Part shown: piece after piece, positions 1 through 64,000 of the stretch
How the letters are laid out: every line of letters starts with the position of its first letter
Position numbering within the stretch: the stretch's first letter is position 1
Assembly (NCBI GenBank): GCA_964416445.1
Contig: CAYQEE010000010.1
Coordinates: forward strand, 1,136 to 65,135
Reading direction: 5' to 3'
Source of the DNA: an uncultured Gammaproteobacteria bacterium
GTDB lineage: Bacteria > Patescibacteriota > Microgenomatia > Levybacterales > UBA12049
Length of the DNA: 64,000 bases
Made by a program: the position numbers and the translations under genes
The notes under the pieces: generated by a model
Database searches by the model: none
What the model was told of the DNA's origin: nothing
Seen by the model: the letters and a program-made list of their open reading frames with translations, nothing else

Positions 1-145
1 AATGATTGTTCTATCAAAAGGACTAATATGCAATGTATCGCATTGCGTTAAGGTATATGCTTCTCGTTGTTTTTTATCAGGAGATACAATTAAAAAGCTG
101 TTCATATCCTTGTATTATAGCCAAAGTTTGTGTACGATAAAAGTA

Positions 146-1948
146 ATGCCCAACTCGGTAAATTCATCAAATTCTGTTCCTCCTGTACAAGGAGAACAAC
201 TAACAAATGCAGCCCAAAATACGGGGCAAGTAAATTCGTTTTCAGACAGTTCCAGAGATATTCTCGATATTCTTCTTGAGCAACATGCAATTAGTCAATC
301 TATTTATAATGAAGTCAAAACGAAAAGTGCAAGTTCAGGAAAATCTGCAGAAAAAATTTTGCTTGAACTGCATCTCGCAACTGAAGAAAAAATTGTTCAT
401 GCAAAAGCAGAACTTTTAAACACACCATTTGTCTCCCTTGCAACGATGGCATATTCGCCTGAAGCATTAAATTATGTTCCACAAGTAGTAGCACAGCGGT
501 TTAAACTCATTCCGTTTGCTTATGACGATAAATTAAAAATGTTATCCATTGCAATGGCAAATCCGATTGATTTAGAAGCACTCCAATTTGTTCGATTAAA
601 AACAGGATTAACTATTAAACCGTTTGCTGCAATTCCGAGTGAGGTACAAACCGCAATTGAAAATGAATATAACGAAGAACTTGCCGGTGAAGTCGGAAAA
701 GCAGTGCAAGAAACACAAGACTTAGATGTTAGAAAAACGGTTGATAGTAAACAAATAGGTGAACTCATTAAGGAAGCTCCCATTGCAAAAATCGTATCTA
801 CGATTCTTGAATATGGTGTCACCAGCAGAGCATCAGATATTCACATAGAACCGTTAGATGATCGAGTTCGAGTTCGTTATCGAATCGATGGTATTTTATA
901 TGAAAAATTAAATCTTCCAAAATCAGTACAGGAAGCAGTTATTTCTCGTATCAAAATTCTTTCTGAGATGAAAATTGATGAACATAGGACTCCACAAGAT
1001 GGTCGGTTTAATTTTAAAGTTGACGATCGAGAAGTCGATTTGCGTATTTCCGTATTACCTACCGTATTTGGGGAGAAAATTGTTATGCGATTACTGCTTA
1101 AATCCGGAGGTATACCTTCACTTGAGGAACTTGGATTAAATGGAACGTCACTGCTCAATCTCCAAACAGCAATGCTTCGACCACATGGCATTATTATTGT
1201 TTGTGGTCCAACAGGATCAGGAAAGACAACAACGCTCTACTCTGTCTTAAATAAATTAAATACTACTCGGGTGAATATTATGTCACTTGAAGACCCCGTT
1301 GAATATCAAATGGCTGGCGTTAACCAAGTACAAATTAATCCAGCTGTCGGCTTAACGTTTGCTTCGGGGCTTCGCGCATTCCTCCGACAAGACCCTAATA
1401 TTATTCTTGTTGGAGAAATTCGAGATGGTGAAACAGCAGAACTCGCGACCCAAGCAGCATTGACTGGCCATTTAGTATTTTCGACACTGCATACCTCGAA
1501 TGCAGCGGGGGCGTTACCTCGTCTTATTGATTTAGGAGCGGAACCTTTTTTAATTGCCTCAACAGTTAATGCGCTTCTTGGTCAACGTATTGTTCGAAAA
1601 AATTGTCAACATTGTAGAATTGGCTATAAACCTCCCCAACAATTAGTTGATGAAATTAAAAAAGAGCTTGGACCATTATTTCCGTCAACGTTACCTGAAG
1701 TAATTCTTTATAAAGGGAAAGGATGTATTGAATGTGGGGATAGTGGCTATTTCGGAAGAATTGGAATCTATGAAACATTACCAATTACCCAAAAAATAAC
1801 GCAGATTATTTTAACCCATCCAGACATCGCAGCGGTTGAAAAGCAAGCAATGGATGATGGTATGATTACCATGAAACAAGACGGCTATTTAAAAGTGTTA
1901 CAAGGAATAACCACAATAGAAGAAGTCCTTCGTGTGGCACAAGAGTAA
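146..1948 (+). CDS. pilB: Type IV pilus assembly ATPase PilB (GspE family)
   Basis: GSPII_E N-terminal domain pattern. Walker A GPTGSGKTT. Cys tetrad CQHC...CIEC. Length ~600 aa. The ORF-track N-terminal extension (2-145) is replaced by the first in-context ATG at 146. Confidence 0.85.
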   Translation: MPNSVNSSNSVPPVQGEQLTNAAQNTGQVNSFSDSSRDILDILLEQHAISQSIYNEVKTKSASSGKSAEKILLELHLATEEKIVHAKAELLNTPFVSLATMAYSPEALNYVPQVVAQRFKLIPFAYDDKLKMLSIAMANPIDLEALQFVRLKTGLTIKPFAAIPSEVQTAIENEYNEELAGEVGKAVQETQDLDVRKTVDSKQIGELIKEAPIAKIVSTILEYGVTSRASDIHIEPLDDRVRVRYRIDGILYEKLNLPKSVQEAVISRIKILSEMKIDEHRTPQDGRFNFKVDDREVDLRISVLPTVFGEKIVMRLLLKSGGIPSLEELGLNGTSLLNLQTAMLRPHGIIIVCGPTGSGKTTTLYSVLNKLNTTRVNIMSLEDPVEYQMAGVNQVQINPAVGLTFASGLRAFLRQDPNIILVGEIRDGETAELATQAALTGHLVFSTLHTSNAAGALPRLIDLGAEPFLIASTVNALLGQRIVRKNCQHCRIGYKPPQQLVDEIKKELGPLFPSTLPEVILYKGKGCIECGDSGYFGRIGIYETLPITQKITQIILTHPDIAAVEKQAMDDGMITMKQDGYLKVLQGITTIEEVLRVAQE

Positions 1949-1952
1949 TCCT

Positions 1953-3020
1953 ATGACAATTAAAGAATTATTGGATTTAACGGTTAAAAATAATGCATCA
2001 GATTTACATTTAATTCCTGATATCTCCCCTGTTCTTCGCATTGATGGGGAGCTGTTATATTTAACAGATTATGCGGATCTTTCTCAGCAAGATGTTGAAG
2101 AAATGATTTTTTCTATCATTAATGATGCGCAAAAGGAATTGCTAATCAATAATAAAGAACTTGATTTTTCTATCGCATATGGCGGTGGTGTTTTTGGAAA
2201 TTTAGGAAGATTTCGGGTGAATGCATATTTTCAACGAGGTGTTTTGTGTGGCGCGTTTCGGTATTTACCAAAAGCAATTCGGACGATCGATGAATTGCAT
2301 CTTCCCAGGGTTTGTCATAAATTTACCACAATGAGACAAGGGCTTGTTTTAGTAACGGGACCAACAGGACAAGGAAAATCAACCACACTGGCAGCAATTA
2401 TTAACGAAATTAACATGGATCGAGCAGCCCATATTTTAACTATTGAAGATCCTGTTGAGTATATTTATCCAAAGGGGCGAAGTATTATCTCGCAACGTGA
2501 AATGAAAATCGATACCCATTCTTGGAATTTAGCTCTTCGGAGTGCGCTTCGTGAAGACCCAGATGTCGTGCTCATTGGAGAAATGCGAGACGCTGACACG
2601 ATGGCAGCAGCCATGACCATTGCAGAAACTGGCCATTTAGTTTTTTCAACCCTCCATACTAATTCAGCAGCGCAAAGTGTTGATCGTATTATTGACTCAT
2701 TTCAGAGTAGCCAGCAAAACCAAATTCGTAAACAATTATCCTTGGTACTCAAAGGCATTGTTTCGCAACGATTACTTCCCCAAATTGGTGGGGGACGAGT
2801 TTTAGCAGTTGAAGTCATGTTGGGTACCTCAGCGATTGCCAGTAATATTCGAGATGGAAAAACACATTTAATCGATTCGGTTATTCAGACCTCAGTCGAT
2901 GTGGGAATGATCAGTTTAGATTCTTCGCTTTCGCAACTGGTGTTATCAGGTGCAGTCAGTTTGGAAGTCGCAAAAGAATATAGTATGCATCAAGACGAAT
3001 TTTTACATATGATTAGTTAA
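1953..3020 (+). CDS. pilT: Twitching-motility retraction ATPase PilT
   Basis: 362 aa. Walker A GPTGQGKSTT. HLVFSTLHTNSAAQSVDRI motif typical of PilT/PilU. ATG at 1953 lies 5 nt after the pilB stop with AAGAG upstream. An alternative ATG at 1932 would overlap pilB. Confidence 0.8.
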   Translation: MTIKELLDLTVKNNASDLHLIPDISPVLRIDGELLYLTDYADLSQQDVEEMIFSIINDAQKELLINNKELDFSIAYGGGVFGNLGRFRVNAYFQRGVLCGAFRYLPKAIRTIDELHLPRVCHKFTTMRQGLVLVTGPTGQGKSTTLAAIINEINMDRAAHILTIEDPVEYIYPKGRSIISQREMKIDTHSWNLALRSALREDPDVVLIGEMRDADTMAAAMTIAETGHLVFSTLHTNSAAQSVDRIIDSFQSSQQNQIRKQLSLVLKGIVSQRLLPQIGGGRVLAVEVMLGTSAIASNIRDGKTHLIDSVIQTSVDVGMISLDSSLSQLVLSGAVSLEVAKEYSMHQDEFLHMIS

Positions 3021-3025
3021 CGTCC

Positions 3026-4228
3026 ATGAAAATTATCTACAAAGCAGCGACGGCAAAAGGAGAAATTAAAGAAGGTATCATTGAGGCACGGGATGTGAAT
3101 CAAGCAGTCTATTTTATTCGAAGTAAAGATTTGCTTCCGATAACGGTCAAACAAAAACAAGACGCAGGTCTCCTTTTTACTTCCATCTTTAATTCCGTTG
3201 GGCAAAAAGATATAGTTCTTTTTACTCGGCAACTTTCTTCAATGATCTCATCAGGATTAACCCTTGTGCAATCGCTTGAAATTTTAAAAGAACAAATGCC
3301 CAATGCAGCACTTCGTGAAATTATTACCAGTGTTATTGCAGATGTTCAGGAAGGAAAGTTATTTTCTTATGCAATTAGCAAGTATCCGAAAATATTTTCC
3401 CCTATTTATATTTCGCTTGTAAAATCAGGAGAATCATCAGGACTTCTTGATAAAATTTTTGAACGTTTAGCAAATAACCTGGAAAAAAGTCAAAAAGTGC
3501 GTGGACAAGTTGTTTCATCCCTAATCTATCCGGCAATGGTATTTTCTCTGTTAATTATTGTGATGATTATTATGGTCATTTTCATTGTTCCGCAGATTGA
3601 AAACCTCTATGCGAGTTTAAATACCACGCTTCCTGTTCCTACCTTAATTGTTATTGGTATTTCTCATTTTCTTATTAATTTTTGGCCACTCTTTTTAGGA
3701 AGCATTGCGCTCGTTGTTTTCTCATATAAACGGTGGGTTTCAACAGATTTTGGAAGAATATTGCGTGATAAGTTTGTTATTTCTATTCCGCTTATTGGAC
3801 GGTTAGTCCAGTTGTCAGTGCTTACTGAATTTTCACGAACACTAGGGTTATTAATCAATTCTGGCACCCTGATTGTTGAATCATTACAAAAAACATCAGA
3901 TATTGCAGGAAATCGAATTTATCGTGATGCAATTATTGATATTTCTCATCGGGTCGAAAAAGGTATTACTCTAGGTGATGCGATGGCTACCTATGATATC
4001 TTTCCGCCCATTCTTGTCCAAATGGTAAAAATAGGTGAACAAACAGGCAAATTGGATGAATCGTTATTGAAAGTTTCTGAATATTTTGAACGAGAGGTTG
4101 AAGGTGTAGTGAAAGCACTGACAACGGCAATTGAACCTATTATTATGATTGTGCTAGGTCTCGGAGTGGCCTTTCTCTTAATTGCAATTATTACTCCAAT
4201 TTATAATATTACCACCCAAATTCATTAA
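3026..4228 (+). CDS. pilC: Type IV pilus inner-membrane platform protein PilC (GspF family)
   Basis: 400 aa with two GspF-like repeats and three hydrophobic segments. Immediately follows pilT. Confidence 0.8.
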   Translation: MKIIYKAATAKGEIKEGIIEARDVNQAVYFIRSKDLLPITVKQKQDAGLLFTSIFNSVGQKDIVLFTRQLSSMISSGLTLVQSLEILKEQMPNAALREIITSVIADVQEGKLFSYAISKYPKIFSPIYISLVKSGESSGLLDKIFERLANNLEKSQKVRGQVVSSLIYPAMVFSLLIIVMIIMVIFIVPQIENLYASLNTTLPVPTLIVIGISHFLINFWPLFLGSIALVVFSYKRWVSTDFGRILRDKFVISIPLIGRLVQLSVLTEFSRTLGLLINSGTLIVESLQKTSDIAGNRIYRDAIIDISHRVEKGITLGDAMATYDIFPPILVQMVKIGEQTGKLDESLLKVSEYFEREVEGVVKALTTAIEPIIMIVLGLGVAFLLIAIITPIYNITTQIH

Positions 4229-4311
4229 AAGTTTGATAGAGATTGATGCAGTTGACAACGAAGTAAGCAATATGGAATAGTAAATAAGGAGATAAAAAGA
4301 GAGTACCGAAT

Positions 4312-4887
4312 ATGATTGAACGACATCTTTGCCCTCAGCAACAAAAAGGATTTACTTTAGTAGAGCTTCTCATTGTTATTGCTATTATTGGTGTGTTAGC
4401 AGGAGTATTACTGGTTGCCTTAAATCCTTTTGAACAATTTGCTCGAGCACGGGATGCCGGACGTGTAAGTGCCGTAACTCAAATTGGCAGAGCAGTTGCT
4501 AATTATTATACGTCTCATGCAGGCAATACGTTCCCTCCCACATCTACTTGGTATACGGAACTTACTGCGAATTCGAGTGACATTAACACCTTATCTGTAC
4601 CTCTTGTTTCAGGTGCAAATACTAATTGTACAGTCAATGCACAATCAGCAAATAGTAATGTGTGTTATAACACAATTAGTTCTGGTGCTGATGCAGCTGT
4701 GTGGACTGCTGCGGAATCACAAAACGAAATTAATAAATATAAAGCTGGTAATGGTGGAACGGCATGTGCAAATCTTGTTGAGTTTGTGTATGTTTTTTCA
4801 AAAGGGCAAGTGTATCTTGATTGTCTCGCGAAAGCAACAAGTCCAGTCGTTACCGGTTCAACACCTGATGTTTTAGTTGCCCCTTAA
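4312..4887 (+). CDS. Type IV pilin (prepilin-type N-terminal cleavage/methylation domain), candidate major pilin
   Basis: Leader MIERHLCPQQQKG followed by FTLVELLIVIAIIGVLAGV (class III signal, E at +5). C-terminal Cys pairs. AGGAGA RBS. TTGACA at 4252-4257 upstream. Confidence 0.75.
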   Translation: MIERHLCPQQQKGFTLVELLIVIAIIGVLAGVLLVALNPFEQFARARDAGRVSAVTQIGRAVANYYTSHAGNTFPPTSTWYTELTANSSDINTLSVPLVSGANTNCTVNAQSANSNVCYNTISSGADAAVWTAAESQNEINKYKAGNGGTACANLVEFVYVFSKGQVYLDCLAKATSPVVTGSTPDVLVAP

Positions 4888-4920
4888 GTATTTTTGAAAA
4901 TAATATAGTATAGTATCATT

Positions 4921-5697
4921 GTGGTTTATTGGTTTTCGTTTATTTTCATCTTTTGTCTTGGTGCCGTTATTGGAAGTTTCCTCAACGTTTTGATTGATCG
5001 AATCCCACGTGGTGAAAATCCCTTACAAGGAAGGTCTCATTGTGACTATTGTCATCATAAGCTTGCATGGTATGATCTTATTCCCTATCTATCCTTTATC
5101 CTGTTAAGAGGAAACTGTCGGTATTGTCATAAGTTTATTGGTTGGAAATATCCCTTTATTGAACTTTCTACAGCATGTTTGTTTTTAGCAACAGTGGTAA
5201 GTATGTCATTTACTTCTTCATTTGATCTTGTCCGTCTTTTGTATCTGCTTCTTATTGATGCATCCCTCATATGTATTTTTTATACTGATTTATTTTCCGG
5301 TATTATTCCTGATGTTATCATTTTCCCAACGATGCTGATTGCCGGACTGTATGTCTTAACAACACAAGGCACCGGGAGTATGTTTTATCTGTTTTCTGCT
5401 GTAGGCGCACTGTTATTTTTTCTCTTGCTCTTTACGATTACAAAAGGTCGTGGTATGGGATTTGGGGATGTGAAATTTTCATTTTTAATTGGTCTCATTC
5501 TTGGATGGCCGAATACGTTTTTAAGCATCTATGTGGCATTCTTGACAGGTGCGGCAGTTGCTTTCATACTAATTTTATGGAAGAAAAAAAAACTACGGGG
5601 AAGTACCATACCATTTGGTCCATTTCTTGTTTTTGGAACGTTTATCTCGCTCTTTTTCGGAACATTTCTCCTGCATCGTATTATGACCATTCTGTGA
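4921..5697 (+). CDS. pilD: Prepilin peptidase / N-methyltransferase PilD (peptidase A24)
   Basis: N-terminal CxxC...CxxC zinc motif (CDYCHHKLAW...CRYCHKF). Multi-TM protein. GMGFGDVKF catalytic Asp motif. Confidence 0.8.
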   Translation: MVYWFSFIFIFCLGAVIGSFLNVLIDRIPRGENPLQGRSHCDYCHHKLAWYDLIPYLSFILLRGNCRYCHKFIGWKYPFIELSTACLFLATVVSMSFTSSFDLVRLLYLLLIDASLICIFYTDLFSGIIPDVIIFPTMLIAGLYVLTTQGTGSMFYLFSAVGALLFFLLLFTITKGRGMGFGDVKFSFLIGLILGWPNTFLSIYVAFLTGAAVAFILILWKKKKLRGSTIPFGPFLVFGTFISLFFGTFLLHRIMTIL

Positions 5698-6203
5698 AAA
5701 TCAAAAGACAACAAGGATTTGGATTCATACAAATGATTGTTGCTGCTGCTTTTTTCTTTGTCATTGGGAGTATTCTTGTCAATATTTTTCATCCAATTGC
5801 GGCACTTCAAAACTCCAATGATGCAATACGAAAAACGGATCTCAATACATTAGATACTGCTCTTGAAACGTATTATCAGAAATATAAGCGATATCCTGAT
5901 GCAAGTAATGATTTTAAAATCATGGTAAGTAAACAATCACTCCAGTGGGGTCAAGATGGATTTGTTCCCTACCTCACTGTGCTTCCGCAAGATCCACTTT
6001 CCAATCATCAATATGTCTATTACACAGCAGATAATAACCAAGCATTTTGGCTTTATGCATCCTTGGAAAATAATGCTGATAGTCAGGCATGTGGGAAAAA
6101 TTGTAATTTCGGAAATGGAGATATTCCCGCAACTGCTTGTAGCAAAAGTGATCCTTCCATTCAATGTAATTATGGGGTATCAAGTTCCAATGTTACTCCG
6201 TAA
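5691..6203 (+). CDS. Pilin-like protein with atypical class III signal (GTG start overlapping the pilD stop)
   Basis: Frame continuous with the ORF-track 5505 ORF. Reads (V/M)KIKRQQG|FGFIQMIVAAAFFFVIGSILV. Q replaces the usual E at +5. C-terminal Cys-rich pseudopilin-like region. An alternative ATG at 5733 would lack the leader. Confidence 0.5.
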   Translation, partial: SVKIKRQQGFGFIQMIVAAAFFFVIGSILVNIFHPIAALQNSNDAIRKTDLNTLDTALETYYQKYKRYPDASNDFKIMVSKQSLQWGQDGFVPYLTVLPQDPLSNHQYVYYTADNNQAFWLYASLENNADSQACGKNCNFGNGDIPATACSKSDPSIQCNYGVSSSNVTP

Positions 6204-6226
6204 GAAAATGTATATAATAGATTAAT

Positions 6227-6727
6227 ATGAGAAGAAGGCCATGTATACTATCAAAAGGATTTACGTTAGTTGAACTGCTTGTTGTCATGGGCGTTATTGC
6301 TGTTCTCGCCACTGTTTTAATTTCAGTGATTAATCCGAATACCCAGTTTGCAAAAGCTCGAGATGGACAGCGCAAAGCGTATCTTGAACAAATTCGTTCT
6401 GCGCTGGAACAATATCGTGCAGATCAGGGATCTTATCCCGTGGTACCGAATACCCAATATTATTTAATTACCTGTGGTACCGGTAATTCATTCTCTGGTG
6501 GTCAAACGACTTATATTGTGAATTTTCCTTGTGATCCACTCGGTTCTTCTCAATCATACAACGGCGGAAATTTTGTCTACCAAGGAACAACGGGAACGAC
6601 ATACAATTTGGTAGCTTGTTTGGAAATTGCAAGTGATCCGCAAGCGATCAGTGCATCGCAACTTCCCTCAGGAATACCATCCAGTAACTGTGGTACGAAA
6701 AAATTTTACTTAGTCACGAATCCATAA
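6227..6727 (+). CDS. Type IV pilin/pseudopilin (prepilin N-terminal domain)
   Basis: KGFTLVELLVVMGVIAVLATV class III signal. 166 aa. Confidence 0.75.
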   Translation: MRRRPCILSKGFTLVELLVVMGVIAVLATVLISVINPNTQFAKARDGQRKAYLEQIRSALEQYRADQGSYPVVPNTQYYLITCGTGNSFSGGQTTYIVNFPCDPLGSSQSYNGGNFVYQGTTGTTYNLVACLEIASDPQAISASQLPSGIPSSNCGTKKFYLVTNP

Positions 6728-6728
6728 T

Positions 6729-7259
6729 ATGGAAAATAAAATAACAACGAAACCTATCCAAAACGGGTTTACGTTAATTGAGCTTCTGATTGTTATGGCC
6801 ATTATTACCTTTATTGCTGCAGCAGGCGTTGTCCTCTCGGCAAATTATGGAACAACGCAGCTGATGCTAACGGCAAGCCAGGATATTCGTAACACACTCT
6901 ACAGTGCTCGTTCAGAAGCGCAATCAGTCGTGAGTCAACCTTGTCAAACAAGTTCATTTAATGGTGTCCAAGTTTCGTATTGTGCTTCAAGTGACACGAA
7001 TGGGCATAGTTGTAGTTCGCAGTGTGCTTCGAGTCCGTTACCTTCTTTTGAAGAAGATATTTCTTGTGGTGGACCAACCCCAACTCTCATGGTCGTGCAG
7101 ACGAAAACAGTAAATCCTCAAATAACAATCGTTCCGGATAATTGTACGCAATTGTTTCAACCACTCGGAAATGTTGTTACGGGAAGTGGTAATATCCAAG
7201 TATCCAATGGTTCGAAAACGCAAACAATAACCGTCAATTCGAATGGGGTGATTCAATGA
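6729..7259 (+). CDS. Type IV pilin/pseudopilin
   Basis: NGFTLIELLIVMAIITFIAA signal. 176 aa. Cys-rich C-terminus. Confidence 0.75.
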   Translation: MENKITTKPIQNGFTLIELLIVMAIITFIAAAGVVLSANYGTTQLMLTASQDIRNTLYSARSEAQSVVSQPCQTSSFNGVQVSYCASSDTNGHSCSSQCASSPLPSFEEDISCGGPTPTLMVVQTKTVNPQITIVPDNCTQLFQPLGNVVTGSGNIQVSNGSKTQTITVNSNGVIQ

Positions 7260-7783
7260 AAAAGCAGTCCGGACAAACATTAATTGAGGTACTGATTTCC
7301 TTAGTGGTTGCCGGAACAATTGTTACGGCAATTACCTTTTCGGTGATTAGTTCACTGAAAAATTCGCAGTATGCAAAAAATCAAACGTCGGCAACCGAAT
7401 ATGCTCAACAGGGTATCGAAATTGTGAAAAATGTGAGAGATCAAAATTATGGTACCTTTACAAGTTTAGGAGGCGTTTCCGGTGGTACCTATTGTCTTGC
7501 CGATAGTTGTACCAGTATTTCTTCAAATGTAAATGATCCTTGTGGGCCTCCCGCTTCCAAATGTAACCTCAATGTTCCCCTTCCTTCGCCAACGTTTATT
7601 CGGCAGGTTTTTATTCAACAACAAGCTGCAAATTGTACAGGGCCCTCTCTCGGTACCCAAGCAGGAGCACTTGTTAACGTTACGGTTTCCTGGACCGACG
7701 CACAATGTGCTGGAAGTAGTTATTGTCATCAAGTAAATAATGAGACGTGTTTAACAAACTATGGACAAATTGTATCACCATAA
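7256..7783 (+). CDS. Minor pilin-like protein (prepilin-type N-terminus, Q at +1)
   Basis: MKKQSG|QTLIEVLISLVVAGTIV. 175 aa. 4-nt overlap with the upstream gene. Confidence 0.6.
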   Translation: MKKQSGQTLIEVLISLVVAGTIVTAITFSVISSLKNSQYAKNQTSATEYAQQGIEIVKNVRDQNYGTFTSLGGVSGGTYCLADSCTSISSNVNDPCGPPASKCNLNVPLPSPTFIRQVFIQQQAANCTGPSLGTQAGALVNVTVSWTDAQCAGSSYCHQVNNETCLTNYGQIVSP

Positions 7784-8315
7784 CAAAAAAACATACGGAT
7801 TTACCTTAATTGAACTTTTGATTGTTATTGTCATTTTGGGGTCTGTTGGAACTATTGTGGCAATTATTCTGATTAATTCACTCCGCACGTCCACGAAAAC
7901 GGATATTCTCAATGTCATAAAAAATAACGGCGATTTTGCTATGTCACAAATTGTCCAAAATGCTCGATACGCTGCAAGTGTCTCCTGTCAATCATTGCCA
8001 AATCCTTCTCCTCAGTTAACCATTAATGCAGTAAACGGAGCGCAAACAATCTATACATGTTCAGGTACATCACTTACGTCGACTACAATTACGGGAGGAA
8101 CAACACCAACACCAGCGCCGTTACTTGATACTAACTCTGTTGCCGTGGTAGCAAATTCGTGTAACTTTATTTGTACTCAAGCAAATTCAACATCAAATGC
8201 ATTTGTCCAAATTATTTTTTCCTTGCAAACAACCAATACGGGAACGTTGCAAGAACAAACAGCACCAGCACAACGATTTTCAACATCAGTAACCTTGCGT
8301 AATGTGAGCCGATAA
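7761..8315 (+). CDS. Type IV pilin/pseudopilin
   Basis: YGFTLIELLIVIVILGSVGT signal. 184 aa. Confidence 0.7.
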   Translation: MDKLYHHNKKTYGFTLIELLIVIVILGSVGTIVAIILINSLRTSTKTDILNVIKNNGDFAMSQIVQNARYAASVSCQSLPNPSPQLTINAVNGAQTIYTCSGTSLTSTTITGGTTPTPAPLLDTNSVAVVANSCNFICTQANSTSNAFVQIIFSLQTTNTGTLQEQTAPAQRFSTSVTLRNVSR

Positions 8316-8360
8316 CGAAAGAGAGTTGACAGCGAAGGATGGGATTGTTACGCTACATTT

Positions 8361-9206
8361 ATGCCCAAAATTGTTGGTACTTGCTCTTCACAACGAGGAC
8401 AAACCCTGCTCGTCGTTATTATTGTTATGGTGGTTGTCTTAACCGTTGGATTGTCCCTTGCATCACGGAATGTTGTTAATTTAAAAACGACTACAGAACA
8501 ACAAAATTCTCAGAAAGCTCTTTCAGCTGCTGAAGCAGGTGTGGAACAAGCACTAGTTGGTAATGTCGTGAACAATCAGAGTTTAGGAAATGCTACCATT
8601 TCCAATGTGACAATTCAGCAAACTGCGGGAACCTCATTTTTATTAAATAATGGAAGTTATGTGAATCAAGATGACGGGCAAGATGTGTGGTTAACAACGT
8701 ATGATACGAATCCGCACAATCTCTATCAACCCCCTTTTTGGAATGGTTCATTAACGTTCTATTGGGGTTCTGCCTCAGATGTCTGTAGTAAAAATACCGA
8801 TCATGCGCCAAATACTATGGCAGCCCTCGAAGTGATTAAAATATTAAGTAGTAGCTCTTCAAGCTTTAACCCAATCATTGATCGACAAGTCTATGATCCT
8901 TGTAGTGCACGGGCGGCATTTAATCATTTTACGGTAGCGAATACCAACACATCAGTAACAATCAATGGTGTCACTCCTGCATATGCCACCAATCTCATGA
9001 ATTTAAGTGATGGTGTTATCGTTCGTGTGATTCCTCTTTACGCGAATGCGGTGATTGGTGTTGTAGGAACGAAGAATCTCCCTGTCCAAGGCAAAACAAT
9101 TACATCAACAGGGAATGCAGGATCGACCCAACGAACAATTTCTTATTATCAGCAAAATGATTCTGTTCCTTCAGAATTTTATTATTCTATTTTTTCAACT
9201 CAATAA
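8361..9206 (+). CDS. PilX-like large minor pilin
   Basis: N-terminus RGQTLLVVIIVMVVVLTVGLSLAS resembles the PilX_N pseudopilin segment. 281 aa. Confidence 0.5.
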   Translation: MPKIVGTCSSQRGQTLLVVIIVMVVVLTVGLSLASRNVVNLKTTTEQQNSQKALSAAEAGVEQALVGNVVNNQSLGNATISNVTIQQTAGTSFLLNNGSYVNQDDGQDVWLTTYDTNPHNLYQPPFWNGSLTFYWGSASDVCSKNTDHAPNTMAALEVIKILSSSSSSFNPIIDRQVYDPCSARAAFNHFTVANTNTSVTINGVTPAYATNLMNLSDGVIVRVIPLYANAVIGVVGTKNLPVQGKTITSTGNAGSTQRTISYYQQNDSVPSEFYYSIFSTQ

Positions 9207-10237
9207 TGAAAAACAAAGTATTTGGCCTTGATATTGGGGCAACATCACTCAAAGCAGTCTGGATGGATCGAAAGAAAGATGGCTATTTGCTGAATTCTGT
9301 TTTTACTGCGGCTTCCCCTCCAAAAGGCATGTTATCCGAATCGCCATTTGATCAAGAAGAAATGGCTGGTGTTATTGATAAATTATTAAAAGATGCCAAT
9401 ATTCGTGCGAAAAGTGTGAATATTTCTCTCCCTGAAAATCAAGTATTTACCAAAGTCATTGAAATGCCCTTATTAACAGAAAAAGAGATTGCGTCAGCAA
9501 TTTACTGGGAAGCGGAACAAAATATTCCTGTTCCCTTGAATACCATAACCCTTGATTATCAGATTTTACGCTACCCACAACCACAAGATGCCAATCAACG
9601 AATGACGGTCTTGTTAGTTGGTGCACCGACACAACTCATTAATAAATATGAAACTATTTTAGGAATTGCGGGACTCTCGATATCAGCGGTAGAAACAGAA
9701 ATTCTCTCCGTTGTTCGGTCCATTATTACAGAACAAAATTTTCCCACCTCACTTATTGTGAATGTCGGAGCTATTAGTACTTCCTTTGCTATTGTCAAGA
9801 ATAATATTGTCGTTTTTACCTACTCAGTGGCAGTTGGAGGAACAGCATTGAGTCGAGCCATTGCAGCAGATTTTGGTTTTTCAGCACAGCAAGCAGAGGA
9901 ATATAAAAAAGCATACGGTATTTCTGATAAAAACTTTGGAGGGAAAATAGGAAGAGCGACAGAACCGGTCCTTTCGTCGTTGCTTGCTGAAACAAAAAAG
10001 GCACTTGCGTATTATAACGAGAAGTATACGGACGATACGATCAAACAAATTATCTTATCCGGTGGTACTGCAAAACTTCCCGGGTTTAATACGTTTTTGG
10101 CTACCAATATTGGTATTGAAATCAATATTGCCAATCCTTGGAAAGTATTAGTGGCACAAGATGTCCCACGTGAAATTATTGATGACGCCCCCTCCTACTC
10201 AGTTGCAGTGGGACTTGCAATGAGAGATTATGAATAG
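9206..10237 (+). CDS. pilM: Type IV pilus assembly ATPase-fold protein PilM
   Basis: Actin/FtsA-like fold signature (VFGLDIGATSLKAV). 343 aa. Followed by PilN and PilO. Confidence 0.75.
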   Translation: MKNKVFGLDIGATSLKAVWMDRKKDGYLLNSVFTAASPPKGMLSESPFDQEEMAGVIDKLLKDANIRAKSVNISLPENQVFTKVIEMPLLTEKEIASAIYWEAEQNIPVPLNTITLDYQILRYPQPQDANQRMTVLLVGAPTQLINKYETILGIAGLSISAVETEILSVVRSIITEQNFPTSLIVNVGAISTSFAIVKNNIVVFTYSVAVGGTALSRAIAADFGFSAQQAEEYKKAYGISDKNFGGKIGRATEPVLSSLLAETKKALAYYNEKYTDDTIKQIILSGGTAKLPGFNTFLATNIGIEINIANPWKVLVAQDVPREIIDDAPSYSVAVGLAMRDYE

Positions 10238-10769
10238 ACAGATTAACTTAGTATCGCATAAAAAGAAAAATGTATTTAATCGAGATCGACTATTGCATGG
10301 AGCACAATATATTTCTCGATTCTCAATTGTTTTTGTCGTTGTCAGTGCGATTGGCTTATTTATCGTCAATCGTTCAGGAACGTTACCTATTCTTGAACAA
10401 CAGGACAAAACCTTTACGACCAATCTTACGTATGTGCAACAAAAAATTATTAAATTTCTTCTGATTCGTGAACGATTGCACAATGTTGATCCGCTTTTGA
10501 ATAACGGCTCACGAATTGATACGATTTTAACGCAAATTTCATCAGCGCTTCCCAATGGGGTGAATTTAGATAATCTGAGTTTATCTGATAAGAAATTTTC
10601 TTTGACAATATCCTCCGCCTCTTTAACGTCTTTGAGTACATTCCTTGATTTTGCGATTAATAAGGTAAATCAAAAAGATGTATTTAAAACGATTACCATA
10701 TCGAATTTCTCAGCTGATGCTGGAGCAGGGAAATACTCTGTCAATCTTGACATTACAACCTATGAATAA
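10230..10769 (+). CDS. pilN: PilN-like pilus assembly protein
   Basis: N-terminal INL(V) motif, single TM, ~180 aa. 8-nt overlap with pilM. Confidence 0.6.
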   Translation: MNRQINLVSHKKKNVFNRDRLLHGAQYISRFSIVFVVVSAIGLFIVNRSGTLPILEQQDKTFTTNLTYVQQKIIKFLLIRERLHNVDPLLNNGSRIDTILTQISSALPNGVNLDNLSLSDKKFSLTISSASLTSLSTFLDFAINKVNQKDVFKTITISNFSADAGAGKYSVNLDITTYE

Positions 10770-11466
10770 TCATTTATCATTTCTTAATCAAACAACACTT
10801 CGAATTTATACCTATAAATACAAGCCGTTTTTCATGCCGATCGTTATTACCCTTGTGTGTATCATATTAACCTTTACGCTCCTTATTCCCCAACTCAATA
10901 ATTGGTTAACGATACAACAGCAAATAGCGGATTCCCAACGCAGAATTAATATTTTGACACAAAATCTCAATTTAGCGGGGAAAATTAATGGGAATGTTGT
11001 TGATCAGTATTTGCAATTAGTTACCAAAGCACTTCCCACAAATAAAGATTTTATTGGTATTCTTGGTGCAATCTCAAATGCGTCGATTGATTCAGGAATT
11101 TCACTGAATGATTATTCCTTTGAAGTAGGAGATTTAACAAATAATACCAAAGACCAACTTTTATCCTTACCGGTTAATATTAGTATTACTGGGAGTTTTT
11201 CTGATTTAATTCGCTTCACGTCGTCCATTAAAAAACAATTGCCCTTATCGAAGATTACCAATATATCCTACGATGGCAATAACTCAGGTACACTGACCAT
11301 TGTATTTTATTACAAACCCTTCCCCGCCACTGTTTCTTTTCAACCATCCCAACCACTCCAAACCCTCTCATCCTCGGAAACGACATTGTTAAAACAGCTC
11401 ATTGCTCTTGATAATTTGTCTGCGCAATCACGCCTTTTGATTCAGCAACAATTGATCACGCAGTAA
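10762..11466 (+). CDS. pilO: PilO-like pilus assembly protein
   Basis: Single N-terminal TM then coiled-coil region. ATG at 10762 overlaps the pilN stop. The ORF-track start at 10678 is probably an over-extension. Confidence 0.5.
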   Translation: MNNHLSFLNQTTLRIYTYKYKPFFMPIVITLVCIILTFTLLIPQLNNWLTIQQQIADSQRRINILTQNLNLAGKINGNVVDQYLQLVTKALPTNKDFIGILGAISNASIDSGISLNDYSFEVGDLTNNTKDQLLSLPVNISITGSFSDLIRFTSSIKKQLPLSKITNISYDGNNSGTLTIVFYYKPFPATVSFQPSQPLQTLSSSETTLLKQLIALDNLSAQSRLLIQQQLITQ

Positions 11467-11471
11467 TCTAT

Positions 11472-11500
11472 TAGAGATTGAAACTCTACGCGTGTTTTTT
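11472..11500 (+). terminator. Putative intrinsic terminator after the pilus operon
   Basis: Hairpin TAGAG-attgaaa-CTCTA followed by CGCGTG and T6. Confidence 0.3.
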
Positions 11501-11860
11501 GGAAACCTACTCTCCGTAAAGTTTTTTTGGCAATTATTCTGTTTGTTTTCTTCTATCTCTATTTCTTGGCTCCCTATTTCTGTGGTATTGATTTGGGAAA
11601 TCAAGGAGGTCCCGAAATGGTACTTCACGCTCGACCTCAATCCTTTTTAATGACCATAAGCTAGTACTCATGTTTCCTTGATGGTAATCGTTATAGACAA
11701 AACCCTGTTGCTATTCTCATAGGTGTCACTCCCCTGCTCTTCTCGTATTTCTTTTCAGCAGTACTTGTTTTAATAATACAAAAAGTGCTAACAACTAAAT
11801 ATACTCAGGCAAAATGAAATCTTAAGAAGGCTCTTTTCGCGTTGTTTGCAATAAATAAGA

Positions 11861-12544
11861 TTATTTTTTCTCCAGAAGATCGGGACGGTGGATTTTTGTG
11901 ATTTTGGTAGCTTCTTCTTGTTTCCAAGTCTCAATATGTTTATGATTTCCTGATACCAAAACATCAGGGACATGCATGCCATTATATTCCCGTGGCATGG
12001 TATATTGGGGATGTTCAAGAAGGGATGTTGAAAATGATTCGATTGTGGTTGCCGGCTCTTTGAGAACGCCCGGTATGAGCCTTCCCACAGCATCTGCAAT
12101 GAGCATTGCGGGAAGTTCGCCACCTGTCACGATAAAATCTCCCAGTGATATCGTTTGGTCAACAAGAGATCGTACCCGTTCATCAACACCTTCATAATGA
12201 CCACAAATAAGGATGAGGTGTTTCAATGTACTTAATTCTTTTGCAACTGATTGGTGGAATTGCTTCCCACGTGCATCTAACAGAATAACTTGTTCTTCCT
12301 CTTTTGTGAGGGTTGGATCTTTGACATGGTCTATTGCATTACCTAATACGTCAACTCGTATGATCATACCAACTCCTCCCCCAAAGGGACGATCATCAAC
12401 AACACGATGTTTACCTAATCCAAAATCTCGAATATTAATCAAATTGATAGTCAGAAGGCCTTTTTCAGAAGCACGTTTAATAATGGAAAAATCAAAAGGT
12501 CCTGAAAACATTTCAGGAAACAAGGTGAGAATAGAAATTTTCAT
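11861..12544 (-). CDS. trmD: tRNA (guanine37-N1)-methyltransferase TrmD
   Basis: MKISILTLFPEMF N-terminus, SPOUT-fold motifs. 227 aa. Confidence 0.85.
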   Translation of the reverse strand: MKISILTLFPEMFSGPFDFSIIKRASEKGLLTINLINIRDFGLGKHRVVDDRPFGGGVGMIIRVDVLGNAIDHVKDPTLTKEEEQVILLDARGKQFHQSVAKELSTLKHLILICGHYEGVDERVRSLVDQTISLGDFIVTGGELPAMLIADAVGRLIPGVLKEPATTIESFSTSLLEHPQYTMPREYNGMHVPDVLVSGNHKHIETWKQEEATKITKIHRPDLLEKK

Positions 12545-12789
12545 GCAGCTGGTTGCTCTTCACCAATCGATACGCGGACTCGTTTATTCTGTTTTATTGC
12601 AGGAATTTTCATGACATTCCGAATAGCGCGAATTACTTTTCCATCTTTTCCAATGAGCTTGCCAACATCTTCATTAGCGACAGTAATGGTGTAATTGATA
12701 ATACCGTTTTCATCAATATCTTCAGAGATACTTACTGCAGTTGTATTATCAACAATTGAGGAAACAATATATTCCAACGCGTCTTTCAT
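12541..12789 (-). CDS. KH-domain RNA-binding protein (UPF0109/YlqC-like)
   Basis: VGKLIGKDGKVIRAIR KH GXXG loop. Sits between rpsP and trmD. Confidence 0.7.
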   Translation of the reverse strand: MKDALEYIVSSIVDNTTAVSISEDIDENGIINYTITVANEDVGKLIGKDGKVIRAIRNVMKIPAIKQNKRVRVSIGEEQPAA

Positions 12790-13016
12790 AAGCCTAAGAT
12801 TTTTCGTACTGTTACTGAGGGTTGAGCACCAACAGAAATCCAGTATTTCACTCGATCATCATTGAATTGTTTAAACTCTTTGCCACCAACATATTTGTGA
12901 TATGATCCTAATATCTCAACTGCTTTTCCGTCACGTCGATCGCGTTGTTCTTTCACAACAAGACGATATTTACTTTCACCTTTTTTTCCCACACGCATTA
13001 ATCGAATTACTAACAT
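12786..13016 (-). CDS. rpsP: 30S ribosomal protein S16
   Basis: MLVIRLMRVGKK... S16 N-terminus. 76 aa. Confidence 0.85.
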   Translation of the reverse strand: MLVIRLMRVGKKGESKYRLVVKEQRDRRDGKAVEILGSYHKYVGGKEFKQFNDDRVKYWISVGAQPSVTVRKILGL

Positions 13017-13030
13017 ATCTCCCTATTTTA

Positions 13031-13696
13031 TCATTCTTTCTCAATCTTCTCAAGAGCTTGTTTAGCCGCGTTTTCTTCAGCTTCCTGTTTTGACTTTCCT
13101 TTTCCTTCACCAACCAAAAGAGAGCCAATAAAGGCAGCAACCGTAAATTGCTTTGCATGAGGGGGACCTTCTTCAAGAACAACTTTATACAGAGGCGAAC
13201 CCTTTTTTTGGGATTGTGCGTATTCTTGTAACAAGCTTTTGGGATCTTTATATGTTTTTTGATCGATAATATGGTTTACGTGTGAGAGTAAGGTATCTTC
13301 AATAAAAAGAGAAACGACATTGAGTCCTTGATCGAGAAACAAGGCACCAATATATGCTTCATAGCTATCTGCCAAAATACTTTGGTTTTTTCTGCCTTGT
13401 GCTTCATGTTCACCTTTGGATAACTTTAAATAGTCCCCAAATCCTAATTCTTTTGCCGCTTCTGCCAAATTTTTTGTATTAACAAGGAGTGAACGAATGT
13501 TCGTTAAAATACCTTCGTCATAGGTGGGGTATTCCCGATAGAGATATTGAGAAACAACAAAAGACAGGATACTGTCACCTAAAAACTCAAGACGTTCATT
13601 AGAATCAAGATTTTTTTTCGATTCGTTTAAATATGATCGATGCGTGAATGCTTGTTCAAAAAGATTTTTATCAATAAATTTTGGAAGTTGTTTCAT
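13031..13696 (-). CDS. rnc: Ribonuclease III
   Basis: FTHRSY and ERLEFLGDSIL RNase III signature, C-terminal dsRBD. 221 aa. Confidence 0.85.
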   Translation of the reverse strand: MKQLPKFIDKNLFEQAFTHRSYLNESKKNLDSNERLEFLGDSILSFVVSQYLYREYPTYDEGILTNIRSLLVNTKNLAEAAKELGFGDYLKLSKGEHEAQGRKNQSILADSYEAYIGALFLDQGLNVVSLFIEDTLLSHVNHIIDQKTYKDPKSLLQEYAQSQKKGSPLYKVVLEEGPPHAKQFTVAAFIGSLLVGEGKGKSKQEAEENAAKQALEKIEKE

Positions 13697-14034
13697 ACTA
13701 ATTTTCCCAGTGCCCCATTAATAAAGGCAGGACTGGTATCTCCCCCATATTCTTTGGCAAGTTCAACTGCTTCATCGATAATAACTTTTGGCGGTGTTTG
13801 TTTTTCAATAAATAATTCATACACGGCAAGTCGAAGAATTGCTAAATCGACTTTATTAATTTTAATAACCGGAAATTCAGGCGCAGCTTTTGCAATTTGT
13901 TCATCAATCATGGCAAGATGGGAAAGAATTTCCTCAGCTGACTTGCTTACCTGTTGTTCATGAAATTCTCGGCTAAATAACTCTTCAACTAACTGTTTTC
14001 TCTTTTGGTGTCTGGGGTCATGAGGGCTCTTCAT
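13693..14034 (-). CDS. nusB: NusB-like transcription antitermination factor (short)
   Basis: AILRLAVYEL...IDEAVELAK...FINGAL motifs matching the NusB C-terminal half. 113 aa. Confidence 0.65.
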   Translation of the reverse strand: MKSPHDPRHQKRKQLVEELFSREFHEQQVSKSAEEILSHLAMIDEQIAKAAPEFPVIKINKVDLAILRLAVYELFIEKQTPPKVIIDEAVELAKEYGGDTSPAFINGALGKLV

Positions 14035-14041
14035 CGTAACC

Positions 14042-14230
14042 TTATTTCTTTACTTGTTTTTTTATTACTTCCCGGCCTTTATAAAATCCACATGCTTGGC
14101 AGACGGTATGAGGACGTGTCATGATGCCACAATTAGGGCATTTGATTGCTCTCTTGACCGCGAGTTTGATACTTGCGCGACGTTCCCCTTTTCTTTCACG
14201 AGAATGACGACGTTTGGGTTCATGTGGCAT
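14042..14230 (-). CDS. rpmF: 50S ribosomal protein L32
   Basis: MPHEPKRRHSRERKG...CPNCG...CQACG zinc ribbon. Start trimmed from the ORF-track 14269 to the conserved MxxxPKRR start. Confidence 0.8.
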   Translation of the reverse strand: MPHEPKRRHSRERKGERRASIKLAVKRAIKCPNCGIMTRPHTVCQACGFYKGREVIKKQVKK

Positions 14231-14240
14231 ATTGGAACAT

Positions 14241-14269
14241 ATTGTACCTAATTTTAGCTTTCTACGCAA
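14241..14269 (-). promoter_or_regulatory. Sigma70-like promoter for rpmF (TTGCGT-17-TACAAT)
   Basis: On the minus strand, -35 is the rc of 14264-14269 and -10 is the rc of 14241-14246, with a 17-nt spacer. The predicted start lies only a few nt before the ATG, giving a near-leaderless transcript. Confidence 0.4.
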
Positions 14270-14329
14270 CTGCTAAATAGGAAGGCTATTAGTTAAGGAT
14301 ATTTATAATTAATCGTATAAAATACTATA

Positions 14330-14358
14330 TTGACATCAATTGATCTTGATGCTACTGT
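14330..14358 (+). promoter_or_regulatory. Sigma70-like promoter for the stand-alone REC gene (TTGACA-17-TACTGT)
   Basis: TTGACA at 14330-14335, 17-nt spacer, TACTGT at 14353-14358. The start codon (GTG) lies about 8 nt downstream, so the transcript would be leaderless. Confidence 0.35.
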
Positions 14359-14364
14359 AAATTT

Positions 14365-14793
14365 GTGGAAGCTGGAAAAATATTGATCGTCGAAGACGAA
14401 CTTTTTCTCCGCGAACTTTATATTGATACACTAACGCAAGAAGGGTACCAGATAGATTGGGCGTCGGAAGGTGAAGAGGCTCTTCAAAAAATCCTCAAAG
14501 GAGGTTTTGATCTAATCCTTCTTGATATTATTCTTCCGAAAATGAATGCGTTTCAAATCATGGAATCCTTGAACAATAACCCTGCGTACAAAGGGAATCA
14601 AACACCGATTGTCTTTTTAACCAATATCGATAATGATGGTGATATTAAAAAAGCATTATCTCTTGGCGGAGCTGGTTATCTGATTAAAAGTCAAATTACC
14701 CCCGGTGATCTGGTACGAGAAGTGAAAGTTTATTTCACAAAAAACTCTTCTGATAATTCTGCAGGACAAAATCCTTCGCTAGGAAATAGTTAA
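14365..14793 (+). CDS. Stand-alone response-regulator receiver (CheY-like REC) protein
   Basis: KILIVEDE...DLILLDIILPKMNAF...KS REC signature, 142 aa, no output domain. GTG start. Confidence 0.75.
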   Translation: MEAGKILIVEDELFLRELYIDTLTQEGYQIDWASEGEEALQKILKGGFDLILLDIILPKMNAFQIMESLNNNPAYKGNQTPIVFLTNIDNDGDIKKALSLGGAGYLIKSQITPGDLVREVKVYFTKNSSDNSAGQNPSLGNS

Positions 14794-16184
14794 TTCGCAA
14801 TTTTTAAGGAAAAGGTAAATGTTGTTCCTTTGTTCTCCCCTTCTGATGCTACTGTTACTGTTCCTCCGTGCAGTTCAATAATTGATTTCGTGATATATAG
14901 TCCGAGACCTGTTCCCTGTGTTGAAGGTTTTGCGAAATAATTTCCCTCGATCATCCCAAATTTTTGGAAAAGCTTTGGCATATCTTCTGCTTTAATCCCT
15001 TTTCCGGTATCGGTGATTGCGGTAACAATCATATCATTTTGCTTCGAAAATGATACAGTAATACTTCCCCCAGCTGGAGTGAATTTGAGTGAATTACCGA
15101 TGAGATTAATAAAGACTTCTTTCAGTTTTTCACTATCAGCTTGCACATTGGGTAAAGCGTCTGAAGGTGGCTTAACAATCAGTGATAATTGTTGATTTTG
15201 AATACTTGGAAGCACTTCTGCGGTGACGTCATTGATGAGTTGTAACAGATTTGTTGGTTTTAAGTTAATTGTCATTCTTCCTGATTCGATACGAGACACA
15301 TTCAACATATCATTCACTAACTTAATCAGTCGTTCGGTAGAAAAATACACACGATCTAAATATACTTTTTGTTTTTCTGTGAGTGTTCCCAGATCTCCTC
15401 TTTGCTGCAACACAAGCCAAAGGTACGACTTAATGGCTGTCATAGGAGTTCGCAATTCATGGGAAGCAAGTGAAACGAATTCGTCTTTGAGCTTATCAAG
15501 TCCTTTCAGGCGTTCATTCGCATCCTCAAGTTTTTTATAAAGCAGTGCATTGTTGAGTGCAATGCCAATGACTCCTAAGAGTCGTTCTATCAACTTTCGT
15601 TGATAGGTAAACAGTGTATCTTCACTTTTGCCTAAATTAATAATAATGGTACCGATGATAGCATTATTTTTCATAAAAAGAGGACAGATTATTGAAGAAA
15701 CAATTTCATCTGAAAAAGGAACGTTTAGTGGATTATTTTCGGTATGTGATGTCGTAACTAAATCACGAAACGAATGTGTCGTTTTAATCGTTTTATCGAG
15801 AACACTTCTTACAATAAGGTTATTATTTTCTGAAAGCGGGAGTGAGGTTACATACATTTGTGGCGAATTTGAAAAAATTTTTTGTACATAAGGTGTTGAT
15901 GATACTGCAAGAAGGTTAAGGTGATCTTCTGAGACCATATAAATAGCTACCGCTTTAAACTGCGCTTCGGAAGCAACTTTATCAACTACTTGTTGAGCGA
16001 TTTGCTTCACATCGGTAGCGCTTCCTAAAATAATGTCATCAATGGTACTGAGTAATGAAAGGGTAATATTTGTTTCGGCAAGTTCAAAATTTTTTTTATA
16101 GAGTTCCTCTGTCACATGACTTGTCTCTTGAGGATTGATATTAGTGGAATCGACGAGTTGTGTAGTCACAGAAGAAGCTCCCAT
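14790..16184 (-). CDS. Cytoplasmic GAF-domain sensor histidine kinase
   Basis: N-terminal GAF-like region. HisKA H-box SHELRTPMTAIKSY. HATPase_c N/G boxes (GNSLKFTPAGG, GTGLGLYI). No TM segments. Convergent with the REC gene, with a 4-nt overlap. Confidence 0.8.
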   Translation of the reverse strand: MGASSVTTQLVDSTNINPQETSHVTEELYKKNFELAETNITLSLLSTIDDIILGSATDVKQIAQQVVDKVASEAQFKAVAIYMVSEDHLNLLAVSSTPYVQKIFSNSPQMYVTSLPLSENNNLIVRSVLDKTIKTTHSFRDLVTTSHTENNPLNVPFSDEIVSSIICPLFMKNNAIIGTIIINLGKSEDTLFTYQRKLIERLLGVIGIALNNALLYKKLEDANERLKGLDKLKDEFVSLASHELRTPMTAIKSYLWLVLQQRGDLGTLTEKQKVYLDRVYFSTERLIKLVNDMLNVSRIESGRMTINLKPTNLLQLINDVTAEVLPSIQNQQLSLIVKPPSDALPNVQADSEKLKEVFINLIGNSLKFTPAGGSITVSFSKQNDMIVTAITDTGKGIKAEDMPKLFQKFGMIEGNYFAKPSTQGTGLGLYITKSIIELHGGTVTVASEGENKGTTFTFSLKIAN

Positions 16185-16207
16185 TCAACAAATTATAATA
16201 TGACATG

Positions 16208-16486
16208 TTACCGGAGTAAAGCAGGAATTTGATTGGGGGAAAGTTGGGTAATAATACTACTGACCGCTTCTTTACATGCTTCAATTGATGCTCTTCCAAA
16301 CAAATGTTGATATTGTTCCACCAGATGTTCAACGACTTCGGTTTCATTACCGATAATATGTATTTCGTGTTTTGGCCAATTGATTTCAAGTCCTTTTACT
16401 TTCTGCGCTTGTTCTATAGCCAGAGGACCAATGATACTTTCCTGTTTTTCAATTATTTTTTCAGCCATGTCAGAATAGATATTCAT
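16208..16486 (-). CDS. Hypothetical small cytosolic protein (92 aa) between the membrane protein and the GAF kinase
   Basis: ORF with tight spacing in a same-strand operon context. No recognisable motif. Confidence 0.4.
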   Translation of the reverse strand: MNIYSDMAEKIIEKQESIIGPLAIEQAQKVKGLEINWPKHEIHIIGNETEVVEHLVEQYQHLFGRASIEACKEAVSSIITQLSPNQIPALLR

Positions 16487-16496
16487 AAAATAACTG

Positions 16497-17303
16497 TTAA
16501 TGCTCTTTTATTTTTGCAACAACCATTTGTAATTGAAAAATTCCAAATGCCATTAAAAAGTACGATAAAACGTAAAGATAATCTAATATGCTTCCTGGAT
16601 AGTAGTTATTCTTAAAAATAATAAAGAAATAGTCCGCAAGAAATTGGGAAAAAAATGCAAGTAAAATGAAGAGTATTTTTTGTTTCATGATACCTCCTAA
16701 AATATTTCTTGTTAAAAATAAACTGAGCAAAGCAATCGAAATGTAAATTGCCTGGCCTGTAGGGTAACCAAAATTAAGAAAGGTTTCAATGGGATCCTTC
16801 AGATCGAAACTATAGTTTTTTAATATCGTAAAGTAGGCAATCAGAAGAATAGTAAGAGGTATTATTATTGCTTGTAATTTCGATTGGAATGATCTGAGCG
16901 ATACTTTAACTCCGGAAGTTTTCGCAATAAGGTATGATGCATAAATATAGAATGGAATTGTTCCAAAAAATCCAATATCTCCAATGGAGGGATAAGGAAT
17001 ATTCACATGTAAAATGAAAATATAATAGGAATAAGCAACTTGTCCAAATTCTTGGGCAAAAAGACCAAGCGAAAGCATAATAATTGCCCGTCCCATCATG
17101 CTTTTTAAGCCTCCCCACTCTTTAGAAAGAAGTAAACCCCAAAGTGCTCCCCACAATGCAATGATGCCATAGAAATTGCCGTAGTAAGCGTAGAGAGCAT
17201 TGGTCTTAGGGAGGAATACCGTCATATATACCCACCACCCGGTAAAGAAAATGAAGAGAAATACCAGTATTTTTGCGTACCAATATTTCTGTATTGTTTT
17301 CAT
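16497..17303 (-). CDS. Polytopic membrane protein (about 8 TM), candidate membrane sensor partner
   Basis: 268 aa, multiple hydrophobic helices rich in aromatic residues. Sits upstream in the same putative operon as the small ORF and the GAF-HK. Confidence 0.5.
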   Translation of the reverse strand: MKTIQKYWYAKILVFLFIFFTGWWVYMTVFLPKTNALYAYYGNFYGIIALWGALWGLLLSKEWGGLKSMMGRAIIMLSLGLFAQEFGQVAYSYYIFILHVNIPYPSIGDIGFFGTIPFYIYASYLIAKTSGVKVSLRSFQSKLQAIIIPLTILLIAYFTILKNYSFDLKDPIETFLNFGYPTGQAIYISIALLSLFLTRNILGGIMKQKILFILLAFFSQFLADYFFIIFKNNYYPGSILDYLYVLSYFLMAFGIFQLQMVVAKIKEH

Positions 17304-17376
17304 AAGTAATACGTACCTACATCATACGCACAGTATATGTTATAATGTCAATAGGTAAACGAAGCGTTTATAATAA

Positions 17377-18285
17377 ATGATTTCAGCATATCCGAAATTT
17401 AAAAAACTTGAAGTTACCGACAAAGAACATATTGAAAGATATACTGCAAAATTTCCTCCTTATTCAGATTATAATTTTTTTAGTCTTTGGACATATAACA
17501 CGGCGGACGATATTATTTTTACTATCCTTCATGATAACTTAGTCTTACGATTTCGGGATTATATAACGAATAAGAAATTTTATACTTTTTTAGGGACAAA
17601 TCAGATACCTGATACAATTGAAACGTTACTACAACTGAGTGTGAGTGAAGGTTTAGAACCAGTTTTGAAGCTCATTCCTCATGCGTCAGTTAAAACAATT
17701 TTACCAGGTGAATTACCTTTTCATATAGAACAAGATAGGGATAATTTTGATTATGTTTATTTAGTAAGTGATATTCATGAATTACGAAATAGTCAGTATC
17801 ATGGTCAAAGAAATTTTATTAATCAATTTAATAAACTCTATCCACACTGTCGTCTGGTAACGTTGGATATATCAGATGATGCTATACAACAGCAAATAAT
17901 ACAACTCTTTCAAGTTTGGCAAAGAAATGCAAAAAAGAGTTTAGAGGAAACGGATCATGAGCTTATTGCAGTAAAGCGGGCTATTACTTTTGCCCATTAT
18001 GTTACTACCCTTTCGTTGGGGATTTATGATAATTCGAGACTCGTAGGGTTTATCATCGCTGATATTGCATCGCCTGAATATGCTCAATCGCATTTTGCCA
18101 AGTTTGATACTTCATATAAAGGAATTTTTTGTATCCTTTTCCATTCCCTTGCATCGGAGCTCTTTTCTCGTCATATTAGGTATGTCAATAATGAACAAGA
18201 CATGGGAATTCAGGGTTTACGAAACGCCAAAATGCAGTGGCATCCTCATCATTTTCTTGAGAAATATATTATTTCAAAAAAGTAA
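17377..18285 (+). CDS. Hypothetical protein (302 aa), possibly a DUF2156/acyltransferase-like fold
   Basis: Long ORF with clean start context. Assignment to the DUF2156 (MprF C-terminal-like) family is a weak recollection only. Confidence 0.4.
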   Translation: MISAYPKFKKLEVTDKEHIERYTAKFPPYSDYNFFSLWTYNTADDIIFTILHDNLVLRFRDYITNKKFYTFLGTNQIPDTIETLLQLSVSEGLEPVLKLIPHASVKTILPGELPFHIEQDRDNFDYVYLVSDIHELRNSQYHGQRNFINQFNKLYPHCRLVTLDISDDAIQQQIIQLFQVWQRNAKKSLEETDHELIAVKRAITFAHYVTTLSLGIYDNSRLVGFIIADIASPEYAQSHFAKFDTSYKGIFCILFHSLASELFSRHIRYVNNEQDMGIQGLRNAKMQWHPHHFLEKYIISKK

Positions 18286-18289
18286 GTGC

Positions 18290-19186
18290 CTAAATGAAAA
18301 TGAATACAAGACCAATGAGAATACAAAGTGAAAGCGTAATTTTTAACACAATAGTTTTTTTTGAGATAATTTCTTTAATAAGTTTTGGATACCAAAATGT
18401 TAAAACGATACCAATAATAACGAGAAACAATGTTTGTAATCCTTGAAGAACACTGACAATTGCGGGAGAGATCAAAATGAGTGCGATGTATAAGGAGAGT
18501 TGTGAAATCCGATAAATAATCTCGCTGATTGTTAAGGTTATGAAAATCTTTTTTGTCATTTTTTTAATTTGTTTTTGAACTATTATGACATTTTTTGGAT
18601 AAAGTAAGAGTGTAAGCATTCCTAATCCATTTCCCAATCCTTCAAATGGTATTGACTGCCAGTATCCCGTTTCACGAGCCCCCCACGAATACAAGAGATA
18701 CACAGTTGCAGAGAGAAAACTTGCGAGAACCATATACCAAAAAGCTTGGTTAATTGTAAAAGAACGTTTATCAAACTTTTTTATCGTAAAAAGAAAACTT
18801 GAGGTAATGATGAGTAAGCTTCCGAGAACTTGTCTTATGGTAAATTTCTCTTGAAAAATAACAATACTTACGATGATGACAATTACCGGAACCATCTGGA
18901 ACAGTGAAGCAACTCGAGATGTCTCATCCAGCGTTAATGCTTTGAAATAAGTAAGGAGAATAAATACCGAGAGATAACCTGATACGGTAATAATAAAAGC
19001 AGTAAGTAGACTTGGCGTATGTATTCCCACAAACAAAGCAATAATGATGCCAGTCAAACAAGCGATAAAACTACTGTAAATGGTTAAAGAAAGACTTTGG
19101 ATTTTATATTTACTGAGTAACAGTTTATCAATGTAGTTTATTACGGTGTCTAAAAAAGGAGGAATTATTGCCAATAGATATCCCAT
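18290..19186 (-). CDS. Multi-pass membrane protein (about 10 TM), DMT/EamA-like transporter candidate
   Basis: 298 aa with two halves of about 5 TM each. Adjacent to the AdoMet decarboxylase gene. Confidence 0.4.
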   Translation of the reverse strand: MGYLLAIIPPFLDTVINYIDKLLLSKYKIQSLSLTIYSSFIACLTGIIIALFVGIHTPSLLTAFIITVSGYLSVFILLTYFKALTLDETSRVASLFQMVPVIVIIVSIVIFQEKFTIRQVLGSLLIITSSFLFTIKKFDKRSFTINQAFWYMVLASFLSATVYLLYSWGARETGYWQSIPFEGLGNGLGMLTLLLYPKNVIIVQKQIKKMTKKIFITLTISEIIYRISQLSLYIALILISPAIVSVLQGLQTLFLVIIGIVLTFWYPKLIKEIISKKTIVLKITLSLCILIGLVFIFI

Positions 19187-19191
19187 GTAAC

Positions 19192-19602
19192 TTAATTATC
19201 AATGTCTTCGGCTGGGTATTTTTTTCCGCGAACTTCTATTTCTACTTCAACGTCATCAGTTTTGAATATTTTTTTAAATTTTTCGATAGCTTTTTCAGCA
19301 TCAAACTGTTTACATGAATAAATATCCATAGTTACAAATCGTCTTTTAATAAAGGTATGAATACTAATATGTGATTCTTGTATCATAACAAATCCCGACC
19401 ATCCTCCAGGGTCTTTTTTACCGTTTGGTTGAGCGAAAGTAACAACTGGTGGAGTCAGAATTTTCATCCCAAGTTCCTTAGGCAACGTTGCAAGGATATT
19501 TGTTACCAGTTCTTTATCGTTTAACGCGTCAGGGGCACAGTTATACATATCCATCATTACATGGAGTCCAAAAGGAACAGTTTGTCTAGTGGTTTTTTTC
19601 AT
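19192..19602 (-). CDS. speH: S-adenosylmethionine decarboxylase proenzyme (small SpeH/SpeD class)
   Basis: FVMIQESHISIHTF self-processing region (ES|HISIHT) and FGLHVMMDMYNC. 136 aa. Confidence 0.7.
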   Translation of the reverse strand: MKKTTRQTVPFGLHVMMDMYNCAPDALNDKELVTNILATLPKELGMKILTPPVVTFAQPNGKKDPGGWSGFVMIQESHISIHTFIKRRFVTMDIYSCKQFDAEKAIEKFKKIFKTDDVEVEIEVRGKKYPAEDIDN

Positions 19603-20042
19603 AGTTTTTTAGATATTATACGTAGCGATTAATTGGAAGAAATTGTTATAAGAATTACCAAGAGAGCGAGCACCGATATGAGGTGTATTATTCTGAAATA
19701 TTCTTATACAAGAATAGTCGTTTATCATAAATTTATATCCTATATATTTAATACTCTGTTAAGGACAATTTATTCTAACCGGAGTATAATATAATTATAG
19801 GCCTATGTCAAGAGCCTTTATTGAGGCTAAATATAACGTGCGGCCCATACTAATTTCTCATTTTCATCTAATAAATATAATATTTTAGTTGACCATCCAA
19901 AAATGACTACAGTTTATTTTGTCTTATAATATTTAATATAGTTATCTCATTACACAACAATGAAAATGTTCATTTTCTGTTCATTTTTTTCAGGTAGAGT
20001 TGCTTGCATCATTCGTTTTCGAACCAATGATATACTATTCGT

Positions 20043-20717
20043 ATGAGAATTCTTGTTGTTGAGGATGAAAAAATGCTTGCTCAGAGTATAAAGACAGGCC
20101 TTGTTGATGAGAAATTTGCTGTCGATGTTGTTCACGATGGACAGGAGGCATATGATCTCGCTTCATCTGAGGAATATGATGCAATTATTCTTGACCGCAT
20201 GTTGCCAGGTATGGATGGGATAACAATCTGCCAGAAACTACGAAAGAATGCGGTGATAACCCCGATTCTCATATTAACTGCAAAAGATACCGTTGAAGAT
20301 AAAATAGCAGGATTAGATAGTGGAGCTGACGACTATTTAGTCAAACCATTTTCCTTTGAGGAGCTCTTAGCAAGAGTTCGTTCACTGATTCGACGTACAA
20401 ACATTGTGACGAAGAGTACGGTGCTCAAAATTGATTCTCTTGAGCTTGATACCGCTTCCCATATTGTCAAACGGGCAAAGAAAGAAATTTCCTTAACAGG
20501 AAAAGAGTATGCGCTTCTTGAGTTTTTTATGTATCATCCGCAACAAATTCTCACGAGAGAAAAAATTCTGAGTCACGTTTGGGATTACTCGTATGATTCC
20601 TTCAGTAATGTTGTTGATGTACTCGTAAAGCGAATACGAAATAAAATTGATAGTGATTTCCCTGAGGAAAAGCAATTATTTACAACAATACGTGGTTTAG
20701 GATATAAGTTAGGTTAG
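20043..20717 (+). CDS. OmpR-family response regulator
   Basis: REC (MRILVVEDE...LDRMLPGMDG) plus winged-helix trans_reg_C (LTGKEYALLEFF...RGLGYKL). 224 aa. Confidence 0.85.
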   Translation: MRILVVEDEKMLAQSIKTGLVDEKFAVDVVHDGQEAYDLASSEEYDAIILDRMLPGMDGITICQKLRKNAVITPILILTAKDTVEDKIAGLDSGADDYLVKPFSFEELLARVRSLIRRTNIVTKSTVLKIDSLELDTASHIVKRAKKEISLTGKEYALLEFFMYHPQQILTREKILSHVWDYSYDSFSNVVDVLVKRIRNKIDSDFPEEKQLFTTIRGLGYKLG

Positions 20718-20719
20718 GG

Positions 20720-21736
20720 ATGAATACCTTACAGACACAAACTTCTTTCTCGCAGGCTCGAATCATTCTTACTGCGTGGTATTGTGTAACGCTTGCCATT
20801 ATTCTATTTGTCTTTTCAATTGCACTGTATAGTTCACAGTCAAAAGATTTTGTTCGTATTGTTTTGTTACAAGATTTTGGTAATCATACACCTCGGACAT
20901 TGACTCGGGTAGAGCGAAACGAAGTCCTTCAGCAAATTCAAGCACTACGGCAGACTACACGAGTGAGTTTACTTACTATTGATGCAATTGTCATGGTACT
21001 TGGGGCAGGACTTAGTTTTTTCCTTGCTGGTAAAACGTTGGAACCTATTGGTGTTATGCTCGAAAAGCAGACCCAATTTCTTGCAGACGCTTCTCATGAG
21101 CTTCGCACTCCCCTTTCAGCATTGCAAACCAGTACTGAAGTTGCCTTACGTTCTCAGCGTTCGAATGAAGAATATAAAGGAGTTATTACTGATGTTCATG
21201 CAGAAATTGTACGACTGGGGAAAATTGTTAATGATCTTTTATACCTTTCTCGTGCAGATAGTCAAGCAATATCGATTACGTTGAAACCAGTTGATTTAGC
21301 ACCTCTTATTCAGGAAACGCTTCAGAGTTTGGATCCGTTTATAAAGAAAAAAGCACTCCAAGTAAAAACAGACGTTGCAGAAAGCGTCGTTATTCTGGGC
21401 GACGAGGATAAGCTCAAACAACTTATTTTAATTTTCCTTGATAATGCAATAAAGTATACGCAAAGTGGTGGTACGATAACAGTACAGCTGAGCAAGAAAC
21501 CAAAGCCGATACTAACGATTATGGATACGGGGCTAGGATTGGATCAGAAAGAAATCAAACAACTCTTTCAACGATTTTATCGATCTGATCGGTCTCGTTC
21601 AACATCAGGTGTCGGACTTGGCCTTTCTATTGCAAAATCAATTATTGAACTGCATAATGCGAAAATTCTCGTAAAAAGTACTCCACAAAAAGGAAGTACC
21701 TTCGCTATTATTTTTCCGATAAATCCTGTACACTAA
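20720..21736 (+). CDS. Membrane sensor histidine kinase (HisKA + HATPase_c)
   Basis: Two TM segments. H-box ASHELRTPLSAL. N/G boxes DNAIKYT and GLGLSIAK. 338 aa. Operonic with the OmpR regulator. Confidence 0.85.
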   Translation: MNTLQTQTSFSQARIILTAWYCVTLAIILFVFSIALYSSQSKDFVRIVLLQDFGNHTPRTLTRVERNEVLQQIQALRQTTRVSLLTIDAIVMVLGAGLSFFLAGKTLEPIGVMLEKQTQFLADASHELRTPLSALQTSTEVALRSQRSNEEYKGVITDVHAEIVRLGKIVNDLLYLSRADSQAISITLKPVDLAPLIQETLQSLDPFIKKKALQVKTDVAESVVILGDEDKLKQLILIFLDNAIKYTQSGGTITVQLSKKPKPILTIMDTGLGLDQKEIKQLFQRFYRSDRSRSTSGVGLGLSIAKSIIELHNAKILVKSTPQKGSTFAIIFPINPVH

Positions 21737-21755
21737 AGGTATTCGTATAGATGTA

Positions 21756-22184
21756 TTGAATACTATGAAAGTAATTATTGAGTCTCCTTCATGCTTCTTT
21801 CTCCGATTTGATCGTGATGAGGAAGTTATCCAAGGAATCAAGAAATTTTGTCAAGAAAAACAAATCCTTGCGGGGACATTTACGATCATTGGTGCAGCAA
21901 AGGAAATACTACTCGCTTATTATGAATTAAAATCAAAAACATATACGGATATGCGGCTTGAAGAAGATGTTGAAATAACAGGAGTAACAGGAAATATTGC
22001 TACCATGGAAAAGGAGATCGTGATTCATGCGCATGGAACATTTTCTGATGAATTGTTTCGCACGTATGGAGGCCATGTAAAAAAACTTATTATTTCTGCG
22101 ACTGGAGAAGTAGCAATTACCGTACTGCAAGGGCCAATGCAAAGAAAATTTGATAAAAAAACAGGGCTCAACTTATTCGTATAA
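21756..22184 (+). CDS. PPC/DUF296 domain protein
   Basis: Pattern EVIQGIKKF...ILAGTFTIIGAAKEI...HAHGTF...GGHVKK matches the PPC (DUF296) fold. 142 aa. Confidence 0.55.
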   Translation: MNTMKVIIESPSCFFLRFDRDEEVIQGIKKFCQEKQILAGTFTIIGAAKEILLAYYELKSKTYTDMRLEEDVEITGVTGNIATMEKEIVIHAHGTFSDELFRTYGGHVKKLIISATGEVAITVLQGPMQRKFDKKTGLNLFV

Positions 22185-22228
22185 GACGCGTACCTTCATA
22201 CCAGCAGTACCCTCATGATGACAATACG

Positions 22229-23872
22229 TTATGCTGCTCTCAGCATTTTTTCATACGAAAACTTTTGTGCTAAAACACTTCGTGAAATCTCATTTACCGT
22301 TTCATAAAATTTGTTTCTACTCTCAGACAAAGCAAAAGGAATATGGATAATTTTCTTTTTTCCATCAGAGGTTGTATGCTCAATGATCCATACTTTCACG
22401 CCTCGTTTCAAATCTGCACTGGAAACGACTTGGTGAGTACCGGGTATCATATTCTTTCTATCGCCTACATACCCAATGCCGAAGAAAACTTTATTTGCCA
22501 GCATGCGGTGACTAAGTTCTTCTCCTACTCGTGAGCGGTTTATTACTCCACCATCATCGTTTATTATTATGTTCATTTCATTGACTCGTTTTACACTACT
22601 GATGTGATATCGTCTTCGACGATCACCCCACATCCTGTTTCGAATATGGTCTGCAATCTCGTACAGCTGCCTTTCTTGTTCTTCGGTACGTAACTGGTTA
22701 TGGAGCACTTGTGCTACATGTATATTTCGTTGTTTTTTTTGTTCAGCTGTTCGAACGGATGTTGTACTAAAGTCTCGTTTTTCTGAGATAAGTGGTGTTG
22801 GTTTTCCAGGTTCCCGTTGTTTTGCTCGTTCTTTTTTTGCTCTTTTGAGATGGGATGCATGAGTATCCCATTGACGCAGAGAACCTCCCGACGCAAATGT
22901 CTCGCGATCTCTTTGGAAGAGGTAGTCTTTATCCATTTTTGTGAGTTTTCGATTATGTATATAAAAGGGAATATGATCATGATGAGAAAGCCATCGTCTC
23001 AGCCCTTTTGCATTTCTGTTGAATGCATGTGCCAAAAAGGGAACTAGTGTGGCTTGTTCAATAAATCGGGCAGGTGTTTGGAGAATTGTTGTTGGGGCAA
23101 CCTGATTTTCGGCTGCTGAGATATACGGAAAGAGAGCATGGATTCCTTCTGGGTGCGTGATGGGCACCGCTTGTGCTTGTGCATGAGAATTTCTCACAAT
23201 ATACGCTTTAATTCCTTGTGTTTGGTTGGGAGAAATCGTGCCTCTGAGGTCTATCGGAATTTGATTTACGCTCACATAGCCAATACCTATCACGATCTCT
23301 TCAGTTTTTTTGATCACCGCGTTTGCTGATACTGTCAAAACATCTGCTTTATTCGTCATGGTAGGGTGACTCAAGTGGTCGTAGCTGACTTTTATTCCTG
23401 TCAATGAACGATTCGTATAACTTCCATCGTCGTTAAGATTGACCACAGGTTCGTACACTCGTGAAATTTTTGGAGTTACTTGCCAATGGTCATATTCGCG
23501 CTTCATCGATGTCGTACCGGCATCAATAAAAGCTCCTGCATCAAGAACTTCTCCTAATTTTTCCCAAAATCCTTTTTTGTGTGCAGCGTGCACATTTCGG
23601 TGCGTTACTTGTTTCGTCCATTGATACTTTATTTCCTCTGCAATTTGTGGAATGGGAGTTGTTTGCAGTTCTTGATCAAGCAATGAACAGGCTTCCCTGC
23701 CGAGCGCTGATTCTCGGTTGGGCTTGTTATTCTGGATTCGTTGTTCCTTCAGACGACGCCTAGCCACCAAGGTCCCTTTTATTTGCGCAGCTAAGGTTGT
23801 TGCTGTTTCAGTAACCCGATTACTCTGCATCGAAATATGTCGCAGTCTTGTTCCCAATTCAGTGCGTGGCAT
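22229..23872 (-). CDS. Large hypothetical protein (547 aa) with an internal duplication and a highly basic centre
   Basis: Only long ORF in the region. Repeated segments NDDGSYTNRSLTG...GIGYVSVNQIP and NDDGGVINRSRVG...GIGYVGDRKNMIP. A central K/R/Q/E-rich stretch. Visibly higher G+C and different codon texture from the flanking genes. Confidence 0.6.
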   Translation of the reverse strand: MPRTELGTRLRHISMQSNRVTETATTLAAQIKGTLVARRRLKEQRIQNNKPNRESALGREACSLLDQELQTTPIPQIAEEIKYQWTKQVTHRNVHAAHKKGFWEKLGEVLDAGAFIDAGTTSMKREYDHWQVTPKISRVYEPVVNLNDDGSYTNRSLTGIKVSYDHLSHPTMTNKADVLTVSANAVIKKTEEIVIGIGYVSVNQIPIDLRGTISPNQTQGIKAYIVRNSHAQAQAVPITHPEGIHALFPYISAAENQVAPTTILQTPARFIEQATLVPFLAHAFNRNAKGLRRWLSHHDHIPFYIHNRKLTKMDKDYLFQRDRETFASGGSLRQWDTHASHLKRAKKERAKQREPGKPTPLISEKRDFSTTSVRTAEQKKQRNIHVAQVLHNQLRTEEQERQLYEIADHIRNRMWGDRRRRYHISSVKRVNEMNIIINDDGGVINRSRVGEELSHRMLANKVFFGIGYVGDRKNMIPGTHQVVSSADLKRGVKVWIIEHTTSDGKKKIIHIPFALSESRNKFYETVNEISRSVLAQKFSYEKMLRAA

Positions 23873-23949
23873 AAAGTGTCTTATCGTAACATAGTCTCAG
23901 GGGAGCGTCAACTATAAGCTATTTTTAGATTCGGAAATACGATGGATTC

Positions 23950-24105
23950 GCAAAAAGGAATGAAGGCAACTTGGGAGAAAAAACGGTAGAAAATAAGAAA
24001 ACAAAAAAAACAAGAAAAATGTAAATGACAGTAGAGAAATAAAAATGGAAGCAAAAACGGAAAAGTACACATAAGACAATAAGCACTACAGAGAGCGAGG
24101 GTAAT
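23950..24105. repeat. Polypurine/polypyrimidine tract (~150 nt) upstream of the 547-aa gene
   Basis: The plus strand is almost exclusively A/G (aaaataagaaaacaaaaaaaacaagaaaaatg...ggaagcaaaaacggaaaag...agagagcgaggg). Confidence 0.7.
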
Positions 24106-24202
24106 CATGGTTCTCAAAGATGATAATAACAAATAGTTTCCTCTTTCTCTAGAGATCGCTTATCATTTCCAAAATTTTTCCTTATTTAGCTTCAATTTTG
24201 TC

Positions 24203-24247
24203 CAAAAAATGTCTCATTCTGGATGAGACACCCATGAGACTTTTTTT
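24203..24247. terminator. Bidirectional intrinsic terminator (recG 3' end)
   Basis: Perfect 7-bp hairpin GTCTCAT-tctgg-ATGAGAC (24211-24229) flanked by A7/T7 runs on both sides. A second ATGAGAC copy at 24234-24240 sits directly before T7. Confidence 0.6.
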
Positions 24248-24357
24248 ACGTGTTATTTTCGTATTTTAATCAGCTTTTTCCACAAGTTATTTTTTTCTCT
24301 CTAAGTAAAAATGAGGAAAAAAAGAATAAAACAGACGATAGGAAGGGAAAAAGAGCA

Positions 24358-26394
24358 TCAATCAGGACTTACCTGCTTTACGTTTATTTCTTGTATTTTT
24401 TTTGCTAAACGTGGATAGTCCTCAAGAAATGGAATAATTTTTTCCGCTTCCTTTTTGGCTTTTTCTATAAGACTAAAGTCAGAAAAAGATGCAATTTTTA
24501 ACATATTTTGTCCACTTTGCAGTGTTCCATAGATTTCTCCCGGTCCTCGCAACTGTAAATCGAGTTCAGCAAGTTCACTGCCGACATGCATCGTTTCCAT
24601 AGCGGCAAGTCGTTTTTTCGTTTGTGGACTTTGTGATTCGGTAAATAGTAAACAATACGATTGCTTATCTCCTCTCCCTACTCTCCCTCTGAGCTGATGA
24701 AGTTGGGCAAGTCCAAAACGTTCGGCTGCTTCAATAACAATAATAGTAGCATTAGGAATATCTATACCCACTTCAACAACAGGTGTCGCAATCAGAATGT
24801 CAATTTTCTTATCCCGAAAAGCTTGTAACACCGCATCTTTCTCTTTTGGTTTCATTTTTCCGTGAAGTAATCCAAGCGTCAGATTAGGGAACACTTCCCG
24901 TTGTAACCGTTCATACTCTTTTGAGGCAGCCTTAATAGTTACCATACTTTCTGATTCTTCAATAAACGGACAAACAATAAATGCTTGATCACCTTCCTTT
25001 ATTTTTTCTTCAATCCAATGATATCCATTTTCTCTTTTTTCATTGGGAACAAGCCACGTTTTAATTCGTTTTCTTCCCCTGGGCATTTCATCTAAAACTG
25101 ATAAATCTAAATCTCCATACAAGGTTAACGCAACGGTTCGAGGAATTGGCGTTGCGGTCATCGTGAGTACATGAGGATTATCCCCCTTTTGTCGAAGGAT
25201 TGCGCGCTGTTCAACACCAAATCGTTGCTGTTCATCAATGGCAATAAACCCTAATTTCTGAAACACTATTTTTTGCGATAACACTGCGTGAGTTCCCACC
25301 AGAATATCAAAATCATTTGATTTTGGTTTTTTATTTCCTGTAGCAAGTTCGATACGGACACCAAAAGGACTCAACATTTTTGAAGTCGTTGTAAAATGTT
25401 GTTCAGCCAAAATTTCTGTTGGTGCAGCAAGTACCGATTGGAATCCATTTAAATACGCTAAATACATACCAATAGCCGAGACGACTGTTTTTCCACTTCC
25501 TACATCGCCCTGCAATAATCGGTTCATTGGTTGCGTTTTCGCAAGATCAGCAAAAATATCAGTTACTGCTTTTTTTTGTGCTCCGGTTAATACAAACGGT
25601 AATTTTTCCCAGAACTGAGCAATTTCATTTTTATATTGGTCAATTGCGTACGCATGACCGAGTAATTTTTTACTCCATTCTTGTTTCCGAACTGAACTGG
25701 CAAGTTGCAGGAGAAAAATTTCATCAAATGATAGCCTTTCTTTTGCCTTTAAAGCATGATTAAGTGTTTTTGGAAAATGAATTTGCTCAATGGCTGATTG
25801 ATAATCCATAAGTTGATGATTTATAATAATTGAGGACGGTAAGTGTTCTGTAAGATTTTCTTTGTTTTCCTGGATAATTCGATAAGTTTGCCGGCGAATC
25901 CATTTTGATGAAACTCCCTTTGTCTCATGATAAATTGGAACAAGTCTTCCCGTATGAATTGATTCTCGAGGTTTTTCGACTCCTTCAGAAGTTTGAATAA
26001 TTTCGTACTCTGGCGAATAGAGTATCAAACGATTTTTATTTTGTTCTACCCTCCCTGATAGCGAAATAATTTCACCTGCATGAATCATTTTTGTTAGATA
26101 TATTTGGTTGAACCAGATAACATCAATTTCTCCAGTACTATCAGCAATTTTGGCCTGTTGTAGTTTTTTATATCGTTTTGTGAAAATATTTTTGATCTCC
26201 AAAACTTTTCCGTGAATGGTTACCACTTCCCCAGCTTGCAGCGTCCCAATGGGTGAAATTAAAGTGTAGTCCTCATACCGTGTGGGAATAAAATACAGGA
26301 AATCTTCGAGTGTTTTAATATTCAATTTTTCGAGGCGTGATGCATATAATTTTAATGCTCTCCCTCCATCTCGCACTGATATGTGTAAGCTCAT
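24358..26394 (-). CDS. recG: ATP-dependent DNA helicase RecG
   Basis: Wedge/OB N-terminus. Walker A GDVGSGKT. DEQQRFGV DExH box. TATPIPRT motif. 678 aa. Confidence 0.9.
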   Translation of the reverse strand: MSLHISVRDGGRALKLYASRLEKLNIKTLEDFLYFIPTRYEDYTLISPIGTLQAGEVVTIHGKVLEIKNIFTKRYKKLQQAKIADSTGEIDVIWFNQIYLTKMIHAGEIISLSGRVEQNKNRLILYSPEYEIIQTSEGVEKPRESIHTGRLVPIYHETKGVSSKWIRRQTYRIIQENKENLTEHLPSSIIINHQLMDYQSAIEQIHFPKTLNHALKAKERLSFDEIFLLQLASSVRKQEWSKKLLGHAYAIDQYKNEIAQFWEKLPFVLTGAQKKAVTDIFADLAKTQPMNRLLQGDVGSGKTVVSAIGMYLAYLNGFQSVLAAPTEILAEQHFTTTSKMLSPFGVRIELATGNKKPKSNDFDILVGTHAVLSQKIVFQKLGFIAIDEQQRFGVEQRAILRQKGDNPHVLTMTATPIPRTVALTLYGDLDLSVLDEMPRGRKRIKTWLVPNEKRENGYHWIEEKIKEGDQAFIVCPFIEESESMVTIKAASKEYERLQREVFPNLTLGLLHGKMKPKEKDAVLQAFRDKKIDILIATPVVEVGIDIPNATIIVIEAAERFGLAQLHQLRGRVGRGDKQSYCLLFTESQSPQTKKRLAAMETMHVGSELAELDLQLRGPGEIYGTLQSGQNMLKIASFSDFSLIEKAKKEAEKIIPFLEDYPRLAKKIQEINVKQVSPD

Positions 26395-26576
26395 AACTAT
26401 TAATTGATTATACTCAGTTCTATGGGATTGTCTAGGTTAGTTGCCATTACCGAGCGTGGAAATATAGGGAAGAATTGATGCGGCAATTAACGCTAGGCTC
26501 GCAATCGCGACAATTACTTTCCAAATATTTTGGTGTTTTCGAAACATTTCCATAGCAGTATTATACAAAAAAAAAC

Positions 26577-28127
26577 TTAATGCCAAAAGGCCCGTCGTCC
26601 AGTAAATACCATAGGTATTCCTGCTTTATCTGCTTCTGCAATAGAATCGTGATCTCTAATTGATCCGCCTTGCTGAATAATTGCGCCAATCTCATTTTGT
26701 GCGGCAAGTTTTACCGAATCACTGAACGGAAAGAAACTATCGCTTGCGAGAATACCGCCTTTTGTATACTGACCTGCTTGTTCTAAAGCAATTTTCGTTG
26801 CTCTAACACGTGATGTTTGTCCAGAGCCAATACCTCGAGTCATAGGCAGTTTTGCATCAACAACAATAACGGAATTTGATTTAATTCGAGAAATAAATTT
26901 CCAAGCATTTTGCATTTGTCTCATTTGCAATGCTGTAGGTTGAGTTTTTGTAACAATTTTCCATTCAGTAAATACGTGATCAATATCGGTATCGGCTGTT
27001 TGCAAAATAAAACCACCATCAATCCATTTGATATTCATCGGATCAACAATTTTGGGAAGCGGTCCAACGGTGTAAATTCCCATTGATTTTCGTAATGCTT
27101 GTAAATAATCTAAGCTATCTGTATCTATCTCTGGTGCTGCAACAATATCAATATTTCCTCGACGTTCGTCTTTGAATGCGCCAATCACTTTTGCTGTTTT
27201 ACTGTCAATAGCACTATTGAGAACAATAATACCCCCAAAAGCTGATTCAGGATCAGCCTCTATTGCAAGGCGCAATGCCTCATCAGGCGTCTTTCCTAGT
27301 GCAATACCTGATGGGCTGTTATGTTTAATGACTACCGCTGCAGGTTCTTGAAAGATCCGAACGGATTCAATTCCTGCATTAATGTCTGTTACATTAATCA
27401 GCGATAAATCTCTCCCCCATTTTTTCTCAAGATGTTGTAGTGAAGAGTGAAATCCAGGTCGCGTATAGACTGCTGCCTTTTGATGAGGATTTTCTCCATA
27501 ACGCAAATCAATCAATTTCCTTCCCGGAAGTGTTATCTCAGAGGGAAATGATTCATGGGAAAGATAGTTTGCAATTTGTGCATCGTAAAAGGAGAGATGC
27601 TGAAACGCTTTTGCTGCTAACATTTTTCGAAATTCTAATGAAAGCGATTTACCCACAATTTCCTTTGATGCACGTTCATAATCATTTGGGTCAACAAGAA
27701 CGAGAACATGCGTAAAGTTTTTGGCAGCAGCTCGAACCATTGTTGGTCCGCCAACATCAATATTTTCAATAGCCTGTGCAAGATTCATGGACGCATTTTT
27801 AACTGTTTTTTCGAATGGGTACAAATTGCATACAACAATGTCGATTGGTTTTATTCGAAGATCTTGCGCCTGTTTAATGTGTGATTTATTTGTTCGATCA
27901 TAAAGTATGCCCGATTCTATTTGAAAGCTTATTGTTTTCATTCTTCCGTCAAAACTCTCAGGGTTTCCCGTAATGTCTTGAACAGGAACAAAGGTAATAC
28001 TATGTTCTTGCAATACTTTCGCTGTTCCTCCAGTGGAAATAATGGTGTACCCTGCTTTTTCAAGCGTTCGACTAAATTCTACAATACCTTGCTTGTTTGA
28101 AACGCTGACTAATGCGAATTTTTCCAT
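26577..28127 (-). CDS. purH: Bifunctional AICAR transformylase / IMP cyclohydrolase PurH
   Basis: MGS-like N-domain (ALVSVSNKQGIVEF...GGTAKVL...DGRMKT) and AICARFT C-domain. 516 aa. Confidence 0.85.
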   Translation of the reverse strand: MEKFALVSVSNKQGIVEFSRTLEKAGYTIISTGGTAKVLQEHSITFVPVQDITGNPESFDGRMKTISFQIESGILYDRTNKSHIKQAQDLRIKPIDIVVCNLYPFEKTVKNASMNLAQAIENIDVGGPTMVRAAAKNFTHVLVLVDPNDYERASKEIVGKSLSLEFRKMLAAKAFQHLSFYDAQIANYLSHESFPSEITLPGRKLIDLRYGENPHQKAAVYTRPGFHSSLQHLEKKWGRDLSLINVTDINAGIESVRIFQEPAAVVIKHNSPSGIALGKTPDEALRLAIEADPESAFGGIIVLNSAIDSKTAKVIGAFKDERRGNIDIVAAPEIDTDSLDYLQALRKSMGIYTVGPLPKIVDPMNIKWIDGGFILQTADTDIDHVFTEWKIVTKTQPTALQMRQMQNAWKFISRIKSNSVIVVDAKLPMTRGIGSGQTSRVRATKIALEQAGQYTKGGILASDSFFPFSDSVKLAAQNEIGAIIQQGGSIRDHDSIAEADKAGIPMVFTGRRAFWH

Positions 28128-28135
28128 AACGATTG

Positions 28136-29341
28136 TTATTCCTCAACAGTGACTTCGATAAATTTTCGTTTTCCTACTTTAATAACCACGGAATCTCCAA
28201 TAGTAATCTCTTTATTTGGTTCGGTAATTCGTTCGTTATCGATTTCCACTCCACCTTGTTCAATAAGTCGTTTTGCTTCTGACTTACTGCTTGCAAGGCC
28301 TGTTGCGACGAGTAATTCAGCAATAATGAATAAATCATTATTTTTTTTGACGAAAAATTTTGGTACATCTACAGGCGCTTCTTTCTTTTGAACAGTTCTT
28401 TCGAAAGCATCCTGTGCATGTATTGCTGTTTGTTCCCCATGAAGAAGTTGAATAATTTCAAAAGCCAGCTTTTTTTTGTATTGCATAGGATGCATACCTT
28501 CTTTTATTGCTTTTTCAATAATTTGAATTTTTTGTTGCGGTATCTCAGTTAAGTAAAGAAAACCTTTTATAATCACTGAGTCAGGAAGTGACATGATTTT
28601 TCCAAACAAGTCACTTGGCGTATCGGTAAGAGCAATGACATTTCCTTCAGTTTTTCCTATTTTTCGTCCTTCAGCATCTGTCAGAAGCGGAGTTGTAAGG
28701 ACAAATTTCTCTCGCCCTTGCATTTCTCTAATTAAAGTTCTTCCACAAAGCATATTAAACGTTTGATCAGTTCCTCCAATTTCAAGGTCCACTGACATAG
28801 CAACTGAATCATATCCTTGCAGGAGAGGATAAATAAATTCTCGAAGATTTACTGGTTCGTTATTCTTAATTCGCTCTTGAAATAAATCCCTTTCAATCAT
28901 TTGTTGTAATGTAAAATGACCAGCAATATCAAGAATATCTACGAGTTTTAATGAATTTAACCAGTCGCCGTTATAGAGAATTTTTATGGGATTTTCACCG
29001 TCAAAACGAACAATATTGCCTGCTTGTTTAACATAATCAGTTGCATTCTTTCGAAGTTGTTCTCGAGTAAAGAACGTTTCTCGAGATTTCGTTTTTCCTG
29101 AAGGATCACCTGCTTGTCCTGTTCCATCTCCAATGAGAAATATGACATGATGACCTAAATCCTGCCATTGTTTGAGTTTCATAAGGCCAACCATATGTCC
29201 TATGTGAAGTTGGGTTCCTGTAGGATCAAATCCCATGTAAAGTGTTAATTTTTTCCCACTACGAAGAACTTTTTCGAGCTCCTCTTTTGATGGATATATT
29301 TTATCGACACCTCGAGTAAGTAGTTCAGTAATTTTATCCAT
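28136..29341 (-). CDS. tyrS: Tyrosyl-tRNA synthetase
   Basis: Class I HIGH motif (LHIGHMVG), KMSKS-like KIGKT, C-terminal S4 domain. 401 aa. Confidence 0.85.
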   Translation of the reverse strand: MDKITELLTRGVDKIYPSKEELEKVLRSGKKLTLYMGFDPTGTQLHIGHMVGLMKLKQWQDLGHHVIFLIGDGTGQAGDPSGKTKSRETFFTREQLRKNATDYVKQAGNIVRFDGENPIKILYNGDWLNSLKLVDILDIAGHFTLQQMIERDLFQERIKNNEPVNLREFIYPLLQGYDSVAMSVDLEIGGTDQTFNMLCGRTLIREMQGREKFVLTTPLLTDAEGRKIGKTEGNVIALTDTPSDLFGKIMSLPDSVIIKGFLYLTEIPQQKIQIIEKAIKEGMHPMQYKKKLAFEIIQLLHGEQTAIHAQDAFERTVQKKEAPVDVPKFFVKKNNDLFIIAELLVATGLASSKSEAKRLIEQGGVEIDNERITEPNKEITIGDSVVIKVGKRKFIEVTVEE

Positions 29342-29410
29342 TTTACCTTCATGAGTATATCATTTTACTTGGCAATTTTCATCTCTGCGGAAAAATACGT
29401 CGATATCATG

Positions 29411-31804
29411 TACTATAAAAGGAAGTTGATAAAAATCAATAAAAACACTTTTGGCAGCTCTTATTACAGGAAAGTATTTGTTTTGTGTTTGCTAGTATTT
29501 ATTTTACTTAGTATTTATCTGACAATTCTTTTATTATCACAGCGCCAACAGTTACAAGAGCATGCTGCAGGAAATGTTATTTATGCTAGTCCAGGTGATA
29601 ACCTAAACCAAAAAGTTAGTTCGCTTACTCCAGGTGATACGCTTATTTTTCATGATGGTATTTATAATGGATCGTTACCTGCAGCGAATATTCATGGTAC
29701 AAGTTCTCAACTTATAACAATTGAAGCAGAACATGATGGTATGGCAATCATTGATGGACAAAATACGGTAAGTACTGTTATTGATTTAAGTAATAGTTCT
29801 TACGTTCTCTTACAAGGTTTTGTTGCAAGGAATTCATCTGGCAGTGTCGTACGAGGCGATGGGAGTAATCATATAACCGTAAGTAGAGTTACTGCGTATA
29901 ATGCAGGGTCAGGAAATACGAATTGTTTTACCATGTCAAATGGGGCAAGTTATGATTTGGTTGTCGATGCAGCATCTTGGGGAAGATGCAGGTATGGTTT
30001 TCTCGCATACCATTCCAGTAATATAACGTTTCGCAGAACCTTTGCAAAATGGGAACAAACAGATAATTTTTCTCCTGCGCCTCGAAGTGGGTACGGAGCC
30101 TATGGGTCAACGTTTATCTCTTTTGAAAATGTAATCGGCTATGATATCCAACCAACAACCAATGTCTCCGACTTCTTTTCTGGCGTTTGGGAAACTTCTG
30201 ACGGTCCATCAACACATGATATTTCTTATTATGGTTCTATTTTTTATCATGTGTTAGGTGATGGAATTCGCGTAAATGACTTGCAAGCATTTCCTAATAC
30301 CATTATCAAAGATAGCTTTTTTAGCAATCCTCTGGTTCAAAATATTAGTTATCCCTTTACTAAAGGAGCAGGAATTGAATGGGTGACTCCAATAACTGGT
30401 ACGGTTAGTAATAATGTCTTTATGGGGAATAACATCGGAATCAATCAAGGAAACGGTGTCCCAAGTGTTATGAATAATATTTTTATGAATAATTCCACTG
30501 CAATATCGGGTTCAATTCAAGGAAGCTATAATGATTTTTGGCAAAATTCTAGTAATGGGTATACTCCAGGTTCAACAGATAAACAAATAGATCCAGCGTT
30601 TAATGTCGCAAAGTATGGATTAGGTGCATACTTTTTTGTACCTTCGACATCACCATTAAAAAATTCTGGACAGGGAGGAAGTGAAATTGGAGCAAATATT
30701 ATCTATGAGTATGTAAATGGTCAACTTACCAATGTCCCTCTATGGCCATGGCCTATGGAAAACAGAATTAAAGCAGAACGGGGTATTAGTGTTACATGGG
30801 CTTCAGGTGGAGGTTTTTGGAACTCTTTAGATGGTGTATATCCAAGTATTACTATTACTCTACCGATTTCTTCTCCCCAACCATCTCCTTCTAGTAGTCC
30901 AGTACCAACAAACACACCTCAACCAACAAGTCAACCAACGGGAACACCCAAACCAACGAGTACTCCTACTCCAACGCCAACGACGTATCCATCAGGCGTT
31001 ACTTATTGTGGAGCACATTGTCAATCCAATAGTGATTGTGATCAAAGTGGGGTAACCTGTGGAATTTGTGATCCTGACGCATTGGTCTGCACCACAGGAA
31101 ATGGTTCAATTACTCCTACTCCTTCCTTGTCTCTTACGCCAACCAGTGGTACTTCTGTAACACCAACTGATACCCCCTCACCAACTCAAACACGACTGAG
31201 TAGCCCTACTCCATTTACTACACTTACGCCTACCCCCACCCTTGGCCCAGCGGTGGGGATACTCTCTTTGCATTTTGAAGGAATTGATCCTCAAAACAAT
31301 AGTAAACCCACTCATCCCCAACGAAGTGTTCTACTTTCTTTTTATCCTACCAATGACTTTACAAAAACTCCTCAAACTACCCTTCCCGTGATTGTTTCTT
31401 TTAACTCTGCTGATCCACTGGGTTCTTTTGTCAACACCAATATTGATCTTTCCTCCATTCCACGAGGCAGTTACTATCTCCTCGCTAAATCTCCTGAAGG
31501 ATCTCTCAGAGAAGAACTCTCCTCACAACTGGTCTCTATCACCAATGGACAAACAGTCTCTCTCAATGGAACAACTCCTACCAATATGCAAATGGGTAAC
31601 ATTAATAATGATAATCAAATTGATCTATCTGACTATAATATTCTCGTTGATTGTTACGGAGCAAAACAAGCAAGCCCTGCCTGTAAAGTACATTCCATCT
31701 CAGACCAATACCAACCAAACTTCGCTGACCTCAATGACGATGGTATCGTCAATGGGGTCGATTACAATCTCTTAATAAGAAATTTTGGAAAAACTGGATA
31801 TTAA
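29411..31804 (+). CDS. Membrane-anchored or secreted right-handed beta-helix (pectate-lyase-fold) protein with Pro/Thr linker and C-terminal dockerin-like module
   Basis: N-terminal hydrophobic anchor. Periodic parallel-beta-helix repeats (NxxGSG.../SNH...). A roughly 120-aa low-complexity P/T/S linker (SPQPSPSSSPVPTNTPQPTSQPTGTPKPTSTPTPTPTT). Two dockerin-type Ca-binding repeats (NDNQIDLSDYNILVDCY; DLNDDGIVNGVDYNLLIRNF). Start moved from 29351 to the ATG at 29411 before the hydrophobic segment. Confidence 0.7.
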   Translation, partial: YYKRKLIKINKNTFGSSYYRKVFVLCLLVFILLSIYLTILLLSQRQQLQEHAAGNVIYASPGDNLNQKVSSLTPGDTLIFHDGIYNGSLPAANIHGTSSQLITIEAEHDGMAIIDGQNTVSTVIDLSNSSYVLLQGFVARNSSGSVVRGDGSNHITVSRVTAYNAGSGNTNCFTMSNGASYDLVVDAASWGRCRYGFLAYHSSNITFRRTFAKWEQTDNFSPAPRSGYGAYGSTFISFENVIGYDIQPTTNVSDFFSGVWETSDGPSTHDISYYGSIFYHVLGDGIRVNDLQAFPNTIIKDSFFSNPLVQNISYPFTKGAGIEWVTPITGTVSNNVFMGNNIGINQGNGVPSVMNNIFMNNSTAISGSIQGSYNDFWQNSSNGYTPGSTDKQIDPAFNVAKYGLGAYFFVPSTSPLKNSGQGGSEIGANIIYEYVNGQLTNVPLWPWPMENRIKAERGISVTWASGGGFWNSLDGVYPSITITLPISSPQPSPSSSPVPTNTPQPTSQPTGTPKPTSTPTPTPTTYPSGVTYCGAHCQSNSDCDQSGVTCGICDPDALVCTTGNGSITPTPSLSLTPTSGTSVTPTDTPSPTQTRLSSPTPFTTLTPTPTLGPAVGILSLHFEGIDPQNNSKPTHPQRSVLLSFYPTNDFTKTPQTTLPVIVSFNSADPLGSFVNTNIDLSSIPRGSYYLLAKSPEGSLREELSSQLVSITNGQTVSLNGTTPTNMQMGNINNDNQIDLSDYNILVDCYGAKQASPACKVHSISDQYQPNFADLNDDGIVNGVDYNLLIRNFGKTGY

Positions 31805-32080
31805 TTATTGTTCAATTTCCTCTGAAAATGAGAAAAAGATATGCCAAATTTTCTTAATGATCGTTTTTGGAATATTTTGTTCATCCGCCTTTTTCTCTAA
31901 TGCTTCAACTACTGTTTTTTCTCTTGGAAAATCTCGTATTTCAAATCCACCCGATTTTTTAAAATCGCCAATTTTTTTCATAATTTCAAGTCGTCTTTTA
32001 ACTAACTGTAATAATTCATTATCAAGTGCATCAATATCGCTTCGTAATTTTGCTAAATTGTCCGTATCGTTAACTTTCAT
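31805..32080 (-). CDS. Chorismate mutase (AroQ class, monofunctional, ~91 aa)
   Basis: LRSDIDALDNELLQLVKRRLEIMKKIG...R...K helical AroQ pattern. Start trimmed to the ATG at 32080 to give the usual size. 11-nt overlap with the pheA stop. Confidence 0.6.
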   Translation of the reverse strand: MKVNDTDNLAKLRSDIDALDNELLQLVKRRLEIMKKIGDFKKSGGFEIRDFPREKTVVEALEKKADEQNIPKTIIKKIWHIFFSFSEEIEQ

Positions 32081-32894
32081 AAATTGTGCCACGTTCATAG
32101 ACGCCAAGAATTTTATATGTGCTTGCATATTTTTGTAATATTTGTGAAATGAGATGCCTATCAATTAATGTAGGGGTAACTTCAACATCGATCCAAAATT
32201 GATATTCCCATTCAGTTCCGGGAATTGGGCGTGATTCAATTTTTGTTATATTAATCTTTCGGTCGGCTAATTGCATCAACAAATTCGCTAAGGAGCCTGG
32301 TGTATGGGGAATAGTAAAAATAATTGAAGACTTATTTCCTTGTGTTTCCTTCCTTTGAGAAGATACAAGGAAAAATCTGGTGATATTATAATGGTTATCC
32401 CCTATATTGGGCAATACAATAGTAAGGCGCGGGTCATTTGCTAATTCTTTACTTCCAATTGCCGCTGCACGTTTATCATCAATTTGCAGGATCAGATCTT
32501 TTGCATTTGCAGTACTTACTGTTTCTTGAAACGAAAGATGGTAGTTCTGGATAAAATTTTTGCACTGAGCAAGTGCTTTGGGGTGAGAATATACTTTTAT
32601 AATATCTTCAAGAGACGCAGTATGGAGTCCAATCAGATAAAGGTTTATTTTCAAATATGCTTCTTGTACTATCTTAAGATTTTCATGGAATAAATAATCC
32701 ATGTTTTCATGAATATTACTCGTGATTGAATTTTCAATGGGGAGCACTCCAATCGTGCGTGGATTTTCCATAACTTTTTCAACAATCTCTGCAAAGTTAG
32801 GACAGGACAATAACTGATAATCATCTCCAAAAACTTTTTTTGCAAGAATATGACTGTAGGAATTCTGTGGTCCTAAATAATATGCGCAAGTCAT
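32070..32894 (-). CDS. pheA: Prephenate dehydratase with C-terminal ACT domain
   Basis: PDT domain (YLGPQNSYSH...TIGVLPIENS...) plus ACT. 274 aa. Confidence 0.8.
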   Translation of the reverse strand: MTCAYYLGPQNSYSHILAKKVFGDDYQLLSCPNFAEIVEKVMENPRTIGVLPIENSITSNIHENMDYLFHENLKIVQEAYLKINLYLIGLHTASLEDIIKVYSHPKALAQCKNFIQNYHLSFQETVSTANAKDLILQIDDKRAAAIGSKELANDPRLTIVLPNIGDNHYNITRFFLVSSQRKETQGNKSSIIFTIPHTPGSLANLLMQLADRKINITKIESRPIPGTEWEYQFWIDVEVTPTLIDRHLISQILQKYASTYKILGVYERGTIYES

Positions 32895-33664
32895 CTAAAA
32901 TTTGCCTCCTTCTTTAATCTAATCAGTGTGTCAATACTGTGGGAAAGAAGCTGCCGGCTAAATTTATTATAAATAATCATATCAAGTAATAATGCTTTAT
33001 TAATCCCCATATAACTTAATGCTTCGAATAAGTAAGAGGGCGCTGGAGTATCAATAATAGTTGGGTTTAGTTTTTGCTCAGTGGCAAGATATCGTACCAT
33101 TTGTGCAAAAAATTGTGATTGCGCAACAAGTTTATCATGCTCCTGAGGATTCATTTCAGTGACTTGAATGCCAAGCGATTGAAAGTAATGCTTTACGCAA
33201 GCAAAGATGGTTTCAGGCGAAGAGACGTTATAAATTACCAAGGGCAATCCTGCTAATAGCCCTTCTTTTTTTGCAATACTTGTCGGCCCAAACATTGGAT
33301 GGGTAGCTATTATAGCAATATTTTTGGGAAGGTGTTTTTTGAGAATATTGACGGGGTATTCTTTTACTGAACAAACATCAATAATTGTTTGTGATGGGTT
33401 AATGAATTTTCCAATCTCTAACACGACAGCTTCAAATGATCGAATGGAAACAGCGGGGATAATTATATCTGCGGATTGTATGACTTCACCAATGGAAGCT
33501 TTAGGAGTGCAGTGTGTGGGTAAGGATTTTTTATGAATATGGGGAGAATAAACCACAATGCGGTTATTTGGAAATAAATTTTCACCTATTACTTCACCAA
33601 ATTTCCCATAACCGATGATTCCTAATGTTTTTTCTAACAAGTTGAAATGCATATGGTTATTCAT
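32891..33664 (-). CDS. tyrA: Prephenate/arogenate dehydrogenase
   Basis: Rossmann [12 protein letters not shown]-binding N-terminus, PDH C-domain. 257 aa. Embedded in the aro operon. Confidence 0.7.
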
Positions 33665-34749
33665 TCATTTTGTGCTTTATGCCGTAAGATATGATCCATG
33701 ATAACTAATGCGGCCATAGCATCAACAATTGGCACTGCGCGTGGTAGGACACAGGGGTCATGCCGACCAAATGCCTTTAGGGTGGTTTCCTCGCGTTGAC
33801 GGGTAATTGTTTTTTGCTCTCTCTGAATTGTAGACACTGGCTTAAATGCAACACGAAAATATATTGGTTGCCCTGTTGAGATACCACCTAAGGTACCACC
33901 TGCAAAATTAGTTCTTGTTTTTACATTTCCCTGTTGGTCTAAGTAAAATTCATCATTATGTTGGCTACCACGCAGTTCAACTCCTGAAAATCCTGAACCA
34001 AATTCAAATCCTTTTGTTGCGTTAATACTCATCATTGCTTTCGCAAGGTCTGCAGGAAGCTTATCGAAAACTGGTTCTCCAAGCCCTGCTGGCACCTGTT
34101 TGATGACTCCCCGGATAATTCCACCCACAGAATCTCCTTCATCTCGTATTTTTTCAATAAGGGCAATCATTTCTGAAGCAAGTTGCTTATCAGGACAACG
34201 CACAATAGTTGATTCGATCTGTTCTTTGGTGACTTCACGAAAGTCTATGTGCGTTTTAACTGTACCTACTTGTTCAACATAACTGAGAATTTCAATACCG
34301 TATTGTTCGGTTAGGTACTTTTTGGCAATGGCTCCAGCTGCTACACGTGCTAATGTTTCGCGTGCAGATGCTCGACCGCTTCCTCTCACATCGCGTATAC
34401 CATATTTTTTTTCGAAAGTATAATCTGCATGACCTGGCCGATAAACATTTGCTAAATGATCGTAATCTTCTGGCCTCATATCCATGTTATATGCAAGAAG
34501 AAGAATTGGTGTTCCCGTAGTTTTCCCTTCGAAGACACCAGACAGGATGTGAATACGGTCTTGTTCTTTTCTTGGTGTTGTTATACTGCTTTGACCGGGC
34601 TTTCGCCTATCAAGTTCTTTTTGAATTTCTTCCTGGGAAATCGATATGCCTGGGGGACATCCATCGACAACGCAACCCACTCCTCCCCCGTGAGATTCTC
34701 CAAATGTCGTTATTCGAAATAATTGTCCAAAAGTATTTCCTGGCATCAT
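33661..34749 (-). CDS. aroC: Chorismate synthase
   Basis: [18 protein letters not shown] signature. 362 aa. Confidence 0.9.
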
Positions 34750-35561
34750 TACTCCTTTTGCATAAGTACTCTTTCCATAATGTCTATTGGTGGTTCAACG
34801 CCTGTATATTGTGAAAATTTGAGAACTGCTTGCCAAAAAAGCATTCGTTCTCCATAAACTATTTTACACCCTTTTACTTGCGCATCTCGGATGAATTTTG
34901 TTTCCCGTGGTTTTGCAATTACATCCATAACGATTCGCTTTTCAGGAATTTCTGTTATGGGAACTACTGAATCATTCTCAGAATACATACCAACTGTTGT
35001 TGCTTGAATAATAATATCTGCATGCGATAATTCTTGTGAGAGATTTGTGAAAGAACCATACCTGCATGCAACTTTTTCAGCAAGATTCTTTGCATGTTCT
35101 TCGGTTCGATTTAAAATGATAACATTTGCCCCAGCATCTTTTAGTGCAAATGCTAACGCATGTGCAACTCCACCGGCACCAAGAAGCACAATGTTTTTTT
35201 TCGAGATTTCTGTTACTTCTTGCAATGCTTTTATTCCACCTTTTCCATCAGTATTTCCACCAATTAATTTCCCATTATGATTTGTAACGATATTGACTGC
35301 ACCAATTCTCTGCGCATCGTTATCAAGTTCATCGAGAAAAGGTATAATAGCAATTTTATAAGGTATGGTTACTCCTACGGCATGTAATCCTAATCCACGT
35401 ATTCCTTTTACTGCCTCAGCCAAATTTGTAACAATGAGAGGGATATAAATAAAATTAAGATTCAGTTCAGCAAAAGCAGCATTATATAATGCATACATTT
35501 TACTTGTTTTGTATGTTGTTCCCAAAAAACCTATTACTTTTGTTTCACCGTTAATTCTCAT
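34749..35561 (-). CDS. aroE: Shikimate dehydrogenase
   Basis: Shikimate-DH N-domain plus Rossmann GAGGVA. 270 aa. Confidence 0.8.
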
Positions 35562-36132
35562 AATTTTCTATTTTCATTACAATATCTGCCACAATTTCTT
35601 TTGGAAATTCTTGGTTAATTGGTATGTTAATATTTGCTAATCGTTCGTAGATTGGCATTCGAGTTGCTAAAAGTTCATCTAATGATTTTTTGGGATTATC
35701 TTGATATGGAAAAAAAGGAGGGATCCCTTTCGCACGTATCCTTTGCAATAATATTGATCGATCAACATTGAGATAAATAATTATTCCTAACGGTAATAGA
35801 AGCTTTTGATTATTCTCGGAAAGTATCGTGCCCCCCCCGACAGATAGCACGAACGGTTCGGATTGTTGCATATTTTTTATTAACTGTGCTAGTGCTGTAT
35901 GTTCGAGATTTCTGAAATTTTCAGAACCTTTTTTCTTGAAAATTTCTCGAGAAGAAAGTTTCTCAGAATATTTTTTTTCATATTCTTTTTCAAGTATCTG
36001 ATCTAATTCTAACTGGTGATATCCGAGCTTTTGGGCAAGCAGATTACCAATGGTAGTTTTACCACTGCCTTTCATTCCGATGAGAATAATATTTGGTTTA
36101 TTTCTCATAGAGCGTAAAGTTAGCTCCCGCAT
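35551..36132 (-). CDS. aroK: Shikimate kinase
   Basis: P-loop GMKGSGKTTIG. About 190 aa. The true start may be the internal ATG near 36108. Confidence 0.8.
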   Translation of the reverse strand: MRELTLRSMRNKPNIILIGMKGSGKTTIGNLLAQKLGYHQLELDQILEKEYEKKYSEKLSSREIFKKKGSENFRNLEHTALAQLIKNMQQSEPFVLSVGGGTILSENNQKLLLPLGIIIYLNVDRSILLQRIRAKGIPPFFPYQDNPKKSLDELLATRMPIYERLANINIPINQEFPKEIVADIVMKIENYEN

Positions 36133-37414
36133 CTTTCATATCGGGTATAAATGTATCAAATGATTTGTCTACCATTTGCGCATCAGAAATAGTTGTTTCT
36201 CCGTCAATTTGCATACCTGCAAGTGCGAATGAAAGAACCATTCGATGATCGAAATATCCATTAATTTGAGCAGCATGTAATTTCCAAGAACCATCATTAT
36301 CAATGAGTAATCCATCTTCTTTTTCAACTACTTTTGCACCCATTTTTTTAAGTTCTGTTGCTAAAGCACTGATACGATCACATTCTTTCCATCGAGCAGT
36401 TAATGCATTTTTAATTATTGTTTTTCCTTTTGCAAAACAGGCAGCGATGGCAATAGTAGGAACTTGGTCAGGTAAGTCATTCATATCAATTTCAAGTCCA
36501 TGTAATTGGCTTGTTCTTGCAGTAATTGTGTTGTTCTCAATAGTTATATCTGCTCCCATTTGTTCTAAGATCGTGAGAACTTTTTTATCTCCATACGGAT
36601 CTTGTAAATCCATTCCTCGTACTGTTATTTCTGATGAGGGTGTGAGCACGGCAGCTAATAATGGATAAGGTGGTGCAGACATTTCAAAGGGAATTTCCGC
36701 ATCAAATGAATGAGGTAATGTATTGCCTGAAAATTTATAATGATCATATCTATTATCGACATTTTCAAATGATACCCCTACTTTCTTAAACCAATACAAA
36801 AGTAAATCAATATATGCTTTTTCTCCAGGATTTCTAACAAATATCTCAACAGGTTTATTCGACATAGCTGAGGCAATAAGAACACTAAATACTGGTTGGC
36901 AACCTATACCATCCATATGCGCTACACCTCCATTTACTTTTCCTTTGATAAGGAATGGTGCCATTCCATCATTTTTTGTAGATATTATCGTTATGCCAAG
37001 TTGTTGAAATGGTTCAAGTAATTTCTCAGAAATTTTACGAAGCGTTCGAATTGATTTATCACCAGTAATAATAGACCATTCTGAACATGCTGCAGCGACA
37101 CCTAAAATAAAAAATAACATTGTTCCTGAATTGTTGACATTAATTATATCAGGAGGTGTATGTAAATTTCCTCCAACTCCAGTTATCTGAAAAATATTAG
37201 GTTCAAGTTCTTCGATTTTTGCTCCATACATTTTCATCGCATTTACAGCTTCATACCAATCAGCACTTACTTTTGGCTTTCGTATTATTGAAATCCCTTG
37301 AGCTAACGAAGCTAAGATAAGTGCTCGAAATGAATGTGTTTTACTTCGAGGCATACGAATATTCCCACGTAAATGTTTACTTTTTTTAACGGACAATATC
37401 ATGTTTTTTTTCAT
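36098..37414 (-). CDS. aroA: 3-phosphoshikimate 1-carboxyvinyltransferase (EPSP synthase)
   Basis: 438 aa. N-terminal LRGNIRMPRSKTHSFRALILASLAQG EPSPS signature. Confidence 0.85.
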   Translation of the reverse strand: MKKNMILSVKKSKHLRGNIRMPRSKTHSFRALILASLAQGISIIRKPKVSADWYEAVNAMKMYGAKIEELEPNIFQITGVGGNLHTPPDIINVNNSGTMLFFILGVAAACSEWSIITGDKSIRTLRKISEKLLEPFQQLGITIISTKNDGMAPFLIKGKVNGGVAHMDGIGCQPVFSVLIASAMSNKPVEIFVRNPGEKAYIDLLLYWFKKVGVSFENVDNRYDHYKFSGNTLPHSFDAEIPFEMSAPPYPLLAAVLTPSSEITVRGMDLQDPYGDKKVLTILEQMGADITIENNTITARTSQLHGLEIDMNDLPDQVPTIAIAACFAKGKTIIKNALTARWKECDRISALATELKKMGAKVVEKEDGLLIDNDGSWKLHAAQINGYFDHRMVLSFALAGMQIDGETTISDAQMVDKSFDTFIPDMKDAGANFTLYEK

Positions 37415-37417
37415 AAA

Positions 37418-37855
37418 TTATTTCCTTACATAAGTAACCAATTTTTTGAGACCTTCATAATAACTTTTCTCCTGTAATCCAACGATCTGATCAATCCGAA
37501 CATCGTCGAGTACATTGATTGCCTTACTAATTCCTGTTTTATGAATATCAGACATATGAACTTCTATAATAGGTTTACTGAAATCAATACATGCAGCGCG
37601 AAGACTATATCCATAACGAACGAGAGCTCCAGGATTTATTACTGCACCTTCTGCTGCTCGTGACGAATCTTGTTGGAGAAAGTCAATAATTGCTCCTTCA
37701 TGATTTGATTGAAAAATAGATAATTCGCATCCTAATGATTTACCAAGTATTTCAAGTTGATGGTTAATTTCCGAAAGTGTCAGTTTACCGTATTTATTGG
37801 AATCACGTTTTCCTAACATGTTAAGATTTGGCCCGTGAATAATTAATGCTTTCAT
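37418..37855 (-). CDS. aroQ: 3-dehydroquinate dehydratase, type II
   Basis: MKALIIHGPNLNMLGKR...H motif of type II DHQase. 145 aa. Confidence 0.85.
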   Translation of the reverse strand: MKALIIHGPNLNMLGKRDSNKYGKLTLSEINHQLEILGKSLGCELSIFQSNHEGAIIDFLQQDSSRAAEGAVINPGALVRYGYSLRAACIDFSKPIIEVHMSDIHKTGISKAINVLDDVRIDQIVGLQEKSYYEGLKKLVTYVRK

Positions 37856-37857
37856 AA

Positions 37858-38946
37858 TTATCTAATTTCTTTCAATGCTGTGCGAATAATGTTTTCAGAA
37901 ACTTGCTGGTTATATTTCGCTCTACCGATTTTTTCCAATAAGGTCCACTGTAAAACACCGTTCTCTATTTTTTTATCAAACATAATATTTCTCAGTATGT
38001 CTTCTTCGGTAATAAAGTGAATTGTTGTTTGAAGACCTGTATCTTTCAGCTTATGAATAACATATTCACTTTCTTCATGCGAGAGCAATTTCTGTAATTC
38101 AGATATTCGCGTTTCTACAATCATACCTAAAAGAATTGCTTCTCCATGCATAAGTGGCATACTCGAGGTAAAACTCAGAGATTCAATTGCATGACCAATA
38201 GTATGTCCAAAGTTAAGGATTTTCCTCAAACCTTTTTCTGTTGCATCTGTTTCAACTATTTTTGCTTTAATTTCAACAGATCGTAATATAATTTCTGCTA
38301 ACTCAGAATTGGTAAATTCAAAAGGTTTTTTAGCTGTTACTTTTTCAAAGTAGTTTCTATCTATGAGTAATCCATGTTTAATAATTTCAGCAAATCCTTC
38401 TAGGAACGCTCTTTTTGGTAATGTTTTTAGTGTCTCAATATCAATAATAACTGCTGAGGGTTGCGTGAACGTTCCAATATAATTTTTAAACTCATTTAAA
38501 TTAATACCGAGTTTTCCTCCGACCATAGCATCAACCTGAGCAGTAATGCTAGTTGGAATTTGAATGAATTCTATTCCTCGCATATACGTACTTGCTGCAA
38601 ATCCTCCCATATCTCCAATGACACCTCCTCCTAAGTTAATCACTAAGGAATTTCTATCAAATTGATTTTTGAGAAGATGATTCCATATCGTTGTTACGGT
38701 ATCAATAGTTTTTACTTTTTCCCCAGGAGGTAAAACCAATGGATAAAGAGGACTCTCCATACCTGATTGTAATTTTACTAACCAAGGTTTCTGTACATTA
38801 CTGTCAGTGATGACGGCAATTTTTGAGTATCCTTCTCTTGGTAATATTCGAGAAATATCTTTTAGCATATCTTCACCAATAAATACGGTATAAGAATGTG
38901 ACTTTTCCGGAATATGAATTGTTGTTTTATACATCATAGGTTTCAT
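37858..38946 (-). CDS. aroB: 3-dehydroquinate synthase
   Basis: 362 aa. GGGVIGDMGGFAA glycine-rich NAD motif. Metal-binding His residues. Confidence 0.85.
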   Translation of the reverse strand: MKPMMYKTTIHIPEKSHSYTVFIGEDMLKDISRILPREGYSKIAVITDSNVQKPWLVKLQSGMESPLYPLVLPPGEKVKTIDTVTTIWNHLLKNQFDRNSLVINLGGGVIGDMGGFAASTYMRGIEFIQIPTSITAQVDAMVGGKLGINLNEFKNYIGTFTQPSAVIIDIETLKTLPKRAFLEGFAEIIKHGLLIDRNYFEKVTAKKPFEFTNSELAEIILRSVEIKAKIVETDATEKGLRKILNFGHTIGHAIESLSFTSSMPLMHGEAILLGMIVETRISELQKLLSHEESEYVIHKLKDTGLQTTIHFITEEDILRNIMFDKKIENGVLQWTLLEKIGRAKYNQQVSENIIRTALKEIR

Positions 38947-38966
38947 AGAAATTTACTAATGATTAT

Positions 38967-39755
38967 CTATATTTTTTGTTTCGCTTTTTCCTTTTCAAGA
39001 TCGTCGGTTAATACTTGGAGTTGTTTCCAAGTTATTTGTTGTTTGGCATCAGTAACAGCAACCGATGGATTTGGATGTACTTCTATAATCAAGCCATCAA
39101 TGTTGTATTGGTTTGCTTCATGCGCAATTCGAAACACATTCTCGACAGTCCCTCCAGTATGTGATGGATCAAATACCATAGGAAGACCCGTTTTCTTTTT
39201 TATTCTCATTGACATCTCCCAATCAGGAATATTTCGATATCCTTGAGGGTTTTCTCCATAAGGTACAAAACCTCGGTGGCAAAGAATAAGATTTTCTTTT
39301 TTTACTCCTCCAGCAAGAACATGCTCTACAATTCCTTCCCAATGTTTTTCATCTGGCCATATTTGATTTTTAACCATAAGGACGATTCGCTTATCTTGTG
39401 CTGCTATCCGTGCGAGTTCTCGTTGGATATAATGATTTTGGTTTCTTGCTCCAATCCAAATCATAAGTTTTCCATTCTTTAATTCGGGAAGAACGGCATC
39501 AATCACTTTTTTTGCCTGTTCAGGAATGAGCGGTTCTACTGCAGGATTGAGACCAGCTTTTGCTGCTTGGATCAAAAATGGAATCCCATTCTCTCCAAAC
39601 CCTTCAAAACCAGGTTTTGTGCGTGGTTTCCATAAACTGAGCCTAATAAAATCAACACCGAAGTTTTTTGCTTGTGTGATTGATTCTGTCACCTGTGCTT
39701 GTGACTCAACTGCACAAGGTCCGGCAATAATTATTGTTTTTCTTCGTTTTTTCAT
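38967..39755 (-). CDS. aroG: 3-deoxy-7-phosphoheptulonate (DAHP) synthase, type I-beta (KDO8PS-like)
   Basis: IIIAGPCAVES...LWKPRT...DPSH pattern of the DAHPS/KDOPS family. Its position as first gene of the aro operon favours DAHPS. Start trimmed from the ORF-track 39866 to the ATG at 39755. Confidence 0.75.
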   Translation of the reverse strand: MKKRRKTIIIAGPCAVESQAQVTESITQAKNFGVDFIRLSLWKPRTKPGFEGFGENGIPFLIQAAKAGLNPAVEPLIPEQAKKVIDAVLPELKNGKLMIWIGARNQNHYIQRELARIAAQDKRIVLMVKNQIWPDEKHWEGIVEHVLAGGVKKENLILCHRGFVPYGENPQGYRNIPDWEMSMRIKKKTGLPMVFDPSHTGGTVENVFRIAHEANQYNIDGLIIEVHPNPSVAVTDAKQQITWKQLQVLTDDLEKEKAKQKI

Positions 39756-39765
39756 ATTTAGGTAT

Positions 39766-39788
39766 AAAAAAACCTCCCTTGTGGGAGG
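39766..39788 (-). terminator. Leader-region intrinsic terminator (attenuator 3:4 hairpin) directly upstream of aroG
   Basis: Minus-strand RNA CCUCCC-ACAA-GGGAGG followed by U7. It ends 11 nt before the aroG ATG. Confidence 0.6.
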
Positions 39789-39811
39789 TGCTGTTTCTTC
39801 TTTTGTGTGTT

Positions 39812-39886
39812 TTATTTTACACGAAACAACCTCCCGGGTTGGGAAGTAAAGTAAAAATAAAACCAACTTTTATTTTGTAAATGCAT
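39812..39886 (-). CDS. Aromatic amino-acid attenuation leader peptide (24 aa: MHLQNKSWFYFYFTSQPGRLFRVK)
   Basis: A small ORF in the aroG leader with a run of UGG UUU UAU UUU UAC UUU (W F Y F Y F) immediately 5' of hairpin arm 1 (CUUCCC, 39846-39841). Its stop codon lies between the alternative hairpins. Confidence 0.55.
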   Translation of the reverse strand: MHLQNKSWFYFYFTSQPGRLFRVK

Positions 39887-39895
39887 AACTCGTTC

Positions 39896-39924
39896 ATCTT
39901 ACCAAGGATTAATTGCCTTGTCAA
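39896..39924 (-). promoter_or_regulatory. Sigma70-like promoter of the aro operon (TTGACA-17-TAAGAT)
   Basis: On the minus strand, -35 is the rc of 39919-39924 and -10 is the rc of 39896-39901, with a 17-nt spacer. The predicted start (~39889) is only ~3 nt upstream of the leader-peptide ATG. Confidence 0.4.
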
Positions 39925-40202
39925 GCAATTTGACTATACCTTATATATTTATGAAAGAGGATAAGCATGTTACAATATTTCTACGCCTGAATTACTTCAT
40001 TCTCCAGATCAAAACGTCTTCCCCTCCTTGATTATTCTTTCTCACATTCATTTGATAAGTATCGTGCTCGTATACTGAGAGATCCGAACTTTTTAAGCAA
40101 ATCACTTTTGGAGAAGGTTATTTTGCATAATTAACAGAAGTAGAAGAACAATTTTTTAACAATCTCTGGACATTTTAAATACAAAAATTATACGAAAATA
40201 TC

Positions 40203-40232
40203 TTGCTATTTAGGTTTTAATACGAGTATACT
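40203..40232 (+). promoter_or_regulatory. Putative promoter for the PBP1A gene (TTGCTA-18-TATACT)
   Basis: -10 TATACT ends 5 nt before the ATG, so the transcript would be leaderless or nearly so. Confidence 0.3.
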
Positions 40233-40237
40233 AAAGC

Positions 40238-42571
40238 ATGGGGTTCGAGAGTCGTCGGCAGCGCATGAGAGCACGAGGTAGCCGAATTGTTCTTCTTAGT
40301 CGGATCAGCACTTTCATCTTCTTCGGTTTGATCGCAATTATCGTGATTGTGCTTCTTGGTTTTATTTGGTATGGACGTGATTTGCCAACTCCTGGAAAAT
40401 TAATTCAATCGCAAGGGAATCAATCAACTCGTATTTATGATAGAAATGGTGTTCTTCTCTATTCCGTATTTGCAAATCAGAATAGAGTTTATGTCAATTT
40501 AGCGGATATTCCTAAAAATCTACAAAATGCAACCATTTCAATAGAAGATAAAGGATTTTATAGTAATGCTGGGTTTTCTCCCCTTAGTTATTTGCGTGTT
40601 CTTAAAGATATTATATTACATGGAAATGTCACGGGAGGTTCTGGTATAACCCAACAACTAGTAAAAAACACGTTAATCTCTTCAGAAAGAACACTTCCCC
40701 GAAAAATTAAAGAATTGATTCTTGCAATTCAGGTAAACAATAAATATACAAAGAATCAAATTCTTGAAATGTATCTCAATGATGTTTCTTATGGAGGTAA
40801 TGATATTGGTGTAGAAGCAGCAGCTGAAACTTACTTTGGTAAACATGTGAATCAGTTGGATTTAGCACAAAGTGCTTTTCTTGCTGGACTTCCCCAAGGA
40901 CCATCATTATATGATCCCTTTAACGGAAATAAATATTACTTAACTCGAAGCCAACAAGTTTTGGATAGTATGGTATCGGACGGTATCATTTCTCAAAAAC
41001 AGGATACGGATGCATATAATGAAATTAAAGGTTTCCAATTTGTTAATCATGATCAATCAATAAAAGCGCCACACTTTGTTATGTACGTCAAACAGCTTCT
41101 CCAAGATAAACTTGGCTTTTCACCGACAATGATTCAAAATGGTGGATTACAAGTTACGACAACACTTGATTATGATTTTCAACAGAAAGCAGAAACAATT
41201 GTAAAGTCAGAAATAGATAATTTAAAAATCTATAAAGTGAGCAATGGTGCTGCAATTGTAACTGATCCGAAAACGGGTGAAGTGCTCACTATGGTAGGAA
41301 GTAAAGACTATTTTGATCAATCGATTGATGGTGAATACAATGATGCACTGGCAAATCGTCAACCAGGGTCATCATTAAAGCCGATCATGTATTCAGTCGC
41401 TTTTGAAAAAGGATATACCCCTGCAACTATGGTCATGGATGTCCAAACAGATTTTCCAACGAATGATCCCAAAACTCCAATATATACGCCAGTAAATTAT
41501 TCAGGTAAGTTCCAAGGACCAATTCAATTGCGATTTGCTCTGGGAAATTCGTTAAATATTCCCGCCGTTAAAATGCTTGCGAGAGTAGGTATTAAAGATG
41601 TTATGCAGAAAGCTTATGATATGGGAATTCAAAATTGGCAACCTACTCCACAAAATTTATCAAGTGTTGGCTTATCATTAGTTCTTGGAGGTCGAGAAAC
41701 AACACTTCTTGATGAAACGACTGCTTACGGTGTTTTTGCAAATGGAGGAGTCCGTCAAGATCCGATCTTTATACTGAAAGTTACCGATAGTAAAGGAAAT
41801 ATACTTTATCAAGCGCATCCTTCACAAGGGTCACGTGTATTATCACCAGAAGTTTCTTTTCTTATCTCTCATATTTTGTTAGATAATAATGCTCGTATTA
41901 TGGATTTTGGTCCAAATTCCTGGCTTGTTGTTCCAGGAAAAACAGTTTCTGTCAAAACAGGAACAACAGATAATAAGAAAGATAACTGGACAATGGGATA
42001 TACTCCATCCTATGTTGTAGGTGTTTGGGTAGGAAATAATGATGATACGCCTATGAATCAAGCTATCTCTTCAGGAGTAACTGGAGCATCCCCAATTTGG
42101 GAGAAAATTATGTCGGCAATATTGAAAGGGAAACCAGATGAAGCTCCTCAAAAACCTGATGATGTGAATGCCCTTACCATTGACTCAATTGGAGGTGGAT
42201 TACCTGTCTCTGGGCAACCTACGCGATCAGAATACTTTATTAAAGGCACAGAACCAACCGGTCCTTCTGCCATTTATCAAAATTTAAAGCTTTCGAAACA
42301 TGATCATGGGAAGTTAGCAAGCCCGTGGGAAGTAGCTAATAATCAATTTGATACTGGTGCATATATTGTCTTTCATGAAGATGATCCAGTCTCAACTGAT
42401 GGCCAAAATCGATGGCAAGCAGGAATTAATTCTTGGCTTCAGACGAACTATCAAGGTCAAGACCAATATCATCCGCCAACAGATACGTCCAGTTATTCTG
42501 AAGGTGGAGGTACACAACCTACTGCTACACCCACCCCAACGCAAACACCGACGCCGACCTCAAGCCAATAG
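40238..42571 (+). CDS. Bifunctional penicillin-binding protein 1A (GT51 transglycosylase + transpeptidase) with C-terminal Pro/Thr-rich tail
   Basis: N-terminal TM. GT51 motifs (EDKGFY, GGSGITQQLVKN). TP motifs (SxxK region, SGN-like, KTGTT). C-terminal TQPTATPTPTQTPTPTSSQ. 777 aa. Confidence 0.85.
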   Translation: MGFESRRQRMRARGSRIVLLSRISTFIFFGLIAIIVIVLLGFIWYGRDLPTPGKLIQSQGNQSTRIYDRNGVLLYSVFANQNRVYVNLADIPKNLQNATISIEDKGFYSNAGFSPLSYLRVLKDIILHGNVTGGSGITQQLVKNTLISSERTLPRKIKELILAIQVNNKYTKNQILEMYLNDVSYGGNDIGVEAAAETYFGKHVNQLDLAQSAFLAGLPQGPSLYDPFNGNKYYLTRSQQVLDSMVSDGIISQKQDTDAYNEIKGFQFVNHDQSIKAPHFVMYVKQLLQDKLGFSPTMIQNGGLQVTTTLDYDFQQKAETIVKSEIDNLKIYKVSNGAAIVTDPKTGEVLTMVGSKDYFDQSIDGEYNDALANRQPGSSLKPIMYSVAFEKGYTPATMVMDVQTDFPTNDPKTPIYTPVNYSGKFQGPIQLRFALGNSLNIPAVKMLARVGIKDVMQKAYDMGIQNWQPTPQNLSSVGLSLVLGGRETTLLDETTAYGVFANGGVRQDPIFILKVTDSKGNILYQAHPSQGSRVLSPEVSFLISHILLDNNARIMDFGPNSWLVVPGKTVSVKTGTTDNKKDNWTMGYTPSYVVGVWVGNNDDTPMNQAISSGVTGASPIWEKIMSAILKGKPDEAPQKPDDVNALTIDSIGGGLPVSGQPTRSEYFIKGTEPTGPSAIYQNLKLSKHDHGKLASPWEVANNQFDTGAYIVFHEDDPVSTDGQNRWQAGINSWLQTNYQGQDQYHPPTDTSSYSEGGGTQPTATPTPTQTPTPTSSQ

Positions 42572-42601
42572 TATATCAATGGAAAAATAAAGATTTTTTA
42601 C

Positions 42602-44563
42602 TTAAGATTTAACGCGAGCTTGAAATGTTTGAGAAACTGATGTAATTATTTTTTCTCGTATTGACTCTATTTCAAGATCAGTTAAATTTTGATTCTGATT
42701 TTGATAGATAATATGGAAGGTTCGTGAATTCTCAAATTGATCAAGCAAGTCTACTGATGTTATCAAATCACTTTGTTTTTTAATTTCCTTAATAATGTCT
42801 CCTGTTTTTACACTGGGGTCAATAATAAGAGCGAGATCTTCAATGACAGGAGGAAATTTGGGAATAGGAGTAAAGACTTTCTTTAAAGTTGAGTGCTTTT
42901 GAAAAATAACAAAATTTAATTCAAAGGAAACCATATTACTTTCAAGTACTTCTATATTTCCCAGAAAATCGTTTCCGATATAAATATCAGCTCCAACTCC
43001 CCCTTTTGTTAAATCTTTAAATTGCAGATTTTGTATACCACAATCTTTTGCTAATTGTTCAACGATTCCTTTCAAATGGTAAAAAGATATTCCATCTTGT
43101 TTCCATAGAGCTGCAAAAGTAAGTACTTCATTTGGTAAATCAAACTGTTTTTTATGATAAACATTTGCGATTTCAAATAACTTAATTTTCTCTTTTCCTG
43201 CATTTTCACGAGCGACCTCAAGCAAACTTGGGAGTACGGTTTTTCTCATATAGATATGGTCGGTATCAAGAGGGTTATCAATAATTACTGCTTCCTCTAA
43301 TGGTCCTTCATATAGTTTCTCTGAAACCATAGAATATGTATAGGTTTCGTTAAAACCCCAATATTTCATTGCATCTTTCACTCTGTCCTCCCAAAAAAAC
43401 TGATTCGTTTCTTGATGAAACGGTGTTGCAATGGTAAAAGAAGGAAGTTCACTTGGAATATTATGATATCCAAATACTCTAGCGATTTCTTCAATAACAT
43501 CTTCTTCAATTGTAATATCTTTGTTTCTCCAGGAAGGTACACTAACTTCGAGCGTATCTTTTAACTCTTTGATAGTAAATCCTAAGATTTGCAAAATATT
43601 GATCGATTGTTGGATGGGAATTGCAATTCCAATGACTTGACTAATTTTTGACTTAGTAACGGTAACAACTTTCGGTTTTAGTTTTTTTGGATAGATATCG
43701 AAAATATCTGAAATTACTTTTGCATTTGCATATTGTTGATATAATTCGATACCTCGTAATAATGCTGGCATAGCTAATTCTGGATCAACATCTTTTTCAT
43801 TAAGACCTGCAGCTTCCGTTCGAATTGCAAGTGACATTGAGGTTTTTCTTATTCTTTGCGGGTCGTTATTATCAATAAAAAATAATACTCGTTTTGTAGA
43901 ATTAGTAATTACACTATTCTCGGTTCCCATAACTCCAAGCAAATCGATTATTTCTCCTTCTCCATTATCTGCAACAATATCCCCTCCTAACAGAGTATGC
44001 TTCTTTTTATCTAACGTAACGATTGTTTCGCCTTTTTGAGAAGGACGAATAATGAGCTTTTTAGTAGTTAATCGATCGAAATCGAATGCATGAGTAGGAT
44101 GACCAATTTCATGCATAACATAATTAGTAATATCGATAAGGTTATTCAATGATCGTGTACCAGATGCTTCTAGCCGGTCCTTCATAAATTGGGGGGATTC
44201 ATGCATCTCAACTTCTAATATAACTGCACAAACTCGTCTGACTAACGTGTCATCGTTTTTAATATCTATTTGCTCTTTTTGTAGTGATGTATTGTGTGGT
44301 TTAACCGCTTGCGCAGGAATAAATGTTGCTGGTATTTCAAAACGAGGCAAAACTGCTGCAGCTTCGCGAGCTAGTCCAATGATAGAAGCCATATCTGGCC
44401 TATTCGTTGTTACTTCTACATGATAAATAAAATCATGAGAATTCCATGGTTCTATTTGTTCAATTGATGCGCTTGTTAATGAAAGAGCTTTCGCTATCTC
44501 ATTGGGCTTTGCTTCAGTTTTCAGATGGTCTCGCAACCAACTATCAAGTATTTTAATATCCAT
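42602..44563 (-). CDS. pheT: Phenylalanyl-tRNA synthetase beta subunit (short form)
   Basis: B3/4 and B5 domains with a class II-like C-terminal core. 653 aa versus ~800 in typical bacteria, lacking the N-terminal tRNA-binding domain. Follows pheS. Confidence 0.8.
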   Translation of the reverse strand: MDIKILDSWLRDHLKTEAKPNEIAKALSLTSASIEQIEPWNSHDFIYHVEVTTNRPDMASIIGLAREAAAVLPRFEIPATFIPAQAVKPHNTSLQKEQIDIKNDDTLVRRVCAVILEVEMHESPQFMKDRLEASGTRSLNNLIDITNYVMHEIGHPTHAFDFDRLTTKKLIIRPSQKGETIVTLDKKKHTLLGGDIVADNGEGEIIDLLGVMGTENSVITNSTKRVLFFIDNNDPQRIRKTSMSLAIRTEAAGLNEKDVDPELAMPALLRGIELYQQYANAKVISDIFDIYPKKLKPKVVTVTKSKISQVIGIAIPIQQSINILQILGFTIKELKDTLEVSVPSWRNKDITIEEDVIEEIARVFGYHNIPSELPSFTIATPFHQETNQFFWEDRVKDAMKYWGFNETYTYSMVSEKLYEGPLEEAVIIDNPLDTDHIYMRKTVLPSLLEVARENAGKEKIKLFEIANVYHKKQFDLPNEVLTFAALWKQDGISFYHLKGIVEQLAKDCGIQNLQFKDLTKGGVGADIYIGNDFLGNIEVLESNMVSFELNFVIFQKHSTLKKVFTPIPKFPPVIEDLALIIDPSVKTGDIIKEIKKQSDLITSVDLLDQFENSRTFHIIYQNQNQNLTDLEIESIREKIITSVSQTFQARVKS

Positions 44564-44565
44564 AA

Positions 44566-45600
44566 TTAAAATTGTTCAAGAAAATCTAGCTTATTTGAAT
44601 ATAAAAGCCGTAAATCATCAATTTCTATTCCTTCTTTCATCATTAAAACACGTTCAACCCCCCAACCAAAAGCGAAACCAGTATATTTTTTGGGATCTAT
44701 ACCACCACTCTTCAAAACATTTGGATGAACCATACCAGCTCCGCCAAGCTCTAACCATCCAGCTTTACATAATTTACATCCTTTTCCTAAACACACGCCA
44801 CAGGTAACGTCGACTTCAAATGATGGCTCCGTAAATTGGAAATGGTAAGGACGGATTCGTGATATCCTCTCTTCTCCAAAATACGAACGAACAAAATAGT
44901 CGAGAACCCCTTTAAGATGTACAATTGAAATATTTTCGCCAACAACCAGTCCTTCAAATTGATGAAACATCTGTGTATGTGAAACATCCGCTTGTCGACG
45001 GTAACATTTTGCAATATTAAGCATTCTAATTGGCAATCCGGCCTTTTCCATTTCCCGAACTTGGCCTGATGAGGTATGGGGAGTTAAAATTATTTTTCCT
45101 TTATTTTTATGGGGCTTTTCTGTGATGAAGAAAGTTTCCCAATCATCTCGTGCGGGATGATTTTCAGGAAAATTGAGTGCGCTAAATGCATACCAATCCC
45201 ATTCAACTTCCGGATAACGAACTCGAGTAAACCCTATTTTTTCAAAAATAGAGGTAATCTCCCGGATTGCTTGAGTAATAAGATGAAGATGCCCTAATGG
45301 TGGTAGTATTCCCGGATTGGTTATATCTAAATATGATTTTGCGGTTTTACGTATCTTTTCTTTTAGTGAACGGATTCTTTCTGCTAATGCGTCTTCTATA
45401 GCATTTTTAATTTCATTTGCAAATTTACCTGCCGCAGGACGATTTTGAATGGGTATATTTGGTATTTCTTTTAATGCACGTGTCAATTTGCCATTTCGAC
45501 CTAAAAATTGAATCCGTATCTCCTCAAGAGATTGAGGAGTATCAGCTCCTAAGATGAGAGATAATGCTTCATTTTTGATTTGAATTAATAATTCTTCCAT
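44566..45600 (-). CDS. pheS: Phenylalanyl-tRNA synthetase alpha subunit
   Basis: Class II motifs (FRxE, GLGxERxxM-like GFAFGWGVERVLM). Start trimmed to the ATG at 45600 (MEELLIQIKNE). Confidence 0.85.
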   Translation of the reverse strand: MEELLIQIKNEALSLILGADTPQSLEEIRIQFLGRNGKLTRALKEIPNIPIQNRPAAGKFANEIKNAIEDALAERIRSLKEKIRKTAKSYLDITNPGILPPLGHLHLITQAIREITSIFEKIGFTRVRYPEVEWDWYAFSALNFPENHPARDDWETFFITEKPHKNKGKIILTPHTSSGQVREMEKAGLPIRMLNIAKCYRRQADVSHTQMFHQFEGLVVGENISIVHLKGVLDYFVRSYFGEERISRIRPYHFQFTEPSFEVDVTCGVCLGKGCKLCKAGWLELGGAGMVHPNVLKSGGIDPKKYTGFAFGWGVERVLMMKEGIEIDDLRLLYSNKLDFLEQF

Positions 45601-45679
45601 TATAGCTATTGTACCATGATAAAATATGGCATCAGAATTATATCTAAGGAGACTAGCAAAAAGCAATGGGAGCAAGAGC

Positions 45680-46027
45680 TTAAACTTTTTTAACGGTATT
45701 GATTAATGCAGTAAATGTTTCTGGGTCATGAGTAACTAAATCACTAAGAATTTTTCTATCAAGAGTAATATTAGCCTTTTTGAGTTTATTCATAAAGACA
45801 CTATATGAAAGATCATGAGCTTTCACTGCACCAGAAATACGTGTAATCCAAAGTGCTCTGAAGTCTCGCTTTTTATTTTTTCTTCCTTGAATCGCATATT
45901 GACCAGCTTGCAATACTGCTGTTTTAGCTGTTCGAATAAGCCTATTTCTTGAACCGCGATAGCCTTTTGCAAGATCAAAAATTTTATTATGTTTTCGTTT
46001 TGATGTTAATCCTCTTTTAACTCGCAT
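45680..46027 (-). CDS. rplT: 50S ribosomal protein L20
   Basis: MRVKRGLTSKRKHNKI... N-terminus typical of L20. 115 aa. Confidence 0.9.
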   Translation of the reverse strand: MRVKRGLTSKRKHNKIFDLAKGYRGSRNRLIRTAKTAVLQAGQYAIQGRKNKKRDFRALWITRISGAVKAHDLSYSVFMNKLKKANITLDRKILSDLVTHDPETFTALINTVKKV

Positions 46028-46030
46028 ATA

Positions 46031-46228
46031 TTATAAATATCCCAGCATTCTCTTGATTTTCTTAGAGAATCCTTTACTGAGAATTCCGGGTTCCTTTCCT
46101 CGTCGATTTCTACTATTTGACCGGTATGCCTTATGATGCCCTTGGTTTTGGTGAGCATACATAACTTTACCTGTTTTAGTAACTTTAAATCGTCTTTGAA
46201 CCGATCTTCTAATTTTCTTCTTTGGCAT
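46031..46228 (-). CDS. rpmI: 50S ribosomal protein L35
   Basis: MPKKKIRRSVQRRFKVTKTGKV. 65 aa. Confidence 0.85.
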   Translation of the reverse strand: MPKKKIRRSVQRRFKVTKTGKVMYAHQNQGHHKAYRSNSRNRRGKEPGILSKGFSKKIKRMLGYL

Positions 46229-46772
46229 GTTTTGATTTCCTTTCTGGAGATAACAAAGTTATCAGTTGTTTTCCTTCAAACTTTGGATCTCTATCTATCT
46301 TTGATATATCATTTAATGCTTCGGTTACTTTTTGAATAATTTGTTGTCCAAATTGAGGATGAATTATTTCTCTTCCTTTAAACTTGACAACTAATCTCAC
46401 TTTATCGCCATCTTCTAAAAAACCTTTCGCTCGTCCAATCATGACCTGTAAATCATTATCACTCATGTGTGGACCAAAGCGAACTTCTTTAGTTCCCGAA
46501 ACTTTTGCTTTTCGCTTTTCTTCTTGTTTCTTCTTTTCTTGTTGATACAAGAATTTTTTAAAGTCTATAATTTTTGCCACAGGCGGCTGTGCCATTGGGG
46601 CAATTTCTACCAAATCCATCTCTAATTCTCTTGCTTTTGCTAAGGCTTCATCTCTTGATAATAACCCAATTTGCTTTCCTTCTGTATCTAAAACACGCAA
46701 TTGAGCAGCCCAAATACGCTCATTGATACGATAGTGTCTTGATGTATCTTGTCTATGAAACCTTTTGTTCAA
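46209..46772 (-). CDS. infC: Translation initiation factor IF-3
   Basis: INERIWAAQLRVLDTEGKQIGLLSRDEALAKARELEMDLVEI matches the IF3 N-domain. The start is uncertain because IF3 often uses a non-AUG start. Overlaps the thrS end. Confidence 0.75.
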   Translation of the reverse strand: MNKRFHRQDTSRHYRINERIWAAQLRVLDTEGKQIGLLSRDEALAKARELEMDLVEIAPMAQPPVAKIIDFKKFLYQQEKKKQEEKRKAKVSGTKEVRFGPHMSDNDLQVMIGRAKGFLEDGDKVRLVVKFKGREIIHPQFGQQIIQKVTEALNDISKIDRDPKFEGKQLITLLSPERKSKHAKEEN

Positions 46773-48510
46773 TTTTTTCTTTTAAAAATAATACAAACGC
46801 GTCTATTCCCATTTGTCCTAGGTCTTTTCCATCTCGAGTTCTTAGAGAAACTGACTTCGTTTGTAACTCCTTGTCCCCTATTATACCCATAAATGGTATT
46901 TTTTGTAAAGTAGCGGTGCGTATTTTAGCCTGTAATCTCTCAGAATTAGCCTCAACTATGGTACGTATATTATGGTGTTTCAGTGTATTCTCAATGGTTT
47001 GCGCGTACGAATTATGTCTATCAGCTATAGGCAAAAGAGCTACTTGAATCGGAGCAATCCATAATGGAAAAGCACCTGCAGTATGTTCAATATAAACTGA
47101 TAAAAATCTTTCTATAGAACCCATAAGAGCATAGTGAACCATTACTGGAGTTTGTGCTTGTCCCGCTTCATCAGTATATGTTAGACCGAAACGTTTCGGT
47201 TGCACAAAGTCAAGTTGAGGTGTCGCTAATTGCCATTCTCTTCCCAACGCATCTATAACCATAAAATCAATTTTCGGTCCATAAAATGCTGCTTCACCTT
47301 CTACGATGTAATAATCTAATTTCTCTTCTTGAGCAATTTTTAAAATTATCTCTTGCGCTTTTTCCCAGAGATTTTCCTCACCTAAATATTTTTCAGGTGT
47401 TTGGGGATCTCGAAAAGAAAGACGTGCACGATACGTCATCTGTAAAGTGTCATAAAATTTTCTCGTTATCGTAATTAACATTTTATAGACTTCTTCAATT
47501 TGTTCAGGGGTACAGAATGTGTGACTATCATCTTGAGTAGCAGAACGGACTCGGGATAGTCCTAAAAGTTCGCCAGCTTTTTCATCACGATAGATAGTTG
47601 TCGTTTCAAGATATTTTATTGGTAAATCTCGATAACTTCGAGGACGAGAAGCATAAATTTGTTGATGATGAGGGCAATTCATTGGTTTCATAACCATTTC
47701 ATCGCTTGTCTCTTGACTTTTTACGATAAAAAGTTCTTTGCCAAATTTTGCCCAATGTCCACTCGTTTCATATAATTCCTTTTTCGTAATATGAGGAATC
47801 CAGACTTTCTGAAAACCCTGATCTATTCTCAATTTTTGCGAAAAATCGTTTAATATATCTCTAAGGAGAGTTCCTTTAGGAGTGAAAAGAGGTAATCCTT
47901 TTCCGACCAGGTCAGAAAATAAAAAGAGATCGAGTTCTTTACCCAATTTCCTATGATCTCTTTTTTCTGCTTCTTCAAGCATATGGAGATACGCATGCAA
48001 GTCATCCTTACTTGTAAACGCGGTGCCATAAATTCTTGTTAACATAGTATTTTTTTCATTACCTCTCCAATAAGCGCCCGCAAGCTTTAACAATTTAAAA
48101 TATTTGAGTTGTTCTTTTGGATTTGCAATATGACCACCTTTACATAAATCCCAATAATTCCCTGATCTGTAAAAAGTAACTTTTTCACCATTTTGCGTAA
48201 ATTCTTCGATAAGTTCCTTTTTATATGGATTATCTTTAAATTCTGCTAACGCTTCATCTTTTGTTAATTCATATTTCTCAAATGACTGCCATTGTTTTGC
48301 AATCTCATGCATCTTTTGTTCTATTTTGGGAAAATCTTTTTCTGAGATAGGAGTTGAGAATTCAAAATCGAAATAAAACCCATTATCTATTGCTGGACCA
48401 ATTGTCCGTTTTGTGTCAGGCCATAGTTCCATAACAGCAGCTGCAAGAAGATGAGCTGTAGAATGACGTAAATGAGCGTTTATTTCCTTAGCGGTTGCCT
48501 CGTTTTTCAT
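46753..48510 (-). CDS. thrS: Threonyl-tRNA synthetase (N-terminally short)
   Basis: HxxxH editing-domain remnant (HLRHSTAHLLA), class II catalytic core, C-terminal anticodon-binding domain. 585 aa, no TGS domain. Confidence 0.85.
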   Translation of the reverse strand: MKNEATAKEINAHLRHSTAHLLAAAVMELWPDTKRTIGPAIDNGFYFDFEFSTPISEKDFPKIEQKMHEIAKQWQSFEKYELTKDEALAEFKDNPYKKELIEEFTQNGEKVTFYRSGNYWDLCKGGHIANPKEQLKYFKLLKLAGAYWRGNEKNTMLTRIYGTAFTSKDDLHAYLHMLEEAEKRDHRKLGKELDLFLFSDLVGKGLPLFTPKGTLLRDILNDFSQKLRIDQGFQKVWIPHITKKELYETSGHWAKFGKELFIVKSQETSDEMVMKPMNCPHHQQIYASRPRSYRDLPIKYLETTTIYRDEKAGELLGLSRVRSATQDDSHTFCTPEQIEEVYKMLITITRKFYDTLQMTYRARLSFRDPQTPEKYLGEENLWEKAQEIILKIAQEEKLDYYIVEGEAAFYGPKIDFMVIDALGREWQLATPQLDFVQPKRFGLTYTDEAGQAQTPVMVHYALMGSIERFLSVYIEHTAGAFPLWIAPIQVALLPIADRHNSYAQTIENTLKHHNIRTIVEANSERLQAKIRTATLQKIPFMGIIGDKELQTKSVSLRTRDGKDLGQMGIDAFVLFLKEKIEQKVS

Positions 48511-48602
48511 ATGCTCACTATAACAAAAATCATTTGATAAATAAAGTATTTGAGTAGAGGCGTACTATAATCGGTGCTATCAGTAGTGAGACACTTTTAT
48601 GA

Positions 48603-49181
48603 TTACATTCCAAGAATATCGCTAATTCCTTGCATAGCAATAAGCGTAACTGTTATAAATTCTTCAAGTGAAATTCCTAATTTTGTTTCGCATAACTTAA
48701 TATTTTCCCGATCAACTCCTTTTGAGAATGATGGTGTATTAAATCGTTTCATAACAAATGGAGTATTAATAGATTTTAATTTTTTATCTGGATGAATGAG
48801 TGCTGATGAGACGATAAGCCCTGTTAGTTGATCAACACAAGTGATTCCCCAATCTAAATCAGACTTAGGGTGTACACCGGTTTTTGTATAATTATGTGAT
48901 TTGATAGCATGCGCCATAGGTTCAGGAATAATATCTGGGTTTCTTTCAAAAAGAAGTATTCCATGTTTATCTAATTTATCTTCCTTTTGTGCGACCTCAT
49001 AATCGATATCATGTAGTAAACCGGTAATGCCCCATATTTCTTCAGTTTGAGGATTATAATCCTTCTTGTGTAAATAGTTATAGATACCTTTCATACCTGC
49101 TTCAGCAGCAATACTATGTTTGATTAGATTTTTATTCGTGAGATATTCTGTGAGCAGTTGGTATGCTTCAGTTCGATTCAT
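48603..49181 (-). CDS. HD-domain phosphohydrolase
   Basis: H...HD motif (LLHDIDYE). 192 aa. Confidence 0.6.
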   Translation of the reverse strand: MNRTEAYQLLTEYLTNKNLIKHSIAAEAGMKGIYNYLHKKDYNPQTEEIWGITGLLHDIDYEVAQKEDKLDKHGILLFERNPDIIPEPMAHAIKSHNYTKTGVHPKSDLDWGITCVDQLTGLIVSSALIHPDKKLKSINTPFVMKRFNTPSFSKGVDRENIKLCETKLGISLEEFITVTLIAMQGISDILGM

Positions 49182-49253
49182 ATGAGTTGATTATATAGTA
49201 ATCATAGGGTGCAAGCAAATAATGTTCATCGTAAAATGTATCATATTCTATTT

Positions 49254-49802
49254 CTAAGATAGTTTTTTAACAATTTCAAGAAGTAATGGAAATTGACTAT
49301 AACCAGAATCAGTATTGAGGTGTCCTCCTTGATGAATAATGTAAGGAGTAATCTGCAACTGTTGTGAAAGTTTTTGCAATGTTTGTTGTGGAACAAATGG
49401 GTCATTATCACCATAAATAACTGAGAAATATTCTGCGTTATGTTTAATTTTATTAAAGTTAATTTTTTTTCCTTTCATGAAATAATTATTTAACGGGCTT
49501 CCGTAATCTTCAGCAAAACCTGATACGGAAATCAACGCTTTTACTTTTGTTTTACTTATTTCAATAAAGTCGAGTGCTGATGCCACTCCGAGAGAATGGG
49601 CTATGATAATTAATTCATTCGTTGGAATATGATTAACTACATGTTCTATTGTAGTTAACCAAACTTGCCTACTTGGGTGATCTGCCTGAGGTAATGTCGG
49701 CATGATAACTGAATTCCCCATTTTTTCAAGCGAGTCATGTAACCATTGTTGCCAATGTATTCCCGCATATCCATCGATACCATGGAGAATTAGGATTGTC
49801 AT
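49254..49802 (-). CDS. Alpha/beta-fold serine hydrolase (YdeN/RBBP9-like)
   Basis: ILILHG start. Nucleophile elbow AHSLG. 182 aa. Confidence 0.6.
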   Translation of the reverse strand: MTILILHGIDGYAGIHWQQWLHDSLEKMGNSVIMPTLPQADHPSRQVWLTTIEHVVNHIPTNELIIIAHSLGVASALDFIEISKTKVKALISVSGFAEDYGSPLNNYFMKGKKINFNKIKHNAEYFSVIYGDNDPFVPQQTLQKLSQQLQITPYIIHQGGHLNTDSGYSQFPLLLEIVKKLS

Positions 49803-49947
49803 AAAGCAGATTATACTCTTGAAACGCCTGAAAAAATAGGAGAAATGTATTTTTCTTTTTTTACCTCCTGTATTATAAGCATTGGTAACGAATAGTTGGT
49901 TATTTTCTATAAATGATGTTGCAATGAAAAGTTGTTACAATACGAGA

Positions 49948-51147
49948 ATGGGAAAAACAATTGTGTACTTCAGTTACCGAGGTCTTGGACATTTTAATCC
50001 AACGAGTATTTTTGCGGCAGAATTGGTAAAACGAGGACATAACGTAATATACTATGCGGCAGATCAGTATCGTGACACACTTCATTCGTTAGGTATTCAC
50101 CAAAAATCCTATCCCCAATGGCATTTTAGTGAAGGAAATGCACATGGTAATTTAGGAGTACTTGCAAGAGAAGTAGTTGAAATAACAAATCGATCTCTGC
50201 CAATATTACTTGAAGAAATGCGAAATATAAATCCTGATATCATTCTTTATGACACTATTGCTATGTGGGGAAATGTTATTGCACATGTTCGTCAGAAACC
50301 CTCCGTTGCTCTCTTTACCACATTTGCCTTTAATGCTCATGTTTCAAGACATTTTCCATCAATTTATCTATCTCTATTGATAAAAGCACTTCTTAAGAAG
50401 CCTGATGGAATTTATGCTTATTATCGATATTGCAAACTTGCAAAAAAATATTCCCTTTCGCCAAAATCACTTACTGAATTTCTTCTTAGTAAAGGGACGA
50501 TGAATATTGTTTTCACCTCGGGTTATTTTCAACCGTGCTCTGAAAGTTTTGATAATTCATTTCATTTTGTTGGTCCTTCCCTATCAAAGAGAAAAGAAAC
50601 GATTGATTTTTGGAATAAACTTGATTTAAAGAAAAAAACAATCTACATTTCTCTTGGATCTATTTTGACTGATAATTTAAATTTCTATAAACTCTGTATA
50701 AATACATTTGCTAACGCTCCATATCAAGTAATTTTGTCTTTAGGTAATACGTTTACTATAAAAGATTTACCTCCAATACCCCAGAATATTTTTGTAAAAA
50801 ATTATATACCGCAACTTGAGATACTTCAAAAAACAGATGTTTTCATAACTCATGGTGGGATGAATAGTGTTAGCGAGGGTTTATATTACGGAGTACCCTT
50901 AGTCATAATACCTCATACAGACGAAATGAAAATGAACGCAAAGCGTGTCGTTGAATTAAGAGCTGGTGTACAACTGTCAAAAGATCATCTTACTTCACAA
51001 AAACTCAAAAATGCAGTTGCATTACTCTTACAAGAAAAACGGTATTCGCAGCATGCTGCGATGATTCAATCTTCATTTCGAAATGCAGGTGGATATAAAA
51101 AAGCATGCAAAATTGTTGATGATTACTTGAAAGAAAATCGTAGATAA
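49948..51147 (+). CDS. GT1-family UDP-glycosyltransferase (MGT/UGT-like GT-B)
   Basis: N-terminal GHxNP motif (GLGHFNPT). C-terminal UDPGT signature region (THGGMNSVSEGLYYGVPLVIIPHTDEMKMNAKRV). Start set at the ATG at 49948 (MGKTIVYF). Confidence 0.7.
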   Translation: MGKTIVYFSYRGLGHFNPTSIFAAELVKRGHNVIYYAADQYRDTLHSLGIHQKSYPQWHFSEGNAHGNLGVLAREVVEITNRSLPILLEEMRNINPDIILYDTIAMWGNVIAHVRQKPSVALFTTFAFNAHVSRHFPSIYLSLLIKALLKKPDGIYAYYRYCKLAKKYSLSPKSLTEFLLSKGTMNIVFTSGYFQPCSESFDNSFHFVGPSLSKRKETIDFWNKLDLKKKTIYISLGSILTDNLNFYKLCINTFANAPYQVILSLGNTFTIKDLPPIPQNIFVKNYIPQLEILQKTDVFITHGGMNSVSEGLYYGVPLVIIPHTDEMKMNAKRVVELRAGVQLSKDHLTSQKLKNAVALLLQEKRYSQHAAMIQSSFRNAGGYKKACKIVDDYLKENRR

Positions 51148-51854
51148 TGAAAGCTGAATCTCTTACTATAGTTAATAATAAAAATCAGAAACTTCACGGA
51201 ACTTTTTATAGAAATACATCTAAAACTCTTGTAATTATGTGTCATGGTATTGAGTCATTTACTGATTTTCCTGGAATGGAGAAAGTATATACCGCATATT
51301 TTAAAACGGGTAGCTCTGTTTTCTTTTTTGATTTTTCAGGTTATGGAAAAAGTGAAGGTAAAAAAGTATTAAGTATAAAACAACGGGTAGAAGATATTGG
51401 GAGTGTAATTCGTTATTTTGATGAATATCAAGAGATCATTCTTTATGGAGTAAGCTTGTCTGGCATTGTTGTGTTGATTGCTGCGGGAAAATATAAAAAA
51501 GTTACCAAATTAATTACTATTAATGGTTTATTCTCAATTCAGTTAGCGCATTTATATTTACGTCAAGCATTTATCCTATATAGCTACTTACTTTTTCATC
51601 CAAATAGCTGGAGTGATGTGTACTATATAATAAAAAATGCTAATCCAAAACAAATTACGATACCAGTTCTAGTAGTATATGGTGAAAAGGATTCTATAGT
51701 AAAACCTAAACAGTCAGTAGACTTTTACAAGAAAATACGTACAAGCAAAACACTCATCACGGTTCCCAATGGTGATCATCCATTAATGAAAACTGAATTT
51801 GAAAAGGTAACTATTAGTATTCCTCAATGGATAGCTGGGTGGGTTATTAAGTGA
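51147..51854 (+). CDS. Alpha/beta hydrolase (GxSxG), translationally coupled to the glycosyltransferase
   Basis: HG oxyanion region (VIMCHG). GVSLSG nucleophile elbow. C-terminal GDHP. The start overlaps the GT stop. Confidence 0.6.
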   Translation: MKAESLTIVNNKNQKLHGTFYRNTSKTLVIMCHGIESFTDFPGMEKVYTAYFKTGSSVFFFDFSGYGKSEGKKVLSIKQRVEDIGSVIRYFDEYQEIILYGVSLSGIVVLIAAGKYKKVTKLITINGLFSIQLAHLYLRQAFILYSYLLFHPNSWSDVYYIIKNANPKQITIPVLVVYGEKDSIVKPKQSVDFYKKIRTSKTLITVPNGDHPLMKTEFEKVTISIPQWIAGWVIK

Positions 51855-51875
51855 TACCTGATGAATTTAACTTAC

Positions 51876-51952
51876 TGGTGGAGCCAAGTGGACTTGAACC
51901 ACTGACCTTTACAATGTCAATGTAACGCTCTAGCCAGCTGAGCTATGGCTCC
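51876..51952 (-). tRNA. tRNA-Val (anticodon GAC), CCA encoded
   Basis: Manual fold of GGAGCCAUAGCUCAGCUGGCUAGAGCG-UUACA-UUGACAU-UGUAA-AGGUC-AGUGGUUCAAGUCCACU-UGGCUCC-A-CCA. 7-bp acceptor, anticodon loop UUGACAU. Confidence 0.8.
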
Positions 51953-51982
51953 GTGTAGCCCATTATAGCAAACATGGATATT

Positions 51983-53068
51983 TTACGAAAGTGAAAGAAG
52001 GAAATTCTTTAAGATATTATAGTATTCAAAAAGACTTTTTATTTCAACGCATTCATTATCCCCATGCTGGTTCTTCCCTACAACACCAAACTCAATGCCC
52101 AAACAACCAACGTCATTATAGAACCGCAAATCTGATGTTGCATGAGCTACTCGTAAATGAGCCTTTTTATTAGTTGTTCTTTCTATATGTTTTCTTAATT
52201 GGGTAATATAATTATTATCCTCGCTAATAAAGGTTGGATTAGTATTTTGAACAATAGTTAATTTTATATTTGCTGGGATGACTTGTTTGATTTTTTCCAA
52301 CACCGTTTCTTGGTCTTCGTGGACAAATCGTAAATCAATATGTGCAGTTGCTTCTTCAGGAACTGCATTAAACGTTTTATTACTTGTCTCGATTCTTGCT
52401 AAATTTATTGTCGTTACCCAAGCCTCTTTGGAAGGTACAGGATAGAGTTTTCTGATTTTGTATAGCGTATCTGTTAACTTCCAAAGAGCATTTTCTCCTC
52501 TCCATGGATATCCTCCATGCGCTGTGGATCCTGCTGCTGTTAAGGTGAACCAAAGGGCACCTTTCGATTTGTGAATAATATCCAAGTTTGAAGAACATTC
52601 TCCGCAGATGATAAAATCTCCTCTCACCCCTTGTTTAATTTGATATTGTGTTGAATTTTCGCTTGAATTTTCTTCATCTGTAACAATTTGCAACGCAATT
52701 GGATAGGAAACCTGATTAGCAATTTCATTAAAAACAAGTATCATAACTGCAGCGGCTGCTTTCATATCATAAGCGCCACGACCATAAAGATAACCGTCTC
52801 TTTCCTCTGGTTGATATTGTTCTCTTTTCCCGGGGACTACATCAAGATGTGCATTCAAGATAATTTTATAACGAGAATTTTTTGTTAAACTATTATGAAT
52901 AAGTAAACTAGGAATCTTATTTGATTCAAATCTTTTCGTAACAAACGTGGGTGCTACTACTTCTTGCACAATATGTAAGATATTATCTAATGCATTAAGG
53001 TTATCTCTTGTTGATGGTATCGTAATAAGTTTTTTTGTTAATGTAAGAATTTCTGTCTTTGTTACCAT
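51983..53068 (-). CDS. M20-family metallopeptidase (ArgE/DapE-like deacylase)
   Basis: HLDVVPG. GRGAYDMKAAAAVM. Metal-binding His/Glu pattern. 361 aa. Confidence 0.7.
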   Translation of the reverse strand: MVTKTEILTLTKKLITIPSTRDNLNALDNILHIVQEVVAPTFVTKRFESNKIPSLLIHNSLTKNSRYKIILNAHLDVVPGKREQYQPEERDGYLYGRGAYDMKAAAAVMILVFNEIANQVSYPIALQIVTDEENSSENSTQYQIKQGVRGDFIICGECSSNLDIIHKSKGALWFTLTAAGSTAHGGYPWRGENALWKLTDTLYKIRKLYPVPSKEAWVTTINLARIETSNKTFNAVPEEATAHIDLRFVHEDQETVLEKIKQVIPANIKLTIVQNTNPTFISEDNNYITQLRKHIERTTNKKAHLRVAHATSDLRFYNDVGCLGIEFGVVGKNQHGDNECVEIKSLFEYYNILKNFLLSLS

Positions 53069-53191
53069 TGAAATATTTTAGATTTGATTATGAGCAGTTT
53101 TTAGGCATGCATATTCTATCTAGTATACCGTATACAGGTAATTCATCAAAGTAATTCTTAAATTCCTTCGTGTACTTGGAAAGAGGAGTAT

Positions 53192-53416
53192 TTAATTCAT
53201 AAAGAGAATAAAAAACACCATTAGTCCAACTGAAAATATTGCAAAAAATGTACCAATTTTCATTAATGCTATTGAAAGGCCAGGTAATTCTAGTCCAAGT
53301 TGATGTCGTACTTTTTCGATTCTCACTTTATAGATCCAGTTATATATACCTATTAAAGCCGTGATGCTTAGAAGGACAACGTATACTGAATTTGTTACAT
53401 TACTCATTATTACCAC
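53192..53416 (-). CDS. Tiny 2-TM membrane protein (module copy 1)
   Basis: 74 aa. Two hydrophobic helices flanking a basic loop (KVRIEKVRHQ). 7-nt overlap with the upstream bPH_2 gene. A paralog with the same layout sits at 59713-59913. Confidence 0.5.
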   Translation of the reverse strand: MVIMSNVTNSVYVVLLSITALIGIYNWIYKVRIEKVRHQLGLELPGLSIALMKIGTFFAIFSVGLMVFFILFMN

Positions 53417-54054
53417 CTCCCTCCTAATGAAAATCTTCCTGTGCCTTGTTTACTTATCGCTTCAGGGGCTGTTGTCTGATGTGCTCGGAACCAAATTGGA
53501 CGAATTGCATTTGCATCCAATGTTGAGAACATATTATTCAAAAGGACAGCGATTTTTCTCGGATTTTGTATATCAGTTAAAATAAATTCCTCTTGATGAG
53601 TTGGACGATCAAATGTTATGACAATATCACCCATATCAACAAGTTCATTTAATATGCCATGTTTTTTCTCATCAATCTCTGTGCATCGAACTTGGTCCAG
53701 TAATACAATATTAATCCGATAAAAATATAATGGCGAAAAATAGACTTCTAAAATTTTTCTATTTGTCACAATGAACAGATGGAAATACCAGTCTACACTT
53801 GCTTTAACTATTAAACTCAACGTTGCACAAATTACCACCAATATACCTGAAATAAAAAGGGTTGGATAGTCGAGCAATTTGTCAAAAAGGACAAATAGAA
53901 TTAAGTAAAAAGGTATACTCAGTGCAATAATATTTATTATTTCACGACATAAGATTACCGGATGTTTTCTTTCTGCTAGCACTAACTGCTCATCAGGAAG
54001 GGTAATAAAATATTCGAGAGGACTTGGTATTTTTTTTTCAGTTATTCCTGCCAT
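53410..54054 (-). CDS. bPH_2 (YdbS/YdbT-like bacterial PH-domain) membrane protein (module copy 1)
   Basis: Two N-terminal TM helices followed by the WYFHLFIVTNRKILEV bPH_2 core. Clear paralog of 59917-60489 (WYFTFYIVTNKRLIIR). Confidence 0.6.
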   Translation of the reverse strand: MAGITEKKIPSPLEYFITLPDEQLVLAERKHPVILCREIINIIALSIPFYLILFVLFDKLLDYPTLFISGILVVICATLSLIVKASVDWYFHLFIVTNRKILEVYFSPLYFYRINIVLLDQVRCTEIDEKKHGILNELVDMGDIVITFDRPTHQEEFILTDIQNPRKIAVLLNNMFSTLDANAIRPIWFRAHQTTAPEAISKQGTGRFSLGGRW

Positions 54055-54227
54055 AACGTACCTCCTTTATCCGTCTCTTAATAGGTGTTTTCTAAAAGTA
54101 GTTATTCATATTTCGTTTCTTTGCCCCCTAACGTTACTCTTTTTAATTTTAAATGCAGTGAGATATCTTACCAAATACTAGTAATTTTAATTGCAATTTT
54201 ACTTTTTTATACTATAATTTCCCTATC

Positions 54228-54878
54228 TTGAATACGGAAACGTTTAAAAAGGTAAATGCATTCTTTCTACAATTCAATTCGTTTCATTATAAAAAACGAG
54301 AAACTATTCTATTCACTAAAGATGTTCCTCCTGGCGTGTTTTATATAACAAAAGGTTATGTGCGAAGTTACCTCCTTTCCAAAGAGGGTAAAGAATTAAC
54401 AGTAACTTTGCTCAAACCATTTGATGTTTTTCCCATGCATTGGGTTATTAATAACGTTCTTACGTCTCATTATTACGAAGCATTAGTACCGGTGGAAGTG
54501 TATCGATGTCCAAAAAAAAATTTTCTGTTCTTCTTAGAACAAAATCATGATGTCTTTTTTTATATAATCAGCTTAATTCTTTTAAGACTCCAAAATTCTT
54601 CAGAACGAATAGAAGCTGCTGTGCTGGGGAATGCCTCTGCGAAAATAGCAGGTATGCTTGAGTTTCTTATCGAAATTGCAGGAACAAAAAGCGGAAGTGG
54701 CGTTGTAATCGATTTACCGATAACTCATAAAGATATTGCCGCTTTTATAGGACTAGCGAGAGAAACAGTAAGTATCGAAGTAGAGAGACTACGAAGAGAA
54801 GGGATTTTAGAACAAAAAGCACACCGATTTGTTATTAAAGATTTAAAAAAACTTAAAGAGGAAACCAATATTGATTGA
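54228..54878 (+). CDS. Crp/Fnr-family transcriptional regulator (module copy 1)
   Basis: cNMP-binding beta-roll (GVFYITKGYVRSYLLSKEGKELTV) plus C-terminal HTH (IAAFIGLARETVSIEVERLRREG). Divergent from the bPH_2 gene. Confidence 0.7.
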   Translation: MNTETFKKVNAFFLQFNSFHYKKRETILFTKDVPPGVFYITKGYVRSYLLSKEGKELTVTLLKPFDVFPMHWVINNVLTSHYYEALVPVEVYRCPKKNFLFFLEQNHDVFFYIISLILLRLQNSSERIEAAVLGNASAKIAGMLEFLIEIAGTKSGSGVVIDLPITHKDIAAFIGLARETVSIEVERLRREGILEQKAHRFVIKDLKKLKEETNID

Positions 54879-54886
54879 ATTTACTC

Positions 54887-55555
54887 TTAACCTGCTTGTG
54901 TGGCTATTGCTCGTTCACCTGATAGACTAAATTTCGTTCCATGTTTTTTAGCCATATCCCAATAATTTGGTTTCTTCTTTTTACTAGCCATCCCTTGTTT
55001 TTGTTTTCCATTCATGGTTGTTAACCAAACACTTGCATTATCGATTTTCTGACGTGCATCTCGAACAACTGACAGCACCCAGTTAAAGAATGATTTATGA
55101 TATTTACCTGGACTTACTAGCGTTTGTCCTGTCGCTTCAACAATTTCCTTTTCTAATTGCTTGGTACTACTTGCTAAACTTTTTAATTCTAAAATAACTT
55201 CTTGTATTTCCTGTTTTGTTTTTTGTTCATCTACATGGTTTTTCTCGCCAGCTCGGAGGATTTCACCAATATAATCGATACCTGGTCGAATTGCTTGTGC
55301 GTGGTTTTCTACTGATTGTAGTTTCTTTGTTTCAGCTTGTTGTTGTGCTTTATGAGATTTTAGATCGAGTTCTTGACCTGGCTGAAGATCGCCTTTCTTA
55401 GGCAATGCAAAAAGTTCGTGAACTACTTCACTGAAGATTTCTTTTGTTTGTTGTTTAGTTTCTTCTCCAAACTCCCGAATTACTTCATACGGATTAACGT
55501 ATGAGTTCTTTAGGTTGTTTTTTTTCTTTTTCTGTACTATAGGGTCACCTAGCAT
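54887..55555 (-). CDS. Hypothetical charged/coiled-coil protein (222 aa)
   Basis: K/Q/E-rich, no recognised motif. Confidence 0.4.
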   Translation of the reverse strand: MLGDPIVQKKKKNNLKNSYVNPYEVIREFGEETKQQTKEIFSEVVHELFALPKKGDLQPGQELDLKSHKAQQQAETKKLQSVENHAQAIRPGIDYIGEILRAGEKNHVDEQKTKQEIQEVILELKSLASSTKQLEKEIVEATGQTLVSPGKYHKSFFNWVLSVVRDARQKIDNASVWLTTMNGKQKQGMASKKKKPNYWDMAKKHGTKFSLSGERAIATQAG

Positions 55556-55570
55556 AGTTGTATAACCCTA

Positions 55571-56419
55571 TCACAAATTCTTGAGAAAATCAAGTGTTTT
55601 CTGTTGTCTAAGTATACTGGCAAGGAGATAGACATTCGATTCTAATTGCTTTCGCTCTGTATCATCTTTTGCTTTTTTCAGAGCTTCCTCTACTTCTTCT
55701 GGATTGACTGCTATTTTCTCTACTTCAGCAATTTTTTGTAAAGCAAATTCAAATTTTATATCGTTTTCCGCCTTGGTTTGATATTCACTTTTTAAAGATT
55801 CTATTGATTTTCCTGTTGATGCAATATATTGGTCAAGGGAAAGTCCTAATGATTTGATCTCTGAGAGTAATTGAGAGAGAAGTCTTTCGACCTCTCCTTC
55901 TACGAGAATTTTGGGAACAGTTACCGTTATTTTATCAAGGAGTACTTTGACAATATCATCAAAATTAGGTTGTTGAGGCTCCTTACCGGGAATGACAATT
56001 TTACTTTTTACTGTTATGTTTTTAATAGCGTCTTTATAGTCATTTAACGCAACTTCAGGCATTTCACAAGTTGAAGCCGTAAATACCCAATCTTTCCCTT
56101 CCTCAAAATTTTCCACATGAATTTTAGGGTTAATGATTGGTTTAATATTATGTTCTGAGACTGCTTTTGAATATGCATCGGGCAATAGTTTTTTTAATAC
56201 TTCCTCACGTACTTTTTCAAAATTAATATGGTTTATTGCCACATTTTTTGGTGCTTTACCCTGTCTAAAGCCAGGAACCGTAACATATTGAACTGCTTTA
56301 TCAATCTCTATTTCTGTAGCTTTTTGCACATCTGCAGTAGGAAGCGTAATGGTAAAAGTAATAGTTCCATCAGTGTCTTTTTTTATAGTTGATATAGGTT
56401 TTGTTGTATCTTTTTTCAT
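55571..56419 (-). CDS. tig: Trigger factor (shortened, about 282 aa)
   Basis: Ribosome-binding signature VPGFRQGKAPKNV in the N-domain and C-terminal chaperone arm. About 150 aa shorter than canonical, so the PPIase domain is apparently absent. The ORF-track start (56506) reads through tRNA-Leu and was trimmed to the ATG at 56419. Confidence 0.7.
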   Translation of the reverse strand: MKKDTTKPISTIKKDTDGTITFTITLPTADVQKATEIEIDKAVQYVTVPGFRQGKAPKNVAINHINFEKVREEVLKKLLPDAYSKAVSEHNIKPIINPKIHVENFEEGKDWVFTASTCEMPEVALNDYKDAIKNITVKSKIVIPGKEPQQPNFDDIVKVLLDKITVTVPKILVEGEVERLLSQLLSEIKSLGLSLDQYIASTGKSIESLKSEYQTKAENDIKFEFALQKIAEVEKIAVNPEEVEEALKKAKDDTERKQLESNVYLLASILRQQKTLDFLKNL

Positions 56420-56430
56420 AGTTATATTAG

Positions 56431-56512
56431 TGGGTCGGAGAGGAATCGAACCTCCAACCCGTAAGGGATACGGTCCTAAACCGTACGCGTATGCCAGTTC
56501 CGCCACCGACCC
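56431..56512 (-). tRNA. tRNA-Leu (anticodon UAG), class II long variable arm
   Basis: Manual fold. Acceptor GGGUCGG/CCGACCC + A. Anticodon stem UACGG/CCGUA with loop UUUAGGA. Long variable arm. T-arm GGAGG-UUCGAUU-CCUCU. No encoded CCA. Confidence 0.75.
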
Positions 56513-56536
56513 GAAATTTTCTTAAGTATACTTTAT

Positions 56537-57133
56537 TTATAAGGAAATTGGAAGAGTCGGAACGAGTTGTGATTCATAATTTAATTTCGATGCTTCCATT
56601 TGAACTAAGAAAAAACGAGTATGTGTTGGCCAAGCATCTGAAGAAGCATAAACATGACCGATCTCTTCCAGACTCGAGAGGTGAAATTTATCAATATAAT
56701 CTTCCCTTAAGGATTTCGAAACAGTTTTAATTGATTCTTCGTAGGAAGTAAAGCAAGTCATATGGCCTGTATAAATTCCAAAACCAAAAGGGTTATTACA
56801 ATTTGCGGGAACTTCCTGTCCAAAGGTGGATTCAGTTCCTGCCACAGCAGCAACTAAATTCCATGGTAGGTTATATAAGTCCGCCTGATCTATGAATACT
56901 TGTGCATATTGCGATAGTGGGGAATTCCACTTTTGCAAATATTCTTTCAAAACCTCAACTCTGTAATCTTTTTTCTTTAGTGTTAACTGAGCCTCACGTG
57001 TTGCTCCTTGAGTTTCAAGAGCTGTGACATTAGGAGTGAGTTCAGCACTGTCTCCTGCCGCGTGTGCTTGCTTTATATTGAGAAGGGACAGTATGAGAAA
57101 AAAGAAAACAAAAATAGTAATTTTTGCTTTCAT
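56537..57133 (-). CDS. Secreted glucosaminidase-family (PF01832-like) peptidoglycan hydrolase, paralog A
   Basis: Signal peptide MKAKITIFVFFFLILSLLNIKQAHAAG. Core LVAAVAGTESTFGQ...NNPFGFGIYTGH. Paralogous to 57251-57859. Confidence 0.55.
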   Translation of the reverse strand: MKAKITIFVFFFLILSLLNIKQAHAAGDSAELTPNVTALETQGATREAQLTLKKKDYRVEVLKEYLQKWNSPLSQYAQVFIDQADLYNLPWNLVAAVAGTESTFGQEVPANCNNPFGFGIYTGHMTCFTSYEESIKTVSKSLREDYIDKFHLSSLEEIGHVYASSDAWPTHTRFFLVQMEASKLNYESQLVPTLPISL

Positions 57134-57250
57134 ACGAAATTGGCAATTATTTTGCCATAAAAAAAATCCTAACGTATGCATTTGAGAGGCATACCTTAGG
57201 ATCTAGAAAGTAGTATATCACACGACTATAGGTTTGTCAAGACCCCGTTT

Positions 57251-57859
57251 TTAGAGGATAGTAGATATCTGGTTCATGAAATAATTAACCTTACTTGACC
57301 AGCCATTATTATTGGTTGGGTTATAAAATTGTTGAATTTGCTCTGGGGTAATATACCCTTTTTTTATGTAATTTTGGGCAAATAATTTAGAGATTGTTTC
57401 GATTGCAGTTGGATAATCTTGAAAGCTTGTAGTATGACCATGATATATTCCCCACCCCCAGCAATTATTAGTATTTGGTATCTCAGTTTTACAAAGTTGA
57501 GATTCCTGAGCGGCAATTGCAGGAAGATATCGATAATCAATATTATAATGATCTGCAGCGTCAATGATATTTTGCGCATATTGTTCCAATACAGATCCAT
57601 ATAAATGGAAAAACGATTTCACACGTGCTACACGCGTATCTCCTGTACCCACAATTCCTGTTACTTCTGTCTCCGCAGATGGTAATGCTGCGTACGTTAT
57701 GGAAGAATTAGCAGTGAATTTTGTAGACAGCGTGAGGAATTGTTGTTTTTGATTTAAACTATAGGAATAGAAAGCAAAGAAAATAATACTAACTATGATA
57801 ACACAAGGTGTTATCGTAAAGAAACTTATAAGCAGAAATAAATTTCTCATGGATAACAA
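57251..57859 (-). CDS. Membrane-anchored glucosaminidase-family peptidoglycan hydrolase, paralog B
   Basis: N-terminal TM anchor. Core LPAIAAQESQLCK...NNCWGWGIYHGH, same motif spacing as paralog A. Confidence 0.55.
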   Translation of the reverse strand: MLSMRNLFLLISFFTITPCVIIVSIIFFAFYSYSLNQKQQFLTLSTKFTANSSITYAALPSAETEVTGIVGTGDTRVARVKSFFHLYGSVLEQYAQNIIDAADHYNIDYRYLPAIAAQESQLCKTEIPNTNNCWGWGIYHGHTTSFQDYPTAIETISKLFAQNYIKKGYITPEQIQQFYNPTNNNGWSSKVNYFMNQISTIL

Positions 57860-57925
57860 TTTATATTGGCATATTTCAAATAGGTTGTCAAGAAAAATTG
57901 CTTTTGTTACAATGGTTTGACTTTA

Positions 57926-58009
57926 GCCCAGGTGGCGGAATGGTAGACGCGCTAGCTTCAGGAGCTAGTTCCCTCAACAGGAGTGGGAGTTCGAGTCTCC
58001 CCTTGGGCA
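57926..58009 (+). tRNA. tRNA-Leu (anticodon CAG), class II
   Basis: Manual fold. Acceptor GCCCAGG/CUUGGGC (one G-U) + A73. Anticodon stem CUAGC/GCUAG with loop UUCAGGA. Long variable arm. T-arm GGGAG-UUCGAGU-CUCCC. Confidence 0.75.
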
Positions 58010-58156
58010 CTTTAATCGCCTGCAGTAAATATGAATTGATGTTTGAAGTAAAATAAATATATATTCCTCATTGCAATGAGGGTAAAATTTATTGCACCCA
58101 AATAATAAATCCAATATTCTCATATATATAAGAATATCTGTTGAAATTTATAAAAT

Positions 58157-58591
58157 ATGAATATACAAATTCGTGAAGCTAAAAAAGAAGATGTGTCTTG
58201 GATTGTTAACTCTGCAAATCAAACACGTGAACTTTGGAGTAGTAAAAAATCAAGGTGGTTTAAAGAAGAAGATATTCATATATTGCTCGATAAAAGGAAT
58301 ACGGATACAATTTTCTTAATTGCTGAGGCTGATTTTTCGCCTGTTGGATTTATTTTAGTACAACAACTCCATGTTTGGGCTATATGTTTTGGTCTTTATG
58401 TTACGTCAGATTTTCGAAGTAAAGGTATAGGAAAACAATTATTAAAAACTGTAGAAAATATATTACTTACAAGAGGTATTCAAACATTGGATTTGTTGGT
58501 AGAGAGGGATAATAGAAAAGCATTGGGATTTTATAAAAGAGAGGGTTTCGATCAAGGGTTTGAATTCTATTGGATGAGTAAAACTTTATAG
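58157..58591 (+). CDS. GNAT-family N-acetyltransferase
   Basis: Acetyl-CoA motif A region (FRSKGIGKQLL). 144 aa. Confidence 0.65.
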   Translation: MNIQIREAKKEDVSWIVNSANQTRELWSSKKSRWFKEEDIHILLDKRNTDTIFLIAEADFSPVGFILVQQLHVWAICFGLYVTSDFRSKGIGKQLLKTVENILLTRGIQTLDLLVERDNRKALGFYKREGFDQGFEFYWMSKTL

Positions 58592-58861
58592 CCGTCTGAA
58601 AAATAGAACTGTACCAAAATTATTACGACTAAATTAGGGATAATTTACGTTAACCTGACATAATTTTGTAATTGAAAATAAATAGTAAATATAGTTTCCA
58701 AAAGAATTTGATAATCGACAACTTCTGTGCACTTATCCCCAAATATAAAAACCTATGCTAATTTTTAAGGTTATAAGTTCAATTCTCCTTCGCAGTACTT
58801 TCTATCTTGATAAGGAATCTTTCCTGAGCTTTTATTTTTATAGTATAATTTAGTTAAATCT

Positions 58862-59686
58862 ATGGATGTATCAGCTATAGAACATTTACCACAAGAATAT
58901 ACAAAAAAAGACATTAGTACACAAAATGAGATATCTTTAGAAAAAGTAGAAAATAGATCGCCTGGTATCCGTGGATTTATCACTGAGATAACATCTAAAT
59001 ATTTCGACCCTACCACTGGAAAAAAGTCATTACCTAAAACAGATGAAGAAGTTGAGGAAATAGCGAGGATATACGGAATAGACGTAATCGGTATGGGTTC
59101 AGAGTCTGTCGTCTTTGCTAAACCTTCACGAACTGGCACATTAACAAAAACTGGTCATGAACAAGTGATTTCTCTGTTTTGGCAACCACACAATGAAAAC
59201 GAACTTAAGCAAATACAACTTGTAAGTGAAATTTTACATACTATTTATCCAGATGCATATCCGTTAATACAAAGCTTTATAGGTAAAGTTAAGTGGAATT
59301 TTACTGGCGTAGAGATACCGGTTACTGGAACAATTAGAGAAAGAGTTAGAACTTTACCTAATAACCAAATAGTTGGCAATATAGAAGATCAAATTTCAAT
59401 GGCTCATTCTGTCTGGGATGAATTTAATTTACCATTCAATTATCAGAATATGCTTGATATTGAAGAAGCTCACGGCAACGTAGGTATAAGGGAAACAAAA
59501 GAAGGAAAGTTCACAAATGTTTTTTTAGATACTATTCGTGGTGAAAAAAATTTTGAACTTCCTGATTTAGTAGGATTTGCAAACTACTTACGTGGTCAAG
59601 ATTCCAAACTTCCTCATACTCCTCTCCCTGAATCTGAAATTGGAAGGACAATAGAAAAAGTTTCTGATTTGATTAAATTAGTGTAA
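58862..59686 (+). CDS. Hypothetical protein (274 aa), weak kinase-like features
   Basis: Glycine-rich GMGSESVVF followed by K. HGNVGI...FLD motifs loosely reminiscent of a protein-kinase-like fold. Unconfirmed. Confidence 0.35.
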   Translation: MDVSAIEHLPQEYTKKDISTQNEISLEKVENRSPGIRGFITEITSKYFDPTTGKKSLPKTDEEVEEIARIYGIDVIGMGSESVVFAKPSRTGTLTKTGHEQVISLFWQPHNENELKQIQLVSEILHTIYPDAYPLIQSFIGKVKWNFTGVEIPVTGTIRERVRTLPNNQIVGNIEDQISMAHSVWDEFNLPFNYQNMLDIEEAHGNVGIRETKEGKFTNVFLDTIRGEKNFELPDLVGFANYLRGQDSKLPHTPLPESEIGRTIEKVSDLIKLV

Positions 59687-59712
59687 TTATTATTTCCTTT
59701 TATAGGTAGCTA

Positions 59713-59913
59713 CTAGGGAAAAAATCCAATAATAAAAAGTGTTCCAAGTATAAGTAGTACGTTAAATATGACAACATATTTCCAAACTTTATGGATACTA
59801 AGATGTGATTTTTTTTCAGCACGCCTAATTTTCATTACAATATAGAGGTATGCTAAAAGCATACATAATTCACAGAAGAAAAAAATAATTTTTATGTAAT
59901 ATGCGACGGTCAT
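59713..59913 (-). CDS. Tiny 2-TM membrane protein (module copy 2)
   Basis: 66 aa. TM, basic loop (MKIRRAEKKSHLSIHKVWKY), TM. 3 nt downstream of the bPH_2 gene stop. Confidence 0.45.
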   Translation of the reverse strand: MTVAYYIKIIFFFCELCMLLAYLYIVMKIRRAEKKSHLSIHKVWKYVVIFNVLLILGTLFIIGFFP

Positions 59914-59916
59914 ATA

Positions 59917-60489
59917 CTATTGTTTCACCATATTTGTTTCTATTTCTGCAAGTGCTTTTTCAATTTGTTCCGGATGATGTGGAGTTTTAAAACTGAATGG
60001 TTCGGGAATATCTTCTGTATGAATTGTTACGTAAATATCTTCTATATCAAGAAAATCATAAATAATATTTAATGTAATCCGTTTTGTTTCCAGTTCAACA
60101 CGGTTTTGTAATAGAAGTTCCTGATAGTATGTTCCAACAACTTTAAAATATTGTCTTATGATAAGGCGTTTATTTGTAACTATATAAAAAGTGAAATACC
60201 ACTTCATACTCGTATATGTTCCAACGATTGCTAATAGAGAGAGAAAAAGAAGTGACATATAGACAAAAACCTCCCAAAAATTTGGTAGCAATTTGAAGAT
60301 AAAGAGAAAGGTAAGAGTTATAAAAACAAACGCAATAAGCAACGTATGTGTGATAAAAAGCATTGCTAAAGCAATAGGATGTTGTCTCTGAACATTCAGC
60401 ACCTGTTCTTCAGGTAAAAGATCTATTGCTAATCTGCTATGTTCATACACAACTTGTTTGTTTTCCATATAAATCCATAGTTTCCACAA
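59917..60489 (-). CDS. bPH_2 (YdbS/YdbT-like) membrane protein (module copy 2)
   Basis: Two TM helices plus the WYFTFYIVTNKRLIIRQ core. 190 aa. Confidence 0.6.
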   Translation of the reverse strand: MWKLWIYMENKQVVYEHSRLAIDLLPEEQVLNVQRQHPIALAMLFITHTLLIAFVFITLTFLFIFKLLPNFWEVFVYMSLLFLSLLAIVGTYTSMKWYFTFYIVTNKRLIIRQYFKVVGTYYQELLLQNRVELETKRITLNIIYDFLDIEDIYVTIHTEDIPEPFSFKTPHHPEQIEKALAEIETNMVKQ

Positions 60490-60729
60490 TATTTTTATCT
60501 GAATGATAGTGAATATATTTTCCTTTTTGATAAAGTACCAGTTCCTAAAGTATTATAGTTGCAAAAATATAAAACAATAAATACCGTCTTAAGAAAATTT
60601 GCTCTGCCAAAGATGGGAAACGTATTATTTGTGATCTTGTTAAAATGTTGCATTATATACCCTCCTTGTTCTCACCTGCTATACTACTCTTGTTATAGCA
60701 AGAAGACAGTGATGACTGACACACATATT

Positions 60730-61377
60730 ATGGATATACAGGTAAACGAAAAAGTAACAAATTTCTTTACAAAATATAAAAAACAACAATTTAAAAAAGG
60801 CGAAATACTTATTCGTGCCGATGAAGATCCTCAAGGGATTTTTTATCTTGCAGATGGTATTGTCAGAAGCTACTATATTTCAAAAAAAGGTGACGAAATA
60901 ACCCTTAATATGTTTAAACCTCATACGTTTTTTCCAATGTCATGGGTTGTAAGTGACATTCACAATCAGCGTTATTTTGAAGCAATGACTGCATGCATTA
61001 CTTATAAAGTACCAAAGGAAAAAGTGTTAGCATTTATTAAAAAAGAACCAGATGTCGTTTTGGATTTGCTGAGACGTGTCTATATAGGTATTGAAGGTTT
61101 ATGGATGCATATTGAATACTTATCAAGCGGTAATGCGCTTGAAAAGTTAATTTCGACACTTCTCATTCTTGGGAAAAGGTTTGGAAGAGAAGAAGGTGGA
61201 AGAACGACAATTCAATTGAAATTAACAGAAAAAGAATTAGGAGAATACTCAGGCATGTATAGAGAAACGGTAAGCCGCGAAATGCAACTATTAAAAGAAA
61301 AAGGACTAGTGGTATTTAGTAAAGGAACTATCACTATTCCTGATCTTAAAAAATTGGAGAATGCTCTGCCATTATAA
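60730..61377 (+). CDS. Crp/Fnr-family transcriptional regulator (module copy 2)
   Basis: GIFYLADGIVRSYYISKKGDEITL beta-roll and C-terminal HTH (LGEYSGMYRETVSREMQLLKEKG). Start set at the ATG at 60730 by alignment with the copy-1 N-terminus. The ORF-track start at 60559 is probably an over-extension. Confidence 0.65.
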   Translation: MDIQVNEKVTNFFTKYKKQQFKKGEILIRADEDPQGIFYLADGIVRSYYISKKGDEITLNMFKPHTFFPMSWVVSDIHNQRYFEAMTACITYKVPKEKVLAFIKKEPDVVLDLLRRVYIGIEGLWMHIEYLSSGNALEKLISTLLILGKRFGREEGGRTTIQLKLTEKELGEYSGMYRETVSREMQLLKEKGLVVFSKGTITIPDLKKLENALPL

Positions 61378-61770
61378 CCAGGAAGCACCAAATTGTTCTC
61401 CGACCATAACTTTTGTAATTAATTCTTTTGTAGGTGTGATTGGATATTGTTTTTCTTGTTTTTTTGTACTTACAGGTAAACCCTCAGGTAATAAATACCC
61501 TTGCCATTTCCCTTCTCCGACAAATAATTCCAAATGTATCTCTGGTGTAAGTTTTTCTTCATAATGCACATGATAAAGTCGGTAACTTCCTTCGGCTAAC
61601 GTATTTTCTTCTTGTATTTTCCCATAAAACCTCTCAATAATTTCACCTGCATTACCTACGTTAAACCAAGCAAAAGTATCTTTGTTATTAAGGATGAGTA
61701 TTCTTTTTTTTTCGGTTGTTTCTATCAGCCGGTACTGACCTCGGTTAATAATACTAATCATATTTTTCAT
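61372..61770 (-). CDS. Hypothetical protein (132 aa)
   Basis: ORF convergent with the Crp copy-2 gene. No motif recognised. Confidence 0.35.
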   Translation of the reverse strand: MKNMISIINRGQYRLIETTEKKRILILNNKDTFAWFNVGNAGEIIERFYGKIQEENTLAEGSYRLYHVHYEEKLTPEIHLELFVGEGKWQGYLLPEGLPVSTKKQEKQYPITPTKELITKVMVGEQFGASWL

Positions 61771-62003
61771 ATTCTCATATTTTGTTAATTTTTTATGTGA
61801 CGATAAACACTTTTCTATTGTGATTATAGCTACGGAAATTTATGTTGATCATTTTTATTATTTATGATATAGCGCATTGTATATGAAACAACATATTACT
61901 TTTATCAATGAATTAATTAAATATACATTCCTTGATATTTATGGTATCTATCATGCATAGAAAGTAGGAGTAACTGTACGGGTGATATAGAAAAGAGTAT
62001 CGT

Positions 62004-62753
62004 ATGAGGCTAAAAAATAAAGTAGCAATCATCACAGGAGGAGGAACGGGCATTGGACGGGGTATTGCATTAGAATTTGCTAAACAAGGAGCATGTGTCG
62101 CTATTTGCGGTAGACATAAAGAACAACTAGATGATGTTGCTCATGAGATTACCTTAAATGGAGGAAGTAGTATAGGCTACGTTGCAGATGTCTCATCTGA
62201 AGAACAAATTAAAGATATGGTAGATAGTGTTATTTCCCACTTCGGAACCGTTGATATTTTGATAAATAATGCTGGGATTTATCTTCCTCATGAAGTTTTA
62301 TATACCTCAGAAAATGAATGGGATGCCACTTTTTGTATAGACATAAAAGGCATATTTTTAACTTCAAAAAAAATTCTTTCTGAAATGATAAAACACGAGT
62401 ATGGAAAAATAGTTAACATTGCATCTATTGCAGGTGTTGTTGGATTTGAAAAATCTGCTGCATATTGTGCTGCAAAAGGAGCTGTTATGAGTCTAACTCG
62501 TCAAATGGCACTCGATTATGCAAGAGAGAAAATCACTATAAATGCAATAGCTCCCGGAGTTATCTTTACAAATATGACTAAAGATTCTTTATCTTCCAAA
62601 GAAGCAACAGACGCAATACTACGAAAAATTCCAATAGGTCGAATTGGAACATCTCAAGATATTGCTAATGCAGCACTTTTCCTCGCATCTAATGAATCAA
62701 GTTACATAACAGGACAAACGCTTGTTGTTGATGGCGGTTGGACAATCCAGTAA
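62004..62753 (+). CDS. Short-chain dehydrogenase/reductase (FabG-like SDR)
   Basis: TGGGTGIGRG cofactor motif. NNAG. Catalytic Y-x3-K (YCAAKGAV). 249 aa. Confidence 0.8.
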   Translation: MRLKNKVAIITGGGTGIGRGIALEFAKQGACVAICGRHKEQLDDVAHEITLNGGSSIGYVADVSSEEQIKDMVDSVISHFGTVDILINNAGIYLPHEVLYTSENEWDATFCIDIKGIFLTSKKILSEMIKHEYGKIVNIASIAGVVGFEKSAAYCAAKGAVMSLTRQMALDYAREKITINAIAPGVIFTNMTKDSLSSKEATDAILRKIPIGRIGTSQDIANAALFLASNESSYITGQTLVVDGGWTIQ

Positions 62754-62870
62754 CCATTTGTATAAAACATAGGATATTACCATTTAGCTACGCAATATTT
62801 TACAATTTGGATCAATAATGATTGGTATGTTACCAATCATTTATTAATAAATAATGCAATGAACACAAAA

Positions 62871-62900
62871 ATCTCCAAGCAATTGGAGATTTTTGTTGTA
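62871..62900. terminator. Bidirectional intrinsic terminator
   Basis: Perfect 8-bp hairpin ATCTCCAA-GCAA-TTGGAGAT (GNRA loop). Flanked by TTTTTGTTG on the plus side and TTTTGTGTT on the minus side. Confidence 0.6.
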
Positions 62901-62902
62901 TG

Positions 62903-62990
62903 AGTCGCCAGGGATTTGAACCCTGATCTGTCTTCTTTCATTGCTGGAAGGAGGTAGTTCTTGCGCTTGAACTAGCGACCCGCATATGTG
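62903..62990 (-). ncRNA. tRNA-like element (88 nt) lacking a canonical anticodon arm. Possible degenerate tRNA or novel tRNA-like RNA.
   Basis: Minus-strand RNA GGGUCGC-UA-GUUC(AAGCGCAA)GAAC-...-CAGGG-UUCAAAU-CCCUG-GCGACUC-A. Perfect 7-bp acceptor (one G-U), 4-bp D-stem, canonical T-arm with a UUCAAAU loop. The 30-nt central region cannot form a 5-bp/7-nt anticodon stem-loop. Followed by a terminator. Confidence 0.4.
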
Positions 62991-63059
62991 CGCTCGGGGA
63001 GCCTTCCACTTCTGTCTTATTATCTTTAGAACTTTCATCCTATTTGCTTAAAGATAACA

Positions 63060-63086
63060 CGCTCTATCAAGTGAGCTACGGGCGCG
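63060..63086 (-). pseudogene. Orphan tRNA 5'-half fragment (acceptor strand + D-arm)
   Basis: Minus-strand GCGCCCG-UA-GCUC-ACUUGAUA-GAGC-G is a textbook tRNA 5' segment. No matching 3' acceptor strand is found downstream. Confidence 0.35.
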
Positions 63087-63357
63087 TGTCTATTTGAAAG
63101 TGTTTTAAAGAACAAGATAAATATAACTATATAAAAGAGTTTTTGCAGTGATGCCGATCACGAAATATGTGGGACAGCTTTTGTTAAGAAGTTAGAATGG
63201 ATTCATATAAGATTTAATTCTTAAATTACAGTTGTCTTAAAATTTTTACTACTTCCCTACTCTTTCATTCTAGTCTGTGTATAATGCTACGAAGAGATCT
63301 TGAAGAGTGATTCCTATCACTGCGGAATTCCTTTACTTATGATACAGGTAAATTAAT

Positions 63358-63861
63358 ATGGGAAATGTCTGGGGTATACTTTTCGGATTAGTTTTTGTCT
63401 CTCTAGGTGTTGGGCTTATCTTTGGAATTAACCTGTGGCGATATTTTTGGCCGATTCTCCTTATTCTTATCGGATTTAGCATTCTCTATAATCAATCATC
63501 CAATAGAGTCTCTAAGCAAGTAACTCACGAAAGTGCTCTTGACTATTCTGCCGTATTTGGAGGAGAAAATAAGAAAGTTATTACCGATGATTATCAAGGA
63601 GGAAAAGTCACATCAGTATTTAGTCGGGTAACTCTTGATCTGAGAGATGCAAAAATACCTAAAAACTCGACGGTAGTGCTTGAGGTAAGTGCAGTATTTG
63701 GAAGCGCGAAAATAATTGTACCTAAGACATGGTTAGTACAAGGATCACTTGCTGGCGTATTTGGAGGATATAATAACGCTACTACTGTTCCGGAGAAACC
63801 AGATGGAACACTCATTTTGAAAGGCGTAGCGGTTTTCGGAAGCGGTGAAGTTATCAATTAG
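63358..63861 (+). CDS. LiaF-like (DUF2154/DUF4097-type) membrane protein
   Basis: Two N-terminal TM helices, then a beta-rich C-domain with reiterated (S/A)VFG(G/S) motifs (SAVFGGENK, SAVFGSAKIIVPK, AGVFGGYNN, VAVFGSGEV). TGn-extended -10 TGTGTATAAT at 63276-63285 upstream. Confidence 0.45.
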   Translation: MGNVWGILFGLVFVSLGVGLIFGINLWRYFWPILLILIGFSILYNQSSNRVSKQVTHESALDYSAVFGGENKKVITDDYQGGKVTSVFSRVTLDLRDAKIPKNSTVVLEVSAVFGSAKIIVPKTWLVQGSLAGVFGGYNNATTVPEKPDGTLILKGVAVFGSGEVIN

Positions 63862-64000
63862 TAATTTCTCAAAAAGAGAAATTTAATGCACAGTATTATG
63901 AAGAATGATAACTCTATTATTTTACTAAGAATCATTCACGGACTGTTTGCAGGCTATTTTATCATTTGTGTTTTATATATTGACTATTCAGCATTAATTT

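Follow-up and report, generated by a model that had tools for sequence, protein, structure and literature searches.

A Crp/Fnr-family regulator gene divergent from a PH-membrane and hairpin gene pair in Levybacteria, and a second, lineage-specific arrangement in the same genome

Two loci in the 64,000-nt stretch of DNA analysed here (the window), at 53192–54878 (copy 1) and 59713–61377 (copy 2), each carry a Crp/Fnr-type regulator gene opposite a membrane-protein gene and a small two-helix gene. This raises the questions of whether the three genes form a functional unit and whether that unit was duplicated, as a sequence-only reading had proposed. All six ORFs were confirmed at their coordinates in the ORF list, with identical order and orientation at both loci and tight coupling of the membrane/small gene pair (Table 1). 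The two genes of the pair are separated by a 3-nt gap in copy 2, and in copy 1 they overlap by 7 nt counted from the GTG start of sm1; a start at the ATG, with GGAGG 8–14 nt upstream, is more likely and would leave a 2-nt gap. A family profile search of the window found no third copy of the membrane gene. Both loci had been placed in a tRNA-rich accessory stretch. The region is tRNA-rich, as all four tRNAs of the window fall within 51.9–63.0 kb, but it does not appear accessory: the genes flanking the copies are ordinary (M20 peptidase, trigger-factor-like, DUF5660, GNAT, SDR and glycosyltransferase), with no mobile-element genes among them. The genome is Levybacteria-like (CPR).

Table 1. Features of the two loci in window coordinates
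Feature	Coordinates	Strand	Description
sm1	53192..53407	-	2-TM hairpin; 71 aa from ATG 53407; formal ORF from GTG 53416, 74 aa
mem1	53410..54054	-	214 aa; N-terminal strand, two TM helices, cytoplasmic bPH_2-like PH domain, disordered C-tail
Operator site B, AGTGAGATATCTTACC	54157..54172	.	Putative; degenerate Crp1-type dyad, palindrome
Operator site A, AGTAATTTTAATTGCA	54180..54195	.	Putative; degenerate TGTAA-N6-TTACA dyad, 33 nt 5′ of crp1 start
Crp1	54228..54878	+	216-aa Crp/Fnr-family regulator, TTG start, type-1 subfamily
sm2	59713..59913	-	66-aa 2-TM hairpin; separate small family
mem2	59917..60468	-	183-aa type-2 paralog of mem1; formal ORF reaches TTG 60489
Crp2	60712..61377	+	221-aa Crp/Fnr-family regulator of the other, populous subfamily; Pfam cNMP_binding and HTH_Crp_2
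132-aa protein	61372..61770	-	Converges on and overlaps crp2 3′ end; no Pfam match

The regulators proved to be Crp/Fnr-type and mutually similar, as had been claimed. Pfam detected cNMP_binding (2e-11 in Crp1) and HTH_Crp_2 (3e-16 in Crp1) in both, and a full-length alignment gave 32% identity (E 2e-42). The recognition helix is RETVSIEVERL in Crp1 and RETVSREMQLL in Crp2, and the R and E of the RET motif are conserved in Crp1-type regulators. The two proteins belong to different subfamilies, because at least 120 proteins are 47–81% identical to Crp2, which is just 32–33% identical to Crp1-type proteins. Relative to E. coli CRP these subfamilies are sisters (33% versus about 20% identity) and have a KP..FP(M).W sensor motif in common (KP..FPMHWV in Crp1). 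In the Crp1-type sensor domain KP..FP..W replaces the cAMP-contact segment, and the FNR cysteine cluster is absent; the effector is of neither the cAMP nor the FNR type. Crp1-type regulators also have no conserved haem ligand, their sensor domain matched no known effector class, and they score far under every NCBIfam equivalog cutoff (NtcA 52.6 versus 245; CRP 41.5 versus 266).

The membrane proteins are likewise paralogous between the copies (26% identity, E 1e-11), mem2 scoring 157 bits against the membrane-family profile, and the motifs quoted earlier for both regulators and both membrane proteins are present in the alignments. The build of mem2 is strand-TM-TM-PH-helix, as in mem1, and its AF2 model (pLDDT 74) has the same order of elements. 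Conserved motifs of mem1 are DWYFHxYIVTNRKILE, VLLDQVRCTEID and ITFDRPTHQEEF, and the mem1-type PH domain carries near-invariant charged or polar residues in CTE(I/V)D and TFDRPTHQEE; mem2 lacks RCTEID and FDRPTHQEE and has LDIEDIYV in their place. The label 'YdbS/YdbT-like bPH_2' holds for the likeness to YdbS and fails for detection: unlike the regulator domains, bPH_2 was below detection by Pfam and NCBIfam in both proteins, and the assignment was reached via remote methods (fold and remote profile), with a PH-only profile aligning to bona fide bPH_2 repeats. At the level of fold and remote profile, the mem1-type protein is a divergent YdbS-like relative of bPH_2.

Unlike YdbS/YdbT, which are controlled by sigma-W, mem1-type proteins are predicted to be controlled via a divergent Crp-type regulator, fall under the Pfam bPH_2 threshold, have their own near-invariant motifs (CTEID, TFDRPTHQEE) and are confined to CPR (Levybacteria). 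Whereas YdbT has six TM helices and three PH domains, mem1 is paired with a 2-TM hairpin of ~70 aa that has no PH domain. As in YdbS/YdbT, mem1 comes first in its pair of tightly coupled membrane genes, and mem1 and mem2 resemble Bacillus subtilis YdbS (bPH_2, PF03703; COG3402/COG3428) in having two TM helices at the N-terminus and a single cytoplasmic PH domain after them, the architecture described for YdbS (PMC8657885). Bacterial PH domains are intracellular and ring-forming and have been proposed to be 'transporters or pores' (PMC2817789). The ring-forming PHb1/PHb2 structures (PDB 3dcx, 3hsa, 3b77; PF08000) are soluble and have no TM helices, whereas mem1 and mem2 each have two.

The small proteins (65–80 aa) have two ~20-residue hydrophobic helices and a basic loop, and are predicted to be classic integral-membrane hairpins obeying the positive-inside rule. 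The family motif of sm1 is YNWLY...R..R....GL..P; that of sm2 is K(I/V)xRAEKKSH..W, and sm2 homologs lie directly 3′ of the mem2-type gene at three other loci (L072, L073 and L074). The small proteins had been called clearly paralogous by protein alignment, which was not borne out: BLASTP gave E 3.3, a jackhmmer profile from 58 sm1-family members did not recruit sm2, and hhalign of the two families returned a probability of 48%, the bias from TM composition being roughly as large as the score.

To establish how widely the arrangement recurs, 60 Levybacteria species-representative genomes were surveyed at their type-1 membrane loci. The small 2-TM gene lies directly 3′ of the membrane gene in 52 species, starting no more than 30 nt from its stop codon in 44 of these, and is missing in the other eight. 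A Crp gene adjoins the membrane gene in 27/60, divergently in 26 and amid differing flanking genes, and is absent from 33; the full trio is present in 23. The two-gene membrane pair is the conserved core, and the regulator is facultative. For copy 1, neither a lack of homology between the copies nor a lack of trio co-occurrence was found, and the proposal that the trio is a functional unit is supported by the recurrence in 23/60 genomes together with an operator essentially confined to the Crp/membrane spacer. A DsbA-like gene then follows in 17/60 loci (28% of species), 12 of them also with Crp, and DsbB, CcdA, cupredoxin and CsoR are recurrent near type-1 loci; no DsbA-like gene was among the genes checked near either window copy. 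A literature search turned up no report of a bPH membrane pair coupled to a Crp regulator, in agreement with the earlier statement that a small-protein-containing version of this kind is undescribed. Copy 1 is a genuine, undescribed CPR module built from known parts.

The putative operator is a 16-bp palindrome, TGTAA-N6-TTACA, in type-1 Crp/membrane spacers, where tandem copies frequently lie exactly 23 bp apart (11 of 25 spacings between successive sites). It is perfect in 14/30 spacers and has at most one mismatch in 20/30 (shuffle maximum 11). Among 478 kb there were 15 perfect sites, 14 of them in the Crp/membrane spacer, where 0.02 were expected; the 33 loci without Crp had none. The CRP operator is TGTGA-N6-TCACA and the NtcA operator GTA-N8-TAC. 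The type-1 system resembles the Crp/Fnr family in the two-domain architecture of Crp1 and in a 16-bp dyad with 5-N6-5 geometry, and the palindrome includes the NtcA core. Unlike global Crp/Fnr regulators, those of Crp1 type appear to be local, their putative operators being arrayed in tandem every 23 bp at a single locus.

In the window, a PWM trained on genomes other than the window's own ranked sites B and A 7th and 9th among 63,981 positions, 23 bp apart; both have 2–3 mismatches and score 6.7–7.5 bits, with a few unrelated window positions scoring higher. Site A is homologous in position to sites at orthologous loci. It overlaps the -35-like hexamer of a predicted crp1 promoter (TTGCAA-16-TATAAT, 54191–54218), as site B does that of a predicted mem1 promoter (TTGGTA-17-TAAAAT, 54174–54146, minus strand), these promoter calls being consensus matches at chance density. 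The search for operators common to both divergent regions gave two degenerate sites in copy 1 and none in the spacer of copy 2 (60469–60711), and the two spacers have neither sequence nor operator in common.

An ancient duplication of the complete Crp, bPH and small-protein unit, with both copies retained as parallel regulator/effector modules, would fit the like order and orientation at both loci, the related membrane paralogs, the sister relationship and common motif of the Crp subfamilies, and the improbability of a random Crp/bPH-pair adjacency in a small genome. We regard it as unlikely, however, since the Crp subfamilies differ, spacer and operator are unshared, small-protein homology is unproven, and the closest relatives of each component keep other company. 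No bPH gene was found at five sampled loci of Crp2-type relatives; these relatives have a convergent gene for a ~130-aa protein as their conserved partner, and homologs of the 132-aa protein are equally convergent in L075, L077 and L081 (E 1e-32 to 1e-36). Three mem2-type relatives had no Crp nearby, their upstream neighbour being FTR1, PNPOx or Band_7, and the type-2 membrane/small pair was kept in 4/4 lineages. The comparisons do not support duplication of the whole trio, as the sequence-only reading had it. Copy 2 is a distantly paralogous type-2 membrane pair beside a Crp of the sister subfamily, in an adjacency that appears lineage-specific, having been seen solely in the window organism (L069–L071 are the same organism). 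That adjacency could be functional, as a Crp placed at random beside a bPH pair is improbable in a ~1,000-gene genome. Chance adjacency of common domains, with the regulator and membrane pair functionally unlinked, receives scarcely any credence: the restriction of the copy-2 adjacency to one organism and the missing operator favour it for copy 2 only, and although the regulator is missing at 33/60 type-1 loci, for copy 1 it is refuted by the recurrence of the divergent arrangement in 26/60 species with varied flanking genes and by an operator confined to the spacer and absent wherever Crp is absent.

Two further readings concern the products. The small ORF might encode an exported or toxic bacteriocin-like peptide, with the PH protein as exporter or immunity factor, comparable to DdE/DdF of enterocin DD14. 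Export of leaderless bacteriocins depends on DdE and DdF, peptide export being the sole experimentally supported role for this class of PH membrane protein (PMC8657885), and in the DdE/DdF locus and the LnqC/D and Orf7/8 loci of other leaderless bacteriocins, as here, PH membrane proteins are encoded beside small hydrophobic products, here also cationic. We consider this highly improbable, as the small product has the form of an integral-membrane hairpin, is vertically conserved in 52/60 species with a stable motif, and has no leaderless bacteriocin-like peptide, ABC transporter or YdbT-like multi-PH partner nearby. The membrane PH protein might alternatively be a sensor or anti-regulator that sequesters Crp, giving membrane-to-DNA signalling beyond mere regulated expression. 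Its PH domain is cytoplasmic, CTE(I/V)D and TFDRPTHQEE could provide a site for interaction or ligand binding, and the Crp sensor domain fits no known effector class; yet conservation of these residues is just as high in the 33 species without Crp or operator at the locus, and mem2 lacks them although it lies beside a Crp, so this too seems very unlikely.

The observed gene content, homology, fold, neighbourhood conservation, and motif enrichment and placement are, with moderate confidence, best explained by a Crp1-type-controlled, two-gene PH-membrane/hairpin operon, with copy 2 as a lineage-specific adjacency. DNA binding, the direction of regulation, complex formation and the physiological role we infer as follows. 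The conserved unit would be a translationally coupled operon for a PH membrane protein and a ~70-aa two-helix hairpin, accompanied in about 45% of species, window copy 1 included, by a dedicated divergent Crp/Fnr-family regulator. The most likely targets of this regulator are one to four TGTAA-N6-TTACA dyads of 16 bp, phased at 23 bp, in the common spacer. Because these sites overlap the two divergent promoters, the regulator's own gene and the membrane operon would both be under its control. The two membrane products may form a small complex serving envelope protection or translocation, by analogy with YdbS/YdbT, DdE/DdF and the ring-forming bacterial PH domains. Because in Levybacteria the operon is often shared with a membrane-anchored DsbA-like oxidoreductase, the complex could plausibly function in thiol or metal stress of the envelope.

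All six open reading frames (ORFs) assigned to the two loci are present in the window, and no third copy of any component was found elsewhere in its 64 kb. At each locus, a membrane protein with two transmembrane (TM) helices and a bacterial PH domain (mem1, mem2) is followed on the minus strand by a tiny two-TM protein (sm1, sm2), with a Crp-type regulator (Crp1, Crp2) in divergent orientation. The sequence-only reading had taken the whole trio to be anciently duplicated and to form a functional unit. Comparison with relatives indicated that what looks like a duplicated trio consists of a single conserved module, copy 1, and a look-alike, copy 2, which carries a different Crp subfamily.

The closest named homologs were from Candidatus Levybacteria/Levyibacteriota, within the CPR/Patescibacteria, and counterparts 99–100 % identical to the window proteins were found in the assemblies of SRR12266071, SRR12266072 and SRR12266074. 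G+C content is 31–40 %; around copy 2 (58001-62000) it drops to 0.31, compared with 0.33–0.42 in the rest of the window. The window's four tRNA genes all fall within 51.9–63.0 kb, and no mobile-element genes were seen. For sm1, a GGAGG motif lies 8–14 nt 5' of the most likely start codon, and the mem1 stop is separated from sm1 by a 2-nt gap.

Coordinates of the features discussed (window positions, except for the two genes from Levybacteria species loci L017 and L041)
Feature	Position	Strand	Remarks
sm1	53192-53416	-	ORF; start most likely ATG 53407
mem1	53410-54054	-	
Predicted operator site	54157-54172		AGTGAGATATCTTACC; degenerate; PWM rank 7 of 63,981 positions
Predicted operator site	54180-54195		AGTAATTTTAATTGCA; degenerate; PWM rank 9 of 63,981 positions
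Crp1	54228-54878	+	
311-aa ORF	55571-56506	-	formal ORF
tRNA-Leu	56430-56512	-	
214-aa ORF	56537-57181	-	
202-aa ORF	57251-57859	-	
sm2	59713-59913	-	
mem2	59917-60489	-	formal ORF; start ATG 60468, 183 aa (ortholog alignment and public gene calls)
Crp1-type PWM match	60016-60031		TGTATGAATTGTTACG; rank 3
Crp1-type PWM match	60107-60122		TGTAATAGAAGTTCCT; rank 12
Crp2	60559-61377	+	enclosing ORF; start ATG 60712, 221 aa (ortholog alignment and public gene calls)
132-aa ORF	61372-61770	-	
167-aa ORF	63358-63861	+	
DsbA-like gene (L017)	4904-5776		
DsbA-like gene (L041)	4648-5487		

Other genes of the stretch were also noted. The neighbouring 214-aa and 202-aa ORFs both begin with a hydrophobic segment and may encode paralogous secreted proteins; in Pfam the former gave a weak, sub-threshold Glucosaminidase match and the latter none. 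The 311-aa ORF, trigger-factor-like by eye, extends formally into the tRNA-Leu gene, and its true start is probably an internal Met (MKKDTTKP...). A few kilobases from copy 2, a 167-aa membrane protein with sub-threshold LiaF-TM and LiaF-like_C matches is a possible cell-envelope stress component.

The membrane proteins are paralogous, as proposed from the sequence (26 % identity, E 1e-11). Direct assignment with Pfam and NCBIfam returned no matches for mem1, mem2 or the small proteins. For the Pfam bPH_2 model (PF03703) specifically, mem1 and mem2 fell short of the gathering score, with no match at E≤1, and the model reached a single one of 61 family members, at E 0.0069. The numbers of cluster representatives retrieved by an exhaustive HMMER search with a family profile were 140 (E≤1e-30), 1,438 (E≤1e-10) and 4,258 (E≤1e-3). 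This profile matched the homologous proteins P0236 (E 5e-31) and P0241 (E 9e-28), which themselves exceed the Pfam bPH_2 threshold (61 and 54 bits; cutoff 22). A TM-free, PH-only profile aligned to every bPH_2 repeat of P0236 and P0241 at 27–37 bits, and mem2 scored 96 bits on it. A PH-like beta-sandwich with a C-terminal helix cap, characteristic of bPH_2/YdbS-like members, was found. The TM helices (32-59 and 64-90 in mem1, 31-58 and 64-91 in mem2) all precede the PH strands, which is the YdbS architecture, and by sequence the basic residues are found ahead of TM1 and C-terminal to TM2. The mem2 model (pLDDT 74) has its structural elements ordered as in mem1. Because of the profile continuity to P0236 and P0241 and the score and model of mem2, mem1 and mem2 are classed as divergent YdbS-type bPH_2 relatives; the bPH_2/YdbS-like label of the sequence-only reading thus stood in kind, by remote profiles and fold, but the Pfam family model itself misses both proteins. 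A sequence search of the PDB with the family-alignment profile gave a chance-level match only, and 3b77 was rejected as a bPH_2 structure since it belongs to PF08000 (Xu et al., PMC2817789).

The two membrane proteins represent distinct types. Type 1, the family of mem1, has the near-invariant motifs DWYFHxYIVTNRKILE, CTE(I/V)D and TFDRPTHQEE; mem2 lacks the latter two and carries LDIEDIYV, common to the homologs P0240, P0243 and P0244. In the alignment, the Cys of CTE(I/V)D is conserved in loci with and without a Crp gene alike, bar one subclade with Cys replaced by Ser (QVKSTE), made up of L033, L045, L048, L052, L059 and L062, all Crp-containing.

A homolog of sm1 was found by jackhmmer directly 3' of the membrane gene in 52/60 species-representative genomes, its start lying within 30 nt of the membrane-gene stop in 44 of the 52. 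These proteins are about 70 aa long (65–80 aa), with two hydrophobic helices and the segment YNWLY...R..R....GL..P. The sm2 family (65–66 aa) has the motif K(I/V)xRAEKKSH..W, and in each of the four available lineages a member lies immediately 3' of the mem2-type gene. Since the small gene directly follows the membrane gene in both types, the conserved core of each is a two-gene membrane pair. The small proteins had been described as clearly paralogous by alignment, which did not hold: BLASTP between sm1 and sm2 gave a non-significant E 3.3, hhalign of the two families a probability of 48 % (P 1.9e-4), and hmmsearch a score of 11.8 against a composition bias of 10.5. Common to both are only size, position and a two-TM topology with a basic loop. 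On this comparison, sm1 and sm2 appear analogous in size, position and topology and are not demonstrably homologous.

Both regulators are of Crp/Fnr type, as first read, with the cNMP_binding domain (PF00027; Crp1 E 2e-11, 44.2 bits; Crp2 E 3.1e-13, 50 bits; cutoff 27.5) and a C-terminal HTH (PF13545/PF00325; HTH_Crp_2 59.6 and 57.5 bits respectively; cutoff 27). Over their full length they share 32 % identity (E 2e-42). Neither falls into a known effector class: CooA, NtcA, DNR, FNR and CRP are at near-equal distance from both (E about 1e-13), and scores against the NCBIfam equivalogs for CRP, FNR, NtcA and CooA were 4–6 times below cutoff. The cAMP-contact segment is missing from both and KP..FP..W stands in its place; there is no FNR cysteine cluster, each protein having a single Cys. 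CooA-like haem sensing by Crp1, considered for the alignment of His70 with the CooA ligand, was rejected as this His is not conserved among orthologs. The Crp1-type group is coherent: its recognition helix reads RET(V/T/A)S(I/V/L)E..K(L/F), its sensor motif KP.D.FP..W.

Copy 1 recurs in relatives. A Crp gene adjoins the type-1 membrane gene in 27/60 species (26 divergent, one co-directional), and the full trio co-occurs in 23/60, in line with the original proposal. On the complete Levybacteria chromosome OZ246394.1, the locus has no Crp gene. To identify candidate operators, 30 divergent spacers were searched, with 20 shuffles as control. A TGTAA-N6-TTACA dyad was perfect in 14/30 spacers and present with at most one mismatch in 20/30, against a shuffle maximum of 11. 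This predicted operator, which applies to the Crp1-type only, has the 5-N6-5 palindrome geometry of the Crp/Fnr family and lies 27–60 nt 5' of the crp ORF start. Among successive sites, 11/25 spacings were exactly 23 bp, and the L028 spacer has four dyads in a row at this centre-to-centre distance (spacer positions 90-174). Such 23-bp phasing is unusual for Crp-family sites. Across 478 kb of species loci, 15 perfect dyads were observed against 1.8 expected by chance; 14 of the 15 fall in Crp/membrane spacers, where 0.02 are expected, and none was found 5' of the membrane gene in the 33 Crp-less loci. Operator and regulator gene thus occur together, a pattern that marks the Crp1-type protein as a putative dedicated local regulator. 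A co-variation of helix and half-site (for example, KKF helices with TGTTA-N6-TAACA) was set aside because it tracks phylogeny and so is not independent evidence; the operators of the Cys-to-Ser subclade are TGTTA-N6-TAACA and AGTAA-N6-TTACT. An Rfam search for RNA elements in the long spacers returned only two tRNAs.

In the window, the copy-1 spacer carries two degenerate sites, 23 bp apart and at a position homologous to the dyads of orthologs; they rank 7th and 9th with a position weight matrix (PWM) trained on other genomes only. They resemble the orthologs' secondary sites AGTAA-ttttaa-TTACT (L033) and AGTGA-gtttaa-TTACT (L004). In each direction, the best promoter-like match, which is a pattern match only, has a -35-like hexamer that one of these sites overlaps. 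Because of this placement over both promoter-like matches, Crp1 would be predicted to control its own gene (autoregulation) and the mem1-sm1 operon, with repression as the simplest mode. The mem2 coding sequence contains two of the 15 best PWM matches in the window, which could reflect chance or hint at cross-talk between the loci.

Copy 2 differs from this pattern. Crp2 is matched by no fewer than 120 relatives at 47–81 % identity and is about 33 % identical to the type-1 Crps, with E. coli CRP about 20 % identical to both; KP..FP(M).W is common to the two subfamilies, and the Crp2-type recognition helix is RETVSRE. No bPH gene was found near the Crp2-type gene in five relatives' loci (L075, L076, L077, L080 and L081; a metagenome scan for Crp2 relatives yielded only three loci). 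Conversely, no Crp gene lay near the mem2-type gene in three other organisms, where the upstream genes were FTR1, PNPOx and Band_7. Looking for palindromic operator motifs common to the two divergent spacers had also been suggested; none was found, and the spacers have no sequence similarity. The copy-2 spacer contains no Crp1-type dyad within two mismatches, and the five Crp2-type loci yielded only dissimilar GTGA/TCAC palindromes, without a match in the window. These comparisons do not support duplication of the trio as a unit. A lineage-specific functional link in copy 2 may nevertheless exist, since the samples are small (three mem2-type and five Crp2-type loci) and chance adjacency is a priori unlikely in a small genome. 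The 3' end of crp2 is overlapped by 6 nt by a convergent 132-aa ORF without a Pfam match; homologs of this ORF occupy the same convergent, end-overlapping position in L075, L077 and L081 (E 1e-32 to 1e-36), which identifies the predicted 132-aa product as a conserved partner of Crp2.

For the 60 species loci (L009-L068), the closest genes outside the module were surveyed with Pfam. A DsbA-like thioredoxin gene lies directly 3' on the same strand in 17/60 species, 12 of these also having a Crp gene, and its product has a single TM anchor. Recurrent neighbours were cupredoxin (five), DsbD-type (four), CcdA-type (three) and CsoR (three) genes, with DsbB, thioredoxin, Zip and Fur genes in individual loci. 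Eight loci lack the small gene, and in every one of them the DsbA-like gene directly follows the membrane gene. Fusion of the small protein to, or its replacement by, the DsbA-like N-terminus was rejected, because the DsbA-like proteins have a single TM helix and do not resemble sm1. No DsbA-like gene lies near either window copy, and the genes adjoining both are ordinary.

Experimental data on this protein class were found in the literature only for the YdbS/YdbT-like DdE/DdF, needed for leaderless bacteriocin export (PMC8657885). Membrane-anchored bacterial PH proteins have been proposed to form ring-shaped 'transporters or pores' (Xu et al., PMC2817789). Unlike in YdbS/YdbT, the partner here is a 65–80-aa two-TM protein without PH (52/60 species and both copies) rather than a multi-PH YdbT. 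Unlike in DdE/DdF-type loci, no ABC transporter or YdbT-like gene occurs in any neighbourhood examined, and the small product is a TM hairpin. A role of mem1 and mem2 in antimicrobial-peptide tolerance or export would be a literature analogy (PMC8657885). Based on the DdE/DdF export role, the PH ring proposal and the DsbA/metal gene context, the best-supported mechanistic reading, whose last step we infer, is that the membrane and small proteins would form a small membrane complex for envelope protection or translocation. In many Levybacteria this complex would have a link to thiol or metal homeostasis outside the cytoplasm, and a dedicated Crp-type switch would control it in about half of the species.

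The type-1 PH domain has a near-invariant Cys/His/Asp/Glu cluster (CTE(I/V)D, TFDRPTHQEE). It is conceivable, though improbable, that this domain and its two-TM partner are a minimal CPR-specific membrane device which works with the frequently co-operonic anchored DsbA, a thiol or metal signal being sensed or handled at the membrane's inner face, and that the divergent Crp-type regulator answers a ligand via the KP..FP..W pocket. If true, Crp regulators would gain a new sensory class, and a bPH_2-type protein would have its first assigned function outside Firmicutes.

All components are from known superfamilies. What is new is the micro-protein in place of YdbT, the motifs specific to the family, the putative local Crp regulator and the array of predicted operators phased at 23 bp; in full-text literature searches, neither the dyad nor a Crp-coupled bPH module nor this CPR family was found described. 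To our knowledge, bPH_2/YdbS-type membrane proteins are widespread and almost uncharacterized, and tractable regulatory circuits in CPR bacteria are very few. A family of ~140 clusters at 50 % identity, overlooked by Pfam, is hereby defined, along with a conserved micro-protein partner left out of most annotations. The copy-1 module offers a compact, testable CPR circuit of a defined regulator, a 16-bp predicted operator repeated in tandem at an unusual 23-bp phasing, and a membrane target of two genes.

Follow-up and report, generated by a model that had tools for sequence, protein, structure and literature searches.

Probable degenerate tandem tRNA genes of lysine type in a Microgenomates-group Patescibacterium

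On the minus strand of a 64,000-nt stretch of DNA (hereafter, the window), we resolve two tRNA-shaped units, A and then B, which run from position 63085 to 62901 with 7 nt between them. We consider it probable that this locus consists of degenerate tandem tRNA genes of the Lys type in a Microgenomates-group Patescibacterium, with neither unit able to decode. The proposed ancestor is a tandem pair of class I tRNA genes that have both lost decoding. Unit B would derive from a tRNA-Lys-type gene (acceptor GGGUCGC/GCGACYC) in which the 17-nt anticodon arm was swapped for a 25-nt imperfect hairpin capped by GCAA. Unit A would derive from the upstream gene of the ancestral tandem, most parsimoniously a tRNA-Lys(CUU), and its damage would comprise an unpaired anticodon stem, a T-arm split by a 23-nt insertion, a degraded T-loop and the loss of the encoded CCA. 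The features of the locus are as follows.

63085..62989, minus strand: unit A, a degenerate tRNA-like element of 97 nt (Rfam tRNA model, 19.1 bits, model positions 1-71)
63061..63076, minus strand: D-arm of unit A, GCUC-ACUUGAUA-GAGC, perfect, with G18 A19 rather than G18 G19
63020..63057, minus strand: long arm of unit A (inverted-repeat search, minimum-energy fold and alignment)
63048..63054, minus strand: anticodon-loop remnant of unit A, UCUUUAA (MAFFT and pairwise alignment)
63003..63025, minus strand: 23-nt insertion AGAUAAUAAGACAGAAGUGGAAG in the T-arm of unit A (MAFFT alignment columns 78-100, relative to canonical tRNAs)
62982..62988, minus strand: spacer between the units, CAUAUGC, 7 nt, without an encoded CCA
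62981..62901, minus strand: unit B, a tRNA-like element of 81 nt (Rfam tRNA model, 34.8 bits; ARAGORN; minimum-energy fold)
62932..62953, minus strand: middle arm of unit B, 9 stacked positions made up of 7 base pairs and two C.A mismatches (minimum-energy fold)
62909..62925, minus strand: T-arm of unit B, CAGGG-UUCAAAU-CCCUG, canonical, with 5/5 stem pairs and a consensus loop
62865..62896, both strands: bidirectional intrinsic terminator, with a 14-bp perfect stem, a 4-nt loop and A/T-run flanks

Anatomy of the two units and their surroundings

Unit B retains most of a cloverleaf. Its acceptor stem GGGUCGC/GCGACUC forms 7/7 pairs, followed by the discriminator A73, and its D-stem GUUC/GAAC is intact (4/4 pairs). 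A preliminary description of this DNA had recognized the minus-strand element by its T-arm, D-arm, seven-pair acceptor and discriminator A, all of which we recover, but had drawn it as 88 nt at 62990-62903 rather than 81 nt at 62981-62901, and had called the acceptor stem flawless, which the one G.U pair contradicts. The D-loop AAGCGCAA has G18 C19 in place of G18 G19, and the G19-C56 elbow pair is thus lost. Both the fold and the Rfam alignment bear out the earlier statement that no normal anticodon stem-loop can form: the anticodon-arm slot holds 25 nt versus 17 nt in the Rfam model, and the middle arm is capped by a GCAA tetraloop (62944-62941), with neither a 7-nt anticodon loop nor U33. 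In the sole reading with a 7-nt loop, position 33 is A and the stem is mismatched, and no Lys anticodon lies in a canonical loop. At minimum energy the unit folds as a cloverleaf (z = -2.99), with none of 200 shuffles equally stable, and the middle arm contributes no more than ~5 kcal/mol, the extension of the D-stem included.

Against the Rfam tRNA family (RF00005), unit B lies above the gathering threshold of 29 bits, with E = 1.4e-5 when 601 nt are searched, but it is reported only with permissive filters and nothing is returned at the default ones. ARAGORN labels it tRNA-Cys and puts the anticodon at position 38. We rejected a tRNA-Cys(GCA), as the supposed anticodon is the GCAA tetraloop, position 33 is A rather than U, the stem is mismatched and the discriminator is A73; CysRS requires U73.

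Unit A lacks an intact T-arm and a paired anticodon stem. Its score falls below the gathering threshold, and its E-value (0.055-0.3) is marginal by itself. The tRNA 5′ segment reported earlier, GCGCCCG-UA-GCUC-ACUUGAUA-GAGC, is present at 63085-63061. It had been taken for an orphan 5′ half; instead, a 3′ acceptor strand with discriminator A73 lies at 62996-62989, the stem GCGCCCG/CGAGCGC forms 6/7 pairs with one C.A mismatch, and Rfam aligns the unit end to end. We estimate the chance of a 6/7 complement within ~60 nt at ~0.5, so this 3′ strand is not significant alone. Of 96 tRNA genes of normal length on viral contigs that share this acceptor, 12 have the same C5.A68 mismatch. The exact 20-mer of the D-arm, GTAGCTCACTTGATAGAGCG, occurs in functional tRNA-Thr genes with the T-loop UUUGAUC, in which A19-U56 replaces G19-C56; in metagenomes, it is found only in tRNA-Thr genes and unrelated repeats. 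These sequences show only that D-loops of this kind can function if the T-loop co-varies, and unit A does not have such a T-loop.

The middle of unit A is occupied by the long arm, in which the previously noted 9-bp helix UUAUCUUUA/UAAAGAUAA (63057-63049 / 63028-63020) is indeed perfect, with an estimated chance occurrence of ~0.02. This helix surrounds a second one of 6 bp, which a GAAA tetraloop closes (63036-63033), and the arm overlaps the T-loop remnant GUUCUAA (63032-63026), which is followed by the 23-nt insertion and then by the kept ...CUCCCCGAGCGCA end. The 5-nt strands beside the anticodon-loop remnant UCUUUAA pair at 2/5 positions; canonical Lys loops read CUCUUAA or CUUUUAA. The central part is enriched in A and T relative to functional tRNAs, and the minimum-energy fold of the unit is a rod (-25.2 kcal/mol) rather than a cloverleaf (-20.2 kcal/mol).

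The bidirectional terminator with a GNRA loop and T-rich flanks, as described previously, is a 14-bp inverted repeat with a GCAA loop on the plus strand (-17.5 kcal/mol, z = -7.0). It begins 4 nt past the 3′ end of unit B and sits 112 nt past the stop codon of a convergent short-chain dehydrogenase (SDR) gene (62004-62753, plus strand), and is common to the RNA locus and that gene. The gene content of the window is bacterial, including PBP1a, RecG, PheT and a type IV pilus ATPase, with a G+C content of 36%, and the closest homologs of the SDR gene carry the names Microgenomates, Roizmanbacteria and Levybacteria, which places the organism in the Microgenomates group of Patescibacteria. The locus has the same sequence in assemblies made independently from two samples, SRR12266074 and SRR12266072, and is therefore not an assembly artefact; a single SNP distinguishes the second sample, and it lies in the SDR gene, outside the RNA. 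A tRNA-Leu(CAG) gene is located 5 kb from the locus (57926-58010), with several ORFs without known families between. A 64-aa ORF over the RNA (62844-63038, minus strand) was considered and set aside, as it has no Pfam or PHROG family, crosses the terminator and is uncalled in the source contig.

Rfam families other than tRNA, with tmRNA, SRP RNA, RNase P, YrlA, T-box and riboswitches among those considered, give no match at the locus, and the remaining sub-threshold matches are all due to the terminator hairpin. In particular, ARAGORN finds no tmRNA in the window, no Rfam tmRNA-clan model matches at E <= 10 over 62700-63300, and YrlA (RF02553) has no match at E <= 10 in the locus region. The earlier dismissal of tmRNA and SRP RNA agrees with these results, and the Rfam scan, one of those that had been proposed for the region, returns with permissive filters a tRNA match above threshold for unit B, a sub-threshold one for unit A and no other family.

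A related tandem in a second Patescibacteria genome

We scanned 185,579 species genomes for the acceptor and T-loop of unit B together with an over-long body and obtained two matches, one of which is an N-run artefact. The other is a Patescibacteria MAG (JAMCXX010000001.1, hereafter L015), in which one strand carries, in order, a tRNA-Arg(UCG), a tRNA-Lys(CUU), a 9-nt spacer that includes CCA, and an 81-nt gene. The L015 tRNA-Lys(CUU) is intact (71.5 bits), with the acceptor GCGCUCG/CGAGCGC-A, which is identical to that of unit A at 6/7 and 8/8 positions of the two strands. The 10-nt 3′ end of unit A, CCGAGCGCAC, also ends this gene at the equivalent position, and unit A can be aligned with it. 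Resemblance extends over the acceptor GCGCYCG/CGAGCGC-A and the ...CUUUAAGC... loop remnant. The L015 tRNA-Lys(CUU) precedes the GGGUCGCUAG... gene at a distance similar to that in the window pair (9 nt versus 7 nt), and the L015 spacer is CCAUCUUCA. The second L015 gene, GGGUCGC...GCGACCC-A-CCA, scores 37.6 bits, has 24 nt in the 17-nt anticodon-arm slot and is followed by a terminator-like hairpin; it is identical in three samples. The two loci share gene order, similar spacing and a terminator after the second gene. As the upstream neighbor was outside the query, it was not imposed by the scan, and its match is the main evidence that the A-B pair descends from the same tandem. The over-length of the second L015 gene, in contrast, is partly selection bias, because the query demanded an over-long body.

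For unit B, the Lys-type origin is also suggested by tRNA genes elsewhere: the acceptor GGGUCGC/GCGACYC with A73 and the T-arm match tRNA-Lys genes, and 5 of the 6 viral-contig tRNAs that carry this acceptor are tRNA-Lys, one with an identical GCGACUCA 3′ end. For unit A, a point against a Lys origin is that 73 of the 96 viral-contig tRNAs with its acceptor are tRNA-Arg and only 12 are tRNA-Lys. The body of the unit gives alignment scores of 34 with Arg, 30 with Lys and 29 with the Val tRNA of the window. Since the acceptor is not Lys-specific and the body is no closer to Lys, its assignment to tRNA-Lys(CUU) depends on the tandem seen in L015 and on the CUUUAAGC remnant.

Compared to functional tRNA-Lys, both window units lack the 5-bp anticodon stem and 7-nt U33 loop, unit B is without a Lys anticodon, and the T-arm of unit A is split. 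CCA is encoded in both L015 genes and in neither window unit, and G19 is lost in both A and B. The lesion sites differ among unit A (T-arm), unit B and the second L015 gene. By alignment, the last of these keeps the Lys loop CUCUUAA, and its anticodon stem carries an insertion of 8 nt on the 5′ side, while the 8 extra nt of unit B fall in or after the loop. The odd arms of B and the L015 gene have no common sequence, insertion point or predicted fold. Because the three lesions differ in position and sequence, they do not represent a shared new architecture.

The preliminary description had also raised a tRNA-like regulatory or structural RNA. On such a reading, unit B, and possibly the second L015 gene as well, would be an exapted tRNA mimic that has left decoding for another role, with RNase P and the CCA-adding enzyme maturing it through the intact acceptor/T-arm minihelix into a decoy, a regulator or an amino-acid carrier. 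We regard this as a possible but unlikely explanation. It would account for the integrity of the acceptor, D and T arms of unit B, for a fold matched by none of the 200 shuffles, and for the pair-preserving double changes that separate unit B from canonical Lys genes and L015 (C11-G24 to U11-A24 in the D-stem and G49-C65 to C49-G65 in the T-stem). It would also account for a terminator placed exactly at the 3′ end of B and for the occurrence, in a second Patescibacteria lineage, of an over-length gene with the same acceptor, the same tandem position, an encoded CCA, a downstream terminator-like hairpin and an identical sequence in three samples. However, that over-length stems in part from the query's own length requirement, the odd arms of the two genes have nothing in common, the elbow pair of unit B is gone, and its middle arm is worth little in folding energy. 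Furthermore, the position is not conserved in the relatives examined, two sequences are too few for covariation, and no Rfam family of tRNA mimics (YrlA, tmRNA, mascRNA) matches. We find no positive evidence for such a role, and the one related locus carries a different lesion.

Among known systems, the tRNA-like domain of tmRNA and YrlA resemble the locus in having a tRNA-like acceptor/T-arm module without a decoding anticodon loop. As read from the sequence, the locus differs in lacking a tag reading frame, pseudoknots and a Ro-binding stem, and the unit ends form acceptor stems; YrlA is circularly permuted relative to the topology seen here, and no rsr or rtcB genes are seen near the locus. 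The broader proposal that B and the second L015 gene constitute a Patescibacteria-specific class of tRNA-Lys-derived non-decoding mimics, processed and CCA-tailed, which could serve as decoys for anticodon-targeting nucleases or as regulators or carriers outside translation, strikes us as improbable.

Searches from the flanking genes gave no counterpart of the locus. Homologs of the LiaF-like gene (53-64% identity) adjoin other genes, with no tRNA or tRNA-like element alongside, and homologs of the SDR gene in Microgenomates-group relatives (~60% identity) show partial synteny in one relative (L028), again with no tRNA adjoining. Comparison across relatives, which had been suggested as a way of finding an intact tRNA at this site, thus yields none beside flanking-gene homologs at 53-64% identity. 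In L028, an element with a serine recombinase and a capsid gene lies downstream of the orthologous SDR gene, at a place without a tRNA, which is suggestive of a plastic region and no more than that. A search of the neighbors of the L015 GDH gene recovered only the same strain. The D-arm plus T-loop pattern of unit B has no match in the 185,579 species genomes, its 26-mer is absent from the viral contigs searched, and the tandem-junction signature is likewise without a match in viral contigs. When the whole element was compared by BLAST with phages and plasmids, the only matches were short ones due to chance or generic tRNA matches.

Excision, integration and other readings of the locus

If either unit were a functional tRNA gene with a short intervening sequence removed after transcription, its excision should regenerate a tRNA. 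We therefore performed an exhaustive single-deletion scan, in which each contiguous segment was removed and tRNAs were called on the variants. Removal of 6-8 nt between positions 28 and 35 turns the second L015 gene back into a called tRNA-Lys(CUU). For unit B, 0 of 1351 deletions give tRNA-Lys, and in most of the calls the GCAA tetraloop is taken for a Cys anticodon; for unit A, just 1 of 2701 yields a tRNA call of any kind, and no usable T-arm is left whichever segment is deleted. The interrupted tRNA envisaged in the preliminary description is borne out to the extent that insertions are present, but with no single excision restoring a canonical tRNA-Lys, they are not of the intron type.

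A case for an intron could be made from the extra bases in or beside the anticodon arm, from the tRNA-Trp(CCA) with a 7-nt intron that ARAGORN reads in unit B when introns are allowed, and from a tRNA-Thr with a 47-nt intron at the canonical position on an unrelated contig. The Trp reading, however, requires an anticodon stem with 3/5 pairs, and ARAGORN gives it only once the threshold is lowered to 80% of its default. Intron-containing tRNAs, whether archaeal with bulge-helix-bulge motifs or bacterial with group I introns, also have extra nucleotides in or beside the anticodon loop. By comparison, the inserts here are only 8-25 nt, with neither a bulge-helix-bulge motif nor a group I core or an insert of group I size, and no excision regenerates a canonical anticodon arm. 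No bacterial splicing system is known for tRNA inserts of 7-25 nt, and we consider functional, spliced tRNAs at this locus to be extremely unlikely.

An att remnant marking the edge of an island was proposed together with a decayed tRNA gene in the preliminary description. The decayed gene is the best-supported option, for both units as a tandem, whereas we find no repeats, integrase or displaced half that would point to integration. tRNA genes are common integration targets, and the tRNA-Leu(CAG) 5 kb away, the family-less ORFs in the interval and the recombinase and capsid element in L028 could be taken to favor a scar left by a mobile element. Yet positions 50000-64000 contain no direct repeat of any tRNA segment, the neighboring ORFs include no integrase, recombinase or phage family, and L028 has no tRNA at that site. 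The displaced complementary half (CGGGCGC-type) that the earlier description would have had us seek is not found in the window. What integration usually leaves behind is a 3′ fragment, whereas the two units here are full-length and have paired acceptor stems. A scar of this kind is in our view highly unlikely.

Three further relationships were considered and set aside. The motifs AGCAA(A)U, GAAAG and AAGACAGA, present in both units, suggested paralogy, but the alignment z is ~2 and unit A aligns equally to the tRNA-Val of the window. A decayed tRNA-Arg upstream of unit A, suggested by global alignment with L015 through the string AUCGGCAUCA, gives p = 0.37 against shuffles in local alignment. 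Finally, the inter-unit helices that would join A and B into one large RNA (UGGAAGG/CCUUCCA, 7 bp, and GCAAUGAA/UUCAUUGC, 8 bp) are of a kind expected ~0.6-2.6 times by chance in 290 nt, and other 6-8 bp complements in the locus likewise occur at about chance frequency by our estimate.

Gene decay and its consequences

The combination of different lesions within one gene family, the failure of excision to restore a tRNA and the lack of positional conservation favors pseudogenization, and we infer that the units are relics (pseudogenes) rather than exapted RNAs. Like tRNA pseudogenes, A and B keep part of the cloverleaf, score lower (19.1 and 34.8 bits) than the real tRNAs of the window (52-70 bits) and have indels in functional loops. 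Unlike tRNA pseudogenes, they show decay concentrated in the anticodon arm in unit B and in both the anticodon and the T arms in unit A, while the acceptor and D stems stay fully paired apart from the one C.A mismatch of unit A, and the replaced arms are tetraloop-capped helices.

Several observations count against simple decay. The damage is uneven, with the acceptor, D and T helices of unit B intact and its anticodon arm unrecognizable; the replacement arms of both units are capped by GNRA tetraloops; the terminator lies exactly 4 nt past unit B; and the 9-bp helix of unit A is improbable by chance. In addition, Patescibacteria have small, compact genomes in which pseudogenes are usually few. 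Two origins are compatible with the uneven damage of unit B: one recent event that replaced the arm, or selection for an RNA that keeps the tRNA shape but does not decode. One recent replacement event per gene explains most of the points against simple decay, and the pair-preserving double changes of unit B could predate its loss of function.

As relics, A and B may still be transcribed as a dicistron that runs to the terminator and is trimmed by RNase P and 3′ nucleases. Such trimming is possible because the acceptor stem and T-arm of unit B, which these enzymes recognize, are intact. Decoding of lysine codons would fall to other genes. In eight long ORFs, AAA far exceeds AAG (270 versus 49), which makes tRNA-Lys(UUU) indispensable and means that a working copy must exist; this copy presumably sits outside the window, and working tRNA-Lys genes would thus be expected elsewhere in the genome.

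Overall, we take the locus for a probable gene relic of an ordinary kind, although one of the copies may, with low probability, have gained a new role. If unit B were a maintained tRNA mimic, it would represent a new class of small RNA in a poorly understood bacterial radiation, which the present evidence does not favor. If the units are relics, their value is mainly practical, as an annotation trap: unit B passes the Rfam tRNA threshold, is missed by default filters and is mislabelled as tRNA-Cys by ARAGORN, and it could thereby lead to an overcounted or skewed tRNA inventory for a reduced Patescibacteria genome. Their presence would also mean that streamlined Patescibacteria genomes, too, keep decaying tRNA genes.

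Over-length tRNA-Lys-like gene and the remodelled arm of unit B

The homologous tandem in the Patescibacteria MAG JAMCXX010000001.1 (L015) includes the following gene:

L015 5788-5868, minus strand: over-length (81 nt) tRNA-Lys(CUU)-like gene

This gene is directly preceded by an intact tRNA-Lys(CUU), encodes its CCA, and holds an 8-nt insertion in the 5' side of its anticodon stem. It was mislabelled as tRNA-Gly(GCC) by ARAGORN, and its sequence is identical in two further samples (L022 and L023). In unit B, the second of the two tRNA-like units in the window, the 5' strand of the remodelled arm is ACCUCCUU (62948-62955, minus strand), identical to 8 nt in the 16S rRNA 3' end, within the anti-Shine-Dalgarno region, a match noted post hoc.

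The acceptor stem of unit A, GCGCYCG/CGAGCGC, is also carried by 96 tRNAs on viral contigs (L030-L125). The majority of these are tRNA-Arg (73/96), with 12 tRNA-Lys, five suppressor-type tRNAs with a CUA anticodon, and others; a C5.A68 mismatch is observed in 12 of the 96.

Unusual tRNA genes and tRNA-like repeats on other contigs

On these contigs, we observe:

L011 1082-1201, minus strand: tRNA-Thr(CGU) with a 47-nt intron, on a marine-sediment contig
L009 1-1107: tandem repeats of ~150 nt each, on a metagenome contig
L010 4927-5002 and L012 4980-5055, minus strand: tRNA-Thr(UGU) genes

The tRNA-Thr(CGU) gene, which was missed by ARAGORN at default settings, is probably archaeal; its intron lies at the canonical 37/38 position and includes a hairpin with a GNRA tetraloop at its tip. 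Each L009 repeat combines a tRNA-like 5' part (GTAGCTCAYTTGATAGAGCG...) with a T-loop-like motif, GGGTTTGAATC, and ARAGORN at default settings finds no tRNA in these repeats. Both tRNA-Thr(UGU) genes are followed by an ORF resembling a GIY-YIG endonuclease, and they have G18 A19 in the D-loop and UUUGAUC as the T-loop, thus giving an A19-U56 elbow pair instead of the near-universal G19-C56.

Other features of the window and a partly syntenic relative

Elsewhere in the window, one sub-threshold Rfam match overlaps the start of an ORF, and a terminator-like hairpin probably accounts for it:

39763-39877, minus strand: Phe_leader match (43 bits against a gathering score of 55, E = 8e-4)

A perfect palindrome, AGTGAT-AGGA-ATCACT (63306-63321), lies ~40 nt upstream of the start of a LiaF-like gene (63358), and its GTGAT-N4-ATCAC core resembles Crp/Fnr-type half sites in sequence. 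A Crp/Fnr-family regulator gene is found 2 kb from the palindrome, at 60559-61377.

L028 is partly syntenic with the window, sharing a bPH_2 protein, the Crp/Fnr regulator and an SDR. Downstream of the SDR ortholog, its 11546-15991 region contains no tRNA and looks like an integrated element, encoding an HTH protein, a PLD-family nuclease, a large serine recombinase and a phage capsid protein.
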